Shown: in pieces, positions 1 through 64,000 of the stretch | How the letters are laid out: every line of letters starts with the position of its first letter | How positions within the stretch are numbered: position 1 is the stretch's first letter | DNA from: Eledone cirrhosa | Taxonomy: Eukaryota | DNA: 64,000 nucleotides | Direction of reading: 5' to 3' | Assembly (NCBI GenBank): GCA_964016885.1 | Contig: OZ024744.1 | Location: 93,620,001-93,684,000 of the forward strand | Translations under genes and position numbers: made by a program | The notes under the pieces: model-generated | Database searches by the model: none | What the model saw: the letters and a program-made list of their open reading frames with translations, nothing else | What the model was told of the DNA's origin: nothing

Positions 1-223
1 ACAGTCCACGCTGTAATGTGGCCGTGTAGGCAACACGGTAAAAACCTCCCAGTCCCACACTGTAAATGTGGTTGGTGTTAGGAAGGGTATCCAGCTGTAG
101 AAAACCCGCCAGACAGTCCTATGCGAGCAAGACAATCACTCTTGCCTCAAGTGGGACTACCCCCGTCCAAACCCATGCAAGCGTGGAACACGGACGTTAA
201 ACGTTGATGATGATGATGATGAT
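1..223 (+). mobile_element. SINE 3' part with (TGA)n tail (family C)
   Basis: Contains GGTGTTAGGAAGGGxATCCAGCTGTAGAAA and ends GGACGTTAAACG(TGA)n; near-identical inverted copy at 4688-4905. Confidence 0.75.
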
Positions 224-823
224 TATATATGTATATGCATGTATACATATGTATATGCATGGGCACATAGAAATAATTGGGCTGGATACCCGATCACACG
301 GTTAAACCACTGGGAGTGAAGGACCCCCTAGCCTTTGTCAGGGCATTCTTCTAGGAGAAGGCAACTCAGGAAACTGGGATAACTACGACATAAAACTTGC
401 AGGTCAAGGTTAGCAGTTACCAATGTTGTTGATCTTTTCTTCTTTTCGGGTTATAGCTACTGTCGCTCAGAGAGTGGGATTGGCTCAGTGCACAGTCTTT
501 ACTCACTTTAAAAAAAAATCTTCATGCACAGGCATTGCATGATAGAATTAATTAATAATTAATAATAATTTTATATCATGCAATGACCATACTCGATAAC
601 GAGGGGGCAGCCATCATATAGATGTATGCAAGTGTGAAACTCTTTAAAATTTACATACACATTCACATACAATGCATTTCCTATCTGAGTCACATTGCTA
701 CAATAACAAATTCTCTTTCCAGTCACAAGGTCCTGGGTTCTAATTCTATATTTGTTCCTGTAAATAGTAATTTCTCCAAAGTTATTCATATAATTAATCC
801 AGTATGTTATTAGTACATACATG

Positions 824-890
824 ATAAAATAAAGTACCAGTAATACACTGGGTAATTGCTGGCCTTGTGCTTAACGTAGAAACAGTTATT
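824..890 (+). mobile_element. 5'-truncated SINE family B with target-site duplication
   Basis: ATAAAATAAAGTACCAG...GTAGAAACAG flanked on both sides by TTATTAGTACATACATG. Confidence 0.75.
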
Positions 891-1009
891 AGTACATACA
901 TGCTGAATATTTATGTAATTATATTGGAGAAATAAATAATCAAAATACTTTTATCTTTAATCACTTCCAACATTAAATATAGGGTTTCTCTTATGCAAAC
1001 CACAAATTT

Positions 1010-1330
1010 ATCTTCTTCTTCATCCACTTCTTCCTGAGAGGGTCTTAGGGGCAGAGTCCTCAAATACTTCTTCCAGCAGGTCCTGTCAGAAGCAACTATC
1101 TCTGCTCGGGGTCTACCCCTGGCTTTCTTGCCAGTTGGTTTTGCCCATAAAATCTGTCCAGAGATTCTTTCCTGAGACATTCTAACCACATACCCTTAGT
1201 ATCGGAGCTGTGATCTCTCAATTCAAAGAAGTAGTGGCTCTACCTGGAGTGACTCTCTGATCTCCGAGCTATGAACTTTATCGAGTAACGTTACTCCAAA
1301 GACCCTTCAGAGGAATCCCATTTCGGTCGC
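1010..1330 (-). mobile_element. RTE-type LINE ORF2 3' fragment
   Basis: ORF 911-1189(-) includes KPTGKKARGRPR...DRTCWKK, the typical RTE ORF2 C-terminus. Confidence 0.6.
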
Positions 1331-1439
1331 TTATCAAAACACAAATTTCCAAATTTGTACCAATGCTGTTGTATAATGGCATACCAATCCTGGACTACAA
1401 CACTTTAAGTACATTCAATGCTATTATATATGTAAAGAT

Positions 1440-1616
1440 ATATATGGACCAGGGAAAACATGGACGGAGGTGGTGAGAGCTGACCCCAGATTGCTGAAGC
1501 TCACAGAGGAGATGACAAAGGACTGTCATGAATGGAGAGATGATGATGTGCTGAAAAGGACTTGTCCTACCCTTGCAAGCAGGGAAAAGCAGACGTAAAA
1601 TGATGATGATGATGAT
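1440..1616 (+). mobile_element. RTE LINE extreme 3' end with (TGA)n tail
   Basis: GGACCAGGGAAAACATGG...CCTTGCAAGCAGGGAAAAGCAGACGTAAAA(TGA)n; homologous to 43130-43330(-). Confidence 0.75.
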
Positions 1617-1639
1617 ATATGTGTATGCTGATCCAGATA

Positions 1640-1789
1640 AAGTACTCAATACATGTGCAGAGTGACGACAGAGGTTTATATAGAAAAGGCTTTTACAGGA
1701 TTAGAACTGTTTCATTCGTATGAAATCAACCTGGTGATTCCATACAAATGAAACAGTTCTAGTCCTGTAAAAACCTTTTCTATATAAAC

Positions 1790-1793
<4 letters not shown>
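1640..1793. mobile_element. Fold-back element with degenerate hammerhead core (Penelope-like derived)
   Basis: Inverted arms 1670-1793; CTGGTGA..GAAACAGTTCTAGTC core; minus-strand CTCTGCACATGTATTGAGTACT motif; next to (TA)n; related copy at 31909-32030. Confidence 0.6.
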
Positions 1794-1843
<50 letters not shown>

Positions 1844-2129
1844 TTAACAATAAGTACGTGAATCATTCCGTCATTAAGCTAACAGAAGTCTGATGAACTT
1901 TTGATTCCAGGGTTGAGCCTGATTGATAGAGATCAAATCTTGAGCTGATCAATCGCGAAATGCGCATTACACCTAAATATATTTTAAGTATGGTCATTTG
2001 ATACCCGCTAAAGTTAATTAGACTTATTCCAAGGTGGAGATGATCCTCTTCTGAAAATCGAGCATAACTTGGTATCGATGCCTCCCTGATGAGCATCAAT
2101 ATGAGGAGTTAAACTTGAGTGGGTGGTGG

Positions 2130-2530
2130 GTCCACTCCTTCTTGAGCCTTGACTTAAAAATGTTGACTGAGGGTGTGTCAACTGTTTCTTTTTTGAGGTT
2201 GTTCCAGAGGTTGATCACATGTGCAGAAAAGAAGTGGTTTTTAGGACTTGGTTAGTATTGTACCTGGAACTTCTGGTTGTGTCCTCGGGTAGTCCTGCTG
2301 AGTGCTTGTCTAAACAGTGCATTGCCGCAGGTGGGACAACTCCTACTCTACTGTATTTTATTGAACTCATTTAGTATTTTAATAGCTTGTATGATGTCTG
2401 CCCCCTGCCTCCTATACTCCAGTGTCGGGAGTCCCAAAGACTGAAGACATTCATTGTAGAGTAGTGAAAGGAGCCCCTGGATGAGGCATGTTGTCCTTGT
2501 CTCTCTTTAACTTGGATGCCCATATAACAG
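2130..2530 (-). mobile_element. CR1-clade LINE ORF2 3' fragment
   Basis: Minus-strand translation gives LQSLGLPTLEYRR..ADII and FFS..VINLWNNL, typical of the CR1 C-terminus. Confidence 0.7.
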
Positions 2531-2572
2531 AGGCATACCTAGTCTAATCCATACTTATTATTAACATTACAC

Positions 2573-2760
2573 GGTGATTTGCAGTATCGGTAGAAGGTTG
2601 GACGCCATGCTTTGATGCACAGAGTTACGGCCCTTGCCATTCTGAGTTTAAATCCTGCCGAGGTTAACTTTGCCTTTCATCCTTACGGAGTCGATAAAAT
2701 AAAGTACCAGTAATCTACTGAGTAATTGCTGGCCTTGTGCCAAAAGTAGAAACAATTATT
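2573..2760 (+). mobile_element. tRNA-derived SINE family B, full length, with TSD
   Basis: Box A-like GCAGTATCGGTAGA, box B-like GAGTTTAAATCC, tail GTAGAAACAATTATT; flanked by ATTATTAACATTACAC direct repeats. Confidence 0.85.
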
Positions 2761-3027
2761 AACATTACACTCTGCTTAGTATAACCCCAGAGTACACTCT
2801 GCTGGAGACTATGCATTGAGCACTCAACAATAACTTGTTGTTACAATCCCTAAACTACTAAAAATGTTTTATTGTAAAAAATTCAAGTGTCTTTTGTGGT
2901 TATGAAAAGGAGAAGGGAAGGGAAAGGCAAGGGCTCCAAAGTCACAGAAGAATGGGAAGAGAAAGGGTGATGGGCTTTAGTCCTAAACTATATATATAAA
3001 TATATAAATCAACATATAGAAAGAAGT

Positions 3028-3374
3028 CATCATCATCATCATCATCATCATTTTACGTCTGCTTTTCCCTGCTTGCAAGGGTGGGACGGGAACTGATTCT
3101 GGCTTGATTTCTACAGCTGGATGCCCTTCCTAACACCAACCTCATTTACAGTGAGTGCTGGGTGCTTTTTTGTTGTGGCACCTACACGACCACTTTGCAG
3201 TGGAATGGTAGGGACCCCAGTCCCTATCATCTCATTTCTACAGCTGAGTAAACTGGAGCAATGTGAAATAAAGTGTCTTGCTCAAGGAAACAACACATCA
3301 CCCAGTCTGAGAATTGAACTCACAACCTTTCGATTGCAAGGCCAATGCTCTAACCACTAAGCGATGTGCCTCCA
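3028..3374 (-). mobile_element. tRNA-derived SINE family A with RTE-derived tail
   Basis: Reverse complement of 54072-54410: tRNA-like head, TCCTTGAGCAAGACACTT core, RTE-like tail and (TGA)n. Confidence 0.85.
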
Positions 3375-3375
3375 T

Positions 3376-3915
3376 AGAAATATGTGTTAAACCATAGGGG
3401 ATCAAAAGCCACCAGAGTGACAAACATATTAACTACAGAAGGAATGGTGAATACAAATCAATCACTAAAAAGAATATATTAAAGTGTACTAACCATCCGA
3501 TTATAACAATACACCCGGATATGCTCAAATAATATTTTGGCTCCTAATAAGTAGAGTTTCTAAAGTTGAATGGTTCTGAGCTGCTGTTTCTAGCGGTCTT
3601 TTGGTCTATTCACACCACCATGGGCTATAAAACACACGTCTTTCCTCTATACCATGCGTGTTTTCTTAGTTCTCTGATATATTTATATAGAAGTGTTGAT
3701 CATATTGCTAGGCACCGCCAATGAGCTACATCTACAATATGGATTCTTCACTTATTATAGCGAAACATACTCTTATTTAAACATGTCCACGTGGAAGGTT
3801 AGTACACTTTAATATATTCTTTTTATTGATTTGTATTCACCATTCCTTCTGTAGGTAATATAATATGTTCGTCACTCTGGTGGTTTTTTTATCCCCTATG
3901 ATTGAACACATATCT
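3376..3915. mobile_element. Element with ~120-bp inverted arms (fold-back or MITE)
   Basis: 3376-3494 is the imperfect reverse complement of 3797-3915; ~300-bp spacer. Confidence 0.7.
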
Positions 3916-4687
3916 CAATGTGTACTTCTCTCTATATGTTGATTTATAAAGAACTCGGAATCTATTCCTTGAGCTAATTAAATTATACGGAATTAATGTG
4001 TTTTTAACTTTATTTTTTAATTTGTGTATAAATATATATAAAGAGAATAACTTGAAGTTGGAAAAACTGAAGAAAAGGTAAGAAATATATAAATATATGG
4101 AGAAATATATAAATATATTTGGAAGCATAAGAATGAAAATATGAATAATGCGAATTGAATAAGGAAAAATGTGTACATATGAATACAAAGATAAACAACA
4201 TTAGTCGCCATAATGCAGGTAACTCTAATGATTAGCTAATAACTATAAATAATAGTTGAATATATTGGGTAAAGTCAGGGCCGGATTTAGACTTTGAGGG
4301 GGCCCGGGGCACTTCTGTTTTTTTTGGGGGGGGGCATCTCATATACACAAAATAATTAGAATACACAGCAAACCCCAATTTTACATATCAAAGTCAACTT
4401 GGTGCAAGTAATTGGAATACAGGTATTAAATTAAAAATAATCTAACCATCTTAAAACTACAAAGCTCATCAGAAGGCACAAATATATTGCTACATCTGTC
4501 GCCACTGGGGCCATCCACTGGAGGGGGCCCAGCGCAATTGCGTAAAGTTACTCCTGCAGATGAAAAAAAGGTCGACACAGATGTTTTGTAGTTTTCTGCA
4601 TTGTGGCAATGGAGAATATATTTTTTAAATTTCTTAATACTCCGTAAGACAATGAATCTTGTTTACACACACATATACATATATATA

Positions 4688-4905
4688 TCATCATCATCAT
4701 CATCGTTTAACGTCCATGTTCCACGCTTGCATGGGTTTGGACGGGGGTAGTCCCACTTGAGGCAAGAGTGATTGTCTTGCTCGCATAGGACTGTCTGGCG
4801 GGTTTTCTACGGCTGGATGCCCTTCCTAACACCAACCACATTTACAGTGTGGGTCTGGGAGGTTTTTACCGTGTTGCCTACACGGTCACATTACAGCGTG
4901 GACTG
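4688..4905 (-). mobile_element. SINE family C, inverted copy of 1-223
   Basis: Near-identical reverse complement of the window start, with a (TCA)n tract. Confidence 0.75.
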
Positions 4906-5074
4906 TGTGTTTTTTTGTCGTGACACCTACACAACCTCATTTATTTCGGACTGGATGTTGTGGCACCAACATAACTTTACATTGAAAGGGGCGGTGTGGA
5001 TGGGGTGGGGGTGGTGGGACGGGGGTGTGTTTTGTTAGAGATGCCTACTGACTGCAGTAGGTTTTACTTTGTAT

Positions 5075-5427
5075 TTAGGTAAGGCGGGTCTTCTCTATTA
5101 CTGAGTACCGCCAAAGGTCTTGGTCCAGTGACATTGTCTTGGAGAGGTGTAAGTGTGTGAGGTCGGAGTTTATCAGGTCGTCCCAGGTTTTTCTGGGTCT
5201 GTCTACTCCGTGGCTACCGTCTATCTTTATTGCCCTGCACTTTTTTATACAGCTGTCGTCTTTCATGCGCATCACGTGACCATACCAACGTAGCCTTCTC
5301 TCGAGTAAACAACATATGATCCCTCTTATTTCTAATTTTTCCCTTAGTTCGTTTATGCTTTGCCGTTCACGTATATTACTATTGCACATCCAGCGGAGCA
5401 TGCAAGCTTCGTTCCTCTCTAGTCTGC

Positions 5428-5428
<1 letters not shown>
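5075..5428 (-). mobile_element. RTE LINE ORF2 C-terminal fragment
   Basis: LERNEACMLRWMC...RRLRWYGHVMRM...RPRKTW; ends at a (TA)n tract. Confidence 0.85.
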
Positions 5429-5481
<53 letters not shown>

Positions 5482-5496
5482 TTATATATATATATA

Positions 5497-5562
5497 TATT
5501 GTTATATTTTGGGAGGGTCATGTTGCCAATAAAACCACACGCACCTCTGGTTTTTACTTCAA
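5497..5562 (-). mobile_element. Displaced piece of the Penelope-like terminal repeat
   Basis: Matches 24542-24609; its continuation resumes at 20135. Confidence 0.75.
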
Positions 5563-6149
5563 TCTCCTTATAATATATAACCACCAATTTCTCTGTTTGT
5601 CTGTCCGACAGTGGAAACACGTGCGTGCATTCGAATGTTTTTTGCGCACGCATAGAGAGAGAGTGAGAGTGAAAGAAAGAGACAGACTACGAGAGGGGGA
5701 TAGCGGGAGGGAGAGAGGGAGAGAGAGAGAGTGAATAGACGCTAAAACACGTGCGCGCGTGCGAATGTTATTTGCGCCCGCGTAGAGAGAGAGTGAGAGT
5801 GAAAGAAAGATACAGACTACGAGAGGGGGATAGCGGGAGGGAGAGAGGGGGGAATTGAGGAGTGCTACAGAAACATATATACATTTCTGTGTGTGTGTAA
5901 TATATATATATATATACACACACAGAAATATATATATATACACACAGAAATATATATACATTTTTGTGTGTGTAATAAATATATATATATATACACACAC
6001 AGAAATATATATACATTTCTGTGAGTGTAATATATATATATATATACACTATACACACACACACACACACACGCACGCACACACTGCGTCATAATGTCGT
6101 AATGCAGACATGCCGACATACAGACAGATCTTATAAGGGTGCAACGTTA

Positions 6150-8375
6150 TCTCCTTATAATATATAACCAGCAATTTCTCTGTCTGTCTGTCCGACAGTG
6201 GAAACACGTGCGCGCGTGGTTGCTATCTCTCTCTCTCTCTCCAGCTATCCCTCTCTTTTAGTCTGTCTGTTTCTCTCACTCTCACTCTTGCTCTTTGTAA
6301 CACACTAACATTCCTCCCCTCTATCGCTGTGACGAATGAGGAGATGGAGGAGGAGGAGGAGAGAGTCATTTCGTCACTTCACCTCTTCCTTTCTTTCTCT
6401 CCCCTCTCACTCCCTCATTACGTACAGACATTAGGGCGGTGGATTGGCAGAATCTGTAGAGAGTCGGACACCATGCTTCATAGCATGGAGTTACGTCCCT
6501 TTACGGTGTGAGTTCAAATAACGCCGAGGTTAACTTTGCCTTTCATCCTCACGGGGTCGATAAAATAAAGTACCAGTAATGTACTGGATAATTGCTGGCC
6601 TTGTGCCAAAAGTAGAAACAATTATTAGAAACATTGCTTCATTTTTACATATCTAAGCATTAGTAAAATAACTAATAATTTCAAAAGTAATTTTTCAATT
6701 CCAATTGTTATGAACAGCAAAACATTAATAGTAATTTTGTTCTAAGAAATATATATACATTTCTGTGTGTGTAATATATATATATATACCCACAGAAATA
6801 TATATACATTTCTGTGTGTGTAATATATATATATACACACAGGAATATATATACATTTCTGTGTGTGTAATATATATATACACACAGAAATATATATACA
6901 TTTCTGTGTGTGTAATATATATATACACACACACAGAAATATATATACATTTCTGTGTGTGTAATATATATATATATGTATACACACACAGAAATATATG
7001 GGAATTTCTGTTTGTCTGTCTGTCTGTCTGTCCTTCCCTAAAACTCAAATATAGGTGCTATAGAAATATTACCTTCCCCTTCCTTTCTCCACTTTGGTAC
7101 TACCAAGAGAAATACTGTTGCTATAGAAACATTACCTTCCCCTCTCCACTGACTTTGGTCACTGAGGCCGAGGGAATCGCTGGTTGCTATAGAGACACCT
7201 TGCACAAGCCAGAAGTAACCAGTTCAAGGCGGTTCTGACTTGACACCATGCCAAGGACCATTTGAAAATATATTTCCATCGTTATATTATAACGTTTATG
7301 TATCATAACGTTTATATTTCCGTCACTAATCTCTTTTTCTCCTTTTTCGTTTTAACATATATTTATTTCAAAAATTTCACCGTATAGATAACATATATAT
7401 TTATACATGCATAAAAGACACACCGAGAGACGGTGAACATGTGGTGCCGAAAACATTTCTCATCCAAATCTCAACAATATCAGTATATACACTAGATTTG
7501 CTAGCAGAAAACCGGGTGGTTTTCTGCTAGTCTCCTTATAATATATAACCAGCAATTTCTCTGTCTGTCTGTCCGACAGTGGAAACACGTGCGCGCGTGG
7601 TTGCTATCTCTCTCTCTCTCTCCAGCTATCCCTCTCTTTTAGTCGGTCTGTTTCTCTCACTCTCACTCTTTCTCTTTGTAACACACTAACATTCCTCCCC
7701 TCTATCGCTGTGACGAATGGGGAGATGGGGGGAGGAGGAGGAGAGAGTCACTTCGTCACTTCACCTCTGCCTTTCTTTCTCTCCCCTCTCACTCCTTCAT
7801 TACGTACAGACATTAGGGCGGTGGATTGGCAGAATCTGTAGAGAGTCGGACACCATGCTTCATAGCATGGAGTTACGTCCCTTTACGGTCTGAGTTCAAA
7901 TAACGCCGAGGTTAACTTTGCCTTTCATCCTCACGGGGTCGATAAAATAAAGTACCAGTAATGTACTGGGTAATTGCTGGCCTTGTGCCAAAAGTAGAAA
8001 CAATTATTAGAAACATTGCTTCATTTTTACATATCTAAGCATTAGTAAAATAACTAATAATTTCAAAAGTAATTTTTCAATTCCAATTGTTATGAACAGC
8101 AAAACATTAATAATAATTTTGTTCTAACAAATATATATACATTTCTGTGTGTGTAATATATATATATATACCCACAGAAATATATATACATTTCTGTGTG
8201 TGTAATATATATATATACACACAGGAATATATATACATTTCTGTGTGTGTAATATATATATATATACACACACAGAAATATATATATATACACACAGAAA
8301 TATATATACATTTCTGTGTGTGTAATATATATATATATACACACACACAGAAATATATATACATTTCTGTGTGTG

Positions 8376-8428
<53 letters not shown>

Positions 8429-8974
8429 GAAATATATGGGAATTTCTCTGTTTGTCTGTCTGTCTGTCTGTCTGTTCTTCCCTAAAACTCAAATATAGGT
8501 GCTACAGAAATATTACCTTCTCCTTCCTTTCTCCACTTTGGTACTACCAAGAGAAATACTGTTGCTATAGAAACATTACCTTCCCCTCTCCACTGACTTT
8601 GGTCACTGAGGCCGAGGGAATCGCTGGTTGCTATAGAGACACCTTGCACAAGCCAGAAGTAACCAGTTCAAGGCGGTTCTGACTTGACACCATGCCAAGG
8701 ACCATTTGAAAATATATTTCCATCGTTATATTATAACGTTTATGTATCATAACGTTTATATTTCCGTCACTAATCTCTTTTTCTCCTTTTTCGTTTTAAC
8801 ATATATTTATTTCAAAAATTTCACCGTATAGATAACATATATATTTATACATGCATAAAAGACACACCGAGAGACGGTGAACATGTGGTGCCGAAAACAT
8901 TTCTCATCCAAATCTCAACAATATCAGTATATACACTAGATTTGCTAGCAGAAAACCGGGTGGTTTTCTGCTAG
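6150..8974 (+). repeat. Tandem duplication of a ~1.4-kb non-autonomous Helitron unit (6150-7530, 7531-8974)
   Basis: Both units begin TCTCCTTATAATATATAACC, end TTTTCTGCTAG, are near-identical, and carry a family B SINE (6436-6627; 7817-8008). Confidence 0.9.
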
Positions 8975-9373
8975 TCTCCTTATAATATATAACCAGCAAT
9001 TTCTCTGTCTGTCTGTCCGACAGTGGAAACACGTGCGCGCGTGCGAATGTTTTTTGCGCACGCGTAGAGAGAGTGAGAGTGAAAGAAAGAGACAGACTAC
9101 GAGAGGGGGATAGCGGCAGGGAGAGAGGGAGAGAGAGAGAGTGAATAGACGCTAAAACACGTGCGCGCGTGCTTATGTTTTTTGCGCACGCGTAGAGAGA
9201 GAGTGAGAGTGAAAGAAAGAGACAGACTACAAGAGGGGGATAGCGGGAGGGAGAGAGGGAGGAATTGAGGAGTGCTACAACATATATACATTTCTGTGTG
9301 TGTGTAATATATATATACACACAGAAATATATATATATACAAACAGAAATATATATAGATTTCTGTGTGTGTA

Positions 9374-9404
<31 letters not shown>

Positions 9405-9481
9405 GAAATATATATACATTTCTGTGTGTGTTATGTATATATATACTAGCAGAAAACCACCCGGGGGCGGTTTTCTGCTAG
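8975..9481 (+). mobile_element. Short non-autonomous Helitron unit
   Basis: TCTCCTTATAA head, GA/TA microsatellite body, CTAGCAGAAAACC..GGTTTTCTGCTAG end; similar to 5563-6080 and 10138-10712. Confidence 0.75.
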
Positions 9482-9699
9482 TCTATATATATAAAACAGA
9501 AGATGTCCGTCTGCCTGTCTGTGTAACCGCATGCATTTCTACATTTTACAACCGGTTTGCACCAAATTTCATACATAGGTTTCTGAAGTCATATTACGCG
9601 TCGGAGGCTATTTTATTTTCATATATATTTTATTTTTTAATTTATATTTTTATTTTTATATATATATATACATATATCTATCAATCTATATACATATAT

Positions 9700-9882
9700 A
9701 ATTGTTTCTACTTTTGGCACAAGACCAGCAATTATTCCATTGCATTACTGGTACTTTATGTTATCGCACCCGTAAGGATGAAAGGCAAAGTTAACCTCGG
9801 CGGGATTTGAACTCAGAATGGCAAGGGCCTTAACTCTATCCGTGGTGTCCAACCCTCTACCGATACTGCCAATCCCCCGCCA
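9700..9882 (-). mobile_element. SINE family B
   Basis: Reverse complement of the family B consensus. Confidence 0.85.
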
Positions 9883-10137
9883 TCATATATACATATATAA
9901 TGCTAGTGTGTTGTTACATAATCCTAACTTAAGCAGGCATAGTTTCATGAGACAATATTTTGCATTTAAGCAAAGATTACACAAGAAACATCGTTAAGTT
10001 GTTGATATGTTTCAATGAGAGACACGTCCATTATGGTGTGTGTTTGCTTAGCATATAAGAGGATTTCCTCTTAAAGAACTCCAGCTAAGAGATTCTCTAG
10101 CCCCTTTTCTCTTTACTTCATCATACGTATTTCCTCA

Positions 10138-10282
10138 TCTCCTTATAATATATAACCAGCAATTTCTCTGTCTGTCTGTCCAACAGTGGAAACACGTGCG
10201 CGCGTGCTTATGTTTTTTGCGCACGCGTAGAGAGAGAGTGAGAGTGAAAGAAAGAGACAGACTACGAGAGGGGGATAGCGGC

Positions 10283-10368
<86 letters not shown>

Positions 10369-10605
10369 AAGGCTAAAACACGTGCGCGCGTGCTTATGTT
10401 TTTTGCGCCCGCGTAGAGAGAGAGTGAGAGTGAAAGAAAGAGACAGACTACAAGAGGGGGATAGCGGGAGGGAGAGAGGGGGGAATTGAGGAGTGCTACA
10501 GAAACATATATACATTTCTGTGTGTGTGCAATATATATATATATACACACACAGAAATATATATATATACACACAGAAATATATATACATTTCTGTGTGT
10601 GTAAC

Positions 10606-10636
<31 letters not shown>

Positions 10637-10712
10637 AATATATATACATTTCTGTGTGTGTAACATATATATATACTAGCAGAAAACCAACCGAGGGGCG
10701 GTTTTCTGCTAG
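10138..10712 (+). mobile_element. Short non-autonomous Helitron unit
   Basis: A|TCTCC head, palindromic CTAG terminus, expanded (GA)n tract. Confidence 0.75.
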
Positions 10713-12794
10713 TCTATATATATAAAACAGAAGATGTCTGTCTGTCTGTGTAAGAGATACTCTAGCCCCTTTTTCTCTTTACTTCAACCTACGTATTTCA
10801 TCATCTATATATATAAAACAGAAGATGTCTGTCTGTCTATCTGTCTGTGTAACCGCATGTATATTTTTCCGTACATCGATTGTGTGTGTGGGGGGGGGGG
10901 GGGGGGGGCAGCCAGGGGCAGATAACCCCCTTAAGCCTCTCGCTTGGAGTCAGCAGTACTACTGCATAAAGGCCCCATCATTCCTGCAGTTTGCCTCCCA
11001 TCTTCACCAAAATTAATCTTTTGTTTGCTTATGGCCTACAAATAAATTTGCAGGCATGTACTTGCGCAGTAAACCGACTTGATCAATGTTGAAGTTAATA
11101 TCATCAATGCAACAAAACATCATAACTGCTTGAATTCGTGTTTGGTTTTCACGAAGCGAGACGTATTGGTTACCCATGGCTTATGAAGGAAGGTGAACAC
11201 ATGAACTTTTACTTGAACTTATCAAGGGGGCCCCCGGGGCTGGGATGGGGAGTAAGCCCCTTCGACTTATCTATTAAAGTTCACATTAACACTGTATTAG
11301 TACCTGATAACTTTTGAAGTTTACGTTCGATTTTAACTTTACCGGACACATTGGTTACCCATTGCCTAAAGATGATGTTGAAGACACTGTCTATACCCGG
11401 AACAATCAAGGGGACCTCCAGGAGGCAGTAAGCCCAGGCGAGTCATTTATTGAATTTGACTATTGTAATGCAGCAAAGCGTCATAGCTTCGATAATTGGT
11501 AATCCAATAAAATGAGTTTCGACTTAGTTGTTATTCATGTACTACAGATGAAGATACAGTGAGTGAGGCACATTTACTTTCATTTCAATTCAGCAAGAGG
11601 ACCCTCTCGGGGACAATGAGCCCAGTTCATTAACCTATAAAGTTCCAACTGCCACAATAAAAAAGCACCATAACTTCGGGAGTTTATACTTGATTCTTAC
11701 AAAAACTAAACAAAATGGTTATTGTCTGCCATAAGATAAAGCACCACATTCGTTATCACTTGAATTTTACAAGAGAACCCTCTAGGGAGGGCAGTGAGCC
11801 CCTTTGGACCACTTTTAAAGTTCATATTATGGTTGCAACAAAGCATTTCAACTTCTGGAAATAAAAGTCAATTTAAACGAAAGTTGATGCATTGGTTACT
11901 CATGTTCTACAAATGGAGTAGCGAATTTTTAAATCCCTCTGACTTAACTTTAGTTTGTTTAGTTAACTTTAGGATGATTGAATTTAAGTTTGCACTCGGT
12001 TGTCTCCCCCGTGTAATTGCACCACAATTAAATGCGGAATGGGGAGTTACATTTTTTTCATTGAACTTTGGCGTCATTTCACACTCCTAACCAAGAAAGC
12101 TCGATTTAACCCAGGTGTAAATTTTAACGCCTTCTGTATGTGGATTATGCTATTTCACACTCATGCCTAAACTGTGCGAATGATTGATTAGTTTTTGCAC
12201 CCGGTTGTCTCCTCCGTTTAATTGCACCTCAATTAAGTGCGAAATGGCGACCTCTGGCCAACCACACATCAGTGAGTTGTGTTCAGTAGATTTCGTCATA
12301 CTTATTTGTATTATCTAACCAATCAGACAACTCGAGTGTTGTTCATTGAGCGAAATCACTCCTATTTATATCGGTCAAGTCCGACCTAGGATCACACTTC
12401 TTTTTTGGCTTTTGACAAGGGGTAGGTTTTTTTTACATGTGTACTCTCATAAGCTACCCCATGTTTCTGAAACGCATGCTTCTTCAACATTTGTCACCAT
12501 AAAGGAGGTTTAGTTAATGTGTTTATGGTCATAAGGTTCCAGTTTATCATGCTGTGATTTTTCGGCCATTTTTGCCTGTATCCTTTCAATGGTTAGTACT
12601 TACTTATTGCTATGTTCGAACTGAACCAACATACTGACACTTATATACCTACCACTGTAGCCACACTATTTAATTTCCTTTATCACAGGTAGTCCGTACG
12701 CTCCGTTGCCCCTAACTTAAAACCTGAAATTTGACTGGTACACAAAATCTTGCAAAACATACCCCCTTTCTAAGACCACATTTATCACATTGAC

Positions 12795-15450
12795 TGTGGA
12801 CGTCCGTGGCCAACGCCTGGTGGATGACATCACCGGTTTTTCAATTCGTGGCCGGAAAGCTAATGCTCCAACAGTCAGCCCCATATTCTTCATCGCTGCC
12901 GCTGGAGATGCCTAGCATTCGTTGTTAGGTTCTTTCCCAGAGCTCACCGATGGAAATTTTCGAGTCACTGAGCCAACACACTCAACTGAACATTTCATTT
13001 CCACCACCAGTGCTCCAGTGTTTTCGCGTCCACGCCGCTTACCTGCGGACAAATTAAAGGCAGCACGGTCCGAGTTCGACCATATGCTGCAGCTGGGCAT
13101 TATTCGCCCATCTACCAGTCCTTGGGCTTCACCGTTACACATGGTGCCCAAGACTTCCGGCGACTGGAGCCCCACTGGGGATTATAGAAGGTTAAATGCT
13201 ATGACCGTCCCGGATAGGTATCCCATTCACTATCTCCAGGATTTTGCATCTTCACTGCAGGGGTGTAAGATTTTCTCAAAACTAGATTTAGTGCGAGCTT
13301 ACCACCAAAATCCGGTCAGGAAGGAGGATATTCCGAAAACGGCGATTACAACTCCTTTCGTATCCTTCGAATTTTTGACCAGCGGTTCATAGACGAAGTC
13401 ACTCGTGGTCTGGACTTCGTTTATGCATACATAGACGATATTCTCGTCGTTAGTTCCTCTCCGGAAGAGCATATGCGCCACATGCATCTCTTATTTCGGC
13501 GACTTCAGGATTACCTCGTTCGTGTGAATCCCGCAAAGTGTGTTTTCGGTTCCACTTCGCTAAATTTTTTAGGCCACCTCATCGACGCCGAAGGTATTAG
13601 GTCGCTCCCTCAGCGAGTTCAAGCCATACAGGATTTACCTCCCGCCTACTACACTTCACCAGTTGCGTCACTTCTTAGGTCTAATCAATTTCTATAGGCG
13701 TTTCGTTCCTCATTGTGCTAATTTGCTATCTTCCCTTACTGACATATTGAAAAATCGTCGTAAGAAGAATGAGGATATTTCCTTGACACAAGGACAGCTT
13801 CAAGACTTCCAGACTGCCAAGACAGCACTCGCTAGTTCATCTTTGCTAGCCCACCCGATACCAGAGGCCAAGCTTTCGCTTTGTGTTGATGCATCTGATA
13901 CCGCTGTGGGAGCAGTTTTACAGCAGTCCAACGTTGGAAACCAACAACCTTTGGCATTTTTCTTGAGATAGCTGAAACCAGCAGAAACGCGTTACAGCAC
14001 GTTTGGGCGGGAATTATTAGCCATATATCTGTCGGTGAAACATTTCTCTCACATTCTTGAGGGGAGAAATGTTACTGTTTTAACCGACCACAAACCTCTG
14101 ACCTTCGCTTTGAGGGCTAAAGCCGACAGATATTCGCCCAGAGAGACAAGGCACCTGGACTACGTTTCGCAATTTACAAATGATATCCAGCACATTGCTG
14201 GCTCGCATAACATAGCTGCAGACGCATTGTCACGTTTGCCAATCAGCTCCATCTCGTCATCCCAGGAGATCGACTTAGGTCGTTTAGCTGCAAACCAACC
14301 TGCACTCCAATCGTTGGATACTCTTTCTGCCGAATTTGCAACTTGCATCTTCAAATATCTGCCCTTGTCGACCACCGACAGGCAGATTCTATGTGATGTA
14401 TCTACGGATTCACCACGACCACTTGTTCCTGAGACTCACCGTCAAATTGTGTTCCTTGCTTTGCACAACATTTCTCACCCAGGATCTTCTGTCACAGTAA
14501 AGCTCATAACAGCCAGATTCTTCTGGCCAAATATGAGGCGCGATTTACTGCTTGGTGCCGTTCCTGCATCGCTTGCCAGAAATCGAAAATCCATAAACAC
14601 ATCCGGACTCCGCTTGGTACTTTCAGTTCTCCTGATCCTCGGTTTCAGCACATAGACATTGACCTCGTTAGACCTTGGCCATTCAGCAGTAGATATTCGT
14701 ACCTCTTGACCTGTGTCGATCGCTTTTCGAGATGGCCTGAAGCCATCCCCTTACAAGATATAACTGCTGAGACTGTAGCACTTGCCCTGGTATCAGGGTG
14801 GGTTACCTGCTTTGGGGTACTAACTACAGTCACCACAGACCGTGGTAGACAATTTGAGTCTCATCTCTTCTCTGAGCTCACAAAGAACATTGGCACACAA
14901 CGGATTCGGACCACAGCCTATCATCCTGCTTCAAACGGAATGGTGGAACGATTCCACCGCCAATTAAAGGCCGCTCTTCGCGCCTATCCAGACTTTCAAC
15001 GTTGGAGCGAGTACCTTCCTATTGTGTTGTTAGGAATTCGGTCATCAATAAAGTAGGACCTTGGGTTCTCCCCGATCGAATTACTGTATGGTGCTCCTCT
15101 AGCGTTGCCTGGGCAAATTCTTGCCCCTGTTGATCTTGCTTTCCAGGACCCTGTTTCCTACGTATCTCGTTTGCGCTCCTATCTTCAGGACTTACCGCCC
15201 ATGAATACTAGGAAACAAACTGTTAAAGCTGCAGTCCCGAGGGATATTGCCTCGTGGACACATGTATTCGTCAGAAACGATGCGGTTACTCCACCCCTCA
15301 CGCAACCGTACTCTGGACCCTACCTTGTGTTAGCACGTACTGACAAACATTTCACTGTAGACATTAAGGGGTCCAGAGAGACAATTTCGGTGGATAGACT
15401 AAAAAGGGCATACAATGATGCTCATACACCTGAGCCACAAATACCCCAAT
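12795..15450 (+). pseudogene. Ty3/Gypsy pol (RT-RNase H-integrase), disrupted; gag and 5' LTR absent
   Basis: [93 protein letters not shown]; several stops and frameshifts. Confidence 0.95.
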
Positions 15451-15723
15451 CTTTCTTCTTGTGCATACACCTGCTCCTCCTGCCCCACCTTCACCTACAT
15501 ACAAGACCACGACCCGTTCCGGTCGAAGAGTCCACTGGCCCAAAAAGTTCTGCCAAACTATTTTCATGTGAACTGCCACTGGAGCCTTATTTTTTTTGTT
15601 TTTCTCGTTATTGTATTACCATGTACCTTCTCGTTACCATTTCATGCCTGTGTTGGGAGCCCATGCTTGTGGGTTCGCTACACTTACCTTCGGGCTTTTC
15701 GCCTAGCGTCTGGAGGAGGGTAC

Positions 15724-16106
15724 TGTAGCGGCCCCTTACGGCTGTGATTCAGCACGTATGGGAGTTGCGTCCCTTTACGACGGTCGTAACTCAGCACGTA
15801 TAGGAGTTACGTCTTTTTGCGACAGGCGCGACCCCCATTGGCAGATTCATGTACTAAATGGAGTTACGTCCCCCTGGGTACTATATATTTGAGGGCTGCC
15901 AAGGCATAAGCCTCTCTGGCATCCTGAACTTTGAAGGGACAAGAACACCTGAGACCTTGTCAAGAGATGACTCCTGTCTCACTTCCTTCGCCAGCCAGAA
16001 GAAGAATACCGGCAGCCTAAAGAAATACTTGAACACCTCCAAGAGAAGATTTCTGTTCTTCTCTACACACTCCAGTCTGGGAGTTGTGACCAACTGAACA
16101 TCTACA
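15724..16106 (+). mobile_element. Gypsy 3' LTR
   Basis: Polypurine tract GGAGGAGGG (15712-15720) followed by TGTAG...CTACA inverted termini, downstream of the integrase. Confidence 0.75.
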
Positions 16107-16239
16107 TGTGGTAACACATTATTTATATTAATTTATTTGACTTCTGTGAAGTAAAACCTTGTCACAACTCTCACCTGCATTTATTGTCATTCTTGATAAT
16201 ATATATATATACACTGATACTAATATCCTAAAGGACAAT

Positions 16240-19200
16240 TCATTCAACCAGCTACACCGTTCTCAGGACCTTTTCCAACAATTTGCTGTTGATATGGCCG
16301 TTAAAATGGAGTCCGAGATTAAATTAAATCAAAAGAAACTTCGATCTGAATGCTACATTCATCTACGCGATGGAATTAACAACGACGTATCCCCAGACAA
16401 TTTAGGGCAAGTGTGTATTTTGCCTTCAACGTTCACAGGGGGACCCTGATACATGCACGAGAGGACTCAGGATGCCATGACTTACGTAGAACATTATGGG
16501 CCGCCCATAACGTTTCATAACGTTTACATGCAATCCCAAGTGGAAGGAGATTACAAACGAACTGTTCCACAGTCAAGCGCCAAGGCACAGCCACGATCTC
16601 ATAGCAAGAGTGTTTTGCCTGAAATTATCCCAATTAATGGATTTATTAAAGAAAGGACAGGTTTTTGGGCCTGTCAGATGCGACATGTACACGGTTAAAT
16701 GGCAGAAACGAGGGTTGCCGCATGCCCATATCTTGATTTGGTTGGTGACAAAAATCAGTTCAAACTACATCGACAAATTTATTTCTGCCGAACTACCTGA
16801 TCCGTAGATTGACCAGGACCTCTTCTCTATAGTCACATCAAACATGGTCCATGGTCCTTGCGGACATGGACTCAATATGACGTCCCCGTGCATACACGAC
16901 GGAAAGTGTACAAAACGATATCCCAGGCCGTTTTTACAGCAAACACAGACTGGCGGTGACGGATATCCGTTGTATAGGTGTAGGAGACCTGAAGACGGTG
17001 GATTCACAGCAAAAGTTGGCGAACGCGAAATCAACAACAGCTGGATAGTGCCATATTGCCCCCTCCTTTTGAAAGCGTTCAACGCCCATATAAACGTCGA
17101 ATTTTGCAACTCAGTAAAATCAATTAAATACGTTTGTAAGTACATAAACAAGGGATCAGATGCTGCCGTCTTTGGTCTTCGTCATGAAAACAGTAGAGAC
17201 GAGGTATCTGACTACCAAGCAGGCCGATACATTAGCAGCAATGAAGCCTTTTGGTGCATTTTTGGCTTCCCACTGCACCAACGACACCCTGTCATTAAAC
17301 AACTTGCCGTTCACCTTGAAAACGGTCAACAGGTGTATTCCAACAATGCAACAGCTGCTCAGCTAGCGATCTCACCAAAGGAAACTACACTCACTGCTTT
17401 TTTCAAACTTTGTCAACACGACAACTTCGCTCGAACTCTGCTGTATTCTGAAATACCGTCTTACTATACATGGAATCAGACAAAATGGCTACGAAGGAAG
17501 GTAGGGCAAGAGGTGGTTGGATATCCAGTCATCAAATTCGACTATTGTCTTGGGTGAGTTTATACGGTCCACCCTACCCAACACGAATGCTTCTACCTGC
17601 GACTTCTGCTTCATGAGGTGAGAGGGCCGACCAGCTTCACTCATCTGAGAACCGTCGATGGATACACCTGCGGAACATACAGGGAAGCCTGCTTGAGGCG
17701 TCGACTTTTAGAAGATGATGCACAATGGGATGCAACCTTGACGGAAGCTGCCATCTCACAATCATCCCGTAGTCTAAGGGCAGTTTTTGCTATCCTCTTG
17801 CACGTCTGTGAATTGAGCGATCCTTACTCTTTATGGCAACAATTTAAAGATGATTTCGAGACGCATATAGACGTCTCGCTCAATTGCAATCTCCAAACTT
17901 AGATGAGGCTTTTCAGACGCTATATATAACAGAGCTCTGATCGATATTGAAGACAGAGTGGCTTCATTGGGCGGAGATATCTTGGAGAAATATGGGCTTC
18001 CGCAAACACTTTGAGATGCGCCATCTGACATTCCCAGCGACATTATACGTGAAACGTCATATGATGTCGACGAACTCAAAAGGTATGTTGAAGAAAATGA
18101 ACCAAAACTTCTAATGGATCATAAACAAGTCTACAACATTGTTGTTGATTCCATCCGTAATCGGGGAGGGGGTATATTCTTCCTGGATGCACCTGGGGGC
18201 ACGGGAAAAACATTTGTAATCAAACTTTTACTCGCTGCAGTGAGGCAACACGGAAACATCGCATTGGCCGTGACTTCTTCCTTTGCTGCCTGGTGGCAGG
18301 ACGGCCCATTCTGCCTTCAGTCTTCCTCTCAACGTGGCATCATCTGAGACTCCCACGTGCAACATCAGCAAGTCTTCTGGAAAAGCACTGGTGTTAAAGC
18401 GTTGCCTACTAATTGTTTGGGACGAATGAACAAAGGCCCACAAGGCGGCTTTCGAGGCATTAGACCGGTCACTCAGAGACATCAGGGACTGTCAAGAACA
18501 AATGGGAGGTGTCACTTTCCTGTTATCTGAACACTTCCGACAGACTCTGGCTGTAATCCCAAAAGGTACGCGGGCTAATGAGGTTGGTGCATCTCTGAAG
18601 GACTCCCCACTTTGGCGTTATGTAAGAAAGCTGACGCTTACAACAAACATGATAGCACAACTGCAAGGTGATGAGACATCAGCGGGTTTTGCTGCTGCCA
18701 TTTTGCCGTTGGGAGATGGCAAAGTCCTACTCAACGGAGATGGTGCAGCGGACCTCACAGGGATGTGCAGATGCGTTAAGTCAATTGCTGAGTTACGGAC
18801 GTCTGTTTTTCCTAATCTTGAGGAGAACTACACAAATCAAGTGTGGTTGTGTGAACGCGCAATATTGGCTTCGAAAAACCACATAGTTGGAAACATCAAT
18901 GAACAGCTCATGTTGTGCTTGCCTGGAAACCTGCATGTCTACAAGTCCCTTGACTCTATGGCTGATCCAGACGAAGTTGTTAATTACCACCACATAATTT
19001 CTTAACTCCCTAGATCCTCCCGGATTGCCACCACACTCTCTGCGACTTAAGAAAGATGCCCCTGTCATGCTCCTCAGGAATTTGGAGCTCCGAAGGCTTT
19101 GCAGCGGCATGCGTCTGGTCGTCCAAAAGGCAGTGCCTCATGTTATTGAGGCAACAATACTTACAGGATGTGGTAAGGGGGATACTGTCTTCATACCAAA

Positions 19201-19459
19201 GATACCTCTCATTCCATCCGGTAAAGACATTCCTTTCACATTCAGAAGGCTGCAATTCCCTCCCCGGCTCAGTTTCGCCATGTCGATTAACAAATCACAG
19301 GGTCAGACGCTGACGGTCGTAGGACTTAATTTAGAAAAACCGTTCTTCTCCCATAGTCAACTATATGTTGGCTGCTCTCGAGTGGGGAGCCGACATAACC
19401 TATTTGCTTTTGCAACTCGCGAGAAAACCCAAAATATAGTCTATAAAGAAGTTTTGTAG
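16240..19459 (+). pseudogene. Helitron Rep/Pif1-helicase, N-terminally truncated and disrupted
   Basis: LPSTFTGGP, WQKRGLPHAHIL (HUH), KYVCKYINKG (Y2), FLDAPGGTGKT (Walker A), [22 protein letters not shown]. Confidence 0.95.
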
Positions 19460-20107
19460 GCACCCCATCCGCCAACAAGTAATCGGTTTTTTTTTTTGTA
19501 TAAGTGCTTACATTTGCTGTATCCATGTGCTATTTTTGTTCTTTTGACAATACCACGTACGCCTCTGAGGTTGCTTTTGCTATACGTTATAAATGTTCAA
19601 TGTCTCCGTTTTCCGCATTTTTATGTTGCTATTACGCTAGGCTATCGATGTTCCGTAGTTTTAACCTAATTGATCTACTTTTCTCTACATCTTATTTACA
19701 CATTTTTTTGACATTCCAGCGTGATCTTGCCAAGGGCGTTTTTGTGGCCACCGACAGTTACATGCTTTTCTAGGTTACAATCTCAAATAACAAGCAAAGC
19801 AAATACGACACACCAAAGTGGTGTAAAGGACTTCTTAAGGGCCACCACCTCTAATCGGAGTCTTCTTTGCTGACAGCTCTGCCGCTGGGACTTTTAAGAG
19901 TGAACGATCCAAGGCCCTCTTTAGGGCCACCAAGTTTAAATTGTTACCATCGGATTCATCTTTGCTGGCAGCACCGTCGCTCACATATTTCAAAGTGAAC
20001 GTTAAAAGGTCCTCTTCAGGGCCACCAACTATAAATTGTTACTTCTATAGTCGTGTTTAACGGCAGTCTTTCGGTTCATTTGAATGACTACTCCATTGAG
20101 AGTTATA

Positions 20108-20134
20108 CCGGGCAACACCGGGTACCTCTGCTAG
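20108..20134 (+). terminator. Helitron 3' hairpin and CTAG terminus
   Basis: CCGGGCAACACCGGG-TACCTCTG-CTAG|T. Confidence 0.85.
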
Positions 20135-20202
20135 TTTATTATAAATTTCAGTTGGTTGGTTGGTTAGTTCGAAAACCAGGAAAGGAAGGTTGTTTATATA
20201 TT

Positions 20203-20233
20203 GTCAAAGCCCTTTCATGACATCCTCAGTGAC
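20203..20233 (-). ncRNA. Candidate minimal hammerhead ribozyme in the Penelope 3' repeat
   Basis: Minus strand GTCA-CTGAGGA-TGTCAT-GAAAGGGCTT-TGAC: 4-bp stem I, core, very short stems II and III. Confidence 0.5.
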
Positions 20234-22984
20234 TAGGTTTTTATTTTGTCTCTCCTTTATTCTGTCCTAGATCATCTCGTTTTTGTGTGTTGCGTGCTTA
20301 GATTGAGCATGCGTTACATTGTGTGTGTATTTTCATTTATTTATTTATGTGGTTATTTACTTGTTCTATCTGTGTGCGTCTGATTTGTTTTGTTAGTTTG
20401 GTTTTTGTGTGTATCTGTATGTCTTCATTTTGTCCTTAATTACTAGTTGTGACGTTGCTATTCCACTCATTCTCTAATGTGCCCCTATGTTCTATTTTGG
20501 CATGTTGGTGGAGTACTGATGAGTTTTTCCCATCCTGGGGTTCTCGCTAGTATTCACTTATCCTTTCTCCTATGCTACGGGCTGTTTCACCTATGTATGT
20601 TATGTTCTTATTCCTACACTGTCCCCTAGTACATATTATGCTATATACTACGTTCCTAGTTGTGCAGTTAGTGTGCGGGCTTAGCTTGCAGACTATGCAT
20701 TTCCTATCAGCACATGGCGATCTTTGAAATGGGTATGTTTTACTAATTAGGGTTTTTATGGGAATACCTGGTCTTTCAACTATCTTAATATTTAATTTAA
20801 GCTTGTCTAGGGCCCTTCTAAATCTGTAAGCTAGTTAACTTCTAGGGGTTGTATTGACGAACATTACACTCTGGTATTTATTGCTATCATACCAAGAGTT
20901 TATTTTATTTGTCTTATTCCTAATCCTTTCTATTGTTCCAAAATTGCTCTGTACATGGGGCAAGTCCCATTTGCATCATTTTCTACAACCTTTGCCCATT
21001 TGGTTCTGGCTCCTTTATATACCCTGATCTTGTGTCTCGGATTGTAGCCAGAGAATTGCATGATGTGGTGGATGAAGTGTTGTATGTGTCTCTTTAATTC
21101 TTTAGGATTGCACATGCGGAACACGTTCCTCATCACTCTTACTAAGTCCGCAATAAGTATGTTGATTTTTATGTGATCCGAAACAGCTAAGTTTCGGTGG
21201 ATCAAGTACTTGGAGGTCATGGGTTTAGCATAATGCGAATGAAGGATATGTGTTCTATTACTAATAGTTTCCAACCAGAGTTCTGTGTCTAGTACGGTTA
21301 ATCTATAGTTGGGGTGTTTAGTTGGGTAGTCTATAGTAACTTTAATACTCTGGTGGATGGAGTTAACTAATTGCTGGATGCTTTCCATGGTGTTGTTCTC
21401 TAATTCCTAACTGTTCTCCTGTGGGTGGTTTTTACTGCGATATTTATGTCATCTTCATAGCGGGAGTACATAGTCAGGGTTATAAAATTGTCTTCTAATT
21501 GTTCTTTAAGTCTTCTGTCCCACCATACCATAAAGAGGTTAGCTATGTCACCTGCAATGCTAACGCCAATGGCTGCTCCCTTCCCTCTTCTTGGGCATAT
21601 GTTTTGCCATTAAACTTGAACATATGTTCCTTAAGGGTTAGTTTTATACTGACCCCCCACCACATGTGTGATTATCATGGTTTTCCGGGGTCTGTATGGC
21701 TCTGGTCTAACCGCTCCATCTTTATTTGTGGGACTTCTTGGCCATTGAAGTAATAGTGGGTGGTCTGCCTCTCTCTGGCCTTGTGGAGCAAAGGCTTCTG
21801 AAGTCAGGTGTGTCTAAATAATCCTTATTGTGTGTGAGTTTAAGTAGTAGTCCCAGCTCACTTGTATCAATTCCACGGAATTCAACATCGCTCTCACTGA
21901 TCATTTTTATGCATTTTTCCACAGCAAAATCAACGTCAATGGATGGGTATAGGGACACTACATCTCCATGCTACCTATTGTACAACCTGTTAGGTCCCTA
22001 GACAGGTTGCATTCGTTGATTCTGCTGAGGAGGTCCTCCGTGCTGTCGCATATATCTGGAGACATTTCGATAATAGCGCGTATGATCAGGGAGAGGAAGT
22101 AGGAGAGTCTGTAGTTGCTAGCAATGTTAGCTCCACAGACTGGCCGTGCTGGTGGTCCTGTGACTGGGTCACTATTTGCCTTGTGGTCTTTGTGAAGCCC
22201 ATACAGCGTTGATACATTGTTGTTTCAGGCCTGGAAGTTGTTGGCAGTCCGTTTATTAGGCTGCATCATCATATATGAGCGTTGAGGGTTTTTTCCCTTT
22301 CCTCGTGCTCTTGTGGTGTTACTTCTCTTGTGTTGATGATGTGGGGTTGCATTTCTTGGAAGTAGCTTGGCAGGCTGTCAGCTGACATTCTGCCAGATTT
22401 GTCTGTTTGGATAGCATACAATCTCTCCATTTCATGAGCGCCGCATGAGTTTACACAAGCCATTTGTGGATTCCCCCCCCCCCCCAATTGCTGGACCTCC
22501 ATTCTATTCTGTTTCCTGCTATGTTGTTCTAGAATCTTTTTAAGTTTAGTTCTGGCTATTGTAAATTGTGCCTATGTTTGGTCATCAGCTTGTTACGGTA
22601 AACCCGATCGTTTGTTAAACCAAAGCGACATAGGGTAAATTCGTTGCATGTCATGTCGAAGGACTTATCAGATGGGTCATAGAGGTAGAACTCCAGGGTG
22701 TATTGTTTACTATGTTGTTATTTCTACTTCCACCAACAGCTTCATGGTTGCTCTCATTGTTTCTCCTGTCCTTTCCCTCTGTGTCACTTATTTTCTAATC
22801 TATTTCGTGTCTGTGTGTTCATCCTGGTTTTGTCATTGTTTTCTCTACCTCTCTCATTGTTGTTACTGTCCCTTATCTCTGTGTTACTGTCATTTTCTAA
22901 CCTGTTTTCTGTGTCTGTTGTTGTTGGGATGTGTATTGTGGTGGAAAGCATAGTATGTGTTGTGTGTGTTGTTATTATTCAGTA

Positions 22985-23148
22985 TTGGACGCCATACTTT
23001 GCAGCATAGAGTTACGTCCCTTTATGTTCTGAGTTCAAATCCCGCCAAGGTTAGCTTGGCTTTTCATCCTTACGGGGTCGATAAAATAAAGTATTAGTTA
23101 TGCACTGGGATAATTGCTGGTCTTGAGCCAAAAGTAGAAACAGTTATT
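22985..23148 (+). mobile_element. SINE family B inside the Penelope element
   Basis: GAGTTCAAATCC...GATAAAATAAAG...GTAGAAACAG. Confidence 0.8.
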
Positions 23149-23356
23149 GTTGTTTGTGTTGTTATTGTTGTGTGTGTTGTTGTTATCGTTGTTCGTGTTG
23201 TTATTTTTGTTGTTGTTTTTTAGTCTTCATCGTATTTTTGTAAATGTTTTTTCTATCTCAGATAAGCATTCTGTCATATTTACCTTACTATATGTGGCAT
23301 ATTTAGGTAGTAACTGTTGGATGGACAGTTCGTCAGGATCTAAGCTAGTGTTACCA

Positions 23357-24026
23357 TATATATTTGTGTTGTTGTTGTTGAAATCGTCTATTAATGGGAC
23401 ATCTTGCCATATATATTTGTGTTGTTGTTGAAATCGTCTGTTAATGGGGCATCTTGCCGTATATATTTGTGTTGTTGTTGAAATCGTCTGTTAATGGGAC
23501 ATCTTGCCGTATATATTTGTGTTGTTGTTGAAATCGTCTGTTAATGGGGCATCTTGCCGTATATATTTGTGTTGTTGTTGAAATCGTCTGTTAATGGGAC
23601 ATCTTGCCGTATATATTTGTGTTGTTGTTGAAATCGTCTATTAATGGGACATCTTGCCGTATATATTTGTGTTGTTGAAATCGTCTGTTAATGGGGCATC
23701 TTGCCGTATATATTTGTGTTGTTGTTGAAATCGTCTGTTAATGGGACATCTTGCCGTATATATTTGTGTTGTTGTTGAAATCGTCTGTTAATGGGGCATC
23801 TTGCCGTATATATTTGTGTTGTTGTTGAAATCGTCTGTTAATGGGACATCTTGCCGTATATATTTGTGTTGTTGTTGAAATCGTCTATTAATGGGACATC
23901 TTGCCGTATATATTTGTGTTGTTGAAATCGTCTGTTAATGGGGCATCTTGCCGTATATATTTGTGTTGTTGTTGAAATCGTCTGTTAATGGGACATCTTA
24001 CCGTATATATTTGTGTTGTTGTTGAA
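23357..24026. repeat. 50-bp minisatellite, ~13 copies
   Basis: Unit GCCGTATATATTTGTGTTGTTGTTGAAATCGTCTGTTAATGGG(G/A)CATCTT. Confidence 0.95.
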
Positions 24027-24655
24027 CTCGTGTTTATTCCATCAAGCTTATCTGGGTATTTCTCTCTATTTTCTGAAGTTTCTTGTTTTAGTTTCATCTG
24101 TTTGGGCCACGTTAATTTCTTGTTAAAATATTTGTTGCATTTCTGGATGATGTATTTTTCTTCTTCGTGTATAATATTTATCTATTCTCTTTTTCTCTTG
24201 GTGTAGTGATCTTACTTATTTCTTGTATTAGGTTACCCTTTCGTTTTTCTTGTTGGTTTAATTCTAAGTAAATTTTCTTTTTTATGTTTAGAATCAGTGT
24301 TCGTTTGAGTCTATCAGCTTGTCTTTTGCTGAGTTCGAGTCTTCTTACATTGGTGTTGATGGTGTAGGTGTAAACTCTGGACGAGGTACATTGTTTTATG
24401 AAGTGAAGTTGTCGAGTTGTTTTCTTTAGACAACAGAACATGGTGGTTTTCAGTAACTTGTTAGCCTGGCTAAGGTTTACGATACATCGTTTTCGAATTT
24501 GTTGTGCAAGATTTCTTGTGTGAAAACATGTGTTGAAACAGATATTGTTTTACTTTGGGAGGGTCGTGTTGTCAATAAAAACACACGCACCTGCTTGTTT
24601 TCACTTCAATTTATTATAAATTTCCTGTTGGTTGGTTCGATGAAGTATATATATA

Positions 24656-24857
24656 TAGGAAAATGTCCAGGACCCCGACGGCAGAGCTCAAGCCGTTTCG
24701 GCGGCTATTTCTGGAAAGCGTCCAGAAATAGCTGTCGAAACGACTTGAGCTCTGCCGTCGGTGTCCTGAACATTTTCCTATTACCCACTCTACTACCCAA
24801 AGTATCGAGTACTCTGGTGCGTTATGGTCCACCTGGTTCCTTACCACACTTCCTTCG

Positions 24858-24858
<1 letters not shown>
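24656..24858 (+). mobile_element. Fold-back element family P1 in (TA)n
   Basis: Inverted arms 24656-24780 plus unique tail; homologues at 36621, 38303 and 43010. Confidence 0.8.
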
Positions 24859-24930
<72 letters not shown>

Positions 24931-25022
24931 ACCAAAGATTGGTATGGTTCGTTGATTACTCAATGAATACAATTTTACAATAGATTAGAAGCACTCAATA
25001 AAAAAAGTTTTCCTGGAGTTAA

Positions 25023-25124
25023 TATTATTCAAAATATTAACAAATGAAAAATATTCTCATAATCAAAATCTATATATATTTTGATTATGAGAATATTTTT
25101 AATTTGTTAATATTTTGAATAATA
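25023..25124. repeat. AT-rich palindrome
   Basis: TATTATTCAAAATATTAACAAA...TTTGTTAATATTTTGAATAATA around a short TA spacer. Confidence 0.8.
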
Positions 25125-26139
25125 CATATATATATATTAAAATAACAAATTAAAGTTTAAGCAAAGAATCGCTGCTTTCACCATTAACGGGATCTTCTGA
25201 AACTAACTAACTAGTAATAATAATACATTTGAAGACTAAAATTCAAAGAGGGCTCGATAAAGATAAATATATATCAGATATATAAGAACCGTACAGCAAA
25301 TATTTATTAAAATAACAGATTAAAGTTTAAGCAAAGAATCGCTGCTTTCACCCTTAACAGGATCTTCTGAAACTAAAAAAGTCAATCTGTGAACGCGATT
25401 ATATTAATATATATATATAGTAATAATAATAAATTTGAAGACTAAAATCCAAAGAGGGCTTGATAAGGATAAATATATATCAAATATATAAGAACCGTAG
25501 AGCAAAACGTGGTTTTGTCTTTGCGTGTAATTGTTTTCACCGCTCCAAATATCACTGGTGACAACTCGCTATATTATACTAAAAAAAGTGAAATAAATAA
25601 AGAAATATATAGAAATATATATTTTTGTAAATAAGACAATAGAACCGTGTGGAAATGGAAGCACCAATTGAAACATAAGTTTTAAATCTCCGAAGCCGTT
25701 TATGAAAGTATTGAAGAAGACAAGAAAACACACTTCGATCTTCCGACGTGGAAGAGGCTCCTATCAGAAGAAACCGTCACCGAATCTTCATTTTTCTTAC
25801 CTGTTGTACAAACCTGGCTGGAGACAGAACACTGCACAAACATTCTAATAGTTCTATAGATCTATGAAATAATACATATGAATAAGCCATAGATGACGAA
25901 CATTATTAAGTAATGTCAGTTTCATGAGGAGATAAAACGCCTCCATCCTTTTGAAGGGAAAAAAAAAAAAAATGGAAAACTGTAAGTCCGGTATTGAAAA
26001 ATAAAAAATCACAAGGGATTGACACTCCAAATTCACTATTCTTCTTTTACTTTGTTTGCTCCACTTTTCAAATTAAATGACACGATGGTTTAGTTGTATT
26101 CAAATATTGTAAGCGCGTCCATTGAGAATATCGTCTTTG

Positions 26140-29130
26140 ACAAACGGCTCAGTTGCTCGCATGTGTGCGTGCTCAACTCTGGGTCTCTCCGCTTGGAACA
26201 ACCCCTTGTTCCCCCACCCTCCCTTTTTTGTGTACATCCATTCACTCATTCATTTACTGCCATTCTATCTTCCTGTGTCTCCCGCTCCATGCAGCCCCTT
26301 TTCGCTCTCGTTTTCTGGCACCTCCATATATATAGGTGAGCTATGCTGCCCTCTTACCAGCACTTTCCCTTCCACCCACACACACCAGCCCCCCACCCCT
26401 GATGCCGCTCGGTGCCCCTTCCCCGGCCCCACGCCCCATCCCCCACCCCTCCAAATCGACACCTGCAGCACTTGCGGCACCACTAACAAACGGAAGAGGG
26501 GCCGAAACTGTTTGGGGTGCGGCTGCTTCCATCACCTCACCTGCGTTGGCTTGACTCGTCGAGCTTCCAATGCCCTCGCAGATTGGAGGTACAGGAGCTG
26601 CCTCTTCCCCACGTCTTCCCAGCCACGGCCGTCTGGCACACCACCAGATGGGACAGCGAGCTTGCCTGACGCCCGAGCCTCGCTGGTCAACATCGCTCGG
26701 CTCAGGCGGCTCCGGAAGATCCAACTCAGGATCCCGAAAGCGGCATGGGTGCCGGTAGCCGATGCCCTCGCTTCCTCGATTGAGAGCGCCCTGGACTCCA
26801 ATCGAGCCAGTGACTGGGAGCGGCTGTTCTATTTTGCCCCACTCGCCCTCGGCCTCCCCAGCTCTGGCGCTGACCGGGGCAGCCGGTCAACAGCAGGCTT
26901 CGTCAAGGCCAATTTCTCGTCATTTGGGCGAGTGCTCATTCCAAGCGTGCCCAGGTTAACGCAAAGCTTAACATGGGTGATGTCTCGGCCGCAGTCAGAG
27001 TTGTTGCCTCAGAGGGCACTGTCCTCCAACCCACTGAGGAGATCCTAGCTGCTCTGCGGCTCAAACACCCTGAGCCACCCACTGATCTCAGATCCATACC
27101 CCCACCTGCTCCTTGTGGATACTGATGCAGATATCATGTCCGCCATCAGGTCCTTCCCAGCTAGCAGCTGCGGAGGTATTGATGGTCTCCGACCAGGCCA
27201 CCTCAAGGAGTTGATATAACCCCTCTCCGCTGAGGCCGGGCGCCGCCTTCTGAGTGCAATTGTGGCGCTCACCAATAGGCTCATTCATGGTGCCCTCGAC
27301 CCTTACGCCCGAGGCCTCTTTTTTTCGGCCAGCCTCACCGCTCTCAGGAAGAAAGAGGGTGGCATACGCCCCATTGCTGTGGGCAATATCTTCCGGAGGC
27401 TGGCTGCCAAGGTGATCTGCAAGTCCGTCACATGCGAACTGGGTGAGGAATTTAGTCCGGTGCAACTGGGTGTCGGCGTGTTCGGTGGCTGTGAGGAGCC
27501 TCTCAGGCAATCAGGCAGTTCTTCAGCAGCTGCCCATCGGTACCGGCATCTAGGGACTCCAGGCACCTCGTTGTCAAGCTTGACATGAGGAATGCCTTTA
27601 ACTCTTTACGCCGGGATCATCTGCTCGAGGCCTGCCTCAGCCGAGCCCCCTCTGCCTACCCGCTGGCCTACCTGTCATATGGAGCCCCGAGCATGCTCCT
27701 AGCTGCTGATACGGTCATACCCTCGGTTACTGGGGTCCAACAGGGCGACCCTTTGGAATCCCTCCTGTTCGCCCTTGGTATTGACCACATCGCCCGGAGT
27801 ATCACGGCCTCTCTCAACGTTTGGTATCTGGATGATGCTACGTTGGGCGGGCCCGTACGGACGGTCTGCCAAGACCTTCAATCGGTGATTCCTGCCCTAG
27901 CGGGAATCGGCCTCCAGGTCAACTCGACCAAGTCGGAGGTGGTGAACGTCAGCCTCGATGCTGCGACCTTTGCAGCCTCCGTCTTGGACGTGCGGTCCAT
28001 TCTCCGCCAGGTTCAGGTGACCCCCCAAAGAGGATGTCCTCATCCTCGGGTCACCGATCCACCCGCCGGTCATCCGCTCCACCATCAGGTCCAGGCTTCA
28101 ACAGCTCCAGACTCTCACGAGCCAACTATGCTTGATTGACGGCCACCCAGCTCTCTTTCTGCTGAGGAACTGCTTCGCCATGCCGAAGCTCCTCTATACA
28201 CTCCGCAGCGCTCCATGCTACACCCAGACATCTCTCCTCGTTGACCTCGTTACTTGTATCCTTCTCCCCCTGTTGACGTCAAGTCCCCCAACGCACTTGG
28301 GATGCCATCCAGTGCAGCCTGGCCTCAGACAGGCTCATGCGCCAGCTCGACCAGCACCGCCTTGCTTGTTTTCGTGCGGCCTCCAAACCCCACAGTGGTG
28401 CCTGGCTCCATGCTCTGCCCTCCTTCTCCATTGGCACGCAGCTAGACAACCATAGCCTGCAAATCGGCATTTCCCTGAGGCTCGTCCTCCGGATCTGCCA
28501 GCCACACCAATGTCGCTGCAGTTCCACCATGGACTCTTTCGGCCTCCACCCGCTTTACTGTCGCCACAGTGCCGGCCGCATTCCACGCCATACTGCCCTC
28601 AACGAGGTCATTAAGCATGGCTTTGACGCTGCAGGCTTGCCTTCCCAGCTCGAGCCGGTGGGGCTGGATCGAGGGGACGGCAAAAGGCCAGATGTCATGA
28701 CCATCTTCCCGTTCTGCGGTGGCAAGCCCCTCGTCTGGGATGCCACTTGCACCGACACTTTTTTGCAGCCGCAACCTGGTGCAGTCTGCGACTGACCCAG
28801 GTTCAGCTGCACGTCGGGCTGAGGGGACCAAACTCCTCAAATACCGGTCGCTCTCCGACAGGTTTGCGGTCATTCCCCTGGCAGTGGAAACTTCTGGTGT
28901 CCTCGGCCCCAGGGCTACCTTCTTACTCACCACCATAGGCTCTGGGCTGGCCAGCCGCAGGTGTGAGCCCCGCGAGTTGGAGTGGCTTTCCCAGCGTGTC
29001 TCCCTTGCCGTCCTCCGGGGAAACGCCTTCTCCATTCTGACCGCCGGGGCTGTGGGTGGCTCCCATCGCGTACCAATACATTAGTTAAATACCATTCTTT
29101 CATCGGATACAACACAATAAAGTCTATCAA
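26140..29130 (+). mobile_element. CRE-clade non-LTR retrotransposon (PHD-like finger, RT, zinc knuckle, restriction-like endonuclease), frameshifted
   Basis: CSTC..CLGCGCFHHLTCV..W; GGIRPIAVG, QLGVG, DMRNAFNSLRR, GVQQGDPL, WYLDD; CRC..D..GLH...C, RH..LN, DGKRPD, WDATCTDT, K..KY, PLAVETSG; AATAAA at ~29116. Confidence 0.9.
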
Positions 29131-29250
29131 TAATTGTTTTTACTTTAGGCACAAGGCCAGCAATTACCCAGTGCATTACTGGTACTTTATTTTATCGACC
29201 CCGTAAGGATGAAAGGCAAAGTCAACCTCGGCGGGATTTGAACTCAGATC
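29131..29250 (-). mobile_element. SINE family B, 5' truncated
   Basis: Reverse complement of family B from box B to the tail. Confidence 0.8.
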
Positions 29251-29351
29251 GTAGGGAACGTTTCCACGAACCAAAGTATCGTCTTCCTGTCTGCCTTCGG
29301 TTGCAACGTTTTTTGAAATATTTACTTCTGCGATCACAGATTGACTTTTTT

Positions 29352-29402
29352 AGTTTCAGAAGATCCCGTTAAGGGTGAAAGCAGCGATTCTTTGCTTAAA
29401 CT
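29352..29402 (+). ncRNA. Type I hammerhead-like motif with a U4-to-A core variant
   Basis: AGTTT-CAGAAGA-TCCC GTTAA GGGT-GAAA-GCA..TGC-TT-AAACT; inverted copies at ~25155-25205 and ~25325-25375. Confidence 0.6.
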
Positions 29403-29614
29403 TTAATCTGTTATTTTAATTAAAAAAAAATATATATATATATATAATACACTTTATTTGATAAATACATTACAAATCGTTTGCAATTCTTTCCGAATGA
29501 AAATATAAACAGAGCATATAAATAAATTTACAGTAGAATAACATAACAAAATATGTTTTAAATATATACCTAAATAACATTACAACTGCTTAGACATCAT
29601 TATAAATATCTCGC

Positions 29615-29826
29615 GGTGGATTGGCAATATCGGTTGAGCGGTGGATTGGCAGTATCGGTAGAGGGTCGGACGCCACGCTTTCCAGCATAGTTACGTCCTT
29701 TTACGATCTGAGTTCAAATCCCGCCGAGGTTGACTTTGCCTTTCATCCTTACGGGGTCGATAAAATAAAGTACCAGTAATGCACTGGATAATTGCTGGCC
29801 TTGTGCCTAACGTAGAAACAATTATA
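29615..29826 (+). mobile_element. SINE family B with duplicated 5' head and TSD
   Basis: Flanked by ATTATAAATATCTCGCG on both sides. Confidence 0.85.
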
Positions 29827-29899
29827 AATATCTCGCGATTTTTTCAGAAAGATATATTCCTTTAATGTTACAATATTAAAGAAAATGTAAAGGAAGGGG

Positions 29900-31115
29900 T
29901 GAACAACGGCGCCAACACCAGAGCAAAAGACAGCAACGTCGCGAGTACTGGGCAACCTCTCTAATGATTTGTGAGACAAGTCAGCACACTCGTAGCGTTG
30001 CCTGGGTGATGGCGAGGTTGATGCGTTGAAACAGCCAAGCGCCCTCGCGAGATTCGCCAGTTACCTCTATTAGGCGAGCCGCCAGTGAGGAGAGGAATCT
30101 CACAGTCAGCGGCCCGACTCCCCCAAACGTCTCGAAAGCCACAAGTTGAAAAATGTAGCTGGCCGACAGGTCAGAGTATTTGAGGGTCTTACTCCGCTCG
30201 GCTGCAGAAGCTGTGGTTCTCGTCCTAACTGCAGCATCCAGGATGTGGGAAAGAGCAAAAGAGTCACTAACAGTGACGTCCTGCCTCTCGACCAGGGGAA
30301 CAGGGTAAGACCGTCAGGTCTTTTGCCGTCACTTCTGGACAACCCAGATGGTTCCAAGACTGAGGGGATATTCGCCCGGGCCAAAGCTCTCTTCAGAATG
30401 AGGTTTAGCTCCGTGTGACGCGCGAAGCGGCCGGAATTCAGGCGGCAAGAAAGACCGTGAAGGCCTGTGGAGTTGAGGAGTTTGCCGCATAGGCACCTCA
30501 AACCCATGCAGAGGTCATCTCCCACCCTGAGGGCGATGGAGACACGAAGTTCGTCCAGGCTGAGTAGGCCTGAGTATTTGGCGCTGGCAGATCGTAAGCG
30601 GCACCTTGCAAACTGATCTGACTGGACGAAGAGGGAGTCGAAGGTGGCCTTCGAACTTATGCTGTCCCAAGCTCTCTGACTTCGACTGTCCTCCACCTTC
30701 TCAGGAAGAGACAAGCCCAACTCACTCCATTGCTGGAGAGCTTCATCCAACTCCCTGTTGGAATTAGTCCATGTTGGAGAGGGGAGGATGCTGCTCACCA
30801 GAGTAGAGCAAGCGTGGGTGGCGGAAAGGAAGCAGGGGAGAGAGGGGGACGAACACTTACGAAGACCAAGACCCCCAAATCGCTTGGGCAACGCAGCCTT
30901 ATCGCGGGACTCTGGAGAGAGTCTAACATTGACCAGGCACTCGAGTCTCTCAAAGATTAGGTCGTCGAAGCGTTGGAGGCAGGATGGAAATCTGTGAGAG
31001 GGGCTGACCCTGAGCAGATACAGAAGCTTAGGAATAGACAGGTAGTTCCTGAGTATGAAGAAACCTTGATGGGGTTCGATAACTTCGATATTCCTCAGCA
31101 GCTGCTCAAGGCCAA
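29900..31115 (-). mobile_element. Second CRE-clade element, 5'-truncated (RT thumb and REL endonuclease)
   Basis: LRNYLSIPKLLYLLR, LPKRFGGLGLR, CLCG...GLHGLSC, RHTELN, EPSGLSRSDGKRPDGLT. Confidence 0.9.
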
Positions 31116-31207
31116 GGGTCGATAGTACGGTGAAATACCAGTGTTGGTACCAAATCAATCACTCTATGCATAGGCAGAGTGAATATAATAGAAAATACAG
31201 AGGAATT

Positions 31208-31472
31208 TTCGTTTACATATGAAAAATATTTATTGCGTATCGACCTGTTACGCAAGTTTCACAGAGGATTGGCTCAAGGTAACCCATAGGAGTTATGGAC
31301 CCGACTCCAGTATCGATCTGCTCCTCAAACTGGTGATGCGATAAAAGATATCTTTTGAGCAGATCGATACTGGAGTCGGGTCCATAACTCCCAAGGGGTT
31401 CCTTGAGCCAATCCTCTGCGAAACACGAGTAACAGGTTGATACACAATAAATAGGTTTCATAGGTAAACGAA
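31208..31472. repeat. Fold-back element with ~115-bp arms beside (TA)n
   Basis: GGACCCGACTCCAGTATCGATCTGCTC / GAGCAGATCGATACTGGAGTCGGGTCC with imperfect outer arms. Confidence 0.85.
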
Positions 31473-31533
31473 TCTTCCTCGTTTTTTTTTCTATTATATA
31501 TATATATATATATATATATCCTCGTTTTTTTTC

Positions 31534-31564
<31 letters not shown>

Positions 31565-32289
31565 ACCAAATGAAAAAATATGTTTATGGATAAAATATAG
31601 AAATAAGATATCACCCAGAAAAGCAATTTTACATATTAAACTTAAGCCAAAAAACTATTTGGTGAAGTGTAAACATAGATGTTTATATGAGTGAGACTAA
31701 CTTATTTTAGTCTGTCTGACTTATACTCCCCTAAATAGAATCTTTTGGCTTAAGTTTAATATAACCGTTTCTACCATTAATCAATTCATAGAGTGCGCTC
31801 TCATATACAGACTTGTATTTACTACATACAAGTTCTGTAAAATCATGGAGCGAGTAGTAAACGGCGGTCTTAGACGAATTTGTCTGGTTCGATAAATTAT
31901 ATATATAATGATGATTTCCTTCGAATGAAACAGTTCCAGTCCTGTAGAAGCCATTTTTATATTAAATATTTACACTCTACTATGTATTGAGTACATTTCT
32001 TATTGTGGTTACCCCCCGATTGAACACATACATATATATATCTAGAGTTGCGACCGATAGAGAGTATTAGCAATTAGAAAGACCAATGGAAACATTGTTT
32101 CCTCGGTCCGATTTGACGAAAGTCGACCGACTGTCGTCGATATGTAGGATAAAAGTATTTTTAAAAAAACCAGACCTCCTTGTGGAGTGGTAGAGGCACC
32201 GCCATAGCCGTGTCTAGGGCTCATTTAAACCTGGCAAAACCCAACCTTCTTCAGGTCTGAATGCAGCCGATTTTTTCTGTAGAGGAAGA

Positions 32290-32450
32290 ATTGACCCCAG
32301 TACTGGACTGGTACTTTTTTTTTTTATCGACCTCGAAAGGATGAAAGGAAAAGTTGACCACGGCGGGATTTGAACTCAGAGCGTGCAAAGAGTTGGGACA
32401 AATACTGTAAAGCATTCTATCCGATATCTTAACGACTCTGCCAATTCCCC
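32290..32450 (-). mobile_element. SINE related to family B
   Basis: TTTATCGACCTCGAAAGGATGAAAGG..GGATTTGAACTCAGA. Confidence 0.7.
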
Positions 32451-32465
32451 CCTCTCTCTATATAT

Positions 32466-32634
32466 AATTCAACAATGAAAATAATAAAGTTAAGTTATTT
32501 TACCTATTCATATTATTGTTTTACGATCATTTCGGAGGGTTGATCATATTGACTTATCAACCCTCCGTAACGATCGTAAAACAATGCTATGAATAGGTAA
32601 AATAACTTGACTTTGTTATTTTCATTGTTAAATT
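32466..32634. repeat. Fold-back element with hammerhead right-half motif
   Basis: ~80-bp arms; consensus of the two arms reads CCGAAACGATCGTA. Confidence 0.7.
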
Positions 32635-32775
32635 AATATCTAATATTCGAATCTGTATCTAAGGAATTAATTCAGCGGAACACAGAACCTTTCTATCGAT
32701 TTCACTTGATTACTCGCTATCAGATTACATTGAGTTCTATCTACGGTACGAACCCTACCACCAAGGGTAGACCAC

Positions 32776-32821
<46 letters not shown>

Positions 32822-33069
32822 TATTGAAATTTGCTTGAAGCATTGTGGAATAATACATTTTTTTTTGTTGTTGTTTTGGAAGCCTCAACAATGCAGATGG
32901 ATAAATCCACGAGTAACAGACAAACAGCGGACAACAGAGACCACGTACCGTTCCTCTCCGACAGATAACCCCCCCCCCCCGAAAACCCCCCAGTTGATGG
33001 ATGCGAATCCGAAATATAGGGACAATTAAATCTCTCCCAAGGTAACTCTATCTCGTGTTATTATTTTTG

Positions 33070-33254
33070 AATTGGCAGTATCGGTAGAGGGTCGGACGCC
33101 ATAGTTTGACGCATAGAGTTACGGCCCTTGCCATTCTGAGTTCAAATCCCGTCGAGGTTAACTTTGCCTTTCATCCTTATGGGGTCGATAAAATAAAGTA
33201 CCAGTAATACACTGAGTAATTGCTGGCCTTGTGCCAAAAGTAGAAACAATTATT
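33070..33254 (+). mobile_element. SINE family B
   Basis: TGGCAGTATCGGTAGAG..GAGTTCAAATCC..GTAGAAACAATTATT. Confidence 0.85.
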
Positions 33255-33384
33255 TTTCATTTTTTACGCTCTTTCCTACGTCACTCTATACATCTCATTC
33301 TACATTGCCTTACATCTCTCTCTTCACCACTGGATTCGGTTACCCGGAGATTTACCCATCTACATTGTTGAGGCTTCCAAAACG

Positions 33385-33492
<108 letters not shown>

Positions 33493-33743
33493 CATATATA
33501 TATAAACGACAAAAAGAGATACAAAAAGTCTTAATAGTTTCACGCTTTATATGGAAAAAAGTTTGACGTATCGGGCATTAGTCCTTCCTCGGGTGTACAA
33601 AAAATAGAGACAGGATCACAAAATAATAGACAGAATATAAATATATTGTTGATAATAAAATCGACAAATAATGCGTCGTGTTTTTCAGCAAAGTGTTTGA
33701 TTAAAGTGGAGAGTTAGTGGTTGTGATTGACGTGCCACAGAGA

Positions 33744-33774
<31 letters not shown>

Positions 33775-33838
33775 GTATTCATATTCTGCGTGCAAGTATT
33801 TAAATTGCACACGGACTTTATGAACACTGTGTGTGTGC

Positions 33839-33891
<53 letters not shown>

Positions 33892-34324
33892 TTGTACTTT
33901 GTATGAATGTTAAATAAAAGCTGTGAAGAAATAAAATACAAACAAGATGAAATAAACATATGCATAAAAATAAATACAGGAGAAAAAATAATAATGAACT
34001 AAAACCACTACCCCAAAATTAAAATTTAAATTAAAACCGTGACCAAATTAGACATTTTTTTCAACGTTTGCAATTTTCCTTTTTTTTTTTTTTTTTGCGT
34101 TTCATTACAGTGCGAGAAAGAAACTTTATTGCATATATATATATAAATGTGTGAGTATATAATAATTTTAAATGTTGTTAATAAATTATTCGCAAGTGAA
34201 TTCCGTATACCGATGCATTACTGCTGGTTTATTCCTTGATACCAAATAATAGTGGAATGATGAGTAAAGAGAAGATTAAAACAACAACATAACTGAACAT
34301 TACCCGACATAAAAAATTTAATCA

Positions 34325-34540
34325 TCGATGTCTCACCGACGTCCGTTGTTAACACGATAACTAATTACATAGCGTGATATATTGTTAGAAGTAATTAGGA
34401 AAGAAAGAAAAAAGTAAGGAAGGTAGAAATGGGCGGGGCAGAGAAAGTGAAGGTGAGAAGAGGGTTTGTCAGGTAATGAGACTGATAAGCGGAAATTACC
34501 GAAGGTGATTGCAGCGCCATAAGCGGACACGGTACGTGTC
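34325..34540. promoter_or_regulatory. Candidate bidirectional promoter with first-exon splice donors
   Basis: Non-repetitive, relatively CpG-rich; GC box GGGCGGGGC (34431); plus-strand donor CG|GTACGT (~34531) and minus-strand donor CG|GTGAGA (~34336). Confidence 0.35.
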
Positions 34541-36578
34541 ATTGAGTTAAACAAGGGAAAGAACTCCACCATCACATGATATTTTATACGGAAACACATT
34601 TATATATACACATACATACATTCGTATTGATATATACATACATTTATATGTGGGTGTGTGTATATACACACTCACATACATATACATACACATATTATAT
34701 ATATATACATATACATATATATAAATAAGTAAACAAATACAGTGAGGAAATAACATAAATGGAAGCAAGCTGATTGAGGTAACAGTTATTTAATTAATTT
34801 TTACATCAAAAATTATACGTCCATGTATGTAGTTGACGTAAATAGTTTTTAATTATGCGAGAATATATGAACTACGATATTTACGTCTGATATAATTTCG
34901 ATTATACACAAATTATGTATATGTATTGATGCTTATACTTCGTATTTGATTGGAATGTATGTGTATATATATATATATATATTTATTCATTCATATATTC
35001 ATGTAATTTCTTTTATTTTCGAACTTTATATTATATATTCTACAATTTTTATGTATATATAATACAGCATAATACAATTCAGAATCGATATTTATTTGTT
35101 TTGGTTTGATTTAGGAAGCATTGGGAAAATTTGAAATGTAGTTATCCCAACGTGAATAACTATAACAATAGTTGATCCTTATAAATAATAGTTGAATAAA
35201 TCAGGTAAAGTACCCCCACCCCACCCCATTGAGTCGGAAAAACGTGGAGAGGGTCGCCTGCTAGTAAGGTGCTTATACAATTTTTTTTTTTTTTACTTTA
35301 CCTGATTTTTCAACCATTATTATAGTCACATTTAAAATGTTTACATTTATTTAAATGTATTCTGTATATTGGAGGGGATGATTCTTTTTTTTTTTTTTTT
35401 TACATTTGTTCATAACGTATTTCCAAATCTGTTTTAAAACAAATGGATATTCTTGTTACTTTAAGAAAATAAATTACGCATTTCCAGTAAGTCATAAAAA
35501 ATTTTTTTTTTTTAAATCTAAACATTTTATGGTAGTTGGTATCTATATATGCTCTGCTCCAGTATGGTCTTAACGGAACTGCCTAAAATGAACTGAGAAA
35601 TGATATCATTTATCATTTTGAGGGGTGGGAACGACATAAGCTTTTAAAAGCTTAATCACTAAACAGACGTAGCTTTATTTATACTATTACTTAAGTAGTA
35701 ATTTTATTCATAGTTGTATAACACAATTCTTTCAGAATGAAAATATAAACACATGATAAATACAATTAACTATTTCTTAGGAACCATAGAAAATATAACG
35801 CACCAAAATATATGATCAGAGCGAGAGAAAGAATAGGGGGCACTACAAAAACTATTACTAGAGGGGAAACTCCAGTGCCCCTTGAGGCGTATGATTGAGT
35901 ACGTGTTTTTTCGCCCGTTTTTCTTCTCTCTCTCTTGAGCGGAGTTTCTACTCTGAAGACCTGCTATCCAGCTTCCGAAGCGTTTTTTTTTTTTTTTTAA
36001 ACCATTATTTATCTATCTATAAAATGTGTATATGTGTATTTATATGTGTATGTATGTTTGTATTATATATATAGTTTATATTGTATATATATATATATAT
36101 ATGTGTGTGTGTATTTATTAAAATATCGATTAATACGTGAAGTAATTAATCATATTGTCTGACAAAAGTATAGGTTCATCAAAGTTCTACAGGTAGTCAC
36201 TGTTAGAACCTAAAGTCAGATGTACCAATATAAATTTTAAAATAATTTTCATTAGTCATTAGGAACAGTGACATAAAATGCAAAGGTGCGTCTTGTCATA
36301 ACATGTATCCACACAATTTGTGAGAATTATATATATTTATGTATATAAATGTGTATGTGTAGTTTATATTAAATGTATATACATATATTGTGTGTGTATA
36401 TATTTATGTATGTGTAGTTTATATTAAATGTATATACACACATACACATATATATATATATATATATATATATTGTATTTTGTCTGATGAAAGCATACCA
36501 TGATTTAACTTGGTATCCTTGAAATATATATAATGAAATAAATATGGTTTTATAAATATAGTTTCCATTTATTAATAT

Positions 36579-36620
<42 letters not shown>

Positions 36621-36624
<4 letters not shown>

Positions 36625-36813
36625 AACGAGTAGGACCCCCGACGGCTGAGCTCAAGCCGTTTCGACGGCTAATTCGGGACGAATTAGCCGTCGAAACGGC
36701 TTGAGCTCAGCCGTCGGGGGTCCTACTCGTTCCTATTACCTACTCTACTACCCTAAGTATTGAGTACTTTGGTACGTTATGGTCCACCTGGTTCCTTACC
36801 ACATTCCCTTCGT
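36621..36813 (+). mobile_element. Fold-back element family P1 with perfect 56-bp arms
   Basis: 36621-36676 is the exact reverse complement of 36680-36735 (loop GGA); flanked by (TA)n. Confidence 0.9.
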
Positions 36814-37593
36814 TATATATATGTATGTGTGTGTGTGTGTGTGTGTACGTATAAATTATATTTATTTATATGCCTGCTCTTGAAATTTCGAACCATTATT
36901 CGTGACTTGCAATTTATTTAGTTTAAATTTAAAGCGCACTCTACCACAAAAATCTTAGATTAAGTTTTATAATTGTGTAAATTAGAAATATTTTCCACCT
37001 CCAACAGAACCTCCGCAAACACTGGTTGGCATAAGAGAATATTTTAATTCATATTACGTTTAGAAATACAATTACTTTTTTTATTTTTTATTCATTCTAG
37101 TAGAATATTCATTTCCGAACGGTGTAGTCAGAAAACTTATGAGTATATATTTGGAATGTTATTATTTATGTATATATTTAAAACATATTTGGAATGTTAT
37201 TTCTACAACTGTGAATAAAGTCTGTTTTCACACCGTATGCAAGTTAGACTCTAGTTTTAATATAACATTCTTCCCTGCTGTTAAACAAACAAAGCATTCC
37301 TGATAATGAGTATTGGGTGGAAATAAATAAAAATGAATATTCTACAATTTTCTTTCCTCGAAATTCATTAATCTATTTTTATATATCCGAGTTTGTGTCC
37401 GCGAGGGTGTGTATGTGTGTGAGTGCATAATATTGTATAATTTTTACGCAGTTAAATATATACACACATATAAGTATTGTTTATCTAAAATAACGTTTCT
37501 CTTTTGTTTACAATTTTTGGCTACTATTTCAATATTATACAAATAGACATAATCATCGATATGTAAACAAATAAAGGACATTATACTTGCACA

Positions 37594-37632
<39 letters not shown>

Positions 37633-37784
37633 GCGCGCGCACCTAACTATCTATCCATGTCTTTCCCCCTTTGTATTTGTCCCCTTCTTTTGTGCCCCTG
37701 TGGCTAATAAAGAAATATATCTATGTCTCTCTATCTCTTTATCTATCTATCTAAATTAAAAGATGGTTAAAGAAGTTCCATATA

Positions 37785-37847
37785 TTTTATTATGCGCATT
37801 TCGAAAACATCATCCTGGGACAAAAATTGTGTTCTCATCAGATAAAA
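37785..37847 (-). ncRNA. Type I hammerhead ribozyme (inverted copy)
   Basis: Minus strand TTTTAT-CTGATGA-GAACA..TGTTTTC-GAAA-TGCGCA-TA-ATAAAA. Confidence 0.75.
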
Positions 37848-37956
37848 TAAGGTAACATGATATGAAGCCTAAAAACACTTGTCAACAGGAAAGTGTATGT
37901 AGATTTTGCACTTTCTTGTTCACAAGTGTTTTTAGGCCTCATATCATGTTACCTTA

Positions 37957-38022
37957 TTTTATCTGATGAGAACACAATTTTTGTCCCAGGATGATGTTGT
38001 TTACGAAATGCGCATAATAAAA
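37957..38022 (+). ncRNA. Type I hammerhead ribozyme
   Basis: Stem I TTTTAT/ATAAAA, intact CTGATGA and GAAA cores, palindromic stem III ATGCGCAT, AUA cleavage triplet. Confidence 0.75.
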
Positions 38023-38302
38023 TATATGGAACTACTTTAACCATCTTTTAATTTCTTCTTTTATACTCCAGTTCTACCAAATGTTGAGTGCTACTTATCT
38101 GATATATGCATAGTTTTATTGTTCTACAATATTACTCACCTTCTACAATATCTATCTATATATGTACTATAAACAAAGCTTCATACACCTAACATCTATG
38201 TACAACCGTTGGTTTCGGGGTCCACTTATGGCCACCGCTGTTTATTAGAGGAGGCACTTTTAAAACTAGCCCTTCTTTCGGACAAAGATACATTATATAT
38301 AA

Positions 38303-38471
38303 TGGGAAAAGAGTCAGGGCCCCGACGGCTGAGCTCCGGCCGTTTCAACGGCTAGATCCGGAACTCAGCCGCCGGAGTCCTGACTCTTTTCCTATTACCC
38401 ACTCTACTACCTTAAGTGTCGAGTACTCTGGTGCGTAATGGTCCACCTCTGGTATCTTACCACACCACCTT

Positions 38472-38473
<2 letters not shown>
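38303..38473 (+). mobile_element. Fold-back element family P1, internally deleted
   Basis: AAAAGAGTCAGG/CCTGACTCTTTT arms and the same tail as the 24656 and 36621 copies. Confidence 0.75.
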
Positions 38474-38517
<44 letters not shown>

Positions 38518-39272
38518 TTTTTTACTCTTTTACCTGTTCCAGCCATCTGGATGTGTGTGTATATATATATATATGTGTGTGTGTGTGTATTATCTTGACT
38601 GTAACTTGGAAGTTTCTCAGAGAAAGGCGTATCAGTTTTTTTTAATACTCTTTATTCAGTAATACACAGAAATCGGTCAACTTCAAAAATAGAATAAACG
38701 TTTTGCTTTTATATCATTTATGGCGCTAGTGATTGATTCATAATAATAAGGTCGTGGGTCTGACTTACAGTCCAAGAAATGTGTTTTGTCCTTGAGCAAG
38801 GCGCTTCATTTCACTTTCGTCCAGGAAGGAGTTTCGTACTCTCTGTCGCTGAACACCCATAAAGACTGTAAGTTCTGCGCTTTGTCTAACCCATACTAGC
38901 ATAGAAAAGAAGGCATGAAATAGAATCATTGTATGTTATTTTAGTCTTTAACTCAACATCCTGTACCACATGAAACCACATTGACAAGACATTCTTGAAA
39001 AGTACAAAACGACACTTTGATTGTAACACATTAAAAAAAATCGGTGTCTTTACACCAATGTAGCAAAATTTCCACAACAATCTGTCCACTAGTAAAGATA
39101 CTATAATCATTTGAATTAACTAAGCCGTCTAAATCCCTACATGGTGTTAAGTATTAAGGAAACATTTTAATAATATCTAGCTTTTGTATTATAGGATATT
39201 CTTGAAAATATCCCATTACATTCATTTGTTTCATTGTATGTATACATACATGTAAGGGTTCCTTCATTTGGT

Positions 39273-39311
<39 letters not shown>

Positions 39312-39639
39312 GCACACATACACCTGCTGTAAAGTGGTCATGTTGGTATCACAACAAAAAGTGCCCAGTCTACACTCTAATGTAGTCGTTTTGGTGCCAT
39401 GATAAAAGGCACCTAGTCCACACTGTAAATGTGGTTGGCATTAGGAAAGGCATCCAGCTGTAGAAACGGTCCTGGTTTGGCTCACAACGGGACAAATCAT
39501 CTAACACATGATGGAAAACTGGACGTTTAAACGATGATAATTAGTGGAGCATGTGAAATGAATCTGGTGAATATGACAAGATATATTATTAATTTTTGTT
39601 TAATAATGAGCTTCATTGTATATGTCTATCTTGAAGCAC

Positions 39640-40320
39640 TGACAAAAAGTGTCCAGTTCGCCTTGGAAGTTGGTAGCACTGGTGCCATGACAAAAAACAT
39701 CCAGCCTGCCCTGAAAGATGGTTGTACTGGTGTCACAACAAAAATCAGCCCATCCACTCTGTAAGTTGGTAGTGCTGGTGCCATGACAAAAAACACCCAG
39801 TCCACCCTGTAATGGGGTAGTGCTGGTCCCATGACAAAAAACACTCAGTCTACCCTGTAAGGTGGTAGTGCTGGTGCCATGACAAAAAACACCCAGTCCA
39901 CCCTGTAATGGGGTAGTGCTGGTCCCATGACAAAAAACACCCAGTCTAACCTGTAAGGTAGTAGTGTTGGTGCCATGACAAAAAACACCCAGTCCACCCT
40001 GTAATGGGGTAGTGCTGGTCCCATGACAAAAAACACTCAGTCCACCCTGTAAGGTGGTAGTGCTGGTGCCATGACAAAAAACACCCAGTCCACCCTGTAA
40101 TGGGGTAGTGCTGGTCCCTTGACAAAAAACACCCAGTCTAACCTGTAAGGTAGTAGTGCTGGTGCCATGACAAAAAACACTCAGTCCACCCTGTAAGGTG
40201 GTAGTGCTGGTGCCATGACAAAAAAAAAACACCCAGTCCATCCTGTAATGTGGTAGTGCTGGTCCCATGACAAAAAGAAAACACCCAGTCCATCCTGTAA
40301 TGTGGTAGTGCCGGAGTCAC
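39640..40320. repeat. 48-bp minisatellite expanded inside a SINE
   Basis: Unit GTAGTGCTGGTGCCATGACAAAAAACACCCAGTCCACCCTGTAA(T/G)GG; followed by a SINE-type tail ending (TGA)n at ~40490. Confidence 0.9.
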
Positions 40321-40924
40321 AGTAAAATGCTCCCAGTACACACCTTAAATTAGGAAAAGCATCCAACCATAGAAACCAAGCCCCAAAGGGAACATATGAG
40401 TAGGATCTAGTCATCTGACCCGTCTAGCCTCAAAACGTGACAAACCACATAACCCATGTAATCATGGAAAATCTGTGTTAAATGATGATGATATGTATTA
40501 TAAGGACCACCTGTTGAAGTTGGTAATTGAACGCTTGAAATATATGAAGGTAGGGAAAGCAGCTGGCTTATCAAGGATATTCACTTAGTTGCTTGAAATA
40601 TCTGGCTGAGTAGTCATATTGGGAATTAGGTAGTACAGAAGGTGTTATATCTATTAAGTAGAAAAGAAGAAAGGGCCCAATTACAATCAAGGAAATGGTT
40701 ATGTTTAATAATCAGAAAGGAGTATACAGAAATGTTATGAGGTAAACCCTGTGTAAATTATAGATGCACAAGATGTGTAGTGGAATCATTGGCAAGTTGA
40801 CAAAAGATAGACTTTGTATATGACAGATACATAGGAGTTGTTAACAGTAAGTGTTCATTGGAAATAGATTTTCTAATTCTTGTTAGTTTCCCTAGAAATT
40901 ATTGATAGCTTCTGTTATCTGGTT

Positions 40925-41223
40925 GAGCCCATGCAGTGGAAACTTTTAGTTTCCTTGGCCCTAGGGCCACCTCGCTACTCATCACCATCAGCACAGAGCT
41001 GGTTACCTGCAGGTGTGAGCCTTGTGAACTAGAATGGCTCTTCCAGCACGTCTCCCTCACCATCCTCCGGGGAAAGAACTTCTCTATTATGTCTACCAGA
41101 GCCATGGACCGGTCAACATGTGAGCCCCCATTTGCTCACAATAGTAAGAGATGGGGAGAATGGGAAAGATAGAGGCAGTGACAGTGGGAGTTTGGTTCTT
41201 TTAGTGTTCGGACCTGGTGTATA
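40925..41223 (+). mobile_element. CRE-derived 3' fragment
   Basis: AVETFSFLGPRAT...CEPCELEWLFQHVSLTILRG, homologous to 28880-29040; same 3' flank as 56858-57205(-). Confidence 0.75.
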
Positions 41224-42169
41224 GTGACCTATCTAGCAGTGAAAATGAGTGTTCCAAAGAATATCAGCCAGTGTAAGAATGAAGTAGAAACAAATGTTTT
41301 TTTTTCAAAATTTGTATTTATTAATCATTGTAATTAATTAAATAGCAGCTAAGTAACTGATAATTTGACCTGAAAATTCAAGTTGTTTTGTCTTAGGCCT
41401 CAGAGGTGGCTTGGAATTTCAAAATCTTAAGGGGTGCCATGATAGAAAAAGGTTAAGAACCACTGTTCTGGTACAACACTAATAGTGTTAAAAGTCAAGC
41501 CCTCGGGTATAGTACAACATACATACAATAAACATGAAATGATTAACACAAGTAACACGGTTCAGATATTTTTGTATAACCAGCTACTAACTTACCATGT
41601 GTCAACAAGGGAACCTCTAGATGATTGCTTGACCTGGTAGAAATAGCAGCCAAACATCACTGAAATCACAGTCCAAATCCCCAAATTCAAAATCTAGGGC
41701 CTTCTCACCCCTGTTGGCGGAACCCCCCCCCCCCCTCCCTGGTTAACCTCCACTGCTTCCTATTTCTGGCCATATTGGACCATGTGGGGCTGAGGTATCG
41801 GGTCAGATCATCAAGTCATCTGGCCTTTGGTCACCCTCTGGTTCTTCTCCACTGCTTTGGTGTCCACCCTATCACTCTAACAGTCAACCATCTTAAAAAT
41901 ATAAGAATGCACATTTTGTAATGTAGTCTTAGATGACCCGTCCCTTAAAAAATGGGATGTTCACAACTAAAATGCTTTTGATCTTAGGTCTACTCAATCA
42001 TAGATGGAAGGAAAAGACCCTTAACTCTTGATAGTCTTAGGGGCGCCATCCTAATACAGAGTGTGTCTCTGTGTATTGTAAACCTAGCTGAGACTATATC
42101 TCTATCTTGGAATTAAAACAACCGTTTCCTTCCAGAAAATGAGAGTTGTAAAGAGTTGAACTGAAAGAA

Positions 42170-42520
42170 TCAACCCCTGTACTGGACTGGTCCTTTATTT
42201 ATCCACATAGAAAGGATGAACTGCAAAGTTGACACCTAAGGCAGGATTTGAACTGAGAGCACTGTGAGTCAGATCAAATACAGAGGCAGTTAATCTGACG
42301 CACTAAAACAGAAGCAACTTGAGCTCTGCTAATGAAGGCACCTCTAAGCAGTTGGCTGACCTGCTAAAAATAGCAGCCAATAATAACAGGATTTGAACTC
42401 GGAGAACTGTCAGAACAAATATCGAAGCAGCTAATCTGATGTCCTAAAACAATAGCAACTTGTCTCTATTAATGAAGGTACCTCTACGCAGTTGCCTGAC
42501 CTGCTAAAAATAGCAGCCAC
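42170..42520. repeat. Degenerate SINE fragments with local ~145-bp tandem duplication
   Basis: CAGGATTTGAACT...CTGACCTGCTAAAAATAGCAGCCA occurs twice. Confidence 0.6.
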
Positions 42521-43009
42521 CTCACCTTAAATAATATTCTAATTTCTTTAAAAAAAAAAAAGGAAGTAGTCATGAATACATTTCCCCCCCCCCCCCCCAC
42601 ACACACACACTACCAATAAATGGGATGGTCATGGCTGGTATACCTTTGATTATAGGATTGCTGGGTCAGAGCAACTTGCATAAAAGTTACTCAGATTAAC
42701 AGTAGATTAATATTTTATGTGGCTTAATAAGTATTATGTAATACAGTTTGTGGCAGTATTTTTCATTATCTTGTAACAGCTATCTATAATACATACGCAA
42801 TGTAATATAGATAAATCGATTTGCTGTACCCATGCCTAAAATTAAAAAAACAACAAAAAAAAACTAATCATATACTCTAAAGAACACGTGTACATATGTA
42901 TCTGTGTGTGTGTCTGTGCAGGTATATATATGTTTGGGCTTGTATGTTATTGTTGATAGGATTGCGTAAGGTAAAATTGTGTGTGTGTGTAATTAATTAG
43001 ACCATTATT

Positions 43010-43115
43010 CAACAGAGTACTCAATACTTGGGGTAGTTAGAGTATGGCTTTATTATAAAGAGTCGGGACCTGACGGCTGAGCTCTTGCTGTTTCAACAGC
43101 TAGTCCCAGACTGAT
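43010..43115 (-). mobile_element. Family P1 fragment
   Basis: AGAGTACTCAATACTTGGGGTAG and GACGGCTGAGCTC motifs. Confidence 0.6.
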
Positions 43116-43129
43116 TGCCAAAAGGACCA

Positions 43130-43552
43130 ATCATCATCATCATCATCATCATCATTTTACGTCTGCTTTTCTCTGCTTGCAAGGGTGGGACGGGTCCTAT
43201 TCAGCACAGCATCTCTCCACTTGTCACGGTCCTTCGTCATCTCCACCGTTAGCTTCAGCGTTCTGAGGTCTGCTCTCACCACCTCCACTGTTGTTTTTCG
43301 TGGTCTACCTCTACTGCGTCTTCCTTCTACTGGGATTTCTTGGCACTTCTTCACCCACTTCTTCATCCTCCATGCATATCACATGTCCATACCAATGCAG
43401 TCATCTCTCCTGCACACCACAACTTATCCCTCACAGCTTCTCTCTCAACTCGTCTATGCTGGGTCGTTCATGCACATTGACATTGCACATCCAACAGCGC
43501 ATGCTTGCTTCATTTCTCCCCAGCTGTCGCATATCCTCTGCAGTTGCTGCCC
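43130..43552 (-). mobile_element. RTE LINE 3' end with (TGA)n tail
   Basis: KWVKKCQEIPVEGRRSRGRPRKT...DRDKWR..RPTLASREKQT*. Confidence 0.9.
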
Positions 43553-44201
43553 ATATATACATATAATAATAAGTTGACTAGACTAGCATGGGTTTTATTG
43601 CTAGTACCGGTTGCATCTCAGTGTACTCTATAGGTAATGTTAAGTAAACTCCCAGAGTAGACACATAGTTATTCACTTTAACACTACACACGTATCTACT
43701 GTTTGCATTTATTATGAAACGGTGTACAATCAGCGCATGTGGCTTCACCAGCGGGTTTCGCCTAATCAAAAATCAATCGATCGACAGAATTCGATTCTAG
43801 TCCATGACGGCCAATACAGTAAAACATTAGCAACTGAAATCCCTATGTGTCATCATAATGCCATCAGTCGATTGGCCATTGATTCAGAAATTTATGTGAT
43901 GGCAGGAGACGAAAATTCAAATAGTTCCGCTCATGCGATAAGCTCTCAGCCAACGTATCTCAACACGCAAATTAACAAGCGAGTGAAAAATCGGTTATTA
44001 AAAAATCAGTCTCCTATCGCTGTACAATAGAATGGTAGCATTTGGCTCTAGCCTTCAAGTCCCATAGTGAGAAATAGTGCTACAGTAACAATGGTAGTGC
44101 TTAAAACCTTTCCGGACATTAAATGCTAACAGGCGATTAGACAGTGATATAGAGTTAGCACGACGGTTAGAATTCGAATTCTAGATATTTCGACCAACCA
44201 C

Positions 44202-44891
44202 ATGTGTGTATATGTATATATATATATGTATGTATATGTATATATATATGTATGTATATGTATATATATATGTATGTATATGTATATATATATGTATGTA
44301 TATGTATATATATATGTATGTATATGTATATATATATGTATGTATATGTATATATATATGTATGTATATGTATATATATATGTATGTATATGTATATATA
44401 TATGTATGTATATGTATATATATATGTATATGTATATATGTATGTATATGTATATGTATATATGTATGTATATGTATATGTATGTATGTATATGTATATG
44501 TATATATGTATGTATATGTATATATATATATGTATGTATATGTATATATATATATGTATGTATATGTATATATATATGTATGTATATGTATATGTATGTA
44601 TATGTATATATATATGTATGTATATGTATATATATATGTATGTATATGTATATATATATGTATGTATATGTATATATGTATGTATATGTATATATATATG
44701 TATGTATATGTATATATATATGTATATGTATATATATATGTATATATATATGTATATATATATGTATATATATATGTATATATATATGTATATATATATG
44801 TATATATATATGTATATATAATGTATATATATATATATGTATATATATATATGTATATATATATGTATATATATATGTATATATATATATG

Positions 44892-44931
<40 letters not shown>

Positions 44932-45196
44932 TATGTATATATATGTATATATATATGTATATATATATGTATATATATATGTATATATATATGTATATAT
45001 ATATGTATATATATATGTATGTATATATATGTATATATATATATGTATGTATATATATGTATATATAGTATATTATATATGTATGTATATATGTATATAT
45101 ATATATATATGTATATGTATGTATATATATGTATATATATATATATATATGTATATATATGTATATATATGTATATATATATATATATATGTATAT

Positions 45197-45254
<58 letters not shown>

Positions 45255-45421
45255 GTATGTATATATATGTATATATATATATATATATGTATATATATGT
45301 ATATATGTATATATATATGTATATATATGTATATATATATATATATGTATATATATGTATATATATATATGTATGTATGTATATATATGTATATATATAT
45401 ATGTATGTATGTATATATATG

Positions 45422-45461
<40 letters not shown>

Positions 45462-45572
45462 TGTATGTATATATGTATATATATATATATGTATGTATGT
45501 ATATATATGTATGTATGTATATATGTATGTATATAGATATATATATATATTATATATATATGTATATGTATG

Positions 45573-45605
<33 letters not shown>

Positions 45606-45903
45606 ATATATGTATATATATATATATATATGTATGTATATATATGTATATATATATATATATATATGTATGTATATATATGTATATATATATATATATA
45701 TGTATGTATATATATGTATATATATATATATATATATGTATGTATATATATGTATATATATATATATATATGTATATATATGTATATATATTATATATAT
45801 GTATGTATATATATGTATATATATATATATATGTATGTATATATATGTATATATATATGTATATATGTATGTATATATATATATATATGTATGTATATAT
45901 ATG

Positions 45904-45934
<31 letters not shown>

Positions 45935-45972
45935 GTATGTATATATATGTATATATATATATGTATATTATG

Positions 45973-46005
<33 letters not shown>

Positions 46006-46014
46006 GTATGTATA

Positions 46015-46085
<71 letters not shown>

Positions 46086-46129
46086 GTATTATATATATGT
46101 ATATATATATATATGTATGTATATATATG

Positions 46130-46180
<51 letters not shown>

Positions 46181-46212
46181 GTATATATATATGTATATAT
46201 ATATATATATGT

Positions 46213-46246
<34 letters not shown>

Positions 46247-46549
46247 TATGTATGTATATATATGTATATATATTATATATATATATATGTATATATATGT
46301 ATATATATATATAGTATGTATATATATGTATATATATATATTATGTATATATATGTATATATATATATTATGTATATATATGTATATATATATATATGTA
46401 TGTATATATATGTATATATATGTATGTATATATATGTATATATATATATGTATGTATATATATGTATATATATATATGTATGTATATATATGTATATATA
46501 TATATGTATGTATATATATGTATATATATATATATTATGTATATATATG

Positions 46550-46582
<33 letters not shown>

Positions 46583-46611
46583 GTATATATATATATGTAT
46601 GTATATATATG

Positions 46612-46642
<31 letters not shown>

Positions 46643-47130
46643 GTATATATATATATTATGTATAATATGTATATATATGTATATATATTATATATATATG
46701 TATGTATATATATGTATATATATGTATATATATGTATATATATATATATGTATGTATATATATATATATGTATGTATATATATGTATATATATATATATA
46801 TGTATATATATGTATATATATATATGTATGTATATATATGTATATATATATATATATGTAGTATATATATGTATATATATATATATGTATGTATATATAT
46901 ATATGTATATATATATATATGTATATATATATATGTATATATATTTGTATGTATATATATGTATATATATATATATATTATGTATATATAATGTATATAT
47001 ATATATATATGTATATATATGTATATATATATATGTATGTATATATATGTATATATATATATATGTATGTATATATATGTATATATATATATATGTATGT
47101 ATATATATATAATATGTATGTATATATATG

Positions 47131-47179
<49 letters not shown>

Positions 47180-48250
47180 GTATATATATATATATATATA
47201 TGTATGTATATATATATATATGTATATATATGTATATATATATATATGTATGTATATATATGTATATATATATATATGTATGTATATATATGTATATATA
47301 TATATATGTATGTATATATATGTATATATATATATATGTATGTATATATATGTATATATATATATATGTATGTATATATGTATATATATATATATGTATG
47401 TATATATGTATATATATATGTATATGTATATATATATATATGTATGTATATATATGTATATATATATATATGTATGTATATATATGTATATATATATATA
47501 TGTATGTATATATATGTATATATATATATATGTATGTATATATATGTATATATATATATATATGTATGTATATATATGTATATATATATATATATGTATG
47601 TATATATATGTATATATATATATATGTATGTATATATATGTATATATATATATATGTATGTATATATATGTATATATATATATATGTATGTATATATATG
47701 TATATATATATATATGTATGTATATATATGTATATATATATATATGTATGTATATATATGTATATATATATATATGTATGTATATATATGTATATATATA
47801 TATATGTATGTATATATATGTATATATATATATATGTATGTATATATATATGTATATATATATATGTATGTATATATATGTATATATATATATATGTATG
47901 TATATATATGTATATATATATATATGTATGTATATATATGTATATATATATATATGTATGTATATATGTATATATATATATATGTATGTATATATATATA
48001 TATATATATGTATGTATATATATGTATATATATGTATGTATATATATGTATATATATGTATGTATATATATATGTATATATATATGTATATATATGTATA
48101 TTATGTATATATATGTATGTATGTATATATATGTATATATATATATATATGTATGTATGTATATATATGTATATATATATATATGTATGTATATATATGT
48201 ATATATATATATGTATGTATATATATATTATGTATGTATGTATATATATG

Positions 48251-48281
<31 letters not shown>

Positions 48282-48446
48282 ATATAGTATATTATGTATA
48301 TATATGTATGTATATATATGTATATATATGTATGTATATGTATATATATATGTATGTATGTATATATATGTATATATATATATGTATGTATGTATATATA
48401 TGTATATATATATATGTATGTATGTATATATGTATATATATATATG

Positions 48447-48477
<31 letters not shown>

Positions 48478-48719
48478 GTATATATATATATGTATGTATG
48501 TATATATATGTATATATATATATATGTATGTATGTATATATATGTATATATATATATATGTATGTATGTATATATATGTATATATATATAATTGTATGTA
48601 TGTATATATATGTATATATATATATATGTATGTATGTATATATATGTATATATATATATATGTATGTATGTATATATGTATATATATATATATATGTATG
48701 TATGTATATATATGTATAT

Positions 48720-48760
<41 letters not shown>

Positions 48761-49320
48761 TGTGTGTATATATATATATGTGTGTATATATATATATGTG
48801 TGTATATATATGTGTGTATATATATATGTGTGTATATATATGTGTGTATATATTGTGTGTGTATATATATATGTGTATGTATATATATATATGTGTGTAT
48901 ATATATATGTGTGTATATATGTGTATATGTGTATAGTATATATATATATGTGTGTATATATATATATGTGTGTATATATGGTATATGTGTATATATATAT
49001 ATATATGTGTATGTTATATATATGTGTGTGTATATATATATATATGTGTGTGTATATATATATGNNNNNNNNNNNNNNNNNNNNNNNNNNNNNNNNNNNN
49101 NNNNNNNNNNNNNNNNNNNNNNNNNNNNNNNNNNNNNNNNNNNNNNNNNNNNNNNNNNNNNNNNNNNNNNNNNNNNNNNNNNNNNNNNNNNNNNNNNNNN
49201 NNNNNNNNNNNNNNNNNNNNNNNNNNNNNNNNNNNNNNNNNNNNNNNNNNNNNNNNNNNNNNNNTATATAATATATATATATATGTATATATATGTATGT
49301 ATATATATGTATATATATAT

Positions 49321-49385
<65 letters not shown>

Positions 49386-49483
49386 GTATATATATATATG
49401 TATATATATTATATATGTATATATATATATGTATATATATATATGTATATAGTATATATATATGTATTATATATATATATATG

Positions 49484-49532
<49 letters not shown>

Positions 49533-49545
49533 GTATATATATATT

Positions 49546-49602
<57 letters not shown>

Positions 49603-49907
49603 GTATATATATATATGTATGTATATATATGTATATATATATATGTATGTATATATATGTATATATATATATATGTATATATATGTATATATATATATAT
49701 GTATGTATATATATATGTATATATATATATGTATATATATGTATATATATATATGTATGTATATATATGTATATATATATATGTATGTATATATATGTAT
49801 ATATATATGTATGTATATATATATGTATATATATATGTATGTATATATATGTATATATATATATATATGTATATATATGTATATATATATATGTATGTAT
49901 ATATATG

Positions 49908-49938
<31 letters not shown>

Positions 49939-49968
49939 GTATATTATATATATGTATGTATATATATG

Positions 49969-50003
<35 letters not shown>

Positions 50004-50035
50004 ATATATATATGTATATATATGTATATATATAG

Positions 50036-50066
<31 letters not shown>

Positions 50067-50451
50067 GTATGTATATATATGTATATATATATATATATAT
50101 GTATATATATGTATATATATATATATGTATGTATATATATGTATATATATATATATGTATGTATATATATGTATATATATATATATGTATGTATATATAT
50201 GTATATATATATATATGTATGTATATATATGTATATATATGTATGTATATATATGTATATATATATATATATATGTATATATATGTATATATATATGTAT
50301 GTATATTATATATATATATATTATGTATATATATATATATATGTATGTATATATGTATATATATATATATGTATGTATATATATGTATATATATATATGT
50401 ATGTATATATATATGTATTATATATATGTATGTATATATATATGTATATAT

Positions 50452-50489
<38 letters not shown>

Positions 50490-51431
50490 TATATATGTAT
50501 GTATATATATATATGTATGTATGTATATATATATATGTATGTATATATATGTATATATATATATGTATGTATATATATGTATATATATATATATGTATGT
50601 ATATATATGTATATATATATATATGTATGTATATATATGTATATATATATATATGTATGTATATATATGTATATATATATATATGTATGTTTATATGTAT
50701 ATATATGTATATGTATATATATATATATGTATGTATATATATGTATATATATATATATGTATGTATATATATGTATATATATATATATGTATGTATATAT
50801 ATGTATATATATATATATGTATGTATATATATGTATATATATATATATGTATGTATATATATGTATATATATATATATGTATGTATATATATGTATATAT
50901 ATATATGTATGTATATATATATGTATATATATATATATGTATGTATATATATGTATATATATATATATGTATGTATATATATGTATATATATATATATGT
51001 ATGTATATATATGTATATATATATATATGTATGTATATATATGTATATATATATATATGTATGTATATATATGTATATATATATATGTATGTATATATAT
51101 GTATATATATATGTATGTATATATATGTATATATATATATTATGTATGTATATGTATATATATATATATGTATGTATATATATGTATATATATATATGTA
51201 TGTATATATATGTATATATATATATATGTATGTATATGTATATATATATGTTATATATATGTATGTATATATATGTATATATATGTATGTATATATATAT
51301 GTATATTATATGTATATATATATGTATGTATATATTGTATATGTATATATGTATGTATATATATGTATATATTATGTATGTATGTATGTATATATGTATA
51401 TATTATATGTATATGTATATATATTGTATAT

Positions 51432-51465
<34 letters not shown>

Positions 51466-52658
51466 GTATATATATGTATGTATGTATGTATATATATGTA
51501 TTATATATATAGTATGTATGTATGTATATATGTATATATATGTATGTATGTTATGTATATATATGTATGTATATATATATATGTATGTATGTATATATAT
51601 GTATATATTATTATGTATGTATGTATATATGTATATATATATGTATGTATGTATATATATATGTATGTATGTATATATATGTATATATATATATATGTAT
51701 GTATATAGTATATATTATATATTATGTATGTATATATATGTATTATAATATATGTATTATGTATATGTATGTATATATATATATATGTATGTATGTATAT
51801 ATATGTATATATATATATGTATGTATGTATATATATGTATATATATATATATGTATGTATGTATATATATGTATAATATATATATGTATGTATGTATATA
51901 TATATGTATATATATTATATGTATGTATGTATATATATGTATATATATATATATGTGTGTATATATATGTGTGTGTATATATATATATATGTGTGTGTAT
52001 ATATATATATATGTGTGTGTATATATATATGTGTATATATTATATATGTGTGTATATATATATGTGTGTATATATATGTGTGTATATATATGTGTGTGTA
52101 TATATATATGTGTGTATATATATATGTGTGTATATATATATGTGTGTATATATGTGTATATGTGTATATATATATATATATGTGTAATATATATATGTGT
52201 GTATATATGTGTATATGTGTATATATATATATATATGTGTGTATATATATATATGTGTGTGTATATATATATATATGTGTGTGTATATATATATATGTGT
52301 GTGTATATATATATATGTGTGTGTATATATATATGTGTGTGTATATATATATGTGTGTGTATATATATATGTGTGTGTATATATATATGTGTGTGTATAT
52401 ATATATCGTGTGTGTATATATATATGTGTGTGTATATATATATGTGTGTGTATATATATATGTGTGTGTATATATATATGTGTGTGTATATATATGTGTG
52501 TATATATATATGTGTATATATATATATATGTGTGTATATATATATGTGTGTATATATATATGTGTGTATATATATATATGTGTATATATATATATGTGTA
52601 TATATATATATGTGTATATATATATATGTGTGTATATATATATGTGTGTATATATATA

Positions 52659-52707
<49 letters not shown>

Positions 52708-54072
52708 ATATATATATATGTGTATATATATATATGTGTATATATATATATGTGTATATATATATATGTGTGTATATATATATATGTGTGTATATATATA
52801 TATGTGTATATATATATATATGTGTGTATATATATATGTGTATATATATATATATGTGTATATATATATATATGTGTATATATATATATATGTGTGTATA
52901 TATATATGTGTATATATATATATATGTGTATATATATATATGTGTGTATATATATATATACGTGTATATATATATATATGTGTATATATATATATATGTG
53001 TATATATATGTGTATATATATATATATGTGTATATATATATATATGTGTATATATATATATATGTGTATATATATATATATGTGTATATATATATATATG
53101 TGTATATATATATATATGTGTATATATATATATGTGTATATATATATATATGTGTGTATATATATATATATGTGTATATATATATGTGTGTATATATATA
53201 TATATGTGTGTATATATATATATGTGTATATATATATATATGTGTGTATATATATATATATGTGTATATATATATATATGTGTATATATATATATATATA
53301 TGTGTATATGTGTGTATATGTGTGTATATATATATGTGTATATATGTGTGTATATATATATGTGTGTGTGTATATATATATGTGTGTGTATATATATATG
53401 TGTGTATATATATATATGTGTATATATATATATATGTGTATATATATATATATGTGTATATATATATATATATGTGTATATATATATATATGTGTATATA
53501 TATATATATGTGTATATATATATATATGTGTATATATATATATATGTGTATATATATATATATGTGTATATATATATATATGTGTATATATATATATGTG
53601 TATATATATATATGTGTATATATATATATATGTGTATATATATATATATGTGTATATATATATATGTGTATATATATATATGTGTGTATATATATATATG
53701 TGTGTATATATATATATGTGTGTATATATATATATGTGTGTATATATATATATGTGTATATATATATATGTGTGTATATATATATATGTGTGTATATATA
53801 TATATGTGTATATATATATATATATGTGTGTATATATATATATGTGTATATATATATATATGTGTATATATATATATATGTGTATATATATGTGTATATA
53901 TATATATGTGTGTATATATATATGTGTGTATATATATATATGTGTATATATATGTGTATATATATATGTGTATATATATGTGTATATATATATGTGTGTG
54001 TGTGTATATATGTGTGTGTGTGTGTATATATGTGTGTATATGTGTATAGATATATATATATAATATATATAT
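44202..54072. repeat. Very long (TA)n/(TATG)/(TG) compound microsatellite
   Basis: ~9.9 kb almost entirely T, A and G on the + strand; spans an N gap. Confidence 0.98.
49065..49264. other. Assembly gap (~200 N)
   Basis: Run of N. Confidence 0.98.
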
Positions 54073-54410
54073 ATGGAGGCACATGGTTTAGTGGTTAGAG
54101 CATTGACCTTGCAATCGAAAGGTTGTGAGTTCAATTCTCAGACCAGGTGATGTGTTGTTTCCTTGAGCAAGACACTTTATTTCACATTCCTCCAGTTTAC
54201 TCGGTTGTAGAAATGGGATGATAGGACTGGGGTCCCTATCATTCCACTGCAAAGTGGTCGTGGAGGTGCCACGGCAAAAAAGCACCCAGCCCACACTGTA
54301 AATGAGGTTGGTGTTAGGAAGGGCATCCAGCTGTAGAAATCAAGCCAGAATCAGTTCCCGTCCCACCCTTGCAAGCAGGGAAAAAGCAGACGTAAAATGA
54401 TGATGATGAT
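54072..54410 (+). mobile_element. tRNA-derived SINE family A, full length
   Basis: Box A TGGTTTAGTGG, box B GAGTTCAATTC, CORE-like TCCTTGAGCAAGACACTT, RTE-like tail and (TGA)n. Confidence 0.88.
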
Positions 54411-54462
54411 ATGTATATCATGCAAGCATGGAAAAACAGACATAAAAATGATGATGATTATA

Positions 54463-54493
<31 letters not shown>

Positions 54494-55446
54494 ATGTATG
54501 TATGTATGTATATGTGTATGTATATATATCCTTTGACAGGTTTTGTTTTTAGTCCTGCAGGATGTCCAAAGTCACCCTCCTCACCAAGAAACCTTAGTGG
54601 GGTTGCCAGTTTAGTCGCCAACGACCCGACCATGGGACAGGTTGTACTGGAATACATGTTACCAGTAGCACCAAGTGGTGACCTGACTTAAGAGTCAATG
54701 GCCATCCAAAATCACCGGGAGAGATGACCTCTTAGCCTTTGTCAAGGCAGAATTCTAGGAGAAGGAAAACTCTGATATAACACCTGCAACCCTGATGGTA
54801 TCCAATGATGTTGACTTGTTCTTCTTTTTGGTAAATATCATCTTGGTTAAGAGAGTGGGACTGGCTTTGTGCAGTGCCTTTGCTCACTATAAAAGCTTCA
54901 CGGCACAGGCATTGCTTTATGTCTGGAGATCTCTCTGCACTTGTCGTCACATGGTACCATGGGCCTAGCACTATGTGTCAATAATTGTCACAAGTGTAGT
55001 GTTTGTACCAGAGTTTTCAAGTCGTTGGCTGGACTAAAGTCACATTCGTTCAGCGCATCGGTAGGAGTTCTCCTACATGGATATAAAGTAGTGGCCATAC
55101 TCGAAAACGAGTTGGCAGCCACCATGTATATATATGTGTGTGTGTATGTGTATGTAAATATATATATGTGTGTATGTGTATGTAAATATATATATGTGTA
55201 TATATGTGTGTATGTAAATATATATATGTGTATATGTGTGTGTATGTATATGTATATTTATATATATATATATAGGTGTGTGTATGTATGTATGTGTGTA
55301 TTTATGTATAATGTTATTGTATGTGTGTATATACATATGGGTTGAATGTGTGACATTATTGTAAAACTTGACACAAACAGTTATGTGTTTGTCTCTATTT
55401 CTAGAAATTAAACCCTCTCTGCTGACTCTTCACCAAAATCACTGTC

Positions 55447-56082
55447 ATGTCTCGTGCCATCTGCCGTGGGCAGTTTATTGTCTTTGAAGGCATCGATAGA
55501 TGTGGGAAAAGTACTCAGTGCCTGAACCTAAAACATGCTTTTGAGAAGGACAAGAAAAAGGTTATCTTACAGGAGTTTCCTAACCGTAAATCATTTACTG
55601 GATCTATAATCGATAAATATTTAAAGAAAGAAGCCAATTACCCTGATCAATTGATTCACCTGTTGTTTTCTGCTAATCGATGGGAATATATGGAAGAACT
55701 GAAAAAAGCCCTCTATAGTGGCACATCTGTTTTGGTGGACCGTTATGCTTTTTCAGGGGTTGCCTACTCAGCTGCCAAAGGGTCACTTTCGGTAAATTGG
55801 TGCCAAGCACCAGACAGTGGTCTCATCAAACCAGACTGCGTTTTCTTCTTGGATCTCAATCCTGAAATTGCAAATTGTCGAAGAGGTGCTGGCATCGAAC
55901 GCTATGAACAAGTTGAATTTCAGCAGAAAGTTCTGGAACAGTTTTTGAAGCTGAAAGACAATACTTGGAAAATTATTGATGCCAACCAACCAGAAGAAAA
56001 AGTGTTTGTCAATATTTATAAACATGCATTATCTCTTAATAATAATCAAGAATTGACTGAACTTTGGTTAACAGACTCTTAG
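55447..56082 (+). CDS. DTYMK: Thymidylate kinase (dTMP kinase), 211 aa, single coding exon
   Basis: P-loop FEGIDRCGKST, FPNR, HLLFSANRWE, DRYAFSGVAYS, ERYE; intact ORF; acceptor TTTCTAG| at 55404; AATAAA at 56441. Confidence 0.95.
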   Translation: MSRAICRGQFIVFEGIDRCGKSTQCLNLKHAFEKDKKKVILQEFPNRKSFTGSIIDKYLKKEANYPDQLIHLLFSANRWEYMEELKKALYSGTSVLVDRYAFSGVAYSAAKGSLSVNWCQAPDSGLIKPDCVFFLDLNPEIANCRRGAGIERYEQVEFQQKVLEQFLKLKDNTWKIIDANQPEEKVFVNIYKHALSLNNNQELTELWLTDS

Positions 56083-56500
56083 CAGTGTTAGTATTGGATT
56101 AGTTCTAGTGCCACCACAAAAAGCACCCAGTCTGCTCTATAAGGTGGTAGTACTGCTAATGCCATGACAAAAAGTACCCAGTCCACCCTGTAAAGTGGTT
56201 GGTGTTAAGAAGAAAATCAAACCCAAAACTGATGAGCAAAATGTGGTCACCTGACCTGTTTAACCTCATTATGTGACAACCCATCTAACTCATGAAAGAA
56301 TAGAAAATAGATGTTAAATGGTCATGGTGGTGGTGGTTGTGATGATGATGAAATTGGTTTGCAATATAAAGAATAATTAATTGTTAATCTGATATTTAAT
56401 CACCATCATCAGATTGTCTTAATACCTGTAATTAAAATTTAATAAATTGTACTAGGTCACTGGTTACAATTACGAAATTTCTTTGTTATTTTCATTTTAA

Positions 56501-56705
56501 ATCTTTAGCATTTACATTACTCTATATTTACTACTGTATTTTCATGGTAAAGGTTTTATCTCACATAATATTGAATCTAAGAGATTTGGATATTTATTTT
56601 GAGAACAATACCTTAATGTCAGTATGAGCGGCCAGTTAGGACCAGTTCGAACAGAAAGAGTTGAGAAAATTCTGGCTGGATACGGCTGGTTTAAATGCTA
56701 AAGGG
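56501..56705. mobile_element. piggyBac-like MITE
   Basis: TTAA-[AT]CTTTAGCATTTA ... TAAATGCTAAAGGG-TTAA; second copy starts TTAA-CCCTTTAGCATTTA at 63661. Confidence 0.75.
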
Positions 56706-56857
56706 TTAAATCTTTCTAGCCACAACTTTTCATGGTTTCATTCATATGAATTTTAGTCTTTGTTTCATTTTGAACTTGCCAATGGAAACAAAAAAAATAA
56801 TAATAATGTAGTGTTTGCTGTAAATATATTCAGTTAATGTGGTGCGGTAAATAAATA

Positions 56858-57205
56858 TATACACCAGGTCCGAACACAAAGGAACCAAACCCTCACAGTC
56901 ACTGCCTCCGTCTCTCTGGCTCTCCCCTTCTCTCATTATTGTGAGCAAATGGGGGCCCCACATGCTGGTTGCCCCGTAACGTTGGCAGACAGAAGAGAGA
57001 AGGCGTTTCCCTGGAGGATGGTGAGGGAGACGTGCTGGAAAAGCCATTCCAGCTCGCAGGGCTCACACCTGCAGGTAGTCAACTCTGTGCCGATGGTGGT
57101 TGGAGAGCTACCAATATTTGGAGAGTTTACCCTCTTCGGCCCAAAATACAGCAGAGCCTAGGTTAGTCACAGACTGCACCGGGTTGCCTCTGGAGAATGT
57201 GTCGC
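56858..57205 (-). mobile_element. CRE-derived 3' fragment
   Basis: Reverse-complement homology to 28780-29040 and to 40925-41223. Confidence 0.75.
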
Positions 57206-57828
57206 TGCTTTATTTATACAATTTGATTGAAATGTTAATAATTACTAATGAAGTGGTATAGTTAATATGAAGCATTGTGGGATATGTAATTAAGAATTAC
57301 TAATAAGTGTTTTATGTAAGGGTATTTGTTAAATCGTGTTCAAATCACAAGCTTAATAATTAGATATAAAAAGTTAGTTATATTACTAAATCTGAATTCT
57401 TGATTATTTTCAAAATTATTTGAAAATCATAGGCAGTGTCTTTCTTTAGAAATGTGGTAACAAAAGTGTTAAAGTGTTTATATTTATCAAAACTTCTTCT
57501 ATTATAACTTTTAGCAAGAACCTTTGTTTGATCTATTAAAATCTGTTATGAATATTTTGTATCTGTGGATTTTGTATCTGAGAGATTGAGAAACAAATAA
57601 TGGATTGCAGAGGATGATAAGAATAGAGCCAGTGATTAATGTTGTGAATAGAAATAGAAGCATGGAACAAACTACCTGCATCAGTTGTTAGCTGTCGAGA
57701 CACTGCATCCTTTAAAACCGCCATGCTTCCTGAAATTCACCAACTGATATCCCCCTCCATATTCACACACATACATCATGACTCATACACTGTTCACTTT
57801 CCTGACATTCTTACATTATTCTATGTAC

Positions 57829-58096
57829 GGTCGATAAAATAAAGTACCAGTAATGCACTGGGATAATTGCTGGCCTTGTGCCAAAAGTAGAAACAATTAT
57901 TCTATGTACGGTGGATTGGCAGAATCGGTAGAGGGTCGGACGCTGTGCTTTGGCGCATAGTTACGGCCCTTGCCATTCTGAGTTCAAATCCCGCCGAGGT
58001 TAACTTTGCCTTTCATCCTTACGGGGTTGATAAAATAAAGTACCAGTAATGCACTGGGTAATTGCTGGCCTTGTGCCAAATGTAGAAACAATTATT
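57829..58096 (+). mobile_element. Two tandem SINE B insertions (truncated and full length)
   Basis: Three copies of ATTATTCTATGTAC bracket the two inserts. Confidence 0.85.
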
Positions 58097-58169
58097 CTAT
58101 GTACTATACATGCACCTTTGATGAGTTGTAGTGCACCTGAGCACTGTACACAATAATTTCATTATTATT

Positions 58170-61100
58170 ATGAAATGGTTGGGTCATGTGTTGTGAGGAG
58201 AAACAGAATGAGATGGTTGGGTCATGTGTTCAGGAGGGATTAAAGTGTCTGGGTGGGAGGTATATTTGGAATAGGAGCCAGTGATGAATGTTGTGAAGTT
58301 GAGAGAAATGGAGTGAGATGGTTGGGGCATGTGTTGAGGAAGGATTGGAGTGAATGAGTGAAAGGAATATAACCAATGATATATGTTGTGAAGAGAAATG
58401 CAATGCGATGGTTGGGTCATGTGTTGAGGAAGGATGAAAGTGACTGGGTGAGAGGAATAAAGTCAGTGATGAATGTTGTGAAGGAAAATGGATTGAGATG
58501 GCTGGGCCTTGTGTGGAGGAAGGATGAAAGTGACTGAGAGGAATATAGCCAGTGATGGATGTTGTAAAGAGAAATGGAGTGAGATGGTTGAGTCATGTGT
58601 TGTGAAGAGAAATGGAACGAGATGGTTGGGTCATGTGTTGAGGAAGGGTGAAAGTGTCTGGGTGAGAGGAAGGATTGAAATAGGAGCCAATGGCAAATGG
58701 AGTGAGATGGTTGGGTCATGTGTTGAGGAAGGGTGAAAGTGAGTGGGTGAGAGGAAGGATTGAAATAGGAGCCAATGGCAAATGGAGTGAGATGGTTGGG
58801 TCATGTGTTGAGGAAGGATGAAAGTGTCTGGGTGAGAGGAAGGATTGAAATAGGAGCCAATGGCAAATGGAGTGAGATGGTTGGGTCATGTGTTGAGGAA
58901 GGGTGAAAGTGAGTGGGTGAGAGGAAGGATTGAAATAGGAGCCAATGGCAAATGGAGTGAGATGGTTGGGTCATGTGTTGAGGAAGGATGAAAGTGTCTG
59001 GGTGAGAGGAAGGATTGAAATAGGAGCCAATGGCAAATGGAGTGAGATGGTTGGGTCATGTGTTGAGGAAGGGTGAAAGTGAGTGGGTGAGAGGAAGGAT
59101 TGAAATAGGAGCCAATGGCAAATGGAGTGAGATGGTTGGGTCATGTGTTGAGGAAGGATGAAAGTGTCTGGGTGAGAGGAAGGATTGAAATAGGAGCCAA
59201 TGGCAAATGGAGTGAGATGGTTGGGTCATGTGTTGAGGAAGGGTGAAAGTGAGTGGGTGAGAGGAAGGATTGAAATAGGAGCCAATGGCAAATGGAGTGA
59301 GATGGTTGGGTCATGTGTTGAGGAAGGATGAAAGTGTCTGGGTGAGAGGAAGGATTGAAATAGGAGCCAATGGCAAATGGAGTGAGATGGTTGGGTCATG
59401 TGTTGAGGAAGGGTGAAAGTGAGTGGGTGAGAGGAAGGATTGAAATAGGAGCCAATGGCAAATGGAGTGAGATGGTTGGGTCATGTGTTGAGGAAGGGTG
59501 AAAGTGTCTGGGTGAGAGGAAGGATTGAAATAGGAGCCAATGGCAAATGGAGTGAGATGGTTGGGTCATGTGTTGAGGAAGGGTGAAAGTGAGTGGGTGA
59601 GAGGAAGGATTGAAATAGGAGCCAATGGCAAATGGAGTGAGATGGTTGGGTCATGTGTTGAGGAAGGGTGAAAGTGTCTGGGTGAGAGGAAGGATTGAAA
59701 TAGGAGCCAATGGCAAATGGAGTGAGATGGTTGGGTCATGTGTTGAGGAAGGGTGAAAGTGAGTGGGTGAGGGGAAGGATTGAAATAGGAGCCAATGGCA
59801 AATGGAGTGAGATGGTTGGGTCATGTGTTGAGGAAGGGTGAAAGTGACTGGGTGAGAGGAAGGATTGAAATAGGAGCCAATGGCAAATGGAGTGAGATGG
59901 TTGGGTCATGTGTTGAGGAAGGGTGAAAGTGTCTGGGTGAGAGGAAGGATTGAAATAGGAGCCAATGGCAAATGGAGTGAGATGGTTGGGTCATGTGTTG
60001 AGGAAGGATGAAAGTGTCTGGGTGAGGGGAAGGATTGAAATAGGAGCCAATGGCAAATGGAGTGAGATGGTTGGGTCATGTGTTGAGGAAGGGTGAAAGT
60101 GAGTGGGTGAGAGGAAGGATTGAAATAGGAGCCAATGGCAAATGGAGTGAGATGGTTGGGTCATGTGTTGAGGAAGGGTGAAAGTGAGTGGGTGAGGGGA
60201 AGGATTGAAATAGGAGCCAATGGCAAATGGAGTGAGATGGTTGGGTCATGTGTTGAGGAAGGATGAAAGTGAGTGGGTGAAGGGAAGGATTGAAATAGGA
60301 GCCAATGGCAAATGGAGTGAGATGGTTGGGTCATGTGTTGAGGAAGGATGAAAGTGAGTGGGTGAGGAAGGATTGAAATAGGAGCCAATGGCAAATGGAG
60401 TGAGATGGTTGGGTCATGTGTTGAGGAAGGGTGAAAGTGAGTGGGTGAGGGGAAGGATTGAAATAGGAGCCAATGGCAAATGGAGTGAGATGGTTAGGTC
60501 AGGTGTTGAGGAAGGATGAAAGTGTCTGGGTGAGAGGAAGGATTGAAATAGGAGCCAATGGCAAATGGAGTGAGATGGTTGGGTCATGTGTTGAGGAAGG
60601 ATGAAAGTGAGTGGGTGAGGGGAAGGATTGAAATAGGAGCCAATGGCAAATGGAGTGAGATGGTTGGGTCATGTGTTGAGGAAGGGTGAAAGTGAGTGGG
60701 TGAGAGGAAGGATTGAAATAGGAGCCAATGGCAAATGGAGTGAGATGGTTGGGTCATGTGTTGAGGAAGGATGAAAGTGTCTGGGTGAGAGGAAGGATTG
60801 AAATAGGAGCCAATGGCAAATGGAGTGAGATGGTTGGGTCATGTGTTGAGGAAGGGTGAAAGTGAGTGGGTGAGAGGAAGGATTGAAATAGGAGCCAATG
60901 GCAAATGGAGTGAGATGGTTGGGTCATGTGTTGAGGAAGGGTGAAAGTGTCTGGGTGAGAGGAAGGATTGAAATAGGAGCCAATGGCAAATGGAGTGAGA
61001 TGGTTGGGTCATGTGTTGAGGAAGGGTGAAAGTGAGTGGGTGAGAGGAAGGATTGAAATAGGAGCCAATGGCAAATGGAGTGAGATGGTTGGGTCATGTG

Positions 61101-63290
61101 TTGAGGAAGGATGAAAGTGTCTGGGTGAGAGGAAGGATTGAAATAGGAGCCAATGGCAAATGGAGTGAGATGGTTGGGTCATGTGTTGAGGAAGGGTGAA
61201 AGTGAGTGGGTGAGAGGAAGGATTGAAATAGGAGCCAATGGCAAATGGAGTGAGATGGTTGGGTCATGTGTTGAGGAAGGATGAAAGTGAGTGGGTGAGA
61301 GGAAGGATTGAAATAGGAGCCAATGGCAAATGGAGTGAGATGGTTGGGTCATGTGTTGAGGAAGGATGAAAGTGTCTGGGTGAGAGGAAGGATTGAAATA
61401 GGAGCCAATGGCAAATGGAGTGAGATGGTTGGGTCATGTGTTGAGGAAGGGTGAAAGTGAGTGGGTGAGAGGAAGGATTGAAATAGGAGCCAATGGCAAA
61501 TGGAGTGAGATGGTTGGGTCATGTGTTGAGGAAGGATGAAAGTGTCTGGGTGAGAGGAAGGATTGAAATAGGAGCCAATGGCAAATGGAGTGAGATGGTT
61601 GGGTCATGTGTTGAGGAAGGGTGAAAGTGAGTGGGTGAGAGGAAGGATTGAAATAGGAGCCAATGGCAAATGGAGTGAGATGGTTGGGTCATGTGTTGAG
61701 GAAGGATGAAAGTGTCTGGGTGAGAGGAAGGATTGAAATAGGAGCCAATGGCAAATGGAGTGAGATGGTTGGGTCATGTGTTGAGGAAGGGTGAAAGTGA
61801 GTGGGTGAGAGGAAGGATTGAAATAGGAGCCAATGGCAAATGGAGTGAGATGGTTGGGTCATGTGTTGAGGAAGGGTGAAAGTGAGTGGGTGAGAGGAAG
61901 GATTGAAATAGGAGCCAATGGCAAATGGAGTGAGATGGTTGGGTCATGTGTTGAGGAAGGGTGAAAGTGTCTGGGTGAGAGGAAGGATTGAAATAGGAGC
62001 CAATGGCAAATGGAGTGAGATGGTTGGGTCATGTGTTGAGGAAGGGTGAAAGTGAGTGGGTGAGGGGAAGGATTGAAATAGGAGCCAATGGCAAATGGAG
62101 TGAGATGGTTGGGTCATGTGTTGAGGAAGGGTGAAAGTGACTGGGTGAGAGGAAGGATTGAAATAGGAGCCAATGGCAAATGGAGTGAGATGGTTGGGTC
62201 ATGTGTTGAGGAAGGGTGAAAGTGTCTGGGTGAGAGGAAGGATTGAAATAGGAGCCAATGGCAAATGGAGTGAGATGGTTGGGTCATGTGTTGAGGAAGG
62301 ATGAAAGTGAGTGGGTGAGGGGAAGGATTGAAATAGGAGCCAATGGCAAATGGAGTGAGATGGTTGGGTCATGTGTTGAGGAAGGGTGAAAGTGAGTGGG
62401 TGAGAGGAAGGATTGAAATAGGAGCCAATGGCAAATGGAGTGAGATGGTTGGGTCATGTGTTGAGGAAGGGTGAAAGTGAGTGGGTGAGGGGAAGGATTG
62501 AAATAGGAGCCAATGGCAAATGGAGTGAGATGGTTGGGTCATGTGTTGAGGAAGGATGAAAGTGAGTGGGTGAGGGGAAGGATTGAAATAGGAGCCAATG
62601 GCAAATGGAGTGAGATGGTTGGGTCATGTGTTGAGGAAGGATGAAAGTGAGTGGGTGAGAGGAAGGATTGAAATAGGAGCCAATGGCAAATGGAGTGAGA
62701 TGGTTGGGTCATGTGTTGAGGAAGGGTGAAAGTGAGTGGGTGAGGGGAAGGATTGAAATAGGAGCCAATGGCAAATGGAGTGAGATGGTTGGGTCATGTG
62801 TTGAGGAAGGATGAAAGTGAGTGGGTGAGGGGAAGGATTGAAATAGGAGCCAATGGCAAATGGAGTGAGATGGTTGGGTCATGTGTTGAGGAAGGATGAA
62901 AGTGTCTGGGTGAGAGGAAGGATTGAAATAGGAGCCAATGGCAAATGGAGTGAGATGGTTGGGTCATGTGTTGAGGAAGGGTGAAAGTGAGTGGGTGAGG
63001 GGAAGGATTGAAATAGGAGCCAATGGCAAATGGAGTGAGATGGTTGGGTCATGTGTTGAGGAAGGGTGAAAGTGAGTGGGTGAGGGGAAGGATTGAAATA
63101 GGAGCCAATGGCAAATGGAGTGAGATGGTTAGGTCAGGTGTTGAGGAAGGATGAAAGTGTCTGGGTGAGATGTGTGATTTAAATAGGAGCCAATGATGGA
63201 TGCTGTGCAGAGAAATGGAGTGAGATGGTTGGGTCATGTGTTGAGGAAAGGTGGAAGTGACTGAGAGGAATAGAGCCAGTGATGAACTCC
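58170..63290. repeat. 85-bp satellite, ~54 homogeneous copies plus degenerate edges
   Basis: Unit GAGATGGTTGGGTCATGTGTTGAGGAAGG(G/A)TGAAAGTG(AG/TC)TGGGTGAGAGGAAGGATTGAAATAGGAGCCAATGGCAAATGGAGT. Confidence 0.97.
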
Positions 63291-63664
63291 ATTATGTAAT
63301 GATTTTTTTCCAATTTCCAACCGTTTTGAAGGCCATATTCTTTCAAAACATAAAATCAATAGAAAATATGAATTTCACTTTGAGTGTGTAATATTCAACT
63401 CCATAGTGAAACCTGTGTCATACTCACTTTCAAAGTGAAAATATTTTAGCACCTCATTTACATAGACTTTTGAAGTAGGTAAAAATTGGCAAAATGTTGA
63501 CCACAAATTTAATCCGACTCAACAATTTACCTTGATTTTTTTTTTTTTTCTTTCTTTCACACATTTCTCGGCTTACATACGTCTATATAGTGATTCCTTC
63601 TTGAATACACATGCATGAAGTTGTTATAGTAACCAATCTGCTTCATGCACATGCATTTCCTTAA

Positions 63665-63864
63665 CCCTTTAGCATTTACATTATACTATTGTATTTTCAT
63701 GGTAAACACTTTATCTCACATAATTATCTCATATAATATCGAGCCTATGAGATTTTGATATTACTTATTTTGAGAACAATACCTTAACATCAGTATGAGT
63801 GGCCAGTTACAGGTAATTTGAACAGAAAGAGGTGAGAGAATTCTGGTCAGTTACAGCTGGTTTA
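63665..63864. mobile_element. piggyBac-like MITE copy lacking the right TIR
   Basis: Homologous to 56501-56705. Confidence 0.65.
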
Positions 63865-64000
63865 ATATGATATCTGTAATTATACAAAATCAGTTCTGTA
63901 TGAGCAAGACACAGTCATCTGATCTAACTTGTCTTACAATGGGACAACTCATCTAACCCATGTTAGTGTGGAAAAATGGACACTAAACAGTGATGATGAT

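Follow-up and report, generated by a model that had tools for sequence, protein, structure and literature searches.

We show that a 14.6-kb insert in the genome of Eledone cirrhosa, at positions 5563 to 20134 of the window (the whole 64,000-nucleotide stretch of contig OZ024744.1 that was analyzed), is very probably a pile-up of elements on a composite Helitron core and not one Helitron. Helitrons of a family that we call B/C would have joined this core later, base-exactly, at its TC left ends, which are the usual site of the family genome-wide. Taken alone, the locus shows nesting of an ordinary kind, and more weight attaches to the genome-wide pattern: the near-exclusive position of B/C elements at the first base of older Helitrons likely reflects an insertion preference.

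The insert holds at least six rolling-circle (Helitron) pieces and one retrotransposon fragment (Table 1). Eight TC left ends were recognized, of which those at 5563, 6150, 7531, 8975, and 10138 belong to one family and those at 9482, 10713, and 10804 to another; the five CTAG right ends lie at 7530, 8974, 9481, 10712, and 20134. The two outer ends, TC at 5563 and CTAG at 20134, come from different Helitron families, because other genomic copies define the second family, HelA, as extending from 9482 to 20134.

Table 1. Features of the insert and of its host element (positions in the window)
Feature	Positions	Strand	Support
U1: left end of the B/C family, GA-rich repeats of 130 bp, a microsatellite array, and an inverted piece from another Helitron family; own CTAG end absent	5563..6149	+	
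B1: non-autonomous Helitron that starts with TC, has a SINE-like repeat inside (~6432-6627), and closes with a terminal palindrome ending in CTAG	6150..7530	+	
B2: tandem sister of B1, with a common 7-bp deletion in the hairpin loop	7531..8974	+	
C1: short B/C-family element, terminal palindrome flipped, adjoins the left end at 9482	8975..9481	+	
HelA outer left end; original 5' junction of the first insertion	9482..9619	+	Matches the 5' end of 26/29 other HelA copies; directly on the Penelope flank in P94
Captured DNA of a HelA composite subfamily, including one arm of a SINE-like repeat	9620..10137	+	3 sibling composites and 1 Helitron-free paralog, same chromosome, 93-98%
C2: second C-type element, at the internal HelA left end	10138..10712	+	Missing from the 3 siblings
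Short local duplication of the left end and preceding flank	10713..10803	+	10086-10180 matches 10751-10841
HelA inner left end and 5' non-coding part	10804..12791	+	29 other copies at 88-92%; matches not beyond 12791
Gypsy-type fragment with a broken pol, a polypurine tract, and a 3' LTR (15724-16232)	12792..16232	+	Pfam RVT_1, RT_RNaseH, Integrase_H2C2, rve; LTR ends
RepHel of HelA, reading frames broken, with HUH motif HAH, a two-tyrosine motif, and Pif1 helicase	16233..19459	+	
HelA 3' non-coding part and canonical right end, CTAG at 20131-20134	19460..20134	+	
Host end, last 67 bp (left flank)	5496..5562	-	86% to 24542-24619; join spans 30/30 loci
Rest of host: 3' UTR, RT and GIY-YIG frames, both broken (20472-22650), and the terminal repeat upstream (24482-24640)	20135..24640	-	

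The first-pass annotation had described a Helitron-ended insert whose empty site in a Penelope-like element can be rebuilt from the window, and the empty site, the Helitron ends, and the host all hold. CTTCAA ends at 5562, TC stands at 5563, and the right flank resumes at 20135 with TTTATTATAAA, so that the boundaries read A/TC...CTAG/T without target duplication (slashes mark junctions). The joined flanks form an uninterrupted Penelope repeat that aligns across the join with 30 of 30 fetched repeat copies, among them the window's own copy at 24542-24640. These copies were found with the repeat at 24530-24645 as the query (the best 40 scored of 1571 candidates), and since the query was the uninterrupted 24542-24640 copy, they are uninterrupted by selection; the test therefore shows only that no base was gained or lost at the join. 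Two other loci, L115 and L108, each at first resembled a second insertion of a Helitron at this Penelope site, a reading rejected on inspection. In public sequencing runs, the best share of words was 0.13-0.23, and the contigs were short, mostly at 90-95% identity, with 0 across either junction. Taken whole, the 14.6 kb displays an outer TC, a CTRR end, an A/T site, and no duplication. A clean empty site with TC and CTAG ends is not proof of one event, because insertion at A/TC rebuilds canonical outer ends, and a partial state of the site, at odds with one mobile unit of 14.6 kb, exists at the locus P94 described below.

HelA encodes an HUH Rep fused to a Pif1 helicase (PF14214, PF05970, PF21530) and has the ends of Helitron1, namely, a 5' TC and a 3' CTAG with insertion before T; the frames of the window copy are broken, and its RepHel stands at 68% to full RepHel proteins. 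The right end is the true end of the family, as CTAG/T was read in 27 of 29 other copies (manual count); a CCGG-N6-CCGG motif is present in the 3' end, but folding of the window copy is not better than that of shuffles (z -0.59). The sequence of 9482-9619 continues to ~10912 in 26 of 29 loci, and matches to the window stop at or before 12791 to resume at ~16230 and run via RepHel to 20134. For the segment 9885-10137, there are four close paralogs (93-98%), none of them on another chromosome. Three of them present a left end, the captured DNA, a second left end, the HelA body, and the right end, with a 3' flank that differs in each and with neither C2 nor the Gypsy piece, and the fourth (L194) carries no Helitron. 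The core (9482-20134 minus C2 and Gypsy, ~7.5 kb) did move as a composite with captured DNA. According to part of PMC4224331, compound HelibatN539 arose when the 5' end of one copy, along with another copy's 3' end, captured the DNA between them; the same two-element capture describes the 9482-20134 core, and the fit is limited to this core and does not extend to the 14.6 kb. The tandem units, SINEs, Gypsy piece, and Rep/Hel that had been placed within the insert are all present, as seen from the Pfam domains of RepHel (Helitron_like_N, PIF1, Pif1_2B) and from the Gypsy order of RT, RNaseH, and integrase. This order, the polypurine tract, and the LTR (3' LTR only) are those of Ty3/Gypsy; the fragment is devoid of a 5' LTR and of gag, and ~1.3-1.6 kb of HelA is gone too. 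The SINE-like repeats of the tandem units turned out to be cargo of the B/C family, also carried at locus L122, and not local insertions.

Upstream of the core, B1 lies 1.4-1.6% from its nearest sampled relatives (8/506 and 8/591 sites). B1 and B2 show 13 differences in 1097 compared sites, and the 7-bp loop deletion that they have in common is missing from the 28 top relatives and filled in reads of X6 and X7; the pair appears, from these sequences, to be a local duplication or a dimer. The piece-to-left-end junction of U1 has six exact matches in the genome, with three left-end variants, which, together with the absence of a right end of its own, indicates that U1 came as the front of a composite, with either B1 or C1.

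The locus P94 (C28, ~94.05 Mb, inverted, ~430 kb away) carries the left flank of the window and the same Penelope end directly on the 9482 left end, whereas 5563-9481 is missing. Its flank differs from that of the window (4355-4679) by 1.5% over 323 sites. Since this flank is joined to 9482 without 5563-9481, the first 3.9 kb was likely added in place, after the core. P94 could in principle have lost 5563-9481 precisely, through a shared TCT, and its own 5' boundary shows no left end. The RepHel body of P94 is 3.6-9.7% from that of the window, depending on the segment, and a tree of 35 RepHel bodies does not place the two as sisters, so that P94 records and dates the 5' junction only. The parts of the locus also differ in their distances to the nearest sampled copies, which are 9% for the host (24/260 sites), 4.2% for HelA, 3.6% for the LTR (18/505), and 1.4-1.6% for B; U1 and C1 are 3-6% from the few relatives compared and look older than the P94 split (~1.3%). 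Of the two possibilities that the first-pass annotation had left standing, namely, one large rolling-circle unit or accumulation at a single site, the P94 junction and the unequal ages of the parts support accumulation and speak against the single unit. The search that it had suggested for other copies with the same internal order gave no such locus among 29 HelA 5', 29 RepHel, 29 B 5', 28 B 3', and 19 LTR loci, the best 40 candidates of each DNA search having been scored, so that a second full copy could lie beyond them.

We propose that a HelA composite (left end, captured DNA, and full HelA) would first have landed in the Penelope-like element, at an A/T site whose 3' side is AT-rich, and that at some stage a Gypsy insertion and a deletion would have broken RepHel. 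The inner left end would have received C2, and the outer one C1, B, and U1, B then being duplicated in tandem. Because each arrival at A/TC leaves an outer A/TC...CTAG/T, such a stack would mimic one element. We regard it as very unlikely that all 14.6 kb instead came together at another place and made a single move, with its ends at 5563 (TC) and 20134 (CTAG). The canonical outer ends and the clean empty site agree with such a move, as does the occurrence of composite moves both here, where the core has three siblings and U1 plus B recur at L122 with another flank, and in bats, according to part of PMC4224331; yet P94 has the same flank on 9482, and Helitrons copy out, which is hard to reconcile with a nearest RepHel relative 4.2% away while B is 1.5% young. 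In addition, the Gypsy piece was present in 0 of 29 other RepHel loci, and none of the other LTR matches (best 40 scored of 621) ran on into HelA. That the tandem units are an artefact of assembly is scarcely credible: the region is rich in repeats and has a 200-N gap at 49065, but B1 and B2 differ at 13 sites, the interiors of the units are distinct, and the same type of joint recurs hundreds of times, also in raw reads of another sample.

The B/C elements have the hallmarks of non-autonomous Helitron1 elements, with a 5' TC after A, a 3' CTAG before T, and no coding frame. Their left ends follow A in 26 of 29 cases and CTAG in the other 3, and all 28 right ends precede T, one of them reading ATAG. 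The 3' end consists of a 13- to 17-bp perfect stem (z -5.9 to -7.9) that includes the terminal CTAG and is unlike the HelA end; this stem is a variant feature that takes the place of a short hairpin some distance before the 3' end, and with it the elements still behave as Helitrons. The palindrome and the target are common to elements whose interiors are quite unlike. B/C elements may be mobilized by a RepHel via a circular intermediate. RepHel matches upstream of B ends at L317 and L328 were considered as partners and were found to have their own ends, as separate elements, and those at L335 and L348 proved to be capped hosts.

Among B right ends, the closest 28 are directly followed by a Helitron left end in 27 cases. 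So that similarity would not guide the choice, we took all 71 palindromes matched at the first 70 listed places in chromosome order, and 70 of them adjoin a Helitron left end (62 by the matched arm and 8 by the other; the last one does so by neither) against 2 of 30 canonical ends, with a left-end rule that was tuned on these same data and a sample in which two locus pairs are local duplicates. The controls were the first 30 of 3057 canonical ends, to which this rule was applied as well; each of the 30 precedes a T, in AT-rich sequence. The rule reported here is the looser, two-arm one; an earlier, stricter rule gave 28/30 versus 0/30, and 31/41. The sole sampled B end with an ordinary target is at L313. 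A 22-nt end motif has 830 exact matches in the genome, followed by TCT in 680 cases, compared with 2 of the 30 control ends, and in 135 raw reads of another sample, CTAG-TCT is continued with ATATATATAAA. The hosts under the B/C ends belong to several families. With the hosts as the starting point, 18 copies were chosen by their 3' end, of which 5 had a B/C cap and 2 a canonical end (manual reading), and 3 of 29 HelA 5' loci are capped by B/C.

In 22 B-capped copies of the commonest host, the B parts have a median difference of 1.5% (139 pairs), whereas the capped hosts differ by 8.6% (176 pairs) and capped and uncapped hosts by 7.5% (100 pairs with 6 uncapped hosts, all seven capped copies and L229 having been removed from the uncapped set). 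The host is more diverged than B in 110 of 110 pairs, and the two divergences are not correlated (rho 0.10, p 0.28). The gap between 1.5% and 8.6% indicates that B landed on old residents and did not travel with them. The joints CTAG/TC would likewise be produced if, with no targeting, B-plus-host composites had been amplified together via the right end of the host. One identical B-plus-host pair was found (L228/L229, 5 kb apart), and a weak correlation appears when it is included (rho 0.21). Hosts that are ~6 times more diverged than B, equally far from uncapped hosts, and drawn from many families do not fit this scheme, and with a divergence gap of this size and no correlation we judge joint amplification highly improbable.

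How B/C elements reach left ends may be explained by what RepHel does at these sites. According to parts of PMC4778049 and PMC5876387, RepHel nicks the left end, generates precise CTAG/TC circle joints, and joins a nicked A/T target with an AT-rich 3' side. We propose that RepHel would nick a resident left end at A/TC, its normal start site, and that the B/C strand would be transferred into this nick. A resident left end already bound and nicked by RepHel would be usable as an acceptor, although ordinary ends seldom use such sites; the long terminal palindrome, in which CTAG is buried, would disfavor the capture of ordinary AT-rich targets and allow the handover only to an activated site. We consider this nick-site acceptor mechanism, based on the known reactions of RepHel, rather probable. 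Its main rival, which we hold to be possible but doubtful, accepts that the stacking is real and places the specificity in a separate autonomous Helitron, whose RepHel would accept only left-end-like targets, the palindrome being incidental. Target choice usually lies with the transposase, and the genome contains several RepHel families; nevertheless, no RepHel ending in a B-type palindrome was present in 41 sampled regions upstream of palindromes, and the palindrome and the target are shared by elements of quite different interiors.

IS608 provides a case of transposon-directed targeting, to a 4-nt site. By analogy, B/C elements might parasitize other Helitrons, their two-way terminal palindrome picking the target in cis through a base-pairing guide, a reading that we see as unlikely. 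In predicted folds, the stretch next to the stem on its inner side reads as a degenerate reverse complement of a left end and is able to prolong the stem into the target. The extension amounts to -1.75 kcal/mol for real targets versus -1.30 kcal/mol for control flanks (p 0.026, from non-independent values), which is too weak to count. If a cis guide did operate, a short sequence at the terminus would be enough to direct a eukaryotic rolling-circle transposon to one defined site.

Compared with known systems, the HelA core resembles Helitron1/HLE1 in its HUH Rep and Pif1 helicase, and the control ends, in being followed by T in 30 of 30 cases, conform to the TC and CTAG ends, A/T insertion, absence of duplication, and AT-rich 3' target side given for Helraiser/Helitron1 in parts of PMC4778049, PMC5876387, and the HELIANO paper (PMC11417382). 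The B/C elements depart from this scheme: Helraiser, as portrayed in the same excerpts, has a 19-bp palindrome 11 nt before its end and uses AT sites genome-wide, whereas B/C elements have a 13- to 17-bp stem that includes the end and occupy left-end sites. Maize Helitrons prefer to insert near or inside others, and nested copies yield several termini and new composites (excerpts of PMC3288121, citing Yang and Bennetzen, and Du et al.); these insertions are near or inside, with decayed inner 3' ends, whereas those of B/C are base-exact at the 5' TC, cross-family, found at 70 of 71 ends, and leave an intact inner CTAG. Head-to-tail arrays in plants and bats have been put down to rolling-circle concatemers of one element (portions of PMC5876387 and PMC5148889, citing Xiong 2016 and Pritham 2007). 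They have the CTAG/TC joints in common with our loci, where the joint is usually with an older element from a different family, and among the joints of the window, a concatemer or local duplication fits B1-B2 only. Excerpts of three papers report one FoHeli4 2 bp upstream of the 5' end of another in Fusarium (PMC5148889), a likely targeting of telomeres (telomeric repeats) by Paramecium Helitrons (PMC13085455), and insertion of wheat Xuan-Feng at AT (PMC13286980). The Paramecium Helitrons, FoHeli4, and IS608 resemble B/C in a target choice beyond the AT dinucleotide, and none of them is a family capping other Helitrons. The parts covered of the O. vulgaris repeat paper (PMC13282606), the HELIANO paper (PMC11417382), and the Xenopus paper (PMC12001565) do not mention left-end targeting, and searches of an open-access library gave no report of it, a scope beyond which subscription papers (Xiong 2016, Thomas and Pritham 2015) and supplements may bear on novelty. 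Hence, a preference for neighboring Helitrons is already known, and base-exact, cross-family, near-obligate targeting of left ends is apparently new.

These observations touch on the questions of what sets the target choice of Helitrons and whether arrays stem from concatemers or from targeted insertion. As one genome contains two kinds of right end, found at left-end sites in 70/71 and 2/30 cases, the question can be tested by an end swap. Stacking at left ends is also a possible route to multi-terminus Helitrons and to 5' captures. With 5 of 18 sampled hosts already capped, annotation of these genomes will merge families.

The best reading of the host is a Penelope-like element, a label that we take from the first-pass annotation and from the layout of such elements. 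On the minus strand, from 22650 to 20472, an RT-like frame is followed by a GIY-YIG-like one (tblastn), and the sequence 5496-5562 plus 20135 onward repeats 24542-24640, in the manner of a pseudo-LTR. The GIY-YIG match in the window has an E of 0.016, below the Pfam cut-off, and the host homologs gave an E of 0.004 for RVT_1 and 0.0002 for GIY-YIG, all below Pfam cut-offs; HTH_animal occurs on 32% of the members in the Atlas lead for the host protein. Of 192 Rfam matches, the 150 listed include no hammerhead ribozyme; the matches are low-complexity, microsatellite-driven miRNA noise. Several RepHel families exist in this genome, and the best protein matches of RepHel and of the host frames are to proteins named Octopus.

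In the B/C family, the short non-autonomous Helitrons of the insert, each foot of the terminal palindrome carries CTAG. The palindrome is present in two orientations, as recorded at nine sampled loci (L174, L224, L233, L316, L330, L335, L336, L342, and L348) and at two places in the window (Table). The B/C terminator is likely functional in either direction. At L174 (G000:C5, near 80.10 Mb), an inverted B 3' end lies inside a B microsatellite and looks like the precursor of the C type. In a B copy on another chromosome (L122/L308, G000:C11 near 15.599 Mb), an additional, internal left end of the B type lies close to the 3' part, making this copy a further family variant carrying several left ends.

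Seven copies of HelA, the RepHel Helitron family of the insert core, lie at 92.6-100.5 Mb of the window's chromosome (G000:C28; L062, L241-L253), and the derived sites that they have in common with the window form a mosaic. Such sites number 29 to 47 of 131 in the six others of these copies and at most 15 in copies elsewhere. We attribute the mosaic sharing to local hopping together with, probably, gene conversion. The SINE-like repeats of the captured DNA form an inverted pair at L193 and L194, of which one arm is kept in the window and in P94, an inverted paralog on the same chromosome.

P94 (L241-L243; matches to window 4355-5562), at a distance of 430 kb, has a second copy of about 450 bp of the window's left flank, placed ahead of a HelA copy. 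The start of this duplicated flank shows no Helitron left end at P94, and the duplication may have originated either by one-sided conversion or from a cryptic start. The dispersed repeat within the window's flank is missing from the P94 copy and was therefore likely inserted later.

The remaining repeats and fragments of the window are collected in the table; its three long inverted repeats are likely MITE-like or Helitron-internal.

Table. Repeats and fragments in the window
Feature	Position	Details
Long inverted repeat	1667-1796	89%
Dispersed repeat	4680-5437	
B/C palindrome	9446-9481	
B/C palindrome	10676-10712	
Tandem array, 50 bp unit	23370-24031	13.4 copies; within Penelope-like element
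Long inverted repeat	24655-24781	88%
Long inverted repeat	25023-25124	96%
Separate RVT_1 fragment	27495-28136	E 8.5e-09
Tandem array, 48 bp unit	39653-40311	13.6 copies
Degenerate (TA)n	44209-54074	about 9.9 kb
Gap, 200 N	49065-49264	inside degenerate (TA)n
Tandem array, 85 bp unit	58610-63195	54 copies; 96% matches
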